Below are positions 1 to 64,000 of a stretch of 64,000 nt of DNA, piece by piece (position 1 is the stretch's first letter; the number at the start of each line of letters is the position of its first letter). Source of the stretch: Squalus acanthias. Lineage: Eukaryota. Below the pieces are notes generated by a model. That model was not told the DNA's origin and ran no database searches. It was given only the letters and a program-made list of their open reading frames with translations. The stretch covers positions 18,416,001-18,480,000 of the forward strand of contig CM059432.1 in the NCBI GenBank assembly GCA_030390025.1, in the 5' to 3' direction. Both the position numbers and the translations under genes were made by a program.

Positions 1-1414
1 TTAAATTCAACAGCAACTACTGAAGCATGTGCCCAGTCTAAATTGTTTAATTAGTTTTTTATTACCAGTACTACTTTTCATCCAAAAGCTTTTCCCTTAC
101 TCGCGTTTAGGTCCAAAAAAAAAGACATTGGAAAATCATTCCCACTGAAGCTTAACCTCTCAGCTGCTAGTGTACATTTATTCAAAAGGCCTCTCCCCTG
201 ACAGCTAATTTGTCCTAATTCTCATAATGCTTTACTCTATTTTATCTTACATAAGGTGAGCTACGCAAAGCGAGGGAGAGAGCAAGGATACAGGCTGCAG
301 AAAACCATACTTGTCGCCTTGTCAGAACATTTAGGTCAAAGGTACAATAAGCCTAATTGTGATTGGCCACTCAGATGTTGTTTCGTTTCATTATGATAAA
401 GATGGAGGTCGGTGTCGACTCATATCTGCTGATTTTGAGGGTCTCTGTATGGCGGGAACAGGACAGTAGCGAAAACCATGGCACTGAACTTACCGCCTAT
501 TCTCGTTCCTGATCCACCTGCCGCCATTCTTTTTGGAGCCTTCATAAGGGCGGCCCAGGTGCTCACCAGAAGTAGGCAAGAACCTCATTATAATATTCAA
601 ATCAAGGTCCTATGATGTCAATAGGACACTGAGTCCATTTTAGCCACAAAAACTGTAAGTACCAGCACAGTGCTGGGCACACGCTGTACTACTGGGTGGT
701 ACAAGCAATGAAATGGCCTTTGGAAGTGCTTCTTTAAAGGACACTCATCTGCAATCACTCAGATCACTGGAATCTGATTCGAAATATTCTGGATTGGTTT
801 ATACAGACATCTCGGACTTGGAAATTGTTTCAATTCTGCTTGATTCTCCTTCAAAACCTTCAGGAAGCTGACGGAGGTACTGGATACTGCAGAACATGGG
901 ACTTATCTTGGCCACTCCACTCTGGTTGGATAAGAGGAGCAACAGCAATAGAAGGTGGGGGAACCCCAGGCAGCTGCAGTTGGAACTGTTGGGAGTGTAC
1001 AAAGGAGGAGGGCTGCTTGCGGGCATCTTTGGGGTCATAGGTTCAATAGGCCCAGCGTCACCTACCTCCAGTTTACTGAGGAACAGTGCATAACGAGGCT
1101 GCGCTTCTCCAGAAAAGCTGTTATCAACCTCGGCAGCCTTTTGCATAAAGATCCGCAAGGCACTCAGAATTGTCCAGGCATTACCCATGGCAGTTAAAGT
1201 CACACAGCCTTCAATTTGTTGGCCTCGGACTGTTTCCAGGCTGCAGCAGGTGATATCAGTCTGTCTACAGTCCATACCTGCAACAAGCAGGCCACTGACA
1301 CCCTCTTTGCAAAAGCTAAACAGCATATCACCCCCCCCCATGGATGCCAGGAGCCAGCAGGAAAGGCCTTAGGCTTTGCTAACATAGCAGGCTTCTGCCA
1401 AGTATGAACAATTA

Positions 1415-3152
1415 GGGGGAAAAATTTGTGTTCGCCAGCAAAGTTGACGGCGTTACCGGCAACTGCAGTTAACGGTCGCTGGAAATGGCTGCAACACTAA
1501 CCGAGCCAAATTGGTCTGGGGGGGGCGGGGGGGCATGGAGATAGGTAGCACAGCGCTCACCTTCCATACAATGCCGTCCTGGTGGCATTGCTGGAGGGAT
1601 CCAGGACCAAGTTCCTGTCCAGGTCTGGCGTTGCAGCTTCCCACAACATCTGTGGGCAAAGCTCTGGAGCTCGCAAGGAATTGTGGGCAATGAAGAGGTC
1701 TGAGAATTAAAGGGGCCATGCACACTGAAGCAATACAAAATAAAATGCAGTGAATCAATACATTTTCCAGTCCTTTCTGCCTTTTAAAAAATATTCAACA
1801 TTTAAAAGAAGTTCCAAATGTCAATATTCGGCTGTTAAAGCTGAATTACCTCCTAACCTCAACAAATGGGAAAACTGCCTCAGCACAAACACAAATGCCT
1901 CAGCAAGCCAGGGAAGGGACACCCAGGGTCTCGCACGCAGCACTTCAGCTTTGTGCAGGGGGTCTACCCACAGGGGCCAGGAGGCCCTCCAGAAAGGACG
2001 ATGTGGGAGTACATCACTAAGGCCATCACTGCCAGCAGTGTCGCCCCCACCACCTGGATCCAGTGCCCAAAGAAGCTTCATGACCTCAGACCACTGGTCA
2101 AGGTCAGTGAATGCATCTTCAAAAGCTGTCACCTACCAACTGCACCACTAGCCTCACACACTGCTCAATGCACGAACCCCCACCATCACTCACCTACCAA
2201 TAATCTGCACCAATGACGAGGCACATCTCCCATTCCTAGCCTCACCTCACCCACTTGGAGGAAACAGTGCAGGCCATTCTTGGCAGGGGCATGGTTGAGC
2301 CTTTGGCCAGCGGCGGGGCTGAAAGGATAGAAGAAGCTATTATCCTCGTACATTATCCTCCTTCTGGCATGCACCTCTTGTTTTCCCACCCTCCCATCAG
2401 CACAACTCCACCCTTGTGCCTTCCTCATTTCACACACCCAAGAAGAGGCAGCCTGCTCAGCCAATGTGAACGCAGGCGGATGATTCTATCCCGGATATCC
2501 CGGCCACAAAGGGGCTGTTTGGGATGCATCATTCCATCTGATTCCTCCTCTTCGACTTCCTCCTCTTCTGTGTCTTCCTCTTCTGTGTCTTCCTCTTCTC
2601 TCTGCAAGCGGATGCTGTAAATGTGAAATGACAGCATAAAATGCTGGAAATACTCAGTTGGTCAGGCAGCATGTCGACCTGAGACATGAACTCTGTTTTT
2701 CTCTCCATGGATGTTGCATGACCTGCTGAGTATTCGCAACATGCGCTGTCTTCTCAAAGGCCTTCATTTACCACCCGAGCCCTTGCAAGCATCCAGCAGC
2801 AACCCCTACACACTTAAAAAACTTTTCACATCTATTGCAGCAAGCCACTACTTCAATAAAATCAAAAAAAAACAGTCCAAACCCCTAAATTCAAACTAAC
2901 CTGGCATGCTTAGGACCCAGTGCTAGGGTCGAAGTTGACGTTGGTGACGTTAAGTTGGCGTTGCATGCCAATTGATGTCACCACACCGCCATTTTTTTCC
3001 CAGGGCACTGCCAGTTACTGCCAGTGCAAAGGGGGAGAAGAATATGCCGGCCGTCGTGGGACCTGCCACCAGCTGGCGAAAGAGTGGTGGGTGCCATTTT
3101 ATTGCCATTTCATGGCGCTACAGAGTGTCGGTATGAGATGAATTTCTAGCCC
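1415..3152 (-). mobile_element. Internally deleted Harbinger element nested in opposite orientation inside the decayed transposase
   Basis: Ends GGGGGAAAAATTT...AATTTCTAGCCC resemble the other TIRs in the window. + strand Myb/SANT remnant (MWEYITKAITASSVAPTTWIQCPKKLHDL; LEETVQAILGRGMVEPLASG, similar to ORF2 exon 2 at 46298-46460). - strand acidic transposase C-terminus (2425-2610). No clean TSD. Confidence 0.65.
2630..2742. repeat. Short head-to-head Penelope terminal-repeat fragments
   Basis: ATGCTGGAAATACTCAG..GGTCAGGCAGCAT followed by an inverted diverged copy; same motif at 35445-35480 and 40826-40860. Confidence 0.55.
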
Positions 3153-3871
3153 TGAATGTTCAGCTGGTGAGTGATCACCACCAGTGCATCATGCAGGTCT
3201 ATGGCCGTTTTCCTAGCAGCTGTCATGACGCCTACATACTGCTCCAGTCCTCCATCTCCCTCCGCCCCCTCACTCTTTGACCCAGCACAGCAATCAGAGG
3301 CCGGCTGCTTGGGGACAAGGGCTATCTTCTTTACAGTTCGCTCATGGCACCTCGCAATAACCCGCAGTTGGCGACTGATCATAGATTCAACCTGAGCTAT
3401 GGGACCACTAGAGCTATCATCAAGTAGACCATTGGAGCACTCAAACAACATTCCCGAAGACTGGACAGGTTTGGGGGCTTTTTGCAAAACAACCCACAGA
3501 AAGTATTCTTTGCAGTGCAATGGGGACAGCAAATGGAGCCTGCACAACACATTGACCTTGTGTCCTCTGACAAGGAAGACCCCGATGACAGCAAGGATGG
3601 AGTAGAAGCAAGAGTGCGACAGCCAGAACTTTTTGGCAACAGTTGATCGGCCTGCACTTCATCCGAACTACTCCTTTCATCCCTCCCAGCTCCCAGCTCT
3701 GCATTAACGGTCCTCAATACCATCTCTACCAGTCCTTTCAACCTCCAATAAAGTACTTCCAACCACTGACCAACATTGATATTCATGACATCTGACATTG
3801 CAGGCTCAGTAGCTACTATAGAACCCTCCTGCAAACAAAGTGAGAGGAATGTTGGCCAGGGCACCAGGCAA

Positions 3872-4350
3872 GCTCCCTGTTGGCTGTGGCTCAGTTGGTA
3901 GCACCCTCGCCTCTTGAGCCAGAAGGTTGTGGGCTCAATGTCCCACTCCAGGGACTTGAGCACAAGAAATCTAGGCTGACGCTCCACTGCAGTACCGAAG
4001 GAGTGCTGCACTGTCGGAGGTGCCTGTCTTTTGGATGAAACGTTAAACCGAGGCCCCATCTGCTCTCTCAGGTGAACGTAAAAGATCCCATGGCACTATT
4101 TCGAAGAAGAGCAGGAGCGTTATCCCTGGTGTCCTGGCAAATATTTATCCCTCAATCAACATAACAAACACAGATTATCTGGTCATTATCACATTGCTGT
4201 TTGTGGGAGCTTGCTGTGTGCAAATTGGCTGCCGCGTTTCCTACATTACAACAGTGACTACACTCCAAAAGTACTTCATTAGCTATAAAGCGCTTTGAGA
4301 CGTCCGGTGGTCGTGAAAGGCGCTATAGAAATGCAAGTCTTTCTTTCTTT
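3872..4350 (+). mobile_element. Full-length tRNA-headed SINE with Deu-domain-like core (SacSINE1/AmnSINE-type) and L2-like tail
   Basis: A-box-like TGGCTCAGTTGG head; core GGATGAAACGTTAAACCGAGGCCCC...AAAGATCCCATGGCACTATTTCGAAGAAGAGCAGG; tail GAAAGGCGCTATAGAAATGCAAG(TCTT)n; second copy at 4730. Confidence 0.85.
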
Positions 4351-4729
4351 CTGTTCTTCAGATAGTTATACAAACAGGTGGGACAAGGTACTTCCCAACA
4401 CTATGGTGTGAGGTATTCACAGTTAGTGCTGAAACAAGCTAATCAATTGCTCAGTATTTACAGTCTGTGGTGAAACTGTAGCAAAAATGACCTTTTTAGA
4501 ATTATAACTACCTATTGTTTCAGTGCCTTTTTAGAAATGAATTTGTGAATACACTTTGTTTTAAAAACATAACAATTAAAAGTAACCTTTTTTTTCCATA
4601 TCCCTTTTGTGGAAAAATAGCTAAATATCCCAAAACGTGATAATGAGAATGACAGACGTTTAACATTTGGTAAATATGAAATAATTTATCATTTGTTCTG
4701 AAAGACAATGAAACACTCCATAAGTACTC

Positions 4730-5057
4730 CCGTCTTTCGGATGAGACGTTAAACCGAGGCCCCGTCTGCTCTCTCAGGTGGACGTAAAAGATCCCATGGC
4801 ACTATTTCGAAGAAGAGCAGGGGAGTTCTCCCTGGTGTCCTGGCCAATATTTCTCCCTCAACCAACATAACAAAAACAGATGATCTGGTCATTATCACAT
4901 TGCTGTTTGTGGGAGCTTGCTGTGCGCAAATTGGCTGCCGTGTTTCCCACATTACAACAGTGACTCCACTCCAAAAGTACTTCATTGGCTGTAAAGCGCT
5001 TTGAGACATCAGGTGGTCGTGAAAAGCGCTATATCAATGCAAGTCTTTCTTTCTTTT
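4730..5057 (+). mobile_element. 5'-truncated copy of the same Deu-domain SINE
   Basis: High identity to 4025-4350. Confidence 0.85.
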
Positions 5058-5080
5058 TAAATACTGCATTGATGTCCTAG

Positions 5081-5130
5081 TCTACATCACGAGCTCAAGT
5101 CTGTAGTGAGGCTGGAACCTACTCACTCAG
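5081..5130 (+). CDS. Candidate host-gene exon (LHHELKSVVRLEPTHS), product unknown
   Basis: TAG acceptor, strong CAG|GTGAGT donor; ends in phase 1, compatible with 6597. Confidence 0.3.
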
Positions 5131-6022
5131 GTGAGTGCCAAATGACACTTCCTTGTGCGCTGATTTTCCTTGTTTCTTGTTGTATCCTCAGTCTGCTCCT
5201 CTCCCTCTTCTGAGGTTGGGATACGGGTGGCTTGTGTGGCAGTCGAGGAAGCTTTTCGCTAGATCTCACAGTGCCATAACCAACCTGAGAACATTCACTG
5301 CCGACTTTGGATTCCTTAAATGGGAACATGTTCCATTTCTCAGTATTAACATCCTTCACGTTGATGAGCACAGATTCTTCAATTCACGTTAAAAAAAAAA
5401 ATCCTAATAAATTAATGTTCGTTAGTCCATTTGCTTAATCTCACCTAAATACGGGAGCGAATGATAAAAATTAAATTCTTTACTTTTCCTTTAATACCTT
5501 TGCCCAAAAGGTAATTTGATGTATTGATAAGAGTAAAATGTTTGTGCTATTTTAATTTGGATTTAGCTGCAGAATAAATGATTGAAAATACTCTATCACA
5601 AGCAGCCCCGCAGATTAACAATTTTTATATATGCAGTTCGTAGAAATCCTGATTCAAGCATGAAATTTATTGACAACCTAGTTTTGCGTTCATCAGGATA
5701 CAACTGAAGCTCTTTTGATGTCTCCAGTCGGTAGCCTTCTAATGTCTGGTTATTAGATAAGAAATACTATTGATAATAAATATAAAATCCTCAGGACTGT
5801 ATGAGATTTGATCTGTTGCATATCAGCATGGTTTCTGCCAGATTACATTAGCAGCTGTTTGTAAAATTGTTATTCTTAGCACATAGACTGTTCTTGTGGA
5901 AATGCATTACCACAAGCCTTTGAATTAGCTTGTAAAACAGCTTAAGACTTTAAAATCAGACCACTCTGTAAAATAATTCAGGATGCTTTCTTTAGGTATC
6001 AATTTTAATATGAAGATCTTTT

Positions 6023-6492
6023 ACATAGGAACATAGGAACAGGAGGAGGCCATTCAGCCCCTCGAGCCTGTTCCGCCATTCAATGAGATCATGGCTGATC
6101 AGTGACCTAACTCCATATACCCGCCTTTGGCCCGTATCCCTTAATACCTTTGGTTAACAAAAAGCTATCAATCTCAGATTTAAAATTAACAATTGATCTA
6201 GCATCAATTGCCGTTTGCGGAAGAGAGTTCCAAACTTCTACTGCCCTTTGTGTGTAGAAGTGTTCCCTAATTTCACTCCTGAAAGGTCTGGCTCTAATTT
6301 TTAGACTATGCCCCCTAGTCCTAGAATCCCCAACCAGCGGAAATAGTTTCTCTCTATCTACCCTATCTGTTCCCCTTAACATCCTGAAAACTTCGATCAG
6401 ATCACCCCTTAACCTTCTAAATTCTAAGGAATACAACTCTAATTTGTGTAGTCTCTCCTTGTAACTTAACCTTTGAAGTCTGAGTATCATAA
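6023..6492 (-). mobile_element. CR1 LINE 3' fragment
   Basis: ORF 6107-6490 is a CR1 ORF2 C-terminus (LYSLEFRRLRGDLIE...WNSLP); CR1 3' stem-loop and (ATGTTCCT)n tail. Confidence 0.92.
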
Positions 6493-6596
6493 GGCAGCCA
6501 CTTGTGTGTTCTTCTTAAACTGTTCTACTTCACATATTGCGGCACTGGTACTTATAAAATGGCCCAGTGGCCATTTGCAGTTTGTGTCTCCTTCAG

Positions 6597-6693
6597 CTTT
6601 GGCCTTTGGCTCATCTGAGCCAATTGAACATCGGTCCATCTCACGCTTCTGGAAACAAGTGGAAGACGCTGTTCAGAGACTGGAGAACCTCAG
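6597..6693 (+). CDS. Candidate host-gene exon (ALAFGSSEPIEHRSISRFWKQVEDAVQRLENL), product unknown
   Basis: Unique sequence between repeats; TTTGTGTCTCCTTCAG acceptor and CAG|GTAAGG donor; open frame, phase 1 to phase 2. Confidence 0.45.
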
Positions 6694-6854
6694 GTAAGGT
6701 GGGGACGGGAAAGTACCACTCATGGGCAGCAATTGTGAACAGCATCAAACACGAGGGGCCATTTTAACCTGACCCACTCTGCGGGAAACTGACGGAATTG
6801 GATAGGCCGCCTGTTTTACACCTTGTCCGATGTTACTTTCCGTTGACTTCATGT

Positions 6855-7437
6855 CAGAAGTTTATGTAACAGTTATATAAAGCTCTGGTTAGACCCCATT
6901 TAGAGTACTGTCTTCAGTTCTGGGCACCATACCTCAGCAACAATATATTGGCTTTGGAGGGGCTGTAGTGCAAATTCATCAGAATGATACCGGGGCTAAA
7001 AGGGTTAAATTATGAGAACAGGTTGCATAGACTAGGCTTGTATTCCCTTGAGTACAGAAGATTTCGAGGTGATCTAATTGAGGTGTTTAAAGGAATTGAT
7101 AGGGTAGATAGAGAGAAACTATTTCCTCTGATGGGCGAGTAAAGAACAAATTCGAACTAGGCCAGTCAGGAGTGATGTCAGAAAGCACTTCTTCACACAA
7201 AGGGTAGTGGAAATCTGGAACTCTCTCCCCCAGAAAGCTGATGAGGCTGAGGGTCAATTGAAAATGTCAAAACTGAGATTGATAGATTTTTGTTCGGCAA
7301 GGGTATTAAGGGTTACGGAACCAAGGCAGGTAGATGGAGTGAGGATACAGATCAGCCATGATCTAACTGAATGGTGGAACAGGTTCGAGGGGCTGAATGG
7401 CCTACTCCTGTGTCTATGTTCCTTCCTATGTTCCTAG
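6855..7437 (+). mobile_element. Decayed CR1 LINE 3' fragment
   Basis: RPHLEYC / WNSLPQK remnants, CR1 3' UTR and tail. Confidence 0.88.
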
Positions 7438-7589
7438 GAAAGTCATGGGACAGATCCCTAACGTCAGAGGTCTAAGTTATGGGGAAAGACTGGAGAAACT
7501 TGGGCCTTTTAGTATAGAAAGGAGGTATCTGAAGTATAGAGGTATATAAGATTGTTAAGGATATAGAACATGTTAATCCAGGATATTAC

Positions 7590-7726
7590 TGTAATATATG
7601 TGGGTGGAACAAATGAAGGACAGAGACATGATGAGTTGCTAGTCCATATGCTTGCTTTATTAGGCCAGAGTGAACTGAGCATGCTCATAACAAACCATGT
7701 GACAAACCATGTGATAATACATTACG
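7590..7726 (-). repeat. 3' LTR of the Gypsy element, with purine-rich PPT-like tract at about 7727-7748 on the minus strand
   Basis: TGTAAT...ATTACG; direct repeat of 12297-12433. Confidence 0.9.
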
Positions 7727-9412
7727 CTGCTTTCCCCCTGAAAAAAATTGTATGCATTCCCCTCTCAAATACAATAAAACTATGGTCCCACTTTTCCCAG
7801 CATTACATGCACCACATAACAAAAACTCCTGGCTATTTTTCTTTTAACTGAACTACAAATCCAGTTTAATAACAGGTTTGCGGAGCCTTCCTGATCTCCT
7901 TACAGAAGGTTTTGGTGGAACCAATTTTCAGGTTGTTTTGTTTTGGTTATGAACTCAAAGATGATCCTGTTTCTATCTCAGACTTGTTTGAACCTGGTAC
8001 TTCAGTTACTGAAGTCTGAACTTCATGTATGTGTTCATGATCAAGTGGTTCAAGATCATGTGTTGATTCAGCTCTAGCAGAGATCATTTGATCTACATGA
8101 ACACTTCGGATGTTGTTATCAATTTCAACCAAATATCTCTTGGTTCCACCAACCTCAACTATAGTTCCTACATCCCACTTGTGTGAACTCGACTTTCCAG
8201 GGGGACTGAGAACACGAACACACTTGTTTTGTTTGAAACTAACTTCTTTCTGATTGCTGTCACAATACCGTTTCCAACTCAACTGTTTCTGTTCAACTCT
8301 TGAGGCCAAATTTGGTTGAACAAGACTCAATCGTGTTCTCAATCTCCTCTTCATCAAGAGTTCTGCTGGGGTATATCCAGTTGTAGTGTGTGAAGTAGTT
8401 CAGCACTCCAGCAAGAAATTTGCCAAATGTTGCTTCATGCTGAGTCCTGAACAACCCTGCAACACTTGCTTTTTGAGAGCTTCTTTCACTATTCTGACTG
8501 ACCTTTCGGCTGCTCCGTTTGAAGCTGGATGATATGGTGGAACTGAGAGTGTGTTTGATACTGTTCCATTTCATGAATTCTTGGAACAGAACAGAACGGA
8601 ACTGAGGGCCATTGTCAGAAACAAGCTCTTCAGGTAAGCCATGACATGCGAAGATAGACCTCAACTCATCTATGGTACGTTCAGTTGTAGTATTTGAACC
8701 CATGTGTTTTTCACTTCAATCCACTTTGAGTGCCTATCTACAAGTACCAGGAAATAATCATTTGCTTTCTCACAGAAGTCTACATGTACTCTCTGAAAAG
8801 GTCTACTTGGCCATGACCAGGGTTGTAGTGGAGTTTTGGGTGGTTTGTTTCTGCAATTTTGGAAAACGCTGCACTTGCTGACAAGTGATCAAGATCACTG
8901 TCCAATCCAGGCCAGTAAACAAAGCTTCTTGCAATTGATTTCATACTGACGATCGCTGGATGTTCAGTATGAAGTTCGGCCAGAATTCTATCAAAGAAGT
9001 AGGTACCAGCACTCTGTTTCCCCACTTGATACAGCCTTGCTCACAAGTCAATTCAGTACGACGGTTATGGAATGGTTTCAATTCTGTTTCCATACACTGA
9101 TCAGTCCACCCATTCAAGGTGTTTTCATACACTCTTTTCAGCACTGAGTCCTTTTGAGTCTCATTTGCAATCTCAGTTGCATTCACGGGAAAGTCTTTGT
9201 CAACTGCACCTGCGTGAAAATCTCACCTTCACTCCCAACACACGAGTCCTCACATGGCAACCTGGACAAGGCATCTGCGATTGCGATTTGCTTTGAAGTG
9301 CGATATTAAATCGTGTAGCAATATTGTGACAACAACACTGCCCAACGTTGCATTCTTGATGCGGCCATTGCAGGGATGGCAGATTTGGGCCTCCATATTG
9401 CTAGGAGCGGTT

Positions 9413-9627
9413 TGAATCACAGAATCACAGAATCCCCACAGTGCAGATAGAGGCCATTTCGGCCCATCGAGCCTGCACCGCCACATATCCCACCCTATCC
9501 CCGTAACCCCACGTATTTAATCCCCCTAACACTAAGGGTCCATTTTTTTTTTTTATCATAGCCAAATCAACCTAACCTGCACATCTTTGGGCTGTGGGAG
9601 GAAACCGGAGCACCCGGAGGAAACCCG
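9413..9627 (-). mobile_element. 5'-truncated V-SINE (HE1-like) with CR1-type tail inserted in the Gypsy pol region
   Basis: V-domain-like CCTGCACATCTTTGGGCTGTGGGAGGAAACCGGAGCACCCGGAGGAAACCC; (ATTCTGTG)n tail and GGCCATTTCGGCCCATCG stem-loop. Confidence 0.8.
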
Positions 9628-12296
9628 GTGATCGGTTATCAGGGTAAACCTTCTGCCGATCAGGAACTGTTGGAATTTCTTGATTCCAAACACTATGGCG
9701 AGTGCTTCCTTTTCAATTTGCGTGTAATTTCTTTCGCTCTTTGTGAGGGTTCATGATGCGAACACGATTGGTTTCTCTTAGCCATCATCCATTACGTGGC
9801 TTATGACAGCTCCCACACCGTAACTGGAAGCATCACACTCTAACTTAAGCTCATGCTCTGTGTCATAGTGCACAAGTAGAGAATCGCTAGAGAGACTTCT
9901 CTTACAAGCATCGTAAGCTTCCTGTTGCACTTTTGTCCACTTCCACTGGACATCCTTCTTGAGGAGCTCGTGCAATGGAGCTGACATGGTCACTAACTCA
10001 GGTAAGAAACATGTGCAGTACTGGACCATTCCAAGGAAAGATCTTAACTCAGACACGTTCTGTGGTTTTGGAGCATTGATGACAGCATCAACCTTTTCCT
10101 TCACTGGTTGCAAGCCAATTGCATCGACTTTCAGACAAAGATACACAACCTTGGGCTGCACAAAAGCATATTTGCTCCTTTTCAATTTGAAATTGTGGGA
10201 ATTCAACCTTTGAAGCACTAAATCTAACACTTCTAGATTTTCTTCCTCGCTGCTTGTTGCGATTAGCACATTGTCTTGATTGCATAAGCAGTTTGGAACT
10301 CCTTGCAAAATCTTATCCATCGTAGCCTGGAAGATTTTGGGAGTGGACTTTACACCATATGGCAGTTTGGTTTATGAGTACGGTCCCTTGTGTATGCTGA
10401 TGATACTGTTGACTCTCTTTGTCAACATTCAGCTGAGCGTAAGCGTGCGACAGGTCAAGCTTGGAGAAAACCTTTGACCCAGAGAGCGCTGCATACAAAT
10501 CCTACGATGTAGCTAACGGGTACTGCTCATCGTCGACTGTTTGGTTGATAGTAACTTTGTAGTCACCGCACAACTGTCCAGTTTTGTCTGCCTTGGGCAC
10601 TACCACAATCGGGGTAGCCCATTCACTTTTGTCAGTTTTTACTAGCACTCCATTCTCTCTCAGTTTTGCTAGCTCGTCTTCCACCTGACTTTTCAACGTA
10701 TAGGGGCCTATACCGGCCTTGCCTTACAATAGACAGGCTTCGCATTGGACTTGATGCAGATATGTGTGTCATACTCAGTGATGCCCTCATAACTGTCTGT
10801 GAACAAGCTTTCGTACTTCTTCAGCATTGTCGAGTCACTTCTTTGAAGCATCTACACTGAAGATGTTTTTCCAGTCTAGTTTTAACTTTCTCAACCAGTC
10901 TTTGGCCATGAGGGTTGGCCTGTTGTTGTAGCTCACTACAATAATAGGCAGCTTTACTGACTGGCCATTGTGTTCAACTGTACATTCCATTTGTCCACAT
11001 GACTCTGGATTTCTCCGAAGTAGGTTTTTAACTCTACGGTACTCTTTGTAAGTGGTACTTGATTAAACTTACTCTCATATGTGTCCTTACTCATGATAGA
11101 GCAGTCCGCCGCTGTGTCAATACACATATCAATATATTGCTCATTGATCAAAAGTTTTGTACGGAAGTCTTTCTCACAACTGCTTGCATTGCCGCTAGTG
11201 GCATAGATACTGTAGATGCCTAGTTCTTCAACATCAGGTGTGTTCACTTCAATATTATGCACTCCTCCTTTTTGTTGTCGCTGCTTTGCATTGCCACTAG
11301 AATGGTTCTTACTTCCTGCTTTAGATCTAGCTCTGCAAGCTGTTGAAATATGGCCTTGCTTCTGGCAGTGAAAACACTTCACATTTCTGTATTGGCTGGA
11401 CTGTGGTGAGTGATTTCCATTGCAGCAATAACAATTCACTAAACTGCTCTCACCGACCCAGTCTCACAACTTTAGGTTCGACTTTGTGACTGTAGACCTC
11501 AGCTGCACTAATCACTTGAGTTGGACGGAGCTCCCTAGCATTCTTAGATGCCATCTCCATAGAGAGGGCAAACGTTCGGTTCGGAGTGTTCAGTAACTTG
11601 GACTGTGTGCGCTCATTCACCAGTCCACACACAAACTTATCTCGCAACGCACGATCCAAAAATGTGCCGAAGTTACAATGCAAAGACAGGTTCTTAAGAG
11701 CTACCAAACTTATAGCTCTCTGCCATTTCTAACAGCTTTGGGTTAAAATGGTCCTCCAGTTTCTCGACAATGTCTTCAAATGATGCATTCTTCACTTTCC
11801 CTGGCATGAGTAGGTTAGTCAACGTTCTGTAGACGTCTGGCCCGATCTCCATTAGAAAAATTGCTTTCTTCCCTTCACGAATTACTTTATTTTGAGCTTG
11901 AACATTCTCATCTGCACCTTCGGTCTCAATAATGTTATTGGCCTAAAAAACATCTCCATCCGCTCAATGTAAGAACTGAATGGTTCGCGAGCTCGGTCAT
12001 ACATGTCGAGGCTTCCGATGAATCCCGTAGGCGCGGCCATGATTGTCCCGATCCTGTTGAACAGTGACTCAGCACGCTACCTGTGTACCTGTGCGAATCA
12101 ACGCTGCTGTTGTTGTGCATACATACACGCGAAGGCAAAGCACAGTAGATTCTGCAGGAGCATTAACAGTAAAGAATCACAAAAATTCAGTTTAGGTGTC
12201 ACAAATTTATCTTAAACTTGTCCACTCAAATGTTGAACACTGTGCCCTTCCGTGATCCCTAAAAATGGCTTTGGGATCCCATTCTCATCAGCAAAA

Positions 12297-12433
12297 TATA
12301 ATATATGTGGGCAGAACAAATGAAGGACAGAGACAGCATGAGTTGCTAGTCCATGTGCTTGGTTTATTAGGTCAGAGCGAACTGAGCATGCTCATACCAA
12401 ACCATGTGACAAACCATGTGATAATACATTACA
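12297..12433 (-). repeat. 5' LTR of the Gypsy element, with degenerate tRNA-Ser-type PBS at about 12273-12294
   Basis: TATAAT...ATTACA; adjacent minus-strand TTGCTGATGAGAATGGGAT resembles TGGCGACGAGGATGGGAT. Confidence 0.88.
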
Positions 12434-12539
12434 ATTACTTTCAGTTAAACTGCAGGAGTAGGACAAGAGGGCATGGGTTCAAACTAGACAAGGGGTACTT
12501 TTAGGATAGATATCAGGAAATTGTGCAGGTGCTAAGAAT

Positions 12540-14210
12540 ATCTTATCCATGTTGAACACCACTTGGAAGAAGCACTGAGAGTAGCAAGGGCACAGAATGT
12601 ACTCTGGGTGGGGGACTTCAATGTCTATCATCAAGAGTGGCTCGGAAGCACCACTACTGACCGAGCTGGCCGAGTCCTGAAGGACATAGCTGCCAGTCTG
12701 GGCCTGTGACAGGTGGTGAGAGAACCAACACGAGGGAAAAATCTACCTGACCTCATCCTTACCAATCTACCTGTCGCAGATGCATCTGTCCATGACAGTA
12801 TTGGTAGCAGTGACCACCCCACAGTCATTGTGGAGACAAAGTCCTGTCTTCACAATGAGGACACTCTCCATCGTGTTGTGTGGCACTACTACCGTGCTAA
12901 ATGGGATAGATTCAGAACAGATCTAGCAGCTCAAAACTGGGCGTCCATGAGGCGCTGTGGGCCATTAGCAGCAGCAGAATTATATTCCACCACAATCTGT
13001 AAACATGGACAAAAGAGCTGAATTCCAGAGATGAGGTGAGAGTGACTGCCCTTGACATTAAGGCAGCATTTGACTGAGTGTGGCATCAAGAAGCTCTAGT
13101 AAAATTGGAATCAGGGCAAAAACTCTCCACTGGCTGGAGTCATACCTAGCACAAAGGAAGATTGTTGCGGTTGATGGAGGTCAATCATCTCAGCCCCAGG
13201 ACATCGCTGCAGGAGTTCCTCAGGGCAGTGTCCTAGGCCCAACCATCTACAGCTGCTTCATTAATGACCTTCCCACCATCATAAGGTCAGAAGTGGGGCT
13301 GTTCGCTGATGACTGCACAGTGTTCAGTTCCATTTGCAACTTCTCAGAAAATGAAGCAGTCCATGCCCGAATGTAACAAGACCTGGACGGCGTTCAGGCT
13401 TCAGCTGATAAGTGACAAGTAACATTCGCGTCACACAAGTGCCAGGCAATGACTATCTCCAACAAGCGAGAGTCTAATCACCGCCCCTTGACATTCAACG
13501 GCATTACCATCGCCAAATCCCCCACCATCAACATCTCGGGGGGGGTCACCATTGGCCAGGAACTTAACTGGACCAACCACATCAATACTGTGGCTACAAG
13601 AGCAGGTCATAGGCTGGGTATTCTGCGGCGAGTGTCTCAACTCTTGACTCCCCAAAGCCTTTCCATCATCTACAAGGCACAAGTCAGGAGTGTGATGGAA
13701 TACTCTCCACTTGCCTGGATGAGTGCAGCTCCAACAACACTCAAGCAGCTTGACACCATCCAGGACAAAGCAGCCCGCTTGATTGGCACCCCATCCACCA
13801 ACTTAAACATTCACTCTCTCCACCACCGGCATACCGTGGATGCAGTGTGTACCATCTACAAGATGCACTGCAGCAACTCACCAAGGCTTCTTTGGCAGCA
13901 CCTCCCAAACCTGTGACCTCTACCACCTAGAAAGACAAGGGCAGCAGGTGCATGGGAACACCACCACTTGCAAGTTCCCCTCCAAGTCACACACCATCCT
14001 GACTTGGAAATATATCGCCATTCCTTCATCGTCGCTGGGTCAAAATCCTGGAACTCCCTCACTAACAGCACTCTGGGAGTACCTTCACTACACGGACTGC
14101 AGCGGTTCAAGAAGGCGGCTCACCACCACCTTCTCAAGGGCAATTAGGGATGGACAATAAATGCTGGCCTTGCCAGCGATGCCCACATCCCATAAATGAA
14201 TTAAAAAAAA
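12540..14210 (+). mobile_element. Internally deleted non-LTR retrotransposon of the CR1/L2/Crack group (family distinct from the main CR1s)
   Basis: Endonuclease remnant (VGDFNV, PTRGKNLPDLILTN, SDH), RT remnant (GVPQGSVLGP, FADD), C-terminal IYKAQVRSVMEYSPLAW. Confidence 0.88.
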
Positions 14211-14282
14211 CAATGAATATAGAGCCCAAGTTCCTACAGATCTGTTCATCCCATACCCCCCCACCCTCACACAATCTTTGAA

Positions 14283-14597
14283 TAACAACAACAACTTGCA
14301 TTTATATGGTGCTTTTAATGTAGTAAAACATCCCACGGTGCTTCACAGGAGTGTTATCAAACAAAATTTGACACCGAGCCATGTAAGGAAATATTAGGAC
14401 AGATGACCAATAGCTTTGTCAAAGAGGTAGGTTTTAAAGAGCGTCTTAAAGGAGGAAAGAGAGGTCGAGAGCCAGAGAGGTTTAAGGAGTGAATTCCGGA
14501 GCTTAGGGCTTCGGCAGCTGAACGCATGGCCGCCAATGGTGGAGCGATTAAAATCGGGGATGTGTAAGAGGCCAGAATTGGGGAAGTGCAGAGATAG
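14283..14597 (-). mobile_element. L2 LINE 3' end
   Basis: (CAA)n-CTTGCATTTATA tail, FKTLFKTYLF-type C-terminus; sister copies at 21868, 37330, 51400, 52093. Confidence 0.85.
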
Positions 14598-14727
14598 AAT
14601 AGAACCGGTTGAATCAGAGGAAGTCAAAGCGTAAGGAAACCTTCTTTGTGAGAGAAGAGAAATGAGAGAATGCCTGGCTCTGTGGGCCGAGAATCGAGGA
14701 GTGAAGTTGTTTGTTCATCTCATGAAG

Positions 14728-14779
14728 AATAAGTTCCCTTAACGACACTGAAGATGAGTGCAGCATTCTGCACAATGAG
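14728..14779 (+). CDS. Candidate host-gene exon (ISSLNDTEDECSILHNE)
   Basis: AAG acceptor after a pyrimidine-rich stretch, GAG|GTAACA donor; phase 2 to 0, compatible with 6693. Confidence 0.3.
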
Positions 14780-14861
14780 GTAACATCAACAATCATCAGC
14801 CAGTCCCTTCACTATATATTTCTCCATTCAGTGGATGTGTAGTTTGTGTCCTTATGTCTAG

Positions 14862-14924
14862 GATACAGATGCTATAGAATTACATCAAAATTGGCCAAAA
14901 ATATGTCGCACTGTAAAAAATTGA
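14862..14924 (+). CDS. Candidate terminal coding exon (DTDAIELHQNWPKICRTVKN*)
   Basis: TTTGTGTCCTTATGTCTAG acceptor, phase 0; followed by AT-rich sequence with AATAAA near 15485 and 15533. Confidence 0.28.
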   Translation, partial: DTDAIELHQNWPKICRTVKN

Positions 14925-15570
14925 GAAGCGTGTACTTACAGCCTGATCACTCTTCAGCATTTATAAGTGCGTTAATTGTGGTAAAAGTAATTAATTCTGT
15001 ATCAGAGTTTATATTAAGTCACATCTATAATGGAATGACTGCACGTTTTGTTATTAAGTTGGATTACCGCACCATGGCTTTTTACTTGTAGATTAGCCTG
15101 TGACTCTCATTTTTATTGCCTGTCTCAATCCTAACAAGCAGTTTTAATGTAGTTAATGCACTGGTGCTAAGAATTAATGTTCAAATATTTTTGAAAACCG
15201 TTTAGCACAATGTCAGCATGATGATTTTACAGAAAATTATTTATGTTACCAGGGGCTAATATTATCCAATTTTTTTTTAATAGTTCCATTTTAATGCTTG
15301 AATGACCACAGTTTCAAACATATTGAAAACCCATTTCTATGGGTCAGCTGTGTAATACTGATAAAAACATTACTTATTTGTTATAGCTTTTGTCTGCGGG
15401 GAACCAAGATACTGAACAGTATGCTGGGATCAAGTGGGGAAAAAACTGGAAAAAGAAGTGTTCGGAATTGAATTGGATTAGTTCAATAAAACAATTAAAA
15501 AAAAGATGCAATGGACAGGACACTAAAAAGAAAATAAAGGCATTTTCTTCTTGAGTTAAAACAAAACAAT

Positions 15571-16240
15571 GGGCTAGAAATTGGTCTGTGCAGCGCCCAT
15601 TTTTCAGCTGTTACTCAGACTACTAAGGCCCTAATATGGCAGGCAGGAAGTGTGCACACATTTCTGGCTGGAGGCCAGGGAAACCAGGCCTGAGAATTGC
15701 CTGCTAGGCCCAACCCAAGAAGGCAAGGAACTTACCTGAATGTGGAGTCAGGAGGAGGACCCATATTAAAGGAATCAATCGCTGCCGCTCTCTCCTGAAT
15801 CTCCCCGCCTCATCCCCCCGATACCCGGCACCCCCAACCCGATCCCCAGCACTGATGCCGGACCTCCTGATCCATGGCCCCCCGATCACCTGCCCACGAT
15901 TCCTGGCCTCTCCGATCCACGACCCTCGCGATCCCTGTCACAGATCTGACCCCTGGCCCTGATCCATGGCCTCGATCCCGGAACCGACACCCAGCCCCGA
16001 TCCTAGACCCGACCCCAATCCCAGACACGTTCCCCGACCCGACCTCAGCTCCTACCCCTGATCCCGAACATGCCTCCAAGCACCGATCCCTGACCCACGC
16101 CCATGACTTGGCTTTGATCCCAGACCCGACCTCCGGCTCTGACCCACGGCCCGACCCCTGACCCGACCCCCAGACCCACTTATCTGAGGGCAGCTCCGAT
16201 GGTATCAGCGTCCCAATCTTGCACTCCTCATCGCTGGTGG
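15571..16240. mobile_element. Partial MITE-like element with a low-complexity CCCGATCC/CCCGACCC core
   Basis: Starts GGGCTAGAAATT; shares TAAGGCCC..AT/AATGGCAGGCAGGAAGTGTGC with the 48593 element. Confidence 0.55.
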
Positions 16241-16688
16241 GCTCTTATCACTATTCAGGCATTGGGAATGTTGGAATCGAGGCGTTGCTTAACCGGGGGC
16301 CAATGTAGGTCAGCGAGCACAGGGGAGATAGGCGAACGGGACTTGGTGCAAGTTAGGACACGGGCAGCCTAGTTTTGGATGACCTCAAGTTTACATAGGG
16401 TAGACTGTGGGAGGTGGGTGGGTATAGATTTCTCAGTAGCTTGATTGGAGACTCTTAATTTTGATTATTGGTTTCTACGCATGTCAGATGTCTGGCTAGC
16501 ACCGCTCCACCCACCACCACCACCCCCCTTCCAAAATTGTATGTTGCAGTTTGAATGCATGTTCTACTAAAGTATAGGTATGTATGATACGCTATCAATG
16601 AGCTGTACAGATGGGTTTTCTCACCCTCTCCAGGATCCAATGAGCTCTCTGTGCAGGGTGCAATCCTGGCAGGGAGCTTGGAATAAAT

Positions 16689-17452
16689 GGCCCAGAAATT
16701 CGGCACTTGCCGGGTGAGTACACAGCGTGTACTCACCCGTAAGGCCACTTGAAGTGCCGGTTTCCTGCATGCACTGCGCATGCGCGGGAAACCGGAACTT
16801 CCGGTCTCGTGAAGGGAGGGGTTCAGAGGTGGACCGCGTGCGCGGGAGAGGCTGCGCGCACGTAGCGAACTTTGGTTTTTTTTCAGGTTTCTCCAGGAAG
16901 GTAAGTATGGAAGAAGCTGCGCTTTTAAAAAGGAGGCGCAAGGCCTGTTTTTAACAAGGTAAGTGGTTAATTAATTACAATTTAAACATTTTTTCAACAG
17001 GTTTATCTTTTTTAGATACTTTAAAGAAAGGTAAGTTTATTTTTAGCACCGTTAAAAAGTATATTAATTTTTTCAAAAATTTAAATTTTTGTTTAAAGTA
17101 ATTAATTTATTTAACTTATAGTTATTTTAAAAATGTGATGATTTTAAAAAAATTTATTTGAAGTTTAGGTGTTGTTTTGGGGCCGATTTCAATTCATAGA
17201 TTTGACAGGTCTTCCTGTCAAATCTATGAATGAAAATGCCCTGCTAGGATTGGCTCTCCATGGCCCACGTGATCCCAGGGGACGCTTCGAACTAACTGCG
17301 CCCCTGGGACACGCAAGCACTGCGCACCGGCAGCTGGCGGAGGCCCAGGACCCGAAGTCCTCGTGGGCCCAAAGCACAACGGCAGGCGCGGTAGGTAAGT
17401 ACACGCACAATGCTTGCACCCGCAGGAAGCCGGAAAACCAAATTTCTGGCCC
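16689..17452. mobile_element. Non-autonomous Harbinger-type MITE
   Basis: TIR GGCCCAGAAATT / AATTTCTGGCCC, 3-bp TSD AAT on both sides, GC-rich arms around an AT-rich core. Confidence 0.8.
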
Positions 17453-17786
17453 AATATTTAAATAAACTAACCCCAAGAACTAACCAGATGGCAGCTCAAT
17501 GTGACTTAGGTGAACGATATACGGTTGCGGAGCTGTGCCAGTTCAGGAGTCTCTACAAAGAATCGATCCTGTCGTGTGACCCTCACTACTCTAAAGTTGA
17601 TTTGGGAGATGTTATAGTATAAGATGATGTTATATGAATCTGAGATTGTAATGCTGAACTGATTTATGCGATATTAATTTGAACCTAGCTATTATTATGC
17701 TGCGGTGACTCTGAAACCAAGTATAGAAATACATCTAGGTAACTTAAATTAAAAAAACGATTCTGCATAAATGCATAGAATTACAT

Positions 17787-18000
17787 TACATAGACTATAC
17801 AACACAGAAACAGGCTATTCGGCCCAACTAGTCTGTGCTGGTGTTTATACTCCACATGAGTCTCCTCCCATTCCATCTACCTCATCTCAGCCTTTCAGCA
17901 TTTCTTTCTATTCCCTTTTCTCTCATGCACTCGTCTAGTTTCCTTTTGAAAGCATCTAAGCTATTTGCCTCAAGCACTTCCTGTGGTAACGAGTTCCACA
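17787..18000 (-). mobile_element. CR1 3' end fragment
   Basis: CACAGAAACAGGCTATTCGGCCCAAC tail; similar to 52687-52910. Confidence 0.75.
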
Positions 18001-18944
18001 GCATACGTAGAAGCAACACAGAAACAGTCCATTTGGCCCATCCAGTCATATCAGATTTCTGGTTCTAATCACATTCATCCACTCTGTCCCCATGTCACTT
18101 CAACTCCCTTTCCATCGCCCACCTATCTAAGTGATCTTTCCGATAACCCTGTCATGCATGAAGATGGAAAATAAGGCAGCATTTTGTGAGGTTCTGCTCC
18201 TGCAATGGAGCCTTGCTTGACAGAAGTGGAGAAAATCGCGTGTCGTGCACTTGAGTTGCGGCAATGATGTTCATCCAGTGATTCATTTCAATTTGATTTC
18301 TGCTGTAAAATGTGCCCGATAAAGTGATCTTGGAGATACAACTCTGTTTTGCCATTCATTTCTTGAAATCCGGTAAGCCAGGAGTTAAATGGTTTTCAAC
18401 CAGTGTTGCACTTTACTCAGGCTGTTGGTGGAATAGATTTTTAATTCATGTTATCCAGATTAGTTTAATATCAGACAGCGCAAAATGAGGCAAGAACACC
18501 ATCATATATTAATCCCAAGGGGAATTCTGATGTACTACTTACATTAATGATGGTATTGCAATGTTGAAATTTTTCAGCTAATCATCCCTACCATAATATC
18601 TGCTTAGCTCTGGAATATGAATTTCCAGTCTTAATGGGGGTCTGAGTCGAAAACACTGGGGTGATTTCCTCCTATTAATTAATCTTTCCTACAGTGTACA
18701 CTGTGTACTTTCCAGCAAGGTTATACCTAATGATCAGGAGGGTTAACCACTGGTGTTTTTTGCCCTCTCCCTACCCAGGGGTGTTGAGACCAATTTTAGC
18801 CCTTCTACTATGACCACAGCTATTTCAGCACACAACCGTGATTGAATGAGAAACCGTTCTGGTCTCTCGGCTTTCAGTTAGAGGCTTTAAGGTCAAGATC
18901 CATCAGGGGCTTGAGCACATAATCTGAGGAGGTTCTGCATTGTC

Positions 18945-20280
18945 AGAGCTGTAGTGGTTGTCGTGCTGGACTAGCAACCACACAGGTCCTGGGGGGAATT
19001 TTAACCCCCAAAACGGTTGGGTTTGGGTTGGGTGGGAATTAAAAAAATCTTAAACCCGACCCTAACCCGCCTCGAAACCGCTGGTTCCAGTTTTAACGGA
19101 CAGGGAGGGGGGTGGGTGGGCAACCAACACGTCCCCAGGAGGCGGGTCCCTTATTTAAATATTTTAATGAGGCTGCAAGCCTCAGAGTTTATCTCTGTTC
19201 CAGCTTTAACATTGGCTGGCCGGGTTTCCCGGGCCTCGGGAAACCCAGCAGCTAAAGGGAGGCGAGGACTGCTACATGTAAGAGTTAAATGTCTTTACAG
19301 CACTGTTTGTGGGCCAGGAGGAGCAGGAGTGCTTTCCCTCGGCCCACCAAGCAAACCTATTAACATCCACAGCGATCAGACCCTCCCCACGATCCGATGC
19401 CCTCCTGATGTCTTCCATGACCTGCGATCTCCTCCCGGCCCCTCCATATGTTCTCCACGGGCCCTCCACGATCTTCACCCCCCCTCTCCCGATCTCTCCA
19501 CGGCCCCTTCCATGATCTTCTCCTTCGATCTCTCCGGCCCCCTGCAATCTTCTCGTCTTCTCCCCCAATCTCCCCGAGATCTTCTCCTCTCCTCCCCTGA
19601 TCTCTCCGGCAACTTCCACGATCTCCCCTCCTCCCCCGATCTCTCTAGCCCCTTCCATGACCTATTCCCCCGCTCCATCGATCTCTTCGCGATCTTCTCC
19701 CCTCATTCCCCGATCTCTCTGGCCCTCCTCTACGCTCTCCGGCAGTGGCCTGGAGCCGCAAGCCTACCCGCCCGAAAGTCAGCCAGCCCCTCAATCTGGC
19801 TGGCTCTGGCCAGGAAACAGATTTCAAAAATGGTAATCAGGCCCACCTGTTAAATTCGTCAGGACCTGAGGGAAGCCCGTTCTTCTGGGTTTCCCAACCA
19901 CGAAACTACCCCTCTGCTCCCTCCCTGCCTCCCCGTAAATATCGGGGCCCATGAGTTCAAATCCTACCATGGCAATTATGAAATGGAATTTAGTAAAATC
20001 TAATCATTTGTACACTGGCACCAGAAAGGAAAAAAAAAACATGTAAGTTGCTGGATTGCTATTGAAACCCAACTGGCTCACTCATGTCCTTCAGGTAAAG
20101 GAGCTTGCCACCCCTACTTGGTCTGGCCTACACATGCTTTAATCGTAATGCTCTCTGAAGTGACCGTGTAAGCCAATCAGTTGTAAAAACAATCACTACG
20201 GAAGGCCCAGCACAGGTCTCCCTGGGTAGATAGAGATGGGAAATAAACGTGGCCTTGCCATTGTCATCCGTGTCATGAGA
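18945..20280 (+). mobile_element. tRNA-derived SINE interrupted by a MITE
   Basis: A-box-like GTAGTGGTT before the MITE, B-box-like GAGTTCAAATCC right after it (19953); tail resembles the 14140-14190 LINE tail. Confidence 0.6.
18991..19950. mobile_element. MITE-like element with internal CGATCTCTCC low-complexity repeats
   Basis: Ends GGGGGGAATTTTA...TAAATATCGGGGCCC (imperfect TIR); splits the SINE head between the A and B boxes. Confidence 0.6.
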
Positions 20281-21867
20281 ACAAATCAAAAGAGATAAGA
20301 TATCGAAAAAAAACAATCTTCCTGTTCCAAAGGTACAGATTTTCCGCTTTGATGGAGTACCAACAGGATGTCAGCATGAGGCTGGTAAATTTTCAGTGGT
20401 CAGGCCAGTTTTAATGGTGGGGCAGAGGGAACAGGGGCTGGGGAATAATACGGTCTCAAAGAAGCAAAGCATGTCTGCAGGGGCTAGAGGAGTTTGCCAC
20501 AGTAGGTTGGGGTGAGGCAGTGGAGATTTAAAAGCAAAGAGAAGGATGCTGAAATCAATTCACTGGGTCACTAGGCCCCAGTCTAAGAGAGGGTCCTAAA
20601 GACCTCTGGTGATCCTGAGAAGGTTGTTTTGACTCTTGCCAGTCCAGTGACTGAATTCATTAGAGTTCAGCTCTTGATGGTCTAGTGGTTTGAATATGTA
20701 TAAGATTCTTCATTTCCAATTTTTTTTTAACTGATTTGCACCAATAATTCCTTGGATTGTTAAAGTATTCCTCATCACTTTTCACTGATTTTCACCTGAA
20801 TATTAACAGACTTACGAACACACATATCATTTTTGTGCATTGGACTGAATTGTGCTGCCGTCTGTGCCAATGATGTGTCCTATTGGATATGAGCCTCAAG
20901 AGGAATAATATGCTCACTATAAACAGTTGACATAGCCACAATATAAAATGTCAGTCACCTGCCTCCCTGCTCTCCCTGTCTGCCTGCTCGTCTGTCTGAA
21001 AAGTAATTACACGGAGCTGAGCTGTTCCTTTTTTTTAATGGAGTTACTCTAATGCATTCCGGTTGTTTGCTCGAGACCCTGGTTGTTTCCGAGTTACCAG
21101 ACAGAACAGTAATGAACTTTGACTCCGATCATTAATGGTGAATCAGGAAGAGCTGTAGCTCATCACAGGTCATTACTACGCGCATCATCAGAGCAGGTAT
21201 CAAGGTCAGCGGGGATTATAACTACCCAGCGTTGACTTGTCATAAATCACCGCCACACATAAAATGTAATTCCATTATTTGCTGCAGCCCCTGGTGTCAG
21301 GAACTTATAAGGATAATGCATTTCTCATAAGACAGTGAGCCTCTCAGACTGTCGACTAAAAGACAATCCTGCCTCCTTCCGAGTCTTTGGCTGTCAGGCC
21401 CAGACATAGGAAGAGAGAGAAACCAAGACAAATAGCTTTGTAACAAATAAATGTAGAGCAATCTCCTTTCATTTGGCTTCATCAGCATGTCCTCACTGGC
21501 ACTAAATCCCTCGCTCCATCAGCTTCTCTCCAAGCTTCACAGGCTCGCCACGCCTCCAGCGAGCTGTCTTCAGAATTCGCGTCCTGGCTTTCAAATCCCT
21601 CCATTGCCTTGCCCCACCCTGCCTTAGTGATCTCCCACAGCCTTCGCCTTCTGCTTGCTTTCTTCTCTCCGCACTTTGTCACCCGCTCCCTCTGGTCTAC
21701 GAACGGTGGCTGATCACTCAGGCATTATGGTCCTGCCTGTTGGTTGAGGTAATGACTCCATGTCGAATAAGGAAAGGCAAAATTGAGGAATTGTTGCCAT
21801 TGAATTTGGGGACGTAAAAGGTCATTCCTGTAGTTTACCGATAGGAATGACTAGTCATGCTGAACCC

Positions 21868-22100
21868 AACAACAACAACAACAACTTGCATTCATATAGC
21901 GCCTTTAACGTAGTAAACCGTCCCAAGGCACTTCACAGGAGCGTTATCAAACAAAATTTGACACTGAGCAGGTGACTAAATAGGTAGGTTTTAAGGACTG
22001 TCTCAAAGAAGGAGAAAGGTGGAGAGATTTACGGAGGAAATATCAGAGCTTAGGACCTAGGCAACTGTAAGCATGGCCGCCAATTGTGGAGCGATGAAAA
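21868..22100 (-). mobile_element. L2 3' end
   Basis: (CAA)n tail, similar to 14283. Confidence 0.82.
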
Positions 22101-22896
22101 TCCAAGACCTAGTTGGCATGAAACTCGAAAACCGTGACACCAAGTATCATTATTTTCAACTGGTAAATGCTCCACCAGGCTTTACCAATAAGTTAAAATT
22201 TTTAAATTTAAATAAGATACCTGTTCATGAGCTATACCATATAATTGCTGAAAATAGACCTAGCCACATACATTGTATAAAATGCATCTCTCACATTTGA
22301 AGAGGAGTAAATGACGGACACTGAGGTGTTTTGTAGAGACCCCTCATATGTGGGATGAATGCCATAGTCAGTGGCTTACCATTATGTATTTTATTTTGCT
22401 AGAAGCATTGAGTTAACTTTTTTTTTGCGGGGGGTATGTTGGGGAAGAGAGAGGGGTAACTCGCAAAATTAGTTTTATTCATAATTAGTGTATTTTAGAC
22501 CGGAATTTTCACATTGCAGAGCGTGCGGGTTTGGGAGCGGGTCGGCGGTTACAAGCGCTGAAATTGAAAGCGCAGCGGGAACCTGCCTTCATCCCACCGA
22601 CTTCCGCGTTTAACTGGAGTGCATTTCGAAGCGTGCCACGGACCCGCTCGGGACAGGCAGGTGACCTTATTGAGGTACTTAACTGCTCATTTAGAGACCC
22701 TTAACAGCCTTTTTAACGTGAGGTTTCAACTTTAACTGGTTGCGCATGGGATTCACGGACCTCAAGAACCTCGCCTCTGCAGGCAAGGTGAGAGCTCAGT
22801 GACCAATGTGCTACTTCATTAAGTGACAACTGGAAAAAGCACAAAAATACACACACCTTACGCCTGCTTCCTTGCCTAAGGGAAAGACTCCTGCTG

Positions 22897-24660
22897 ACAA
22901 AGAAATGGCAGACCAATTAAATACATACTTTGGTTCTGTCTTCACAAAGGAGGACACAAATAACCTCCCAGAGATGTTGGGGAATAGGGTCTAATGAGAG
23001 GGAGGAATTGAATGAAATCAGTATTTGTAGGGAAATGGTGTTAGGGAAATTGACGGGATTGAAGGCCAATAAATCTCCAGGGCCTGATAATCTACATCCT
23101 AGGTTACTTAAGGAAGTGGCCCTAGAAATAGTAGATACATTGCTGGTCATCTTCCAAAATTCTATAGACTCTGGAACAGTTCCCATGGATTGGAGGGTAG
23201 CTAATGTAACGCCACTATTTAAAAAAGGTGGTAGAGAGAAAACGGGGAATTATAGACCAGTAAGCCTGACATCGGTAGTGGGCAAAATGCTAGAGTCCAT
23301 TATAAAAGATGTAATAGCAGAGCACTTGGAAAACAGTGACAGGATCGGACAAAGTCAACATGGATTTACAAAAGGTAAATCATGCCTGACTAATTTACTG
23401 GAATTTTTTGAGGATGTAACTGGTAGAATAGATAAGGCAGAACCAGTGGATGTGGTGTATTTGGACTTTCAGAAGGCTTTCGATAAGGTCCCGCATAAGA
23501 GATTGGCGTGCCAAGTTAAAGCACATGGGATTGAGGGTAAGGTACTGACTTGGATAGAGAACTGGTTGGCAGACAGGAAGCAAAGAGTTGGAATAAATGG
23601 GTCTTTTTCCGAGTGGCAGGCAGTGACTAGTGGGGTACCGCAGGGATCGGTGCTAGGACCCCAGTTATTCACAATATATATTAATGATCTAGATGAGGGA
23701 ACTAGATGTAATATCTCCAAGTTTACAGATGACACAAAGCTGGGTGGGCGTGTGTGCTGTGAGGAGGATGCAGAGAAACTCCAGTGTGATTTGGACAGGT
23801 TGGGTGATTGGGCAGATGCATGGCAGATGCAGTATAATGTGGATAAATGCAAGGTTATCCACTTTGGTAGCAAAAACAGGAAGACAGATTATTATCTGAA
23901 CGGCAATAGATTGGGATAAGGGGAAGTGCAACGAGACCTGGGTGTCCTTGTGCACCAGTCGCTGAAGGTAACCATGCAGGTGCAGCAGGCGGTTAAGAAG
24001 GCAAATGGTATGTTGGCCTTCATAGCGAGAGGATTCGAGTACAGGAGCAAGGATGTCTTGCTGCAGTTGTACAGGGCCTTGGTGAGACCACACCTTGAGT
24101 ATTGTGTGCAGTTTTGGTCGCCTTATCTGAGGAAGGATGTTCTTGCCATGGAGGGAGTGCAGCGAAGATTCACCAGACTGAAACCTGGGATGGCAGGAAT
24201 GACGTATGAAGAGAGATTGAGTCAATTAGGCTTATATTCGCTAGAGTTTAGAAGAATGAGAGGGGATCTCATTGAAACTTATAAAATTCTAACAGGACTA
24301 GACAGACTAGATGCAGGAAGGATGTTCCCGATGGCAGGGGAGTCCAGAACCAGAGGTCACAGTCTAAGGATAAGGGGTAAGCCATTTAGGACTGAGATGA
24401 GGAGGAATTTCTTCACCCAGAGAGTGGTGAACCTGTGGAATTCTCTACCACAGAAGGCAGTTGAGTCCAATTCATTAAATATATTCAAGAAGGAGTTAGA
24501 TATATTTCTTAAGGCTAAAGGGACCAAGGGATATGGGGAGAAAGCAGGGACAGGGTTCTGAATTTGGATAATCAGCCATGATCTCATTAAATGGCAGAAA
24601 AGGCTCGAGGGGCCGAATGGCCTACTCCTGCTCCTATCTTCTATGTTTCTATGTTTCTAT
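22897..24660 (+). mobile_element. 5'-truncated CR1 (family A), one in-frame stop
   Basis: ORFs 22930-23919 and 23926-24561 encode RT (GVPQGSVLGP, FTDD) and the C-terminus; (ATGTTTCT)n tail. Confidence 0.95.
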
Positions 24661-24811
24661 GACACTATTTTGTGCTGGGATTTTGCTTTCAGGAGTTTGC
24701 TGGTGATTTCTGCAACCTCGGAAGCCACTCTCACCACATTGCTAGTCACTCTCACTACATTGGAGGATTGTGCCTCTGATCTCCACTTTACCTGCCATCT
24801 ATCAGATCAGC

Positions 24812-26042
24812 ATGGGTGCCACTTATGCTGCCTCACCTTGGACCTCAGATTCGGACCAAGATGAGCCCCAGCACCAACAACACCAGCCACACCAGCTAAC
24901 AGCAGCAACAACACCAGCAGCATTCTCCTCACCGACCTGATGCTACACAGGAGGGGATCAGCACAGGGGTGCACCTTGCCGGGGGCGATACCCCCAACAC
25001 AGGGTATATAGGCAGAGGATGAGCTTCCTGGTCATGACTGAACTGTAGTGCTTCAGGAGGCTCAGGCTATCGCGTCAGGTCATCGCAGACATTTATAGCT
25101 TGCTGGAAGAAGACCTACTGCCCGGAGGACCTGGTGGACACACCTTACCAGTGGCTGTCAAAGTCACCACCGCCCTCAACTTCTTTGCCTCAGGCTCCTT
25201 CCAGGGATCTGCAGCAGATATTTGCAGGATCTCGCAGTCGGCCGCCCACAAATGAATCACCCAGGTGACCAATGCCATGTTTCACAAGTCAGCCACTTAT
25301 GTAAAATTTGCCACTGATGAAGCCAGTGTTAATGATTGAGAGCTCAGCTTTGAGGCTCTAGCTGGCTTCTCATGGGGGCAGGGTGTCATCGACTGCGCAC
25401 ATGTGCCCATTAAGGCACCCCCAGATCACCCAGGAGTGTTTGTGAACCGGAAGGGCTTCCACTCCCTCAATGTGCAGCTCGTCTGCAACCATAAAAAGAT
25501 GATCATGCATGTGTGTGCCCGATTCCCTGGGAGCTGTCATGACTCTTTCGTCCTGTGCCAGTCCACATCCCTCAGCTCTTTGAACCTCCAAACAGACTTA
25601 CCGCTGGCTGCTCGGAGACAAGGGCTATCCACTGAAGACGTGGCTGATAACACATTTGAGAATGCCAAGCAATGAGGCCAAGGAGCGACATAATGAAAGC
25701 CACATGCCCACCAGATGTGACATAGAGCAAGCAATCGGCATACTAAAGGTACGCTTCAGATGCCTTGACAGATCTGGAGGAGCCCTTCAGTACACACAAG
25801 CCAGGGCCTCCAGAATCTTTGTCGTAAGCTGCGCGCTGTGCAACATAGCGCAGCAGCGAGCATTGGAGCTGCAGGAGGAGCAAGGCGCAGAGCGCACAGC
25901 TTCTTCTTCGGAGAAGGAGGAACAGGTGGAACATGAGGAGGAGGAGGAGGAGGAGGAACCTGAGGTGGAAATGGCACCAGCAGTGGCGCACATTGCTGCC
26001 CAGAAGGTCCGGGATGGACGCATAATGGCCCGGTTTACTTAA
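24812..26042 (+). pseudogene. Harbinger transposase pseudogene
   Basis: [52 protein letters not shown], acidic tail; stops and frameshifts. Confidence 0.9.
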
Positions 26043-26544
26043 GTTGCACCAGTGCACCTGTATGGTTCACACATCCCCTGCCCCCCACAAACACCACAAA
26101 GCAGTCCTAAAATGACCAAACCGTTCCTGTCAACCAAACACCCAATGCTCGAGGTTAAGTAATTTCTCCCCGTTCACTCCAAGTGACAAGGCTACTTCCC
26201 AGGTAGCAGGCAAAAATGGACAAGACGGGAATGGAGTGCAAAGAAATAAATTTATTAGTGTCATAAATAAAACTGAAACTTAACACTAACATTTGTGAAA
26301 CACCCATGTGCATACCCTTGAGCAGCTACGATTGTGTATTTTTTCTTTCCTGAGTGCTTCAACGAGGTGCACCCACTGTGGCTTCAGCAGAGGTAGAGGC
26401 AGCCTGCTCACTTCCCTGCTGTGACTGGTTAGACACTTTTGGTTTCGTCCTCTGGGTTTCAGGGCCTGTGAAGGCCCCGCCAAAGACTGCTCCTCCTGCA
26501 ACTGTGCAGGGGCTGACTCGGCCATCGGGATCCGAGGCAGCATT

Positions 26545-28900
26545 TTTGTTTGTTCCTGGAATGTGGGCGTCGCTGGCAAGGCCAGCATTTATTGCCCATC
26601 CCTAATTGCCCTTGAGAAGGTGGTGGTGAGCCGCCTTCTTGAACCGCTGCAGTCCGTGTGGCAAAGGTACTCCCACAGTGCTGTTAGGGAGGGAGTTCCA
26701 GGATTTTGAACCAGCGACGATGACGGAACGGCGATATATTTCCAAGTCAGGATGGTGTGTGACTTGGAGGGGAACTTGGAGGAGGTGGTGTTCCCATGCG
26801 CCTGCCGCCCTTGTACTTCTAGGTGGTGGAGGGCGCGGGTTTGGGAGGTGCCGCTGAAGAAGCCTTGGCGAGTTGCTGCAGTGCATCTTGTAGATGGTAC
26901 ACACTGCAGCCACGTTGCGCCGGTGGTGGAGGGAGTGAATGTTTAAGGTGATGGATGGGGTGCCAAAAGAAGATAGGAGCAGGAGTAGGCCATTCGGCCC
27001 CTCGAGCCTGCTCCGCCATTCGATGAGATCATGGCTGATCATCCAAACTCAGTACCCTGTACCTGCCTTCTCCCCATATCCCTTGATACCTTTAGCTTTA
27101 AGAAATATATCTAACTCATTCTTGAATATATTTAATGACTTGGCCTCAACTACCTTCTGTGGTAGAGAATTCCACAGGTTCACCACTCTCTGGGTGAAGA
27201 AATTCTTCCTCATTTCTGTCCTAAATGGCTTACCCCTTATCCTTAGATTATGACCCCTGGTTCTGGACTCTCCGACCATCGGGAACATTCTTCCTGCATC
27301 TAGTTTGTCCAGACCTGTCAGAATTTTATATGTTTCGATGAGATCCCCTCTCATTCATCTATACTCCAGCGAGTATAAGCCCAATCGACCCAATCTCTCC
27401 TCATATGTCATTCCTGCCATCCCAGGTATCAGCCTTGTGAATCTTCGCTGAACTCCCTCCATGGCAAGAACATCCTTCCTCAGATAAGGCGACCAAAACT
27501 GCACACAATACTCAAGGTGTGGTCTCAGCAAGGCCCTGTACAACTGCAGCAGGACATCCCTGTTCCTATACTCAAACCCTTTCGCTATGAAGACCAACAT
27601 ACCATTTGCCTTCTTAACCGCCTGCTGCACCTGCATGCTTACCTTCAGCGACTGGTGCACAAGGACACCCAGGTCTCGTTGCACTTCCGCTTCTCCCAAT
27701 CTATTGCCATTCAGATAATAGTCTGCCTTTCTGTTTTTGACACCAAAGTGGATAACCTCACATTTATCCACATTATATTGCATCTGCCACGCTTCTGCCC
27801 ACTCACCCAACCTGTCCAAATCATCCTGGAGTTTCTCGGTATCCTCCTCGCAGCACACACTCCCACCCAGCTTTGTGTCATCTGCAAACTTGGAGATATT
27901 ACATTTAGTTCCCTTATCTAGATCATTAATGTATATTGTGAATAGCTGGGGTCCAAGGACCGATCCCTGCGGTACCCCACTAGTCACTGCTTGCCACTCG
28001 GAAAAAGACCCATTAATTCCTACTCTTTGCTTTCTGTCCGCCAACCAGTTCTCTATCCAAGTCAATACCTTGCCCCCAATCCCATGTACTTTAACTTTAC
28101 ACGCTAATCTCTTATGCGGGACCTTATCGAAAGCCTTTTGAAAGTCCAAATACACCACATCTACTGGTTCTCCCTTATCTATTTTCCCAGTTACAATCAA
28201 GCGGGCTGATTTGTCTTGGATGGTGTTGAGCTTCTTGAATGTTGTTGGAACTGTACTCATCCAGGCAAGTGGAGAGTATTCCATCACACTCCTGACTTGT
28301 GCCTTCTAGATGGTGGAAAGGCTTTGGGGAGTCAGGAGGTGAGACACTCACCACAGAATACCTAGCCTCTGACCTGCTCTTGTAGCCACAATATTTATGT
28401 GACTGGTCCAGTTAAGTTTCTGGTCAATGGTGAGCCCCAGGATGTTTATGGTGGGGATTTGGCGATAGTCGTTGAATGTCAAGGGGCTGTGGTTAGACTC
28501 TTGCTTGTTGGAGATAGTCATTGCCTGGCACCTGTGTGGTGCAAATCTTACTTGCCACTTATCAGTCCAAGCCTGAATGTCGTCCAGGTCTTGCTGCATT
28601 CGGGCATGGACTGCTTCATTTTCTGAGGAGTTGCGAATGGAACTGAACACTGTGCAATCATCAGCGAACATCCCCACTTCTGACCTTATGATGGAGGGAA
28701 TGTCATTGATGAAGCAGCTGAAGATGCCTAGGACACTGCCCTGAGGAACTCCTGCAGCGATGTCCTGGGGCTGAGATGATTTACCTCCAACAATCACAAC
28801 CATCTTCCTTTGTGCTAGGTATGACTCCAGCCAGTGGAGAGTCTTTCCCCCGATTCCCATTGACTTCAGTTTGACTAGAGCTCCTTGATGCCACACTCGG
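26545..28900 (-). mobile_element. CR1/L2/Crack-group LINE (same family as 12540-14210) replacing the middle of the Harbinger ORF2
   Basis: ORFs 28348-28896 (FADD) and 26602-27042. Confidence 0.88.
26966..28195 (-). mobile_element. CR1 family A nested in the above LINE
   Basis: ORFs 27355-28287 and 27049-27354; host sequence GGGTGCCAA|TCAAGCGGG is split at the junctions. Confidence 0.93.
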
Positions 28901-29102
28901 TCATTGAATCCAGGAGCGGCTCACAACACCCCTGCTTCTCACTTTTTGGGCGAACTCCAGCCATACCCTCTTGGTTTCTCTGGCTGCTCTTTTCCTGCCG
29001 CTGCCAGGGAATGGGACCTCCCTGCGTGCTGACACCCTGGACCAGGACTTCCAGGGAGGCATCTGAGAACCTGGGCACAGCCTTCTGTCGCTGTGACTCC
29101 AT
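28901..29102 (-). pseudogene. Myb/SANT-like (Harbinger ORF2) first exon, frameshifted
   Basis: MESQRQKAVPRFSDASLEVLVQGV / KRVWLEFAQKVRSRGVVSRSWIQ; C-terminal remnant at about 26330-26540. Confidence 0.82.
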
Positions 29103-29608
29103 GTTTGTTTACACCCACACAAACCTCTTTGATATAGACCAATAGCCACCTCTCCCAACCACCTTTATGCCTCCTCCAAAAACCTTCAACAGGGATGTGT
29201 GCAAGGCTCCTTTAAATATCTGAACTGAAAGCGAGTCATCAGTGACGTCATCAGACCTGCTCCATTTAATTGGCTGGGAAACCCGCATGACTGTTTCAAT
29301 TGATGTAATTGAGTTAACCGCGCAGTGCAGAACGCGCTGTTGAAATTGTCGGGATGGTGACCCACTACGCAACCCGCACGCACCCGCCATGACTCCAAGG
29401 CAAAGATTCCGGCCTTAATGTCTTTTTGCTTGAAATTCACGAGCAGAGGTTAAACTGCTGATGCAATGGAATGATGTTCAATATTAGAGATAAAAAGTGA
29501 AAACAGAAGATCAGAAATAAAACAGGGAGTGCTGGAAATACATAGAAGAGTCAGCATCCTCTGTCAGCATCTGAAGAAAAGATAGGTTACAGTTCGGGTA
29601 GATAGTCT

Positions 29609-29783
29609 GGGGGTAACTTTGACTTGGAGTGATCGAGTAAAACAGGCGAAATTAGATGAGCCATCCATTACACATCTCTCCAGATTTTCATTGCTATTGA
29701 TTGACAATCGGCAGAGATGTATAAAAGTGGGCTGATCCGATATTGTCCATTTTACACTGTCGCCCGAAGTCAACAGTACCCCC
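29609..29783. mobile_element. Small MITE-like element
   Basis: GGGGGTAACTTTGACTT ... AAGTCAACAGTACCCCC imperfect inverted termini. Confidence 0.55.
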
Positions 29784-30529
29784 ACATTGGCAGAATAGGC
29801 TCGCCTGGAATGCTAACCTATTGATTCTTTTTTAGTTTCCTGTTTATTTAATAATGTTTAAGAGTGTCAGTGTGCAAGGATCTTTGGGTGTTTGAATAGT
29901 GCATTAGCAGCCTGTGTGGCAGTGGTACTTCAACAGAGCAGCTTTGTAGGGAAATTGAATTAACACCATCTGAGATCTGCAAAGATGCCCTTAAAGCACG
30001 TTACAAAAAAACTGCGTTAACTGAATTAACACAAATTGAGCAGAACCCCCTCAAGGGGTAGGTACATTCACACATGCTGTTACTTTAAATCATACTGAAG
30101 AAAAAAACATATTTTAAAGCCACGACCTCTGTTGCTGTCCTCCCAATTGGAGCTGCAATGTGAGAGGTGAGGGCAGGACTAGGGTAGGGTCACTCTGGAA
30201 GAGTGTTCGAATGTTGCTTATTTATCAGAAAGATGAAAATAATAGTAGCAACTGTCTTACATTCCTTAGAAAGATGTGGCAATTTAGCATTTTGTAGTCT
30301 AACACAGTCTATATTAACAGGGACTGTGAGCACAGAGGCAAGTAGAAGGAACGAAGGGTTAATTCACTGGCTGCCTGCATGGTTTCAGAAGAGTAGTTCT
30401 TACTTAACCAATCTCCTTGGCATTGCTGAGTAACAAGTGGACTTTGGAAAATCCCATGGCATCGTATACCTAGACTATCAGAAAGACTTTGATAAAGTTT
30501 CACGTGAAAGGCTGCTATACAAGCAGAGA

Positions 30530-33333
30530 AATCACAGAGATATGCAAGAGCTATAGAGTGGTGATACTGGGGGACATTAATTACCCAAATATCGATTGGG
30601 ATAATGCTAGGGAAAGGAGGGGGAGGAATTTCTGAAATGTGTTCAGGAGAATTTCCACGACCAATATGTTCTTGGCCCAACTAGGAAGGAGGCATTGCTG
30701 GATCTGGTGCTGGGGAATGAGGTGGGCCAGGGTCGACCAAGTATCTGTGGGAGAACACTTGGGTATGAGTGATCATCGTATCATTAGATTTAGATTAGCA
30801 ATGGAGAGGAGCAAGGAACAGTCTAGAGTGGAACTTCTAAACTGGAATAGGGCTAACTTCAATGGGATGTGAAAGGATCTAACCAGGGTAAAATGGAACC
30901 AAAGACTGACAGGGAAATCTGTAATGGAACAATGGGTGATCTTTAAGGAGATGTTCCAAGTACAGGCTAGGTACATTCCAACAAGAGGGAAGGGTAAGGG
31001 AACCAAAGCAAGGGCTCCTTGGATGACAAGGGAGATAGAGAAGATGATGAAATAAAAAAAGAGGGTGTATGATGAATGTCAGGTAAATTCTTCAAGGGAG
31101 AACCAGAACAAATACAATAAGTTGAGAGGGGAAGTGAAGATGAAAATAAGATTGGCAAAGAGAGAATAGGAGAGTCCAGAACCAGGGGTCATAATCTAAG
31201 GATAAGGGGTAAGCCATTTAGAACAGAAATGAGGAAGAATATCTTCACCCAGAGAGTGGTGAACCTGTGGAATTCTCTACCACAGAAGGTAGTTGAGGCC
31301 AAGTCATTAAATATATTCAAGAATGAGTTAGATATATTTCTTAAAGCTAAAGGTATCAAGGGATATGGGGAGAAGGCAGGTACAGGGTACTGAGTTTGGA
31401 TGATCAGCCATGATCTCATCGAATGGCGGAGCAGGCTCGAGGGGCCGAATGGCCTACTCCTGCTCCTATCTTCTATGTTTTTATGTTTCTATGTAACATA
31501 AAAGGGAACCCAAAAATCTTCTACCGGCATGTAAACAGTAAGCGGGTAGTAAGAGGCAGGGTGGGGCCTATTAGGAACAAAGAAGGTGATATATGCTTAG
31601 ATGTGCCGGGCAAGGTTGGAATACTCAATGAGTACATTGTAACGGTGTTTACTGAGGAGGTGGACGCAGACAAAATATCGGGAGAAGTGGAAAAGGTAGA
31701 AGCAATGGAAGGGGTGAAAATTGAGAGACAGGATGTACTAGAAAGGCTGGGTATGCTTAGAGTGGATAAGTCACCTGGTCTAGATGGCTTACATCCCAGG
31801 TTGCTAAGGGAATTGGGGGAGGAGATAGCGGAAGGGCTTGCCATAATTTTCCAATCTTCCCCAGATGCGGAGGAGGTGCCTGAGGATTGGAAAGTAGCAA
31901 ATGTGACACCATTGTTCAAGAAAGGGTGCAAGGACAATCCTAGTAACTACAGGCCAGTCAGTTTAACATCAGTGGTGGGTAAAGTTTTAGAAACAATAAT
32001 CAAGGAAAAAATTAATGGGCACTTGGAGAGGTTTAAGCTAATTAAGGAGAGCCAACACTGATTTGTAAAAGGCAGATCGTGTTTGACTAATCTAATTGAA
32101 TTTTTTGATGAAGCAACAGGAAGGATTGATGAAGGGAATGCAATGGATGTTGTCTACATGGACTTTAGGAAGGCTTTTAACAAAGTACCACATAGAAGGC
32201 TGCTTAACAACATTGAGGCTCATGGAATAGGTGGGTCAGTGGCAGCTTGGATAAGGAATTGGCTTAAGGATAGAAATCAGCAAGTTGTGGTAAATGGCTG
32301 TTTTTCAGACTGGAGGATGGTAGACAGTGGTGTTCCCCAAGGGGTCAGTGCTGGGGCCACCACTTTTTTTGATATATATTAATGACCTGGATATTGGAAT
32401 ACAGAGTAGAATTTCTAAATTTGCCGATGACACAAAACTTGGGGCCGTGGCAAACAGTGAGGATGATACCAATCGACTGCAACAGGACATAGAAAGGCTA
32501 GCAGAATGGGCAGACAAGTGGCAGATGGAATTTAATACAGAGAAGTGTGAGGTGATGTATTTTGGCAGAAGGAACAGGGAGAGGCAATATACACTTAATG
32601 GCACAGTTTTAAAGAGTGTGCAGGGACAGAGGGACCTGGAAGTTAATGTGCATAGGTCCCTGAAGGTGGCGGGACATATTGAGAGAGTGGTTAGCAAAGC
32701 ATATGGGATCTTGGGCTTCATAAATAGAAGTATTGAGTACAAAAGTAGAGAAGTTATGCTGTACCTTTATAAAGCGCTGGTTAGGCCACAACTGGAGTAT
32801 TGCGTCCAGTTCTGGTCACCACACTTTCGGAAGGATGTGAAGGCACTTGAGAGGGTGCAGAGGAGATTTACCAGAATGGTTCTGGGGATGGGGGATCTTA
32901 GCTACAAGGACAGGTTGGAGAAGCTGGATTTGTTTTCATTAGAGCAAAGGAGGCTGAGGGGTGATTTGATAGAGGTGTACAAGATTATGACTGGTTTGGA
33001 TAGGCTAGATGGGGAAAGGCTGTTCCCACTAGTTGATGGTACAAGGACTAGGGGACACAGATTTAGGGTTTTGGGCAAGAGATACAGGGGGGATGTGAGG
33101 AAAAACTTTTTTACGCAGCGAGTGGTGCGGACCTGGAACTCGCTGCTGACGGAAGTGGTGGAAGTGGAGACACTCAATGTTTTCAAGGGGAGACAGGATA
33201 GGCACTTGAGGGAAATAAACTTGCAGGGCTACGGGGATAGAGCGGGGGAATGGGACTGACTGGATTGCTCTGCAGAGAGCCGGTGCAGATTCGATGGGCC
33301 GAATGGCCTCCTTCTGTGCCGTTATGACTCTAT
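30530..33333 (+). mobile_element. CR1 (family B), decayed endonuclease plus RT, tail (ATGACTCT)n continuing at 34107-34120
   Basis: ORFs 31423, 32083 and 32327 (FADD, RPQLEYCVQFWSP). Confidence 0.93.
31170..31493 (+). mobile_element. Short CR1 family A 3' end nested in CR1 family B
   Basis: Nearly identical to the reverse complement of 26968-27272. Confidence 0.9.
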
Positions 33334-34106
33334 GGGGTAAAAATTGAGTCGCGCCCCATTTGGGGCGCTAACCTCGCCGGGGCGCGACTTTTAGCGCCCC
33401 GAAAAAATTAGCGGCCCCGCGCCGGAACTTCAGTGGTTGCGCCCCAAGAGGGAAGCGGGGCGCCACTGGAAGCACCCCGCATCCCTCTTGGGGCGCTGCG
33501 AGTGAATATCCTGGCGCTACGTGCCGCAGTGCCACGCGCTGCGGCACGTCGCGCCGCGGTATTGCAGGCCTTCCTCCCCTTCTTAAAGGGGAGGGACCCT
33601 GCGCAGCGCGAACCGGGGCCCAGCTGGGCCCCCAGGGATCGGGAGTGCCGGCAAAAGAGCCCGGCACTCAAGAGAAGTGCCAGGCTCTTGGAGCGCAGCC
33701 GGCACTTCACGGTGGGGGGGCTTCACGGGGGCCGGGGACAGCAACGGGGGCAGGTGCTGGCAGGCGGCCAGCAACAAAAATGGCCGCCTGCCACCTCCCC
33801 TTTAAATATCGCCGCCCCGGCCGCACGTACGCCTCCCTGAACCCGTCGGACATAGCGTCTGGCGGTAAATCAGGGGGCGCGACTGAAGATCACGGCCGGG
33901 GCGCGAGCGGGGTGCTGCGCACGGCGATGACGTCATCGCCGGCGGCGCAGCGCCACAGGGCGCTACCGGCTGCCGCCGCCGCTAACCTCCCACTAAATTT
34001 TTCGGGAGGCGTGGGCGGCGCTGCGCCCGGGCGTTAGCTGCTTTACGCCCCATTAGCGCCCTCTTAAGGCGCTAACGGGAGGCGCAAGCAGCTGAATTTT
34101 TCCCCC
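33334..34106 (-). mobile_element. GC-rich non-autonomous Harbinger (MITE) with ends of the 43177 family
   Basis: TIR GGGGTAAAAATT / AATTTTTCCCCC, TSD TAT; terminal sequences match 43177-47342 in reverse orientation. Confidence 0.9.
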
Positions 34107-34425
34107 TATGACTCTATGACAAGCTTGGAATACTGAGTTATGAAGAAAAGTGAGGAAAACATGGGCACAGAAATTTGACGTGCGCCAAAACGGGCATAAA
34201 GTTGGCGGACCGATGGCTCCACATCAGCCGGGATCTGTGCTGGCCAGAAAACAATTCCACATCGGACCTCATTTAAATGCTGCCAGCGAACTACAGGTGT
34301 GAAACAAGTGCTCCTTTGTAGTTCTTCAGTCAGGGAGTGCAGGAAATTATCTGGCTGTTACCCTGAGCTTCATTTAGCCGCCTTTGCCCCGTAACACTTG
34401 ATGCCCTAACCTAATAAAAATCTAT

Positions 34426-35317
34426 GGGGTAAAAATTCAGTTGGTTGCGCCTCCCGTTAGCGCCTTAAGAGGGCGCTAATGGGGCGCAAAGCCGCTAACG
34501 CCCGGGCGCAGCGATGTTTGCGCCGCTCGGGAACTTAACTTGACATTGTGCGGCGGCGCTAAAACTTACCGCTGCGACCACCTGCGCGTGCAGATTGTGA
34601 CGTCATTCCATGGTGCAACGCCCTTGTGGCGCCCCGGAGCGGAAATTGAGTGGCGCCCCCTGCCTTACCGCCTGGCGCATCCAACGACCAGAAGACTGGA
34701 ACGCTATCAATCGCTGTGGGGCTGGGGGGGGCGCTATTTAAAGGGGGCCTCTTCCTGTCTTTTATTGTTGGTGGCATTTTTGAACTACGCATTCTGAGAG
34801 AGAGAGGGAGAGACTTCTGGAGAGATTCAACGTTGTGTGAAGGAGTTTTGGGTACTGAGCAGCACTTTGCAGGTTCATTTTGATTTGCCATTCCTTGTAT
34901 CGATTTAGCAGAGACTGTGGGAGCTGCACTCTGAGCTCTTTGCCTGGTACTCTCCATTGTTCTTTCCAGCACATTTGATGTGCAAGTCTCTCCAGGCCGA
35001 GATTCAAGGCTGCAATGAACAGGATGTGGATGGAAAGCAAGATTAACCATCCCCTTTAAGAACTGGCCCGTGCCATTGTGTGTGTGTTCCATTGCTGACT
35101 GACATTACATGAGCTTCGCCAGCGCGCTGAGTTAGCGCCTCACTCCTTGGCCTTTGCGCCTTAAGACAGGTGTGCAGTGCTTGCTTTAGCGCTCCACTCA
35201 CCTCCCGGGGTGGTAAAAGTGAAGTTTCCAGTCAGTGCCGATAATTAGCGCCAGGCGCTAATATTTGCGTCCAGACGATATTTGCGCCCCAAATGGGGCG
35301 CGACCTAATTTCTACCC
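34426..35317 (+). mobile_element. Internal-deletion derivative of the autonomous Harbinger family
   Basis: First about 400 bp match 43177-43600 and last about 330 bp match 47005-47342; TSD TAT; no ORFs. Confidence 0.92.
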
Positions 35318-35393
35318 TATCTATATATTATATGCATGTCGATAAGTTACTACTATTTTCCTGTTAAAGTATTTCAAAGTGAATTCTTTCTAA

Positions 35394-35933
35394 GACAAAA
35401 GCAAAATACTACGGATGCTGGAAATCTGAAATAAAAACAGAAAATGCTGGAAATACTCAGCAGGTCAGGCAGCATCTGTAGAGAGAGAAACTAAGTTAAT
35501 GTTTCAAGTCGATGACCCTTTGTCAGAACTGGAAAAAGCTGGAGATGGAACAGGTTTTTAAGCAAGTGTAGGGGCAGGGAAAGGGGGGAGGGGAGGAAAG
35601 AACAAAAGGGAAGGTCTGTGATAGGATGGAAGGCAGGAGAGATTAAGAGACAAAAGGGATGATGGTGCAAGGCCAAAGGAGATGGTAATAGGACAAGTTA
35701 AGAAACAAAAGATGACTCTAGATGAAGTGTAAATGGCACTGACTGAATGATCGACAGCTGCCATGTGAGAGAGAGAAAATAAATGGAAAAAAAAAGATAG
35801 GGGCAGAGGTTATGGTCTGAAATTGTTGAACTTGATGGTGAGTCCAGAAGGCTGTAAAGTGCCTAATCGAAAGATGAGGTGCTGTTCCTCAAGCTTACGT
35901 TGAGCTTCATTGGAACAGTGTAAGAGGCCGAGG
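35394..35933 (-). mobile_element. Penelope-like element 3' fragment (GIY-YIG C-terminus plus terminal repeat with mutated hammerhead core)
   Basis: Minus strand reads RKLEEQHLIFRLGTLQPSGL; 11-bp flanking duplication ATTCTTTCTAA (35383-35393, 35934-35944); CTGACAA..GAAACATT at about 35494-35530. Confidence 0.82.
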
Positions 35934-35961
35934 ATTCTTTCTAATTTAGGTTAGATCATAT

Positions 35962-37095
35962 TGAAGGGATAATTACTAGTCCTAGCCCCTTTAGGGCTAC
36001 CCCGGATCAGGCATATTCCTCAGCCGTTCACTTTCAGCTAAAGTTTGAGGTAGCCGAATCCTAAAGACGCTTAATTGGGTCTAAAGGTCCGGACTATCTC
36101 TCCCTAAAGGAAAGGAACAACCTGAAAATGTTAGCGTCCTCCAGATAGCACTTTTAATAAGTTTAGCTAGACTGTAATGTTCCGGATATTATGAGGGTCC
36201 AGAAAACTCCCCCAGAATTCTGCAACTCCTCACCAAAGAGTGTACAGAGATTGAGTTCACGAGTTTGATACAGAAGTATTATGTGAGACAATTCTAAAAA
36301 TATATAGATTTATTAAAGAACCAACATGTAATTTACAGTTGGTGAGTCAATCGCAACATTAACAGTTCCAAAAAGAGAAAACTTTACAATCTTATTATCA
36401 GAGATCCTTACTCTCAAATCTTAACTTTGCTACAGTTTAACATATTTTAGTCTTATTCAGGATATCCACCAAAATCAAATACAGTACCTTTGATCCCCGA
36501 GGTACAAAGAGTTGTAGACTTACAGAGCCTGCCTCTGAAGCTGAGAATCGCTTTGCCCCTTTACAGCGAGTCTACTATCCCATTTGAGAGTTCAATATTT
36601 ATACCCTTTTTCAGTGGTATTTCCTTTAAGGTTTTCTGCTGATGTAAGCTAATTATCTCTAGTCATTTTTCTGCAGACCCCTGCAATTCTTTGTCACCAC
36701 AGCTGGTAGCAATACAGAATCGTGTCTCATCTCTAGGTGTTCTAAGTTTACCATAAAAAACAGTGTAACAGCAGGTGCGTTCTACTTGATGTCATTTCTA
36801 CTAAGGCCTTCTGTTTGTGCCTCTCAACGAAGTGTAAATTAGAACACCTCAACCAGGGTGAACCACTGCTTGTTCCCAAAGATTCAGACTGTCGGGAGCC
36901 TTCAACCTTCTGTTTCAATAAGGTTATTGATTCAGTGTCAACAACTATCTTTTCTCTATAGCCAGAATGCTATGACAGCTTTTCATAGCCAGGTTTCTAA
37001 TTTCCAGACCTAGTTTGTCATGTTTTAATAAGGCCAGAATTCTTTCATAGAAAGGTGTATTTTTCTGAATAGGTTTTATGGCTTATTCCTTCACA
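35962..37095 (-). mobile_element. Solo LTR (about 1.13 kb)
   Basis: TGAAGG...CCTTCACA, 4-bp TSD ATAT; minus-strand TATAAA (about 36598) and AATAAA (about 36309); sister sequence at 62579. Confidence 0.75.
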
Positions 37096-37329
37096 ATATT
37101 ATTTCATGTTTCTTATTTGCTACACTTAGAAAGTCATTTTTAGGCTATTACATCCCATTATTGGGACTTACCATAATCACAGACCTAGGCATAGCATATT
37201 ATGCGTATTAGTTTGAGCATTTATTGGGACTCAGAGCTGTAGCCAGAGTTCACCTGTACATGGAGTAACTGTTCTGCCAAATAATGAATTATCAAAGAAT
37301 ATCTTATTTTTCTTAATGTTTGCACTTAA

Positions 37330-37845
37330 TAACAACAACAACTTGCATTTATATAGCAAAGTAAAACATCCCAAGGTGCTTCACAGGAGCGTCATCAAAC
37401 AAAATTTGACACCGAGCCACATAAGGAGATATTAGGACAGATGACCAAAAGCTTGGTCAAAGAGGTAGGTTTTAAGGAGGGTCTTAAAGGAGAAGAGAGA
37501 GTTAGAGAGGTTGAGAGGCAGAGAGGTTTAGGGAGGGAATTCCTGAGCTTAGGGCCTCGGCAACTGAAGGAATGGCTGCCAATGGTGGAGTGATTATAAT
37601 TGGGGATGCACTAGAGGCCAGAATTGGAGGAGCACAGAGATCTCGAAGACTTGTCGGGCTGGAGGAGGCTACAGAGATAGGGCGGGGCAAGGCCATGGAG
37701 GAATTTGCAAACAATGATTAGAATGTTAAAATTGAGGTGTTGCCAGACTGGGAGGCAATGCAGGTCAGCGAGTACAGGATTGATGGGTGAACGAGAGTTA
37801 GTGCAAGCTAGGATATGGGCAGGGTAGTTATGGATGAGCTCAAGT
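37330..37845 (-). mobile_element. L2 3' end
   Basis: (CAA)n tail; SPINPVLADLHCLPV...FNILI motif. Confidence 0.87.
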
Positions 37846-38429
37846 ACAAAAATGCTGTTTAACTGACTGCTGTGTAGTTTAAGTCTTGAAAGAATGTTGA
37901 AAAAATCTTCAACTGAAATATTGCATTTCTGGCTCCTAGAGCAATATATTCCCATTCCCTATTCGACTAGGTTCCCAATTTCATAGTAATTTGTTGAGAG
38001 GAAAATGCCTCCATTCTTTTCCCAGACTGAGAGCAACAGTGGCTGACTAACAGCTTTGAAATAAAGGCAGGGTGTCCAAGTAGAGAAGATCTAACTTCCT
38101 TGTACAGATCCCATGGTGATAGCATTTATCACAACAGCACCAGAAACTATTTGATGGTTCTGTCTAGTTATTTTCACCTGATTCAATTTTAAGTGCCTTG
38201 GATGTTTGTCGAAGGGAAGGCATAATTTCTTGTTCTCGTTTCTGTGTTTAAAGTTAATAGCCCCACCAATTTATTCATAAAACTCTAAAAGACTTCCCTT
38301 CAAATATGTATTGGAAACTTTATATTAAAAATTAATGACATTTTAAAGTTATGACAAATTTAAAAAAATCTCATGCAGCAAAACATGTTCCAGTTTTATT
38401 TCAGTGAATGTGTGCAAAATGATAATGTC

Positions 38430-38580
38430 GAGTGACAAGGCTGAGATGGATAGATTTTTGGAATCGAGGGATATGGCGATCGGGCGGGAAAGTGGAGTTG
38501 AGGACGAAGATCAGCCGTGATCTTATTGAATGGTGGAGCAGGCTCGAGGGGCCGTATGGCCTACTCCTGCTCCTAATTCA
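38430..38580 (+). mobile_element. CR1 3' UTR fragment
   Basis: GATCAGCCGTGATCTTATTGAATGG...GGCCTACTCCTGCTCC. Confidence 0.75.
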
Positions 38581-39034
38581 TATGGCAAAAAAATCAGCTA
38601 CTCCAGGTAGAGACAGACTTCCAGGAGGTTCAGTTACACAATTGTCCATCATTTTCAAATGCTTTGGTAGTTGAGTTTCAAATAAGAGTTGTAGATGCTC
38701 ATTGACAGTACAGGCACTCTTATAAAGTAAGTGCAACATCACTGTGCCTACACCTGCAATGTTGCGACTAGATCAGGCCGGAGCAGACAAGAGCATCCAG
38801 TAATTAAGGCCAATATTTTGCTCTGTGGGTGAAATTTGATGGAAGAGTAGATGGGAATAAGCAGGGGATCAATCTGAACTCAACATTGAGTTCAACAATT
38901 TCAGACTATAAACCCCCCCATTTTTTCAGGCAGCAGCTGTTGATGATTCTGCCATCCCCATTTGCAACATTCAATCTCTCCTGCCTTCCACCCTATCACA
39001 GACTATCCCTTTTGTTCCTTCCTCCCCTCCCCTC

Positions 39035-40699
39035 TGTAGGGGGTGGTGGTTTGTGTCAGCTTCCCCTCTGACTTCTGAGCGGTTCGAATCGCTCCCACTC
39101 CCTTGGTTCTAGACCTTGGACTTATTTGGGGGTTGTGATAAAAGGTGCAGCAGACAACTGAGTTTGATGAAAGAACTTCGATCTTTATTAAAAGGTAAAA
39201 CACAATAATGACGCTCTTAACACTCTAAAGGTGGGGAACACTTCGGTACAAGCGAGGGAAATGACAGTAGAACAATACTTCACCCCTCCCAACCCCACTT
39301 TACTAGCTAAGTTAGGCTTTGAAGGACCAGGGATAATGCTCACCAATCCTTTGACAGTTGGGCTAAATCGCAGTTTTGGGGTTAGTTGTTTATGGCGGTT
39401 AGTGTCTGCCGTACCCCTGTATGCGGTAGAGGACTTCACCTGCGTCTCTGGTCAGTCTTCGCGAGTCCGCTGATGCGGTAAGATGTCGGTTTGGATTTAT
39501 CTGGTGAGTACCCAATTTCTTTAGTTGAGCAGTAGGGCTTAGAGTCTTTGGGAAAATCTTACCCAGGGGTAAGTCAGGAGTAGATTGTAGAGTGGAAACT
39601 TTGCGGTTCTTCGGGTTTTCTTCCCTTGAGTTGGTCTTTGTTGGTCGTGGTGGCCTGCTATTACCCGGTCAGTTGGGGGTAATATGCGGTTGTTGGTTTC
39701 GTGAGGCCTTTGGTTTCCGCGATGGTTTTAGGCCTTGTCTAGTGTGTCGGTCGACCTTGTGGAGCCGTCAGTGGCTTTTCGGCTTGTTGCTCTGGGTGAC
39801 TGTGTTGGGACCGTTGTTGGAGGTCCGTCGAGGTGGTATCTTCACGAGCTGGACTCAGGTGTGTCTGAGTGGTGAGCGATGCTGACTCGCTTCCAGCTCG
39901 ACTTGGGTCTGTGATGTTGCTCCTTGTCTCCACACTCGACTGTGTGTGTGATGCTGATGACCCGCTTGTCTCGACTGTCGAACCGATTAACAGTCCTTCA
40001 ATTATACCAAATTGAAGTGGCCTTATCTGCCTGCCAAATCTGCTCAGTTCATTGTCTGGTTTTGGCGGGCTCGTTAATGGTAACAACTTTACTAGCGTGT
40101 TAACTGGTTTTGAACAGGCCTTCAATCTCACCCATTGAACATGGCCTTATCTGCGCGCCAAATCTTGTCTTACTCTTTGTAAGGTTTTGGCAGGCTCGTT
40201 ACCAGTAACTGCTCTGTAAGCGTGAAATGCTTTTTGGGATGACTTGCATCCTGACGATTTCCGTGGTTGATCACTGGTGATTGGTTTCATGTTTGGTTTT
40301 CTAGGCTGGACTCGGTCTTTCTATAGAATGGGTCTGAGTGGTTTTTATTATGCATGTTTCTGATGGGCCCTGTCATCGGTTTTGATGGGGCCTGTATTTT
40401 GGGTGGGACTGTCCCTGGGTCTATTGTTCAAATGCTAATGTCTGCTGGGGCTTGAGTGAGGTCATCCCGGTTCCCCAGACAGTGTAATTAACTGCAATAG
40501 CCAAACTGCTTTTACAGAGGTCGAGCCCACCTCCTTGTCACTTTACAGGCCCAAACATGTTTTTAAAATGCCAAAACTTGTTTTTTGGTCTTAAATTCCT
40601 TAGGTTAGGCCCAAATGCATTTTTATCACTCTGAGGTAGTTCCAAAGTCCTTTTTTTCCCCTTAGGTTTTGGGGATCTGTAAATTTTGGAAACCTTACA
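39035..40699 (-). mobile_element. Long solo LTR (1665 bp)
   Basis: TGTAGGG...CCTTACA termini, 4-bp TSD CCTC, clean interruption of a recognisable repeat, minus-strand AATAAA at about 39184; no coding similarity. Confidence 0.78.
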
Positions 40700-40770
40700 C
40701 CTCCCCTCCCCTTCCCCCACCTCTCCACCTCTGCACCTGCTTAAAACCTGTTACATCCCTAACTTTTTCC

Positions 40771-40807
40771 AGTTCTGACGAAGGGTCACAGACCTGAAAT
40801 GTTAACT
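40771..40807 (+). ncRNA. Minimal type-I hammerhead ribozyme motif of the Penelope repeat
   Basis: Stem I AGTT/AACT, core CTGACGA, stem II GGTC-ACA-GACC, GAAA, loopless stem III, GTT cleavage triplet. Confidence 0.65.
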
Positions 40808-40953
40808 CTTGTTTCTCTCCCCACGGATGCTGCCTGACCTGCTGAGTGTTTCCAGCATTTTCTGTTGTTATTTCAGTAAAATGTTTAACTGATTTTTTTA
40901 ACGCTAGGTGGAGTTTTACTCCCATTCTAAAATGTGTTTATGAAAACAGAGTG

Positions 40954-41420
40954 ACTGCAGCCAACGAACCGGAAGCTGCTGCCAACGAACCAGAAGCTGC
41001 TGCCACAGAACCGGAAGCTGCTGCCAATGAACCAGATCCTGCTGCCAAAGAACCGGAAGCTGCTGCCAACGAACCAGAACCTGCTGCCAAAGAACCGGAA
41101 GCTGCTGCCAACGAACCAGAAGCTGCTGCCAATGAACCAGACGCTGCTGCCAAAGAACCGGAAGCTGCTGCCAACGAACCAGAACCTGCTGCCAAAGAAC
41201 CGGAAGCTGCTGCCAACGAACCAGAAGCTGCTGCCAAAGAACCGGAAGCTGCTGCCAACGAACCAGAAGCTGCTGCCAAAGAACCGGAAGCTGCTGCCAA
41301 CGAACCAGAAGCTGCTGCCAAAGAACCGGAAGCTGCTGCCAACGAACCAGAAGCTGCTGCCAAAGAACCGGAAGCTGCTGCCAACGAACCAGAAGCTGCT
41401 GCCAATGAACCGGAAGCTGC
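40954..41420. repeat. Minisatellite, 22 x 21 bp (GCTGCTGCCAAHGAACCRGAA) with a 42-bp higher-order unit
   Basis: Units counted from the translation AAA[NK]EPE; no spacers. Confidence 0.97.
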
Positions 41421-41675
41421 GCAGACGTGTTCTGCGCATAAATCTGTGGTGGCTTAATTACTAATGTATAATAATATCATAATATTGCATAAATCTGTGG
41501 AATCTGCAGAGCTCGGGGTTTGTTCAATAGTGTATAATAATACCACCGGTTGGTTTAAGTATTGATGTATAATAATTTCGTGGGGCGAGGGTGGCGGAGA
41601 TTTATTTGTTTGGAGCGCGAGCTCCGTGTGAAGGGAAAGGAGAAGAAAATTAATAACAAGGGTTGTTTGGTGAAG

Positions 41676-42956
41676 CATAGCATAGATGCATAGAAGATAG
41701 GAGCAGGAGTAGGCCATTCGGCCCCTCGAGCCTGCTCCGCCATTTAATGAGATCATGGCTGATCATCCAAATTCAGTACACTGTCCCTGCTTTCTCCCCA
41801 TATCCCTTGATCCCTTTAGCCTTAAGAAATATATCTATCTCCTTCTTGAATATATTTAATGAATTGGCCTTAACTGCCTTCTGTGGTAGAGAATTCCACA
41901 GGTTCACCACTCTCTGGGTGAAGAAATTCCTTCTCATCTCAGTCCTAAATGGCTTACCCCTTAACCTTAGACTGTGACCCTTGGTTCTGGACTCCCCCGC
42001 CATCGGGAACATCCTTCCTGCATCTAGTCTGTCTAGTCCTGTTAGAATTTTATAAGTTTCAATGAGATCCCCTCTCATTCTTCGAAACTCTAGCGAATAT
42101 AAGCCTAATCGACACAATCTCTCTTCATACGTCATTCCTGCCATCCCAGGTATCAGTCTGGTGAATCTTCGCTGCACTCCCTCCATGGCAAGAACATCCT
42201 TCCTCAGATAAGGCGACCAAAACTGCACACAATACTCAAGGTGTGGTCTCACCAAGGCCTTGTACAACTGCAGCAAGACATCCTTGCTCCTGTACTCGAA
42301 TCCTCTCGCTATGAAGGCCAACATACCACTTGCCTTCTTAACTGCCTACTGCACCTGCATGCTTACCTTCAGCGACTGGTGCACAAGGACTCCCAGATCT
42401 CGTTGCACTTCCCCTTTTCCCAAACTATTGCCGTTCAGATAATAATCTGTCTTCCTGTTTTTGCCACCAAAGTGGATAACCTCGCATTTATCCACATTAT
42501 ACTGCATCTGCCATGCATCTGCCCAATCACCCAACCTGTCCAAATCATACTGGAGTTTCTCTGCATCCTCCTCACAGCACACATGCCCACCCACTTTGTG
42601 TCGTCTGCAAACTTAGAGATATTACATCTAGTTCCCTCGTTTAGATCATTAATATATATTGTGAATAGCTGGGGTCCCAGCACCGAATCCCTGCGGTACC
42701 CCACTAGTCACTGCCTGCCACTCGGAAAAAGACCCGTTTATTCCAACTCTTTGCTTCCTGTCTGCCAACCAGTTTTCTATCCAAGTCCGTACCTCACCCC
42801 CAATCCCATGTGCTTTAACTTTGCACGCTAATCTCTCATGCGGGACCTTATCGAAAGCCTTCTGAAAGTCCAAATACACCACATCCACTGTTTCTCCCTT
42901 ATCTATTCTACCAGTTACATCTTCAAAAAATTCCAGTAGATTAGTCAGGCATGATT
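41676..42956 (-). mobile_element. 5'-truncated CR1 family A
   Basis: ORFs 41773, 42346, 42435 and 42649; highly similar to 23375-24650. Confidence 0.95.
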
Positions 42957-43688
42957 ACCCTGGCACAGATTTTCTTTTCCTGGCGCGCATCTGTTCGGCA
43001 GCAGTGATCTGTTTTTCCCACCCCCTTCCCTCCTTTCTCGCCCTGGAAGTGTGTTCTTTGTGATAGCGACAATATTTTCTTTTCCGTTAGCGAACAACCC
43101 AAAAAAAAACCACTGAAACTGCGCGTGCGCAGCGACTTCATCCTGTTAGCAGCAGTCACGTCCTCATAGAGTCATAGGGGTAAAAATTCAGTTGGTTGCG
43201 CCTCCCGTTAGTGCCTTAAGAGGGCGCTAATGGGGCACAAAGCCGCTAACGCCCGGGCGCAGCGATGTTTGCGCTGCTCGGGAACTTAACTAGACATTGT
43301 GCGGCGGCACTAAACTTTACCGCTGCGACCACCTGCGCGCGCAGATTGTGACGTCATTCCATGGTACAACGCCCTTGTGGCGCCCCGGAGCGGAAATTGA
43401 GTGGCGCCCCCTGCCTTACCGCCTGGCGCATCCAACGACCGGAAGACTGGAACGCTATCAACCGCTGTGGGGCTGGGGGGGGGCGCTATTTAAAGGGGGC
43501 CTCTTCCTGTCTTTTTCTGTGGTTGACATTTTTGCACCACTCGTTCTGAGAGAGAGAGAGAGATTCGGAGAGAGAGAAAGAGAGACTTCTGCATTGAGTC
43601 AACGCTTTGTGAGGTAGTTTTGCCTGCTGATCCTAACTTCGCTGCAACTTTGGTTGCTGTCCTTCATTACTTTGCTTGCAAAGAGACT

Positions 43689-44849
43689 ATGGGGGCTGCA
43701 CTGATTGGGGGCGTCGTCCTGCTCCAGCTGAATCGGAGGACACAGAGACGCAGAGAGAGAGTGGCAATGATGGCCAGACGGAGGAGGGCCAACAGGCATA
43801 TGTACAGGAGAGCTTACCCTCCCAGGGTATATCGTGAACAGCTCTCCTACATTCATATGTCTGAGGAGCTGTGTTTGCGAAGGCTGCGATTCAGCAAGGA
43901 GGTGGTCACTGAGCTCTGCCACCTGCTGCAGCCAGATCTGCAGCCTCAACTGAGGTCCAGGACGTCTCTGTCGGTGGCAGTGAAAGTCACAGTGGCTCTC
44001 AACTTCTATGCTACTGGCTCATTTCAAGCTGCTGCTGGGGACCTCGCCAATATCTCCCAGTTCGCGGTGCATTGCTGCATCCCGCAGGTAACAAATGCCC
44101 TCTTTAAAAGGAGACGAGAGTTCATCTCTTTCCCCATGACCCCAGACAAGCAGCGTGACCGCGCTCTGGGCTTTGCGAGGATAGCGGGCTTCCCCATGGT
44201 GCAGGGCGCCATTGACTGCACGCATGTGGCTTTGCGTGCTCCACATGAGAATGCCGAGGAATTCCGGAACAGAAAGGGGTTCCATTCCTTGAATGTTCAG
44301 TTGGTCTGTGACCACAGACAGCTGATACTCGCTGTCAATGCCCAGTATCCTGGCATCTGCCACGATGCTTTTATCCTGCGCCAGACTACTGTGGCAGAAC
44401 TTTTCGAGGCACCGCATCAGCCAGTTGGTTGGCTTCTCGGGGACAAGGGGTATCCATTGAGCACCTGGCTGATGACACCGCTCCGTACGCCCAACACCCC
44501 TGCTGAGCTGCGGTACAATGAGAGCCATCAAGCTACCAGGAACATCATTGAGCGCACAATCGGCGTGCTGAAGCAACGGTTCCGCTGTCTCGACCATTCT
44601 GGAGGAGCCCTGCAGTACTCGCCTGAACGAGTATCCAACTTCGTAGTTGTGTGCTGCATGTTGCATAACATGGCAGTCGTCAGGACCCAGCCAATGCCAC
44701 CAGGCCTTGGAGCACCACCAGAGGAGGAGGAAGAAGAGGAGGAAGAGGACGAGGAGGATGATCATCAGCAGCACCAAGGCGGGAGGGCGGCCCACAATGG
44801 TGAAACTGCAAGGGCCGTCCGTCAACGGCTGATAGCAAGCCGCTTCTAG
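43689..44849 (+). CDS. Harbinger DDE transposase (HARBI1-like family), 386 aa
   Basis: First ATG at 43689; [54 protein letters not shown], acidic tail; no stops. Confidence 0.95.
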   Translation: MGAALIGGVVLLQLNRRTQRRRERVAMMARRRRANRHMYRRAYPPRVYREQLSYIHMSEELCLRRLRFSKEVVTELCHLLQPDLQPQLRSRTSLSVAVKVTVALNFYATGSFQAAAGDLANISQFAVHCCIPQVTNALFKRRREFISFPMTPDKQRDRALGFARIAGFPMVQGAIDCTHVALRAPHENAEEFRNRKGFHSLNVQLVCDHRQLILAVNAQYPGICHDAFILRQTTVAELFEAPHQPVGWLLGDKGYPLSTWLMTPLRTPNTPAELRYNESHQATRNIIERTIGVLKQRFRCLDHSGGALQYSPERVSNFVVVCCMLHNMAVVRTQPMPPGLGAPPEEEEEEEEEDEEDDHQQHQGGRAAHNGETARAVRQRLIASRF

Positions 44850-45161
44850 GGCCCCTGCTGTGGAAATGGCTTCTGCCATTGCTAACAACATCAATGAACC
44901 CAGCACGCAAACCCTAAGCCGGCCAAGGCACCAATAATTCCAAACACCAAACATGTATATTTTGAATACAGAAACTTATTTATTTTACAAACTCTGTGTG
45001 TGTCAATTCCTCATGACAAACTCATAGAAATAAACACACAAAAACACACAATAACATAACTGGTTCTCACAACCTGGAGATAATGTCCAAAACACTAAAC
45101 AAAAGTTGGACCATGAACCTCGGCCTTTAATAAAAAAATGACCAGCATTTTGTCACACCTC

Positions 45162-46981
45162 CTACTTTTTGCCCTTCAAGGGTGATCTCCTTCCCTTGCG
45201 CACTTCCCCCCTTCTAACCCTACTGCTCCTCCGTAATAGGACCTCAGTGGCTGCAGCAAGGCTGGTGGAAGGCTGCTGATCGTCAGACCCTGACACTGCA
45301 GATGCCCCTGAAGGACGGCCTCGACCAGTTCTGGGCCTGGAGGGCCCGGCTGCAGACTGCACCAACTCTGCATGGGCGGCAGCAGTCTGTCCTACAGGCA
45401 GTGGCAAGTGCAGTGGAGAAGTGACAGTGTTGGCAGCAGGAATGCTGTCATCGTGAGAGAGGACAGCAACACCCTGCTCGCCCGACACACTGGCACTCCC
45501 ACGGGGCAGCACTTCAGCATCCGGAGCAATCTGCTGGAGAACAGATTGCTGGCCTGCTGCGGCGCGGTGAGAGCCCCGGGGACATGTGAACGAACCATCG
45601 AGGTTGGCAGCAGTCTGTGCTCGCGTGGCCTCAATCTGAGTCTGCATGAGAGCAGTCAGAGATGGGATCACGGCAGCCAGTGACTGAATTGCAGCACTAA
45701 GCATTAGTGTGGCATCTGCCTGTGCTACAGCGAAGTGCTCCACACTCCTTGCCAGTGACTCAATGCATTCGGGCACCCTTCCCACTGCACCCATGAGCTC
45801 AGTGTGCATGCCCACCGCCTGGGTGTTCATTTCTGCGATCAGCCGCTCCTCCTCTGCGTCCATTGCAGTAGGAGTCGCTGGCATACTCTCCCTCTGGGGA
45901 GAAGGCCCCCGTTCTTCCCTACCCCCATGGCGTTGCTGCAGCCCGATGGGTCCTGGAGCTTCACCCTCATCAGACCCTTCCCCCCTGCTCCCCTCCAGGG
46001 AAGGCGTGTTCCCAGTGTGGGCATGGGCTTCCTCAGGAGAGGGTGGCACTGATGCTCCGGCTTCCTCTTCCTCCTCAGCTGCAGCTTCACTCCCAGTGGC
46101 AGCTTCAGGGCCCATCTCCTCAGCTGGTGAATCACCATCTGAAAGCAGGGAGGTACAAGAGTGGCTTTAGCGTGAGGACAGGGTGGCAGTAAGGGAGGAA
46201 TAAGTGCAGCGAGTTAGCAAGTTGGATTGAAAGTGTCAAAGGCTGGTGTTGTGAGGGACAAGTGGAAGGACAGAGGACAAAAAGGTGATGACCTTACCAT
46301 TGCTGTCCAGAACGGGGTCGGCGTCTCCAGTGGCGACGGGACCGATCACCCGGCTTGCCACAATCCTGTGGACACGCTCCTCAAGATCGCTGAGGGGTTG
46401 CAGCTGAGGCCGCCCTCCACCTGTCCGTTGCTGCTGTCTCCGATTATGCGCCAGCTTGGCCTGCAAGTAAAAGGACAGCATCTGAGTAAATATACAGCCA
46501 TGGTCTTGCCTGATGTGCCTCCCATAGGTGAATAGCCCTTACTGTATGCAGCCATGGTCTTGCCTGATGTGCCTCCCATAGGTGAATAGCCCTTACTGTA
46601 TGCAAAGTGTGGAATGTGTGTGTGTGTTTCATGAAAGGGCCATAGGTGTTGGATGAGTGTTGTGCATTGGGGTTTTAAGACCCTCTGGCCATGGAGTGAG
46701 GTTGAGATGGAGGGATGGAGAGGTATTGAGAAAAAGCCACTCACCCTGACGACCTGAGTGAGGTCGTTGAACTTTTTGCGGCATTGAACATGGGTCCTGG
46801 GCACCATGCTCCTGGAGGAGACGCTCTGAGCCACCTCCCTCCACACTCTTCTGTACTCGCGTGGCAAAGGCCTCCTGCCACTCTCAGGGAAGAGTATACA
46901 TCTTTTGCGCTCCACCGCGCCAACCAGAGCATCCAAGGCCCGCTCGGTGAAGCGATGAGCTCGTTCTCTCACCCTCTCCAT
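45162..46981 (-). CDS. Harbinger ORF2 Myb/SANT (trihelix) DNA-binding protein; exons 46981-46745, 46460-46298, 46138-45162; 458 aa
   Basis: RFTERALDAL...VWREVA...RTHVQCRKKFNDL; GT-AG introns (GTGAGT/TTGCAG; GTAAGG/TTTCAG); phases 0 and 1 join into one frame; basic NLS-like C-terminus. Confidence 0.9.
46495..46602. repeat. Perfect 54-bp tandem duplication in ORF2 intron 1
   Basis: CAGCCATGGTCTTGCC...CTTACTGTATG x2. Confidence 0.95.
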
Positions 46982-47342
46982 CCTTGGCAGCAAAATGGAT
47001 TCACAGGTCTCTCCAGGCCGAGATTCAAGGCTGCAATGAGCAGGGTGTGGCTGGGGAGCAAGTTGCCCCCCCCCCCGCTTTAAGAACTGGCCGGCGCCAG
47101 TGTGTCTGTGTTCCCTCGCTAACTGGCAGCCCCTGCGCTGCGCTCGCGCGCTGAGTTAGCGCCTCACTGCTCGGCATTTGCGCCTTAAGACACGTGTGCA
47201 GCGCCTGATTTAGCGCTCCATTCACCTCCCGGGGCGGTAAAAGTGAAGTTTCCAGTCAGTGGCGATAATTAGCGCCAGGCGCTAATATTTGCGTCCAGAC
47301 GATATTTGCGCCCCAAACGGGGCGCGACCTAATTTTTCCCCC

Positions 47343-48425
47343 ATAGAGTTATACAGCACAGAAAGAGGCCCTTCGGCCCATCGTGTCCGCGCCGGCCATC
47401 AAGCCCTATCTATTCTAATCCCATTTTCCAGCACTTGGTCCGTAGCCTTGTATGCTATGGCGTTTCAAGTGCTCATCTAAATGCTTCTTGAATGTTGTGA
47501 GGGTTCCTGCCTCTATCACCCTTTCAGGCAGTGAGTTCCAGATTCCAACCACCCTCTGGGTGAAAAAGTTTTCCTCAAATCCCCTCTAAACCTCCTGCCC
47601 CTTACCTTGAAACTATGCCCCCTGGTGATTGACCCCTCTACTAAGGGGAAAATGTCCTTCCTATCTATCCTATCTATGCTCCATATAATTTTGTACACCT
47701 CAATCAGATCCCCCCTCAGCCTTCTCTGCTCTAAGGAAAACAACCCCAGCCTGTCCAGTCTCTCTTCATAGCTGAAGCGTTCCAGCCCAGGTAACATCCT
47801 GGTGAATCTCCTCTGCACCCTCTCCAATGCAATCACATCCTTTCTATAGTGTGGCGACCAGAACTGCACACAGAATTCCAGCTGTGGCCTAACTAGCGTT
47901 TTGTACAGCTCCATCATAACCTCCCTGCTTTTATATCCTATGCCTCGGCTAATGAAGGCAAGCATCCCATATGCCTTCTTAACCACCTTATCTACCTGTC
48001 CTGTTGCCTTCAGAGATCTATGTACATGCACACCAAGGTCCCTCTGATCCTCTGTCCTTCCTAGGGTCCTACCATTCATTGTATATTCCCTTGCCTTGTT
48101 AGTCCTCCCAAAATGCATCACCTCACACTTTTCAGGGTTAAATTCCATTTGCCACTGTTTTGCCCATCTGACCAACCCGTCTATATCGTCCTGTAGCCTG
48201 TGGCTTCCCTCCTCGCTATTTACCACTCCACCAATTTTCATGTCATCTGCGAACTTACTGATCATACCTCCTACATTCATATCTAAATCATTAATGTACA
48301 CTACAAACAGCAAGGGACCCAGCACCGATCCCTGTGGTACACCACTGGACAGAGGCTTCCAGTCACAAAAACAACCTTCGACCATCACCCTCTGCCTCCT
48401 GCCACTAAGCCAATTTTGGATCCAC
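47343..48425 (-). mobile_element. 5'-truncated CR1 whose tail (rest at 43165-43176) hosts the Harbinger
   Basis: ORF 47516-48388 (FADD, RPQLEFCVQFWSP). Confidence 0.93.
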
Positions 48426-48592
48426 GTATGAAAAATAACCTATAAAGAAAGAGCTTAAGAGTCATCAAGGTCCTGATGAAGACCAATCATGGGATATGCC
48501 AAGGGGTATATTTTACAAGTTCACACCTTTTACTGCAGAGCATTGCTCAATGGAGGCAGGGGGAGGGAGTAGATTAGACAAATAGATGTAGG

Positions 48593-49070
48593 GGGGTTAA
48601 ATTAGGCCATGTAACGATAGGCAGCCTCCTAAGGCCCCAAAATGGCAGGCAGGAAGTGTGCCGCCTGCCGTGTTGGGTAAAGAACCAACAAGAGGCGTCC
48701 TTTACCCATGCCTGGAGCAGACGTTAGGCCGTTTGCCTCTGCAAATGACGTCGACTTCAGATTCCCTGCTGCAACATTGGTTTGCCGTGAGGCTGCTCCA
48801 GCGCAAACCAACCCTAAACGCCGCATAAATTTAAGAAAAGGTAAGTGCTCACCACAATCACCATGGCGATAGTTGCTGCTCCCGGTCCCAAGATCCCCGA
48901 CCTCCAGGCTCTGGCCACGACCTCCGACCTCCTATTCCCCCCTGACCACCGATCCCAATATCCGGGGCTACTGGAAGCTCACCATTTGTGCACGGTGTAC
49001 TAACGCTGGCCAGGGAGTGGGGGGGGGGTCAAGGGGTGCCCTAAAAATGGACATTCCCGAATTTAACCCC
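48593..49070. mobile_element. Harbinger-type MITE
   Basis: TIR GGGGTTAAATT / AATTTAACCCC. Confidence 0.7.
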
Positions 49071-49819
49071 ACGAAGAGTACAGCGTGCCCAATTCAGCCC
49101 CTCCAATTTTCTTGAATAGTGGCTTTTTTTTGCAGTTACTGTCATTTCAGTGGCTCATTACCTGCTTCATAATTATCAAGTGCTTGGTATTGAAGGTGTA
49201 GCCTGGGTGGTCGGCTTTCTGTTGTCCACCAGTTCGTTATGTAAGACATCAGCCTCCGCCCCGGCAAAAACAGCTTTCATTTGCAGTAGCGAGATGATAT
49301 TTACCTACAAAATTGGCTAAGCAACCAATCATAGTGATTAGAGCACATTATAGTAAGTTTCCTGTTGCATCTAAAATGAGTTGGCCCATTGAGAAGGATC
49401 AAATAGTTCTGCTTCTTAGACTGCGGAAGACTGTTCCAATCTACTTGAGTTAACCACAGAGCACAGCTCTAACCAAATACTTGTTGTGTAGAAATAACTG
49501 TCTATAAAGGCATTAGCCATTCTCAGATATATTGATAAACTGACAGTTTTAATCTGTCAGCAGTGTAGATCAAATTAGAGATTTCCACTTGTAGTGTTTG
49601 CAGCTTCTTTGCTCGAGTCTCCGTGTTCAAGAACACTCAGCCATGCAAGATGCATCGAATAAACAATAATCCCTGTTTTATATAATGTAGAAATATCTGC
49701 ATGATAAATAAAGTGTATGTCGCATAATTGCTTTACCATTACACTGCTGTGCAGCAAGATATCTAGCATGATGCATATTTTGTTATGCTTTTGAATTAAA
49801 TTGATGTTTCAAATTTGAA

Positions 49820-51775
49820 GGCACAGATGACATCCGATGTGACTGTGACTGTGGCAAGCTATCCCTCCTCATCCTTCTCAACCTGTCTGCAGCTGTTGAC
49901 ACGGTTAACCACACCATTCTCCTCCAACGACTCTCCTCCGTCGGCCAGCTGGTTGGAACTGCCCTCACCTTGTTCCATTCCTCTTTATCTAATGGTAGCC
50001 AGAGAATCACCATCAATATCTTCTATTCCCGCTTCCACACCGTTACCTCTGGAGTCTCCCAAGGATCTATCCTTGGCCCCCTCCTATTTTTCATTTACAT
50101 GCTGCCCCTCGGCGACATCATCTGAAAGCACAATTTCAAGTTCCAATGTGCGCTAAGGACACCCAGCTCTACCTCACCACCACCACTTCTCTCGACCACT
50201 CCACTGCCTCTGAGTTGTCACACTGTTTGTCCGACATGAGCAAGAATTTCCTCGAACTAAATATTAGGAAGACTGAAGCCAATGTCTTTGGTCTCCGCCA
50301 CAAACTCCGTTCCTTGGCCACCAACTCCATCCTTCTCCCTGGCCACTGTCTGAGGCTGAACCAGACTGTTCGCAACCTTGGCATTCTATTTGACCCTGAG
50401 ATGAGTTTCCGACCCCATATCCTCTCCATCACCAAGACAGCCTACTTCCACCTTCATAACATCACCCAACTCTGCTGCTGAAACCCTCATCCATACCTTT
50501 GTTACCTCTAGACTCGACTATTCTAATGCTCCCCTGGCTGGCCCCCCACCTTGCACCCTCCATAAACTTGAGATCATCCAAAACTCTGCTGCCCGTGTCC
50601 TAACTCGCACCAAGACCAGTTCATCCATCACCCCATTGCTGACCTTAATGGCACAGTTTTAAAGAGTGTGCAGGGAGTTAATGTGCATAGGTCCCTGAAG
50701 GTGGCAGGACATATTGAGAGAGTGGTTAACAAAGCATATGGGATCTTGGGCTTCATAAATAGAGGTATTGAGTACAAAAGTAGAGAAGTTATACTGAACC
50801 TTTATAAAGCGCTGGTTAGGCCACAACTGGAGTATTGCTTCCAGTTCTGGTCACCACACTTTAGGAAGGATGTGAAGGCACTTGAGGGGGTGCAGAGGAG
50901 ATTTACCAGAATGGTTCCGGGGATGGGGGATCTTAGCTACAAGGACAGGTTGGAGAAGCTGGATTTGTTTTCATTAGAGCAAAGAAGGTTGTGGGGTGAT
51001 TTGATAGAGGTGTACAAGATTATGACTGGTTTGGATAGGCTAGACGGGGAAAGGCTGTTCCCACTAATTGATGGTACAAGGACTAGTGGACACAGATTTA
51101 AGGTTATGGGCAAGACATACAGGGGGGATGTGAGGAAAAACTTTTTTACACAGCGAGTGATGATGACCTGGAATTCGCTGCCAACGGATGTGGTGGAAGC
51201 GGAGACACTCAATGTTTTCAAGGGGAGACTGGATAGGCACTTGAGGGAAATAAACTTGCAGGGCTACGGGGATAGAGCGGGGGAATGGGACTGACTGGAT
51301 TGCTCGACAGAGAGCCGGCACGGACTCGATGGGCCGAATGGCCTTCTTCTGTGCCGTTATGACTCTATATGACTCTATGACCTACATTGGTTCCTGATCC
51401 GGTAATGTCTCCATTTTAAAATTCTCATCCTTGTTTTCAAATCCCTCGCCCCTCATTATATCTGTCACCTCCTCCAGCCCTACAATCCTCCGAGATCTCT
51501 GCACACCTCCAATTCTGGCGTCTTGCGTACCCCCGATTTTCATAGCTCCACCATTCAGCTGCCTAAGCCTGTAGCTCTGGAATTCCCTCCCAAACCTCTC
51601 CTCCTTTAAGACGCTCCTTAAAACCTACTTCTTTGACCAAGCTTTTGGTCACCGGTCCTAATATCTACTTATGTGGCTCGGTGTCAAATTTTGTTTGATA
51701 ACGCTCCTGTGAAATGCTTTGGGACGTTTCACAACGTTAAAGGCGCTGTATAAATGCAAGTTGTTGTTGTTGTTG
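49820..51775 (+). mobile_element. Decayed L2 LINE (RT plus 3' end) interrupted by CR1
   Basis: LSAAVDTVNH, QGSILGP, DTQLY, VRNLGILFD; (TTG)n tail. Confidence 0.88.
50644..51382 (+). mobile_element. CR1 family B 3' fragment
   Basis: ORF 50668-51294 is highly similar to 32600-33259. Confidence 0.93.
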
Positions 51776-52092
51776 AGATAGGACAATTTACTAATACTTT
51801 GGCAACATATTTCACTGATGGTTCAATTTCTACATCAAGAGGAAGGAAATCGTAGAATCATAGAATCATGCTGCACAGAAGGAGGCCATTCGGCCCATTG
51901 TGTCTGTGCCGGCTCTTTGAAATCCAATTAGTCCCACTCCCCTGCTCTTTCCCTATAGCCCAGCAACTATTTTCCTTTTCAAGTATTTATCCAATTCGCT
52001 TGTGGAAGTTACTGTTGAATCTGCTTCCACCGCCCTTTCAGGCAGTGCATTCAAATGTTGGTTTGATTTATATGATGTCAGTTTGCATACCA

Positions 52093-52680
52093 AACAACAA
52101 CAACAACTTGCATTTATAAGGCACCTTTAACGTAGCAAATCATCCAAAGGCACTTCACAGTGGCGTAATCAGACAAATGTAGGCGGAGACAAAGAAGGAG
52201 ATATTAGGAGGGCCTTAAAGGAGGAGATGGAGGTGGAGAGGCGGAGGAGTTTAGAGTAGGAATTCCACTGTGGGGCCTAGATAGCTAAAGGCACCACTGC
52301 TAATGGTGGGCAAAGGGAGGGAGGATGCATAAATGGCCAAAGTCAGAGGAATGGAAAGTACGGGGGGAGGGGGGGCGGGGTGCGTGGAGAGGTCATTTGT
52401 AGGGCTAGAGGAGGTTACAGAGACAGGGAGGGGCAAGACCATGCAAGTATTTATACACGAGGATAAGAATTTTAAATTTGAGTTGTTGGAGGACTAGGAT
52501 ATAACGTAGGCCAGCAAGGACGGGAGTGATGGCGGAACACCATTTGATTTGGATGAGTTGAAGTTCATTGAGGCTGACCAGGAGAGCAATGGAAAAATCA
52601 AAGGCATGGATGAGGGTTTCAGTGGAAGGTGGGCTGAGACAGGGATGGAGGTGGGTGATGTTACAGAGATGGAAGTAAGC
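52093..52680 (-). mobile_element. Old L2 3' end
   Basis: (CAA)n-CTTGCATTTATA tail. Confidence 0.78.
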
Positions 52681-54801
52681 AATCTTTTACATAGGATTAC
52701 ATAGGATATACAGCACAGAAACAGGCTATTCGGCCCAACCAGTCCATGCTGGCATTTATGCTCCACTCGAGCCTCTTCCCATCTTTCCTCATCTAACTCT
52801 ATCAGCATAACCCTCTATTCCCTTCTCCCTCATATGCTTATCTAGCCTCCCTTTAAATACATCTATACTATTCGCTTCAACCACTCCCTGTGGTAGCGAG
52901 TTCCACATTCTCATCACTCTCTGGGTAAAGAAGTTCCTTCTGAATTCTCTATTTGATTCCTTGGTGAATATCTTATATTGATGGCCTCTAGTTTTGCTCT
53001 TTCCCACAAGTGGAAACACTCTCTATCTACTCTATCAAAACCTTTCATAATTTTAAAGACCTCTATTAGGTCACGCTTCTTTTTTCAAGAGAAAAGAGAC
53101 CCAGCCTGTTCATCCTTTCCTGATAGATATACCCTTGCATTTCTGGTATCAGCCTTATAAATCTTCTCTGCACCCTCTCCAGTGCCTCTATATCCTTTTT
53201 ATAATATGGCGACCAGGACTGTACACAGTACTTCAAGTGTGGTCTAACCAAGGTTCAATACAAGTTTAGCATAACTTCTCTAATCTCTACTCTTCAATTC
53301 AATCCCTCCAGAAATAAACCATAGTGCTTGGATTTCTTTTTTATGGCCTTGTTAACCTATGTTGCTACTTTCAGTAATTTGTGTATTTGTACTCCAAGAT
53401 CCCTTTGCTCTTCTACCCCACTTAGATTTGTATTTTCCAAGTAATATGTGACCTCCCTATTTTTCTTACCAAAATGTAATACCTCACATTTATCTGTGTT
53501 GAATTTCATTTGCCCATTCTGCAAGTTTATTAATGTCTTCTTATAATTTGTTGCAGTCCTCCCTCAGTATTGACTATCCCCCCCCCCCAAATTTGGTGTC
53601 ATCTGCAAATTTAGAAATTGTGTTTTTGATTCCATAGTCTAAATCGTTAATATAAATTGTGAACAACAGTGGTCCCAGCACTGATCCTTCTGGAACACCC
53701 ATCTTCTGCCACACTGAATAGCTACCCTTTACCCCTACTCTCTGCTTTCTGTCTTGAAGCCAGCTAATTATCCATTCTGATACTTGTCCCCTGACTTCTT
53801 CATTAGTCTATTATGTGGTACCTTATCGAAGGCCTTTTGAAAATCTAGATAAATTACATCTACTGCATTACCCTTGTCTACTCTCTGTGTTACTCTTCAA
53901 AAAATTCAGTGAGGTTGGTCAAGCAAGACTATCCCTTTTGAAATCCATGCTGACTATTCATTATTATATTTTTGGTTTCTAGATGTTCTTCTATTTTCTC
54001 CTTTAGTAGGGATTGCATTATTTTTCCTACCACCGATGTTAAGCTGACTGGTCTATAATTCCCTGGACATGTTCTATCTCCCTTCTTAAATTTAGGTATT
54101 ACGTTAGCTTTCCGCCAGTCTTCTGGCACTATACCTTTTCTAACGAATTATTAAATATGTGTAGTAATGCCTCTGCTATCTCTTCCCTAGATTCTTTAAA
54201 AATTTGTGGATTTAACCCATCTGGACCAGGGGTCCTGGGGTTCCCTGGGTACCCACGGGTGGAGGCCCACATATTTCAGGAGTGCAGGCAGTTCGCGAGT
54301 GCCCCAGGATCATGTGGGCCGGACCAACGAATGATAGAAGGGAATCCCCATTCATACTTATGGGGATTCCGTATGTACAGAAACCCCATAAGCATGAATG
54401 GGAATACCCCAAAAAATACACCTAGACATCACATATTTAAAATTAATTAAAATGGTGTTTAATTAAATATTTAAAACAAAAATTTAATTTTTTGATAAAT
54501 AAATGTACATGTTTTAATGGGGCTAAAAATAAACTTACCTTATTTAGGCCCACAGAGGCGGCGGCGGTAAAAGGCGGCAGCGACCAGGTAGGCTTTCACC
54601 AAGCCGAGAGCAGGAGAGAGGTAAAAAATAATCGAAGTGTGACGTCACCAGAAAGCAGGTAAGTGATTGGTTGGTGAGTATTTCTCTTTTTTTTATACAA
54701 AACTTCAATTTTATTGTTTCTCGGGTATCTGTGGTGTAGCAGAGACTGCTGGCATAAATTAACTGAAGGGTAAATAATACATTTTTAATTAATTACATAG
54801 A

Positions 54802-55758
54802 ATGGGAGAGCAGGTGATGTGTTACTGCTGCAATATGTGGGAGCTGGTGGACACCATTGATGTTCACGGTGAACACATTTGCAGTAAGTGTTGGCTGCTC
54901 GAGGAACTCCGGCTCCGTGTTGATGAGCTGGAGTCCGAGCTTCAAACACTGCGACACATCAGGGAGGGGGAGAGTTACCTGGACTCCGTGTTTCAGGAGG
55001 TAGTCACACCAATTAGAGTAACTAATTCAGAAGTAGCCCGTGGTCAGGGACAGGAAGGTGTGACTACGAGTGAGGCAGGTACAGGGATCCAGGAGGTAGT
55101 GTTGGAGGAGCCGCAGCCCTTGCTCTTGTCCAACAGGTTCGAGGCTCTTACTCCCTGTGTGGATAGGAGCGGGGACTGCAGGGAGGATGAGCAACCTGGC
55201 CACAGCACCGTGGTAAGGGGGGCCATTCAAGTGGGGGGAGTAAAAAGAAATGTTGTAGTGGTAGGGGATAGTATCATTAGGGGGATAGATAGGGTTCTTT
55301 GCAGCCAAGAGCGAGAGTCCCGAAGGCTGTGTTGCCTGCCCGGTGCCAGGGTTAAGGACATCTCCTCTGGGCTGGAGAGAAACTTGGAGTGGGAGGGGGA
55401 GGATCCAGTTGGCGTGGTCCATGTTGGTACCAATGACATAGATAGGACAAGGAAAGAGGTTCTGCTGAGGGAGTTTGAGCAGCTAGGGGCCAAATTAAAA
55501 AGCAGAACCTCGAGGGTAATAATCTCTGGATTACTACCTGAGCCACGAGCAAATTTGGCTAGGGTAAATAAAATCAGGGAGTTGAATGCGTGGCTCAAAG
55601 ACTGGTGTGGGAAAAATGGGTTTTGCTTCTTGGGACACTGGCACCAGTACTGGGGCAGGAGAGAGCTGTTCCGTTGGGACGGACTTCACTTGGCCAGTGC
55701 TGGGACTAGTGTCCTGGCGAATCGAATAACTAGGGCTGTGGAGAGGGCTTTAAACTAA
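54802..55758 (+). CDS. CR1 ORF1p: zinc finger/leucine zipper plus SGNH esterase, 318 aa
   Basis: CxxC...CxxC, heptad leucines, GDS, PGAR, HVGTND, DGLH. Confidence 0.93.
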   Translation: MGEQVMCYCCNMWELVDTIDVHGEHICSKCWLLEELRLRVDELESELQTLRHIREGESYLDSVFQEVVTPIRVTNSEVARGQGQEGVTTSEAGTGIQEVVLEEPQPLLLSNRFEALTPCVDRSGDCREDEQPGHSTVVRGAIQVGGVKRNVVVVGDSIIRGIDRVLCSQERESRRLCCLPGARVKDISSGLERNLEWEGEDPVGVVHVGTNDIDRTRKEVLLREFEQLGAKLKSRTSRVIISGLLPEPRANLARVNKIRELNAWLKDWCGKNGFCFLGHWHQYWGRRELFRWDGLHLASAGTSVLANRITRAVERALN

Positions 55759-55796
55759 TTAGTGGGGGGGAGGTTTCAAGAGAGCAAAAAATAAAA

Positions 55797-58748
55797 ATGA
55801 CAACAGAGAGGGTCATAGACATAGGTAGCAGTAGGGGAATCACAAATCAGAGCGTGGCAGGAAGGGACAGAGTGTGTGGAGTAAAAGGTAAACTGGTAAA
55901 AAGTGAAAAAGCAGGAACTAAGTGCCACAAAGCATATTTGAAAGTTCTCTATCTGAATGCACGTAGCATTCGTAACAAAATAGACGAGTTAATGGCACAA
56001 ATAACTACATATGGTTATGATATTGTGGCCATTACAGAAACATGGCTGCAGGGTGACAATGCCTGGGAATTAAACATACCAGGTTATTTAACGATCAGGA
56101 AGGACAGGCAGGAAGGAAGGGGAGGTGGGGTGGCTATGTTAATAAAGGAAGGAATCACTGTAATACAGAGTAATGATATTGGGTCAAAAAATCATGATAA
56201 TGAAACAGTTTGGGTGGAGATAAGGAATAATAAGGGGAAAAAAACATTAGTGGGCGTAGTCTATAGGCCTCCGAACAGTTGCAACTCTATTGGACGGAGT
56301 ATCAATCAGGAAATAGTTGAGGCATGTAATAAGGGAACATCTATAATTATGGGGGATTTTAACTATCATATTAATTGGACAAATCAAATGGGGCAGGGCT
56401 GCCTTGAGGATGAGTTCATTGAGTGTATTAGGGATGGGTTTCTTGAGCAGTATGTAACTGAACCGACCAGGGGGCAAGCAACCTTAGATCTGGTCCTGTG
56501 TAACGAGACAGGATTAATTAAAAATGTCCTAGTAAAGGATCCCCTTGGAATGAGTGACCATAACATGGTTGAATTCCATATTCAATTAGAGGGTGAGAAG
56601 GTTGGATCTCAAACAAGCGTGCTAAGCTTGAATAAAGGAGACTATGAAGGTATGCGAGCGGAATTGAGTAGAGTGGATTGGGAAAATAGATTAAAGGGTA
56701 AGACGACACATGATCAGTGGTGTACATTCAAGGAGTTATTTTACAACTTCCAAAAAAAATATATTCCACTGAAAAGAAAAGGGTGTAAAAGAAAGGACAG
56801 TCATCCGTGGCTAAGTAAAGAAATTAAGGATAGTATTCGACTAAAAACAAGGGCATATAAGGTAGCGAAATCTAGTGGGAGGACAGAGGATTGGGAAAAC
56901 TTTAAAAGGCAGCAAAAAATAACAAAAAGATTGATTAAGAAAGGGAAGATAGATTATGAAAGTAAATTAGCAAAAAATATAAAAACAGATAGTAAGAGTT
57001 TTTATAGTTATATAAAAAGAAAAAGGGTGGCGAAAGTAAATGTTGGTCCCTTAGAGGATGAGACCGGGAAATTAATGGTGGGAAATATGGAGATGGCAAA
57101 AACACTGAATGAATATTTTGTATCAGTCTTTACAGTAGAGGACACTAAGAATATCCCAACACTGGACAAACAGGGGGCTATAGGGGGAGAGGAGCTAAAC
57201 ACGATCAAAATCACTAAGGAAGTGGTACTCGGTAAAATAATGGGACTCAAGGCGGATAAATCACCTGGACCTGATGGCTTACATCCTAGAGTCTTGAAGG
57301 AAGTGGCGGTAGGGATTGTAGATGCATTGGTAATAATTTTTCAAAACTCCCTGGATTCCGCTAAGGTCCCGGCAGACTGGAAAACTGCTAATGTAACACC
57401 CTTATTTAAAAAGGGCAGTAGACAGAAGGCTGGTAACTATAGACCGGTTAGCCTAACATCTGTGGTAGGTAAAATTTTGGAGTCCATTATTAAGGAAACA
57501 GTAACAGGACATTTGGATAATCATAATTTAATAGGACAAAGTCAGCATGGTTTTACGAAGGGGAAGTCATGTTTGACAAATTTGCTGGAGTTCTTTGAGG
57601 AAGTAACATATAGAGTGGATAAAGGGGAACCAGTGGACGTAGTGTATTTAGACTTCCAAAAGGCATTTGACAAGGTGCCACACAAAAGATTATTGCTTAA
57701 GGTAAAAAATCACGGGATTGGGGGTAATATTCTGGCATGGATAGAGGATTGGCTATCTAACAGAAAGCAAAGAGTTGGGATAAATGGTTCATTCTCAGGC
57801 TGGCAATCAGTAACTAGTGGTGTTCCACAGGGGTCAGTGCTGGGTCCCCAACTCTTCACAATCTATATTAACGATTTGGAGGAAGGGACCAAGTGTAACA
57901 TATCAAAATTTGCAGATGATACAAAGATGGGAGGGAAAGTAGTGAGTGAGGAGGACATAAAAAACCTGCAAGGGGACATAGACAGGCTAAGTAAGTGGGC
58001 AGAGATTTGGCAGATGGAATACAACACTGGAAAGTGTGAGGTGATGCACTTTGGCAGGAAAAATCCTAGAGCAATTTATTATCTTAATGGCAAGAAACTG
58101 GAGAGTACTGAAGTGCAAAGGGATCTGGGGGTCCTGGTGCACGAAACTCAAAAGGTTAGTATGCAGGTGCAGCAAGTGATTAAGAAGGCAAATGGAATGT
58201 TGGCTTTCATTGCTAGGGGGATAGAATATAAAAATAGGGAGGTATTGCTTCAGTTGTACAAGGTATTGGTGAGACCGCACCTGGAATACTGCATACAGTT
58301 TTGGTGTCCTTACTTAAGGAAAGACATCCTTGCTCTCGAGGCAGTGCAAAAAAGGTTCACTCGGTTAATCCCGGGGATGAGGGGGTGGTCATATGAGGAG
58401 AGGTTGGGTAGATTGGGACTCTACTCATTGGAGTTCAGAAGAATGAGAGGCGATCTTATTGAAACATATAAGATTGTGAAGGGGTTGGATCGGGTGGATG
58501 CGGGGAGGATGTTCCCGATGACGGGTGAGATGAGGACTAGGGGACATAGTCTTAGAATAAGGGGCTGCTCTTTCAAAACTGAGATGAGGAGGAACTACTT
58601 CACTCAGAGGGTGGTAGGTCCATGGAATATGCTGCCACAAAAAGCTGTAGAAGCTACAACATTAATTAAATTTAAAACAGAAATAGACAGTTTCCTAGAA
58701 GTAAAGGGCATTAAGGGTTACGGGGAGCGGGCAGGAATTTGGACATGA
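55797..58748 (+). CDS. CR1 ORF2p: APE endonuclease plus reverse transcriptase, 983 aa
   Basis: YLNARS, ITETWL, YRPP, GDFN, SDH; QHGF, DFQKAFD, GVPQGSVLGP, FADD. Confidence 0.97.
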   Translation: MTTERVIDIGSSRGITNQSVAGRDRVCGVKGKLVKSEKAGTKCHKAYLKVLYLNARSIRNKIDELMAQITTYGYDIVAITETWLQGDNAWELNIPGYLTIRKDRQEGRGGGVAMLIKEGITVIQSNDIGSKNHDNETVWVEIRNNKGKKTLVGVVYRPPNSCNSIGRSINQEIVEACNKGTSIIMGDFNYHINWTNQMGQGCLEDEFIECIRDGFLEQYVTEPTRGQATLDLVLCNETGLIKNVLVKDPLGMSDHNMVEFHIQLEGEKVGSQTSVLSLNKGDYEGMRAELSRVDWENRLKGKTTHDQWCTFKELFYNFQKKYIPLKRKGCKRKDSHPWLSKEIKDSIRLKTRAYKVAKSSGRTEDWENFKRQQKITKRLIKKGKIDYESKLAKNIKTDSKSFYSYIKRKRVAKVNVGPLEDETGKLMVGNMEMAKTLNEYFVSVFTVEDTKNIPTLDKQGAIGGEELNTIKITKEVVLGKIMGLKADKSPGPDGLHPRVLKEVAVGIVDALVIIFQNSLDSAKVPADWKTANVTPLFKKGSRQKAGNYRPVSLTSVVGKILESIIKETVTGHLDNHNLIGQSQHGFTKGKSCLTNLLEFFEEVTYRVDKGEPVDVVYLDFQKAFDKVPHKRLLLKVKNHGIGGNILAWIEDWLSNRKQRVGINGSFSGWQSVTSGVPQGSVLGPQLFTIYINDLEEGTKCNISKFADDTKMGGKVVSEEDIKNLQGDIDRLSKWAEIWQMEYNTGKCEVMHFGRKNPRAIYYLNGKKLESTEVQRDLGVLVHETQKVSMQVQQVIKKANGMLAFIARGIEYKNREVLLQLYKVLVRPHLEYCIQFWCPYLRKDILALEAVQKRFTRLIPGMRGWSYEERLGRLGLYSLEFRRMRGDLIETYKIVKGLDRVDAGRMFPMTGEMRTRGHSLRIRGCSFKTEMRRNYFTQRVVGPWNMLPQKAVEATTLIKFKTEIDSFLEVKGIKGYGERAGIWT

Positions 58749-61700
58749 GTCTAGGTTCGGATCGGTCATGGCCCTGTGGGTAGTGGAGCGGGCCCAGGGA
58801 CTGTGTAGCCTGATTCTGCTCCTATTTCGTGTGTGCAATTCTGTTAGATGCAGGAGATGGTTCTGTGATAGATAGTAGATTGGCGGTTAGGATCAGATCA
58901 GCCATGATCTTATTGAATGGCGGAGCAGGCTCGAGGGGCCGATTGGCCTACTCCTGCTCCTATTTCTTATGTTCTTATGTTCTTATGTTCTTAACAAGTT
59001 TTTAAATGTATAAATTATTGATAAAATTTTATTTTTCTGTTTTTTAAAACACTTACGCTGGTAAAATCAGGCCTTACGTTTGCTTTTACCAGGCGTAAGA
59101 ATTTCACGGCCATTCGCTGGGTAGAAGCTGGGCAAATAGCCCAACTCTCCACCCGCGGATGCCCCTTTCCCAGGGATGCGTTGGATTTGTCAAGAGAATG
59201 ATCACAAGTTTCGTGTTTTAGCACATGTGCTTCGCATGCCTAAACCTGGAACTTGCGCGGCCCCTACAGGCGCGCGCGCACCTCGTACACACCCTTAGGG
59301 GCCGCAAATTTCGGCCCAGTGTTTCTGCCATTCCTCTATCGCTGCCTGTGATATTATCCTGTCTTTCTAATTCTTTTTTTTACTTCTCTCCTAATCTCTT
59401 CATATTCTCTCTTGTCATGCTCTCCCCTGCTGTCCATGTAGTTAGTGTATGCCTCTTTCCTTAGCCTCCATTTTTCCCTTATGTCTTTACTCATCCATGG
59501 TGTCTCATTAGTGTTTAGGTTGTTCTTGTTTTTTAGCAGAATATATTTTTCCCGGACTCTGTTGAACACCATTTAAAATATTTCCCACTGCTGTTCTACA
59601 TCATTGTTTGCCAATATTGTTGTCCATTTTATTTTCCCAAGTTCTACTCAGCCTTGCAAAATTGGCTTTTCTCCAATCTATTACCCTGGTCTTCGTCATA
59701 CTTATGTCCTTCTCAATTATTATCTTGAAGCATATTATATTATGGTCACTATTGCATAGATGTTCCCCTACTTTTACTTCTTTTATCTGCTCTGGTTCAT
59801 TCCCCATTACTAGATCCAATAGCGAATCCTCCCTTGTTGGGCTTCTTACATATTGGGTTAGAAAGGAGTCCTGTAGACATTGTAGGAACTCCATTCCCTT
59901 ATCCCCTTTACCTACCTCTTCTGGCCAATCAATATTGGGGTAGTTGAAATCCCCATGATTATTATTCTATGTTTTTTACTAATTTCCCTAATTTGTTTGC
60001 ATATTTATTCCATCACCTCCCTTACACTATTAGGTGGTCTGTAGACTATCCCTATTAGTGTGATTGATTCTTTATTATCTTTTATCTCTATCCATATGGA
60101 TTCTATTTTTATCTTGCTGATAGCTGCGTCACTTTATGTTATCCCTAATAAGTACAGCGACTTCACCTCCCCTTTTTCCCTCTCTATCTTTTCTAAATAT
60201 GTTATACCCTGCAATGTTTAATTCCCAGTCCTGATTTTTTCATAGCCATGTCTCAGTAATCCCTATTATGTCTAGTTCCTCGCAACATATTATTGCCTCT
60301 AGTTCCCCTGTTTTATTATGGACACTGTGTGCATTGCTGTACAGACAGTTTAACTCATTTTTAACAGCAGTTCCTCTCACTTTATTCTTAACCAGCTTTT
60401 TACACTCCTGTTCTATAACTATTTATTCCCTGGCCATCAATGTCCTCCCTTACTTTATTATTTCCTATGCTCTCCTTTCCTGTTTTGTTTATATTTAGGT
60501 TGGTTTCATTTCTTGTAGATCCCTCCCTCCGTCTTACTAGTTTAAAGCTTTAGCCACCTCCCAATTTACCCTTTCCACTAGGACACGGGACGCATCCTGG
60601 TTCAGTTGGCGCCTGTCCCATCGGTTCAGCTCCTTCCTGTCCCAGCACTGGTGCCAGTGTCCCATGAAAAGGAATCCCTCTTTCCCACACCAGCCCTTTA
60701 GCCATGTGTTAATTCTCCTGATCTGATTGTTTCTATGCTAATTTGCACATGGCTCGGGCAATATCTATAGATTATTACCCTCGAGGTCCTGATTTTTAAT
60801 TTCGCTCCTAACTCCTGATACTCCCTCAGCAGGACCTCCTCACTGTTCCTACCTATGTTGTTTGTTTTGACATGGGCCACGTCAACTGGATTTACCCCCT
60901 CCCTTTCCAAATTCCTTTCCAGCTGCCTCGAGATATCCCTTACCCTTCAGGATTCTTGTTCATGGCTGCAGAGGATGCTATCTATCCCCTAATTATAGAA
61001 TCTCCTATCACTCCTACACTTCTATTCTACTCTTCCCCCCCCTTGGACAGCCTTCTGAGCCATGGTGCCTTGGTCTGCATTGTGGCTGTCTCAGCCGCAG
61101 TTTTTCTCCTTGTCCTCACAGGTAGCGAGTATGTTGTACCTGTTGGACAGGACCAGTGTCTGCGGGACCTCTTCTCAAACTCTCCGAAGTCCTCGCTATC
61201 CGGCTCCCTAACAGTCGCACCCTCCCTTTCCGGAAACTGTGCTTTCCTTTGGGGTGTGACTGTTTTCTCGATAAAACTATCCAGAAATTTCTCCCCCTCC
61301 CTTATGTTTCGGAGTGTCTCTAACTCACACTCCAGCTCAATGACTCTGAGCCGGAGTGACTGAAGGCAGAGATATTTCCTGCAGATGTGGGAATCTGGGA
61401 CAGTCTGGCTGTCCACAAACTCCCACATACTACAGTCCCGACACATAGCCTGCCCTGCCATCTCGAGACTTTATTTATTTACTTATTGTGTTGAAGGTCG
61501 GAAGCTCAGCTCGGGGTTGAATAGGATGCTGAGGTTGTGAACAATCTCGTTCAACCGGATATCAAACTAGTGAAAAGGAGGAACTATTATACATATATTA
61601 ATATCAGCATGGCTTCCTTTACCTGGATCATAGCAATTTTTAAATGTCAACATATATGCCACTTACCTTACAAATTGCAGAAAATTGGGCCCAAAGGTTG

Positions 61701-61846
61701 ACATTGATATTAATACTGGAGATGGGAATATCTAATGAACTAAATAATTGTTAATAAAATAAGCCACACCTACCCTACAATGCAAATCTGCTGTTGACTT
61801 AGCACAGTACTGTCATCGCTAACAATACCATTTTTGGCAGTAGATT

Positions 61847-62578
61847 GTGGGTAGAGGTGCCATTACACTGCTAGGTTTATTCTATAGGCCACCAACTAGT
61901 GGGAAGGATATAGAGGAACGATCTTGTGGGGAATTTACAGAGAGGTGCAAGGACTTTAGAGTAGGGATAATGGGGGACTGCAACTATCCTAATATAGACT
62001 GGGATAGTAATAGTGTAAAGGGCAGAGAGGGAGAAGAATTTCTGAAGTGTGTTCAGGAGAGCTTTCTTGATCAGTACGTTTCCGGCCCGAGGAAGGAGGC
62101 ATTGCCGGATCTGGTTCTGTGGAATGAGGTGGGTCAAGTGGAGCAAGTGTCAGTAGGGGAACATTTAGGGAACAGTGATCATAGTATCATAAGGTTTAGA
62201 TTAGCTTTGGAAAAGGACAGGGAGCAATCTAAAGTAAAAATACTTAATTGGAGGAAGGCCAATTTCAGTGGGTTGAAAATGGATCTGGCCCGGGTGAATT
62301 GGAATCAAAGATTGGCAGGCAAAACTGTAGTCAAAAAATGAGCTGCCTTTAAAGAGGAGAAGGTTTGGGTACTGTCGAGGTACATTCCCACAAGGGGGAA
62401 AGGTAGGGCAACTGAAACCAGAGCTCCCTGGATGATAAAAACGATAGAGAGTAAGATGAAGCAGAAAAAGGGGGAGTATGACAGATGTCAGGTTGAGAAT
62501 ATAAGTGAGAACCAGGCTGAATATAGAAAGTTTGGGGGGGAAGTGAAAAAGGAAATATGAGGGGCAAAGAGAGGGTAT
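61847..62578 (+). mobile_element. Decayed CR1 endonuclease fragment, interrupted by an LTR
   Basis: FYRPP, MGDCNYP, LGNSDH. Confidence 0.87.
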
Positions 62579-64000
62579 TGAAGGGATAATTACTAGTCCT
62601 AGCCCTTTTTGGGCCACCCCGGATCAGGCGTATTCCCCAGACGTTCACCTTCAACTAAAGTTAGAGATAGCCGAATCCTATAAGACGCTTAATTGGTTCT
62701 AAAGGTCCAGACTATCACTCCCTAAAGGAAAGGAATGACTTGAAGATGTTACCGTCCTCCAGATAGCACTTTTAATAAGTTTAACTGGACTGTAACCTTC
62801 CGGATATTATGAGGGTCCGGAAAACTCCCCCAGAATTCTGCAACTCCTCACCAAAGAGTGTACAGAGATTGAGTTCACGAGTTTGATACAGAAGTACTAT
62901 GTGAGCCAATTCTAAAAATATATAGATTTATTAAAGAACCGACATGTAGTTAACAACTGGTGATTCAATCGCAACTTTAACAGTTCAAAATACAAATAGC
63001 TGTAGAATTCGCAATATATCGCGATTTTATAAATAAGGAGAAAACACATAGTTTCGTTCAAACAGCTTTATTTCAGCAGAATGCTGTCAGGTTTTCAAAG
63101 TGGACACAAGCAGCCTGTAAAATGGCCGCCAAGCATCGTGGCAGAAGCTTCCAGAATACAGTGGGCAGACAAGATGGCGTTCGAATAAACATTTCAGTAT
63201 CAGATTGGTTAATACGCAGCAAACACTGATAAAGACAGGATGCAACCTGTCTGCATTCGACACAATAGCAAAGATATAAGTGCTGGAATCATTTTCCATG
63301 CACAAGTAAGGACCATTGTAATGGGCAATCGAAGGCCCATCCAGACACAGCAATACACATATCAGTATTCGAGAAGGCCCCAAACCCAGTCAGGGAGACT
63401 CCTAGCCGGCTCGACAATGGGGAAAACATTAACGGCTACTTGGCCAGTTTAAGGTGCTACCGAAACCCATTAAAGGAAAGAATCGCCCCATGCTGGGAGT
63501 TTTGTGCACCAGCATTTCACAAAGGACAAACATTAAGATTTGAGCGGGAGATAAGGGAACACAGCACTATAACTATAGTGAACAAATGTCCATCAAGGGC
63601 TTATTCTCTGGATTGGACTCTTGACTCGGGCTGGACTCTTGACTGATTGATCTCGCTGATGACTGCTGAACTTTTATTCTCCTATTCTGATCCTCGGGTA
63701 TCGCTCTGCTGGACGAGCAGCCTTCTGTTTTTCTCTGGACTCTGTTGACTACGAGACGAGACGAGAAGAAGAGGAGAAGAATCCACGTACCGCCACGGTC
63801 AGTAAACCCCGACCGCGCCGAAAATACAAGAAAGAACTGCAGCGAAACGAGCCGAGTGCCTTACTTTAAAATTCTCCGAGTTATCACGAGTGGTGAGCAT
63901 GAGTCTCGATCCTACCAGTCTAGTTTAGAATAGGTATTGATAGGGGAGGGTTTAAGTTTTAAGGATAACTGTAATGTGTGCCCCCATTTATGATGTGTCG
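62579..64000 (-). mobile_element. LTR (runs off the window) sharing about 405 bp with the 35962 solo LTR
   Basis: Starts TGAAGGGATAATTACTAGTCC; similarity ends at about 62986. Confidence 0.7.

Follow-up and report, generated by a model that had tools for sequence, protein, structure and literature searches.

The 64,000-nucleotide stretch of Squalus acanthias DNA analyzed here (the window) contains a complete two-gene Harbinger transposon of 4,166 bp, with ends located by sequence inspection at 43177 and 47342. We interpret it, with a probability of roughly 0.7, as a full-length copy of a high-copy Harbinger family of cartilaginous fish, which has decayed neutrally and probably carries an impaired transposase. 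A DDE transposase gene converges on a Myb/SANT gene, the textbook Harbinger pairing. The first-pass annotation had placed both ends of the element correctly and had recognized the exact target site duplication (TSD), ATA on either side; the terminal inverted repeats (TIRs) that it called near-perfect are present, but are short and imperfect, with 11/12 bases matching (13/16). The element and its surroundings are laid out as follows.

43174..43176 (+): left TSD, ATA, within a CR1 3' tail microsatellite; the tail repeat is restored once the element and one ATA are taken out
43177..43188 (+): left TIR, identical to the right TIR at 11/12 bases
43189..43688 (+): left subterminal region; several GCGCTAA/TTAGCGC-type motifs, GA microsatellite; CpG o/e 0.89
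43689..44849 (+): Harbinger transposase, 386 aa; PF13359, E=5e-39; putative D176, D252, E288
44850..45161 (no strand): 3' region common to the convergent genes; putative signals AATAAA at 45029 and 45129 (+) and at 44984-44979 (-)
45162..46138 (-): ORF2 exon 3, predicted; low complexity, basic C-terminal tail
46139..46297 (-): ORF2 intron 2, 159 nt, GT-AG; stop at codon 154 if retained
46298..46460 (-): ORF2 exon 2, encoding the last part of the Myb domain plus the next segment; ungapped with P0008 over the exon 1/2 junction
46461..46744 (-): ORF2 intron 1, 284 nt, GT-AG; contains a 54-bp tandem duplication, 46491-46598
46745..46981 (-): ORF2 exon 1, Myb/SANT-like domain; PF13873, E=2.7e-9
46982..47330 (-): right subterminal region, upstream of ORF2, with the same repeated motifs as the left side; CpG o/e 0.86
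47331..47342 (-): right TIR, matching the left TIR at 11/12 bases
47343..47345 (+): right TSD, ATA; next to it lies the 3' UTR of a CR1-type LINE with a reverse transcriptase frame ending at 47516 (-)

The GCGCTAA/TTAGCGC-type subterminal repeats are candidate Myb-binding sites. On the left, the subterminal region also holds TGACGTCA at 43349, present as previously noted and there called a CRE, and a TATA-like box at 43487. The convergent poly(A) signals (AATAAA at 45029 and 45129 on the plus strand, TTTATT at 44979) were likewise all found. CpGs, described earlier as well preserved, are so at the two ends only (o/e 0.86-0.89), against 0.55 for the whole element; the ratio is 0.55 and 0.40 in the flanks, 0.38 in ORF2 exon 3 and 0.0 in ORF2 intron 1.

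The transposase frame is unbroken over 386 aa and carries IDCTH at 175, GDKGY at 251 and IERT at 287, as claimed, together with YPGICHD at residue 220. Its domain (PF13359, E=5e-39) is that of the DDE_Tnp_4-type transposases of the PIF/Harbinger superfamily in the broad sense. We take D176, D252 and E288 to be the catalytic triad, from the motif positions and predicted secondary structure; among homologues they are conserved at 84%, 81% and 65%, respectively. All 31 columns conserved at 90% or more are kept, as are D176, D252, H225, D226 and E288. The predicted structure has a pLDDT of 89; a sequence search for solved relatives returned 4 weak matches only, and Foldseek returned none at E<=0.001, with weak matches to DDE integrases and transposases. 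Pro132, found in 0 of 113 homologues, sits inside a predicted helix. The closest protein is P0001 of Pristiophorus japonicus (66% identity), and P0002 is 61% identical over the full length; no database protein exceeded 66%, and the family itself was not found at the protein level. The chondrichthyan proteins labelled "putative nuclease HARBI1", which are automatic gene models, share the DDE_Tnp_4 domain, the acidic tail and, in P0008, a Myb partner collinear over intron 1.

ORF2 is predicted to splice in frame to 458 aa from three exons, in agreement with the first-pass annotation, with GT-AG introns of 284 and 159 nt and an open frame throughout; this model was the sole solution combining GT-AG ends and an open frame among the 12 boundary combinations tried. 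The sawshark protein P0008 aligns without gaps across the intron 1 junction (45% over 109 aa), in support of this intron. Exon 1 had one longer homologue among 182 candidates, and exon 3 had none among 8,000; because exon 3 matched no homologue, intron 2 rests on its GT-AG ends and on the stop that follows its retention. The Myb/SANT-like second gene (PF13873; collinear with P0008) again agrees with the PIF/Harbinger superfamily in the broad sense. Among the joints listed (15 of 20, from 4 of 23 runs), none lay at the predicted introns. Run X9 covers the introns as it does the exons and thus behaves like DNA, and all 33 reads of run X21 fall in the GA microsatellite; the missing joints are therefore not evidence against splicing.

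Copy number and divergence were estimated from read-contig depth in public runs, using Logan contigs, which drop rare variants. In run X2, 61,165 contigs together cover the whole element at a summed depth of 2e5-2e6, compared with 8-32 for 12 single-variant junction contigs. Depth itself is no copy number, and depth arithmetic gives a rough floor of 234-1,806 copies. This shows that the element belongs to a high-copy family of roughly hundreds to thousands of copies, and the copy-number check proposed at the outset finds this family multi-copy in public DNA. Between runs bearing five different organism labels, the family is ~98% alike. Run X15 differs from the present copy by 2.5% (59 of 2,336 letters, in 8/8 pieces listed), and the runs of organisms B-E hold 0.48-0.59 of the element's words; horizontal transfer was considered on these grounds and is not claimed, as X15 may stem from a close relative or trace DNA.

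Divergence of the present copy is about 1.3-2.3% from the family majority (1.3-2.5% when measured against majority paths), with a deamination bias. Among the 40 difference rows listed (of 240), which do not include the Pro132 codon, 23 have the other letter at >=85% in X2, with CpG decay accounting for 7 of them. Thirteen of the 23 are coding changes, 8 replacement and 5 silent, a ratio not different from neutral (p=0.33). The direction of change is biased towards decay in X2 (54 vs 30, p=0.012) and X15 (53 vs 29, p=0.011), and not significantly in X9 (49 vs 36, p=0.19). At 0.8-2.3% divergence the chance of acquiring no stop codon is 0.52-0.15; since frames stay open through decay of this size in 15-52% of cases, the two open frames do not show activity.

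A copy-specific change at a conserved residue, named beforehand as a sign against activity, was found at residue 223 of the transposase. At position 44356, a Ser codon accounts for 430,684 of 430,771 of the X2 summed depth (99.98%) and for all depth in X9 and X15. Ile is present at this residue in 0/113 homologues; among the 51 homologues that keep D176, D252 and E288, Ser occupies it in 44 of the 49 aligned. Within the PGSxHD motif, residue 223 equals the catalytic residues in conservation. Ile223 is thus particular to this copy; if the window's species is none of the organisms A, B and D behind the runs, such private changes could instead mark a subfamily of that species. This bears on the early caution that YPGICHD may be disabling, the harm being deduced from conservation. 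Because Ile223 was gained in the conserved PGSxHD motif, the transposase is probably impaired. The suggestion of a possibly active, natural tool stands as far as a full-length, multi-copy, two-component Harbinger is concerned, but is weakened by Ile223 and by 1.3-2.3% decay-biased divergence. This copy is probably inactive, with one decay mutation beside the cutting site, and might still be mobilized in trans through its ends.

We considered it unlikely that this is instead a functional, recently mobile autonomous copy, one whose transposase tolerates Ile223 and Pro132 or in which these residues characterize a young subfamily of the window's species. The open frames, the intact catalytic residues and 31 most conserved columns, the exact TSD and the CpG-rich ends would all fit such a copy. 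Two further points would suit either a recent insertion or another species: none of the X2 contigs has the window's letter at 43646, 44090 or 47131, and a low-depth X2 contig across the left flank may represent the empty site. It is opposed by the absence of Ile223 from homologues and its near absence from three runs, and by the deamination bias and neutral-looking replacement-to-silent ratio. Open frames and a predicted spliced ORF2 could also reflect domestication as a host gene pair, as for HARBI1/NAIF1 or the MSANTD genes; Harbinger domestication has been reported in vertebrates (PMC9392472), and relatives bear the HARBI1 label in databases. Those labels are automatic, however, and intact TIRs and TSD, a high-copy family, neutral-looking changes and a location in a LINE tail among repeats make domestication very improbable.

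Two related non-autonomous elements (MITEs) of the family stand 8-9 kb upstream of the full-length element. The first-pass annotation had overlooked them, together with the 54-bp duplication in ORF2 intron 1 and the location of the insertion in a CR1 tail.

33334..34106 (-): related MITE; 92% alike at one end (88 bp) and 80% at the other (65 bp); exact 3-bp TSD; inserted in another CR1 tail microsatellite, in the same phase as the main element
34426..35317 (+): MITE, deletion derivative of a sister subfamily; ends 93.5% and 83.8% alike; TSD TAT; outside CR1 tails

The MITE at 34426 shares 93.5% identity with the first 397 bp on the left side of the main element. With TIRs matching at 11/12 bases, the ATA duplication and exact TSDs at both MITEs, the termini accord with the PIF/Harbinger superfamily in the broad sense. 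Of the three family insertions in the window, two share one phase of a CR1 LINE tail microsatellite and are flanked by ATA/TAT duplications. From these few sites, the family appears to favor a near-symmetric GA(G/C)TC-ATA/TAT-GA(G/C)T site that is abundant in CR1 tail microsatellites. The same two insertions lie at TC-ATA-GA/TC-TAT-GA, represented by 13 of ~9,956 WWW sites (p ~5e-6, for a motif chosen after the fact), and in an independent X15 tandem junction (47342 to 43177) 11 bases separate two element ends, again within this microsatellite and at this phase. Both observations speak against a simpler account, in which a loose liking for C-WWW-G and the sheer abundance of CR1 tails suffice without a long target preference. 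That account nevertheless has a substantial chance, somewhat short of even, of being correct: only three sites are available in the window, the third (34426) lies outside a CR1 tail, a further tail near 51374 bears the same microsatellite but no insertion, and CR1-group elements are reported to account for 22-34% of elasmobranch genomes (PMC13343379).

In analogy to other two-gene Harbingers, we propose that the Myb/SANT protein would bind the ends and partner the DDE transposase, which would excise the element and reinsert it with a 3-bp duplication; transposition is reported to require both proteins (PMC9179366). The family has spread both as full-length elements and as deletion derivatives, as observed here, and would favor GA(G/C)TC-ATA/TAT-GA(G/C)T sites supplied in quantity by CR1 tail microsatellites. 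Neutral decay of ~1-2% would then have left both frames of this copy open by chance while Ile223 was acquired.

Compared by description, the reconstructed zebrafish Harbinger3_DR is likewise a two-gene vertebrate Harbinger with a 3-bp TSD; there the TSD is CWG, within the strong palindromic target AAACACCWGGTCTTT (PMC3016246), and here it is ATA/TAT. NuwaI and NuwaII of the PHIS superfamily are described with a similar plan: two ORFs (DDE and Myb/SANT), short TIRs from GG/GGG and ~4.2-4.7 kb (PMC4482050). The TSDs given in that source are CWG (NuwaI), TNA (NuwaII), TWA (PIF/Harbinger group) and ANT (Pangu); ATA/TAT matches none of these described groups. Among the three window insertions, TWA (the PIF/Harbinger group as narrowly defined by Han et al. 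2015), CWG and TNA each occurred 0/3 times, and the C and G flanking the NuwaII target C|TNA|G occurred in 2/3; C|ATA|G is one mismatch from that target.

A lone intact-looking copy matters little, as it is expected in a high-copy family, and natural intact vertebrate copies are already known: Harbinger-Snek of sea kraits, also high-copy with non-autonomous derivatives, counts 269 intact full-length copies in L. colubrina and one in L. laticaudata, with RNA reads over both genes and an argued horizontal transfer (PMC8437027). Little has been written on shark Harbingers. None was reported in elephant shark by a 2022 survey, which recommends checking other cartilaginous fish (PMC9179366); a shark genome paper states in one sentence that Tourist/Harbinger are the commonest DNA transposons there (PMC12498223). 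No report of such a target preference was found in a literature search that misses most subscription journals and Repbase. We tentatively suggest, as a possibility rather below even odds, an elasmobranch Harbinger lineage that is target-selective for the near-palindromic GA(G/C)TC-ATA/TAT-GA(G/C)TC found in CR1 LINE tail microsatellites, uses LINE tails as a plentiful and harmless landing site, has a TSD outside the PHIS groups and retains intact, possibly active copies in several species. If the target preference is true, the family would represent a DNA transposon inserting into retrotransposon tails with a new TSD type, and it would be reasonable to consider the family-majority proteins for a sequence-biased integration system.

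The Harbinger element proposed in the first-pass annotation is real and its anatomy correct. Both ends, an unbroken 386-aa transposase on the plus strand (PF13359, E = 5e-39 by domain search) and a minus-strand ORF2 splicing to 458 aa were recovered, the Myb/SANT exon of ORF2 matching PF13873 (E = 2.7e-9 by domain search). The exact target site duplication (TSD) stands, with ATA on both sides, while the terminal inverted repeats (TIRs), described as near-perfect, agree at 11 of 12 bases and at 13 of 16 over a longer stretch.

Harbinger element and its relatives in the window.
43177-47342: two-gene Harbinger element, bounded by TIRs with ATA on either side
33334-34106: non-autonomous relative (MITE)
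34426-35317: non-autonomous relative

The ORF2 introns (284 and 159 nt) are GT-AG, and the open 458-aa frame arose from one of 12 boundary combinations tried; the junction numbers annotated earlier denote exon-terminal bases. Intron 1 is supported because the spliced protein aligns gap-free over 109 residues (93.6 bits) with the N-terminal part of a Pristiophorus gene model, whereas the match of the unspliced frame ends at residue 79 (60.8 bits). A 54-bp tandem duplication, 98% identical, lies in this intron at 46491-46598. For intron 2, a homology search found no support from homologues; its retention gives a stop at codon 154. None of the joints shown (15 of 20) falls at the predicted introns. 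In sequencing run X9, coverage is as deep in the intron bins as in the exon bins, so this run behaves like DNA, and X21, the only raw RNA run, matches the GA microsatellite only. Putative poly(A) signals and a CRE-like 8-mer are present, as annotated. Well-preserved CpGs were found at the two ends (observed/expected 0.89 and 0.86) but not in the whole element (0.55), which does not exceed its left flank.

The element belongs to an amplified, multi-copy family, which was compared in four of 23 listed sequencing runs at a 90% likeness threshold. In the DNA run X2, 61,165 contigs together cover the element, coding body included, with a summed depth of 2e5 to 2e6, against a depth of 8-32 for the 12 contigs marking single internal deletions or inversions. 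Allowing for up to 31-fold overcounting, these depths give a rough floor of 234-1,806 copies, a figure that takes in sister subfamilies and derives from contig depth, which is no copy number. Deletion derivatives of the family occur as well. Among the 120 homologues listed, the best 76 all come from sharks and rays, which together with the many CR1-type LINE frames of the window suggests a cartilaginous fish as host. Runs X6-X18, labeled organisms A to E, contain 0.48-0.62 of the element's words; the source may be close relatives, trace DNA or horizontal transfer. At several places the majority letters of X15 (organism D) are in the minority in X2, so X15 carries a different subfamily mix.

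This copy decayed after the family amplified, and we regard it as an aged copy with a probability of about 0.72. It differs at 15 of 1,121 letters (1.3%) from six high-depth X9 contigs (of eight shown, two low-depth variants being excluded) and at 59 of 2,336 (2.5%) from all eight X15 contigs shown; the word share, 0.49, translates into a divergence of 2.3%. The difference rows shown number 40 of 240, and in 23 of them X2 carries the other letter at ≥85%. CpG decay accounts for seven of these 23, and 13 are coding, with 8 replacement and 5 silent changes (neutral replacement share 0.75, p = 0.33). Where the family has C or G, the copy tends to have T or A: such changes outnumber the reverse by 54 to 30 in X2 (p = 0.012), 53 to 29 in X15 (p = 0.011) and 49 to 36 in X9 (p = 0.19), counts that take in ~330 bases of flank.

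A caution was raised earlier over the transposase motif YPGICHD (usually PGSxHD in the family). The family codes for Ser at 44356, with 430,684 of a total depth of 430,771 in X2 and the whole depth in X9 and X15, and Ile223 is therefore specific to this copy. Ser occupies this column in 98 of 113 homologues and Ile in none; among the 51 of 120 homologues with all three acidic residues, 44 have Ser and two have gaps. Pro132, inside a predicted helix (124-140), occurs in 0 of 113 homologues; its codon is absent from the 40 of 240 difference rows shown, from which copy-specificity is thus not read. That the element is instead young and functional, in line with the earlier suggestion of possible activity, is unlikely. 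Speaking against decay, the transposase retains each of the 31 columns with ≥90% conservation, and any harm done by Ile223 is a prediction. The open frames do not demonstrate activity, since the pair would avoid a stop codon with a probability falling from 0.52 at 0.8% divergence to 0.15 at 2.3%, and many old copies with open frames are therefore expected. As the main caveat, the letters private to the copy could instead mark a species-specific subfamily, if the window's species differs from the run organisms. One X2 contig (depth 5) follows the left flank to 43185 with six differences and six clipped letters, and may represent an empty site; in addition, the letter of the window is missing from every X2 contig at three positions. 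Neither observation proves polymorphism.

Harbinger transposition requires both proteins, the Myb-like one binding the ends and the transposase (extract of PMC9179366), and the same would apply here. Candidate binding sites are the GCGCTAA-type motifs repeated at either end. The transposase of this copy is probably impaired, and the ends of the element could be mobilized in trans.

CR1-type LINE frames abound in the window. A full-length-looking LINE, which we take to be CR1-type, lies at 54793-58748 (+), with open 321-aa ORF1 and 1004-aa ORF2 frames, stop to stop. Other observations include three broken Harbinger transposase relics at 1039-1404, 3143-3505 and 24989-25889 (+; 38-57% identity), a Myb exon relic at 28904-29026 (-), and a tandem array of 21-bp-like units at 40938-41464 with long open low-complexity frames on either strand. 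Broken LTR-retrotransposon-like gag/pol fragments at 7947-11463 (-) presumably represent zinc knuckle, protease, reverse transcriptase and integrase-like pieces.

The element interrupts the tail microsatellite of a CR1 LINE; once it is deleted together with one ATA, the repeat is continuous again. A second CR1 tail holds the MITE at 33334-34106, inserted at an identical phase and orientation; the other relative (34426-35317) has the TSD TAT and lies outside a CR1 tail. Among seven CR1 frame ends inspected, three have this tail type, two of them occupied. The motif TC-ATA-GA / TC-TAT-GA fits ~13 of 9,956 WWW sites in the window (11 counted plus 2 occupied), so that two of three insertions in such sites would have a chance of ~5e-6, for a motif picked post hoc. 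Independently, an X15 contig has a right end followed by a left end, with 11 letters from this microsatellite between them; we read this as a pair of insertions separated by one repeat unit, their orientation being the reverse of that in the window. From this small sample of sites, we tentatively suggest that the family may prefer CR1 tails, and the near-palindrome GA(G/C)TC-ATA/TAT-GA(G/C)TC in the repeat would suit a symmetric transposase complex. Two other TIR-bounded Harbinger-like elements, at 15571-17452 (second left end 16689) and 57720-59111, differ from this family in their TSDs, AAT and ATT.

Extracts of published work describe 269 fully intact Harbinger copies in Laticauda colubrina, both genes being covered by RNA in L. 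laticaudata (PMC8437027), 88 PIF/Harbinger, 11 NuwaI and 22 NuwaII families in which two ORFs are intact (Han et al., PMC4482050), Tourist/Harbinger as the commonest DNA transposons of a shark genome (PMC12498223), and ongoing Harbinger movement in a nematode (PMC13668399). The TSD ATA/TAT matches none of the groups TWA, CWG, TNA and ANT in the extract of PMC4482050, whose supplements may list such families; the element is in the Harbinger superfamily in the broad sense, placed in no TSD-defined subgroup. Among the publications listed, our literature search found no description of this family and no report of CR1-tail targeting. Since Harbinger3_DR prefers a 15-bp palindrome (extract of PMC3016246), the superfamily already has a precedent for preferring a long target. 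If confirmed, the target preference of this family would be the more notable lead.
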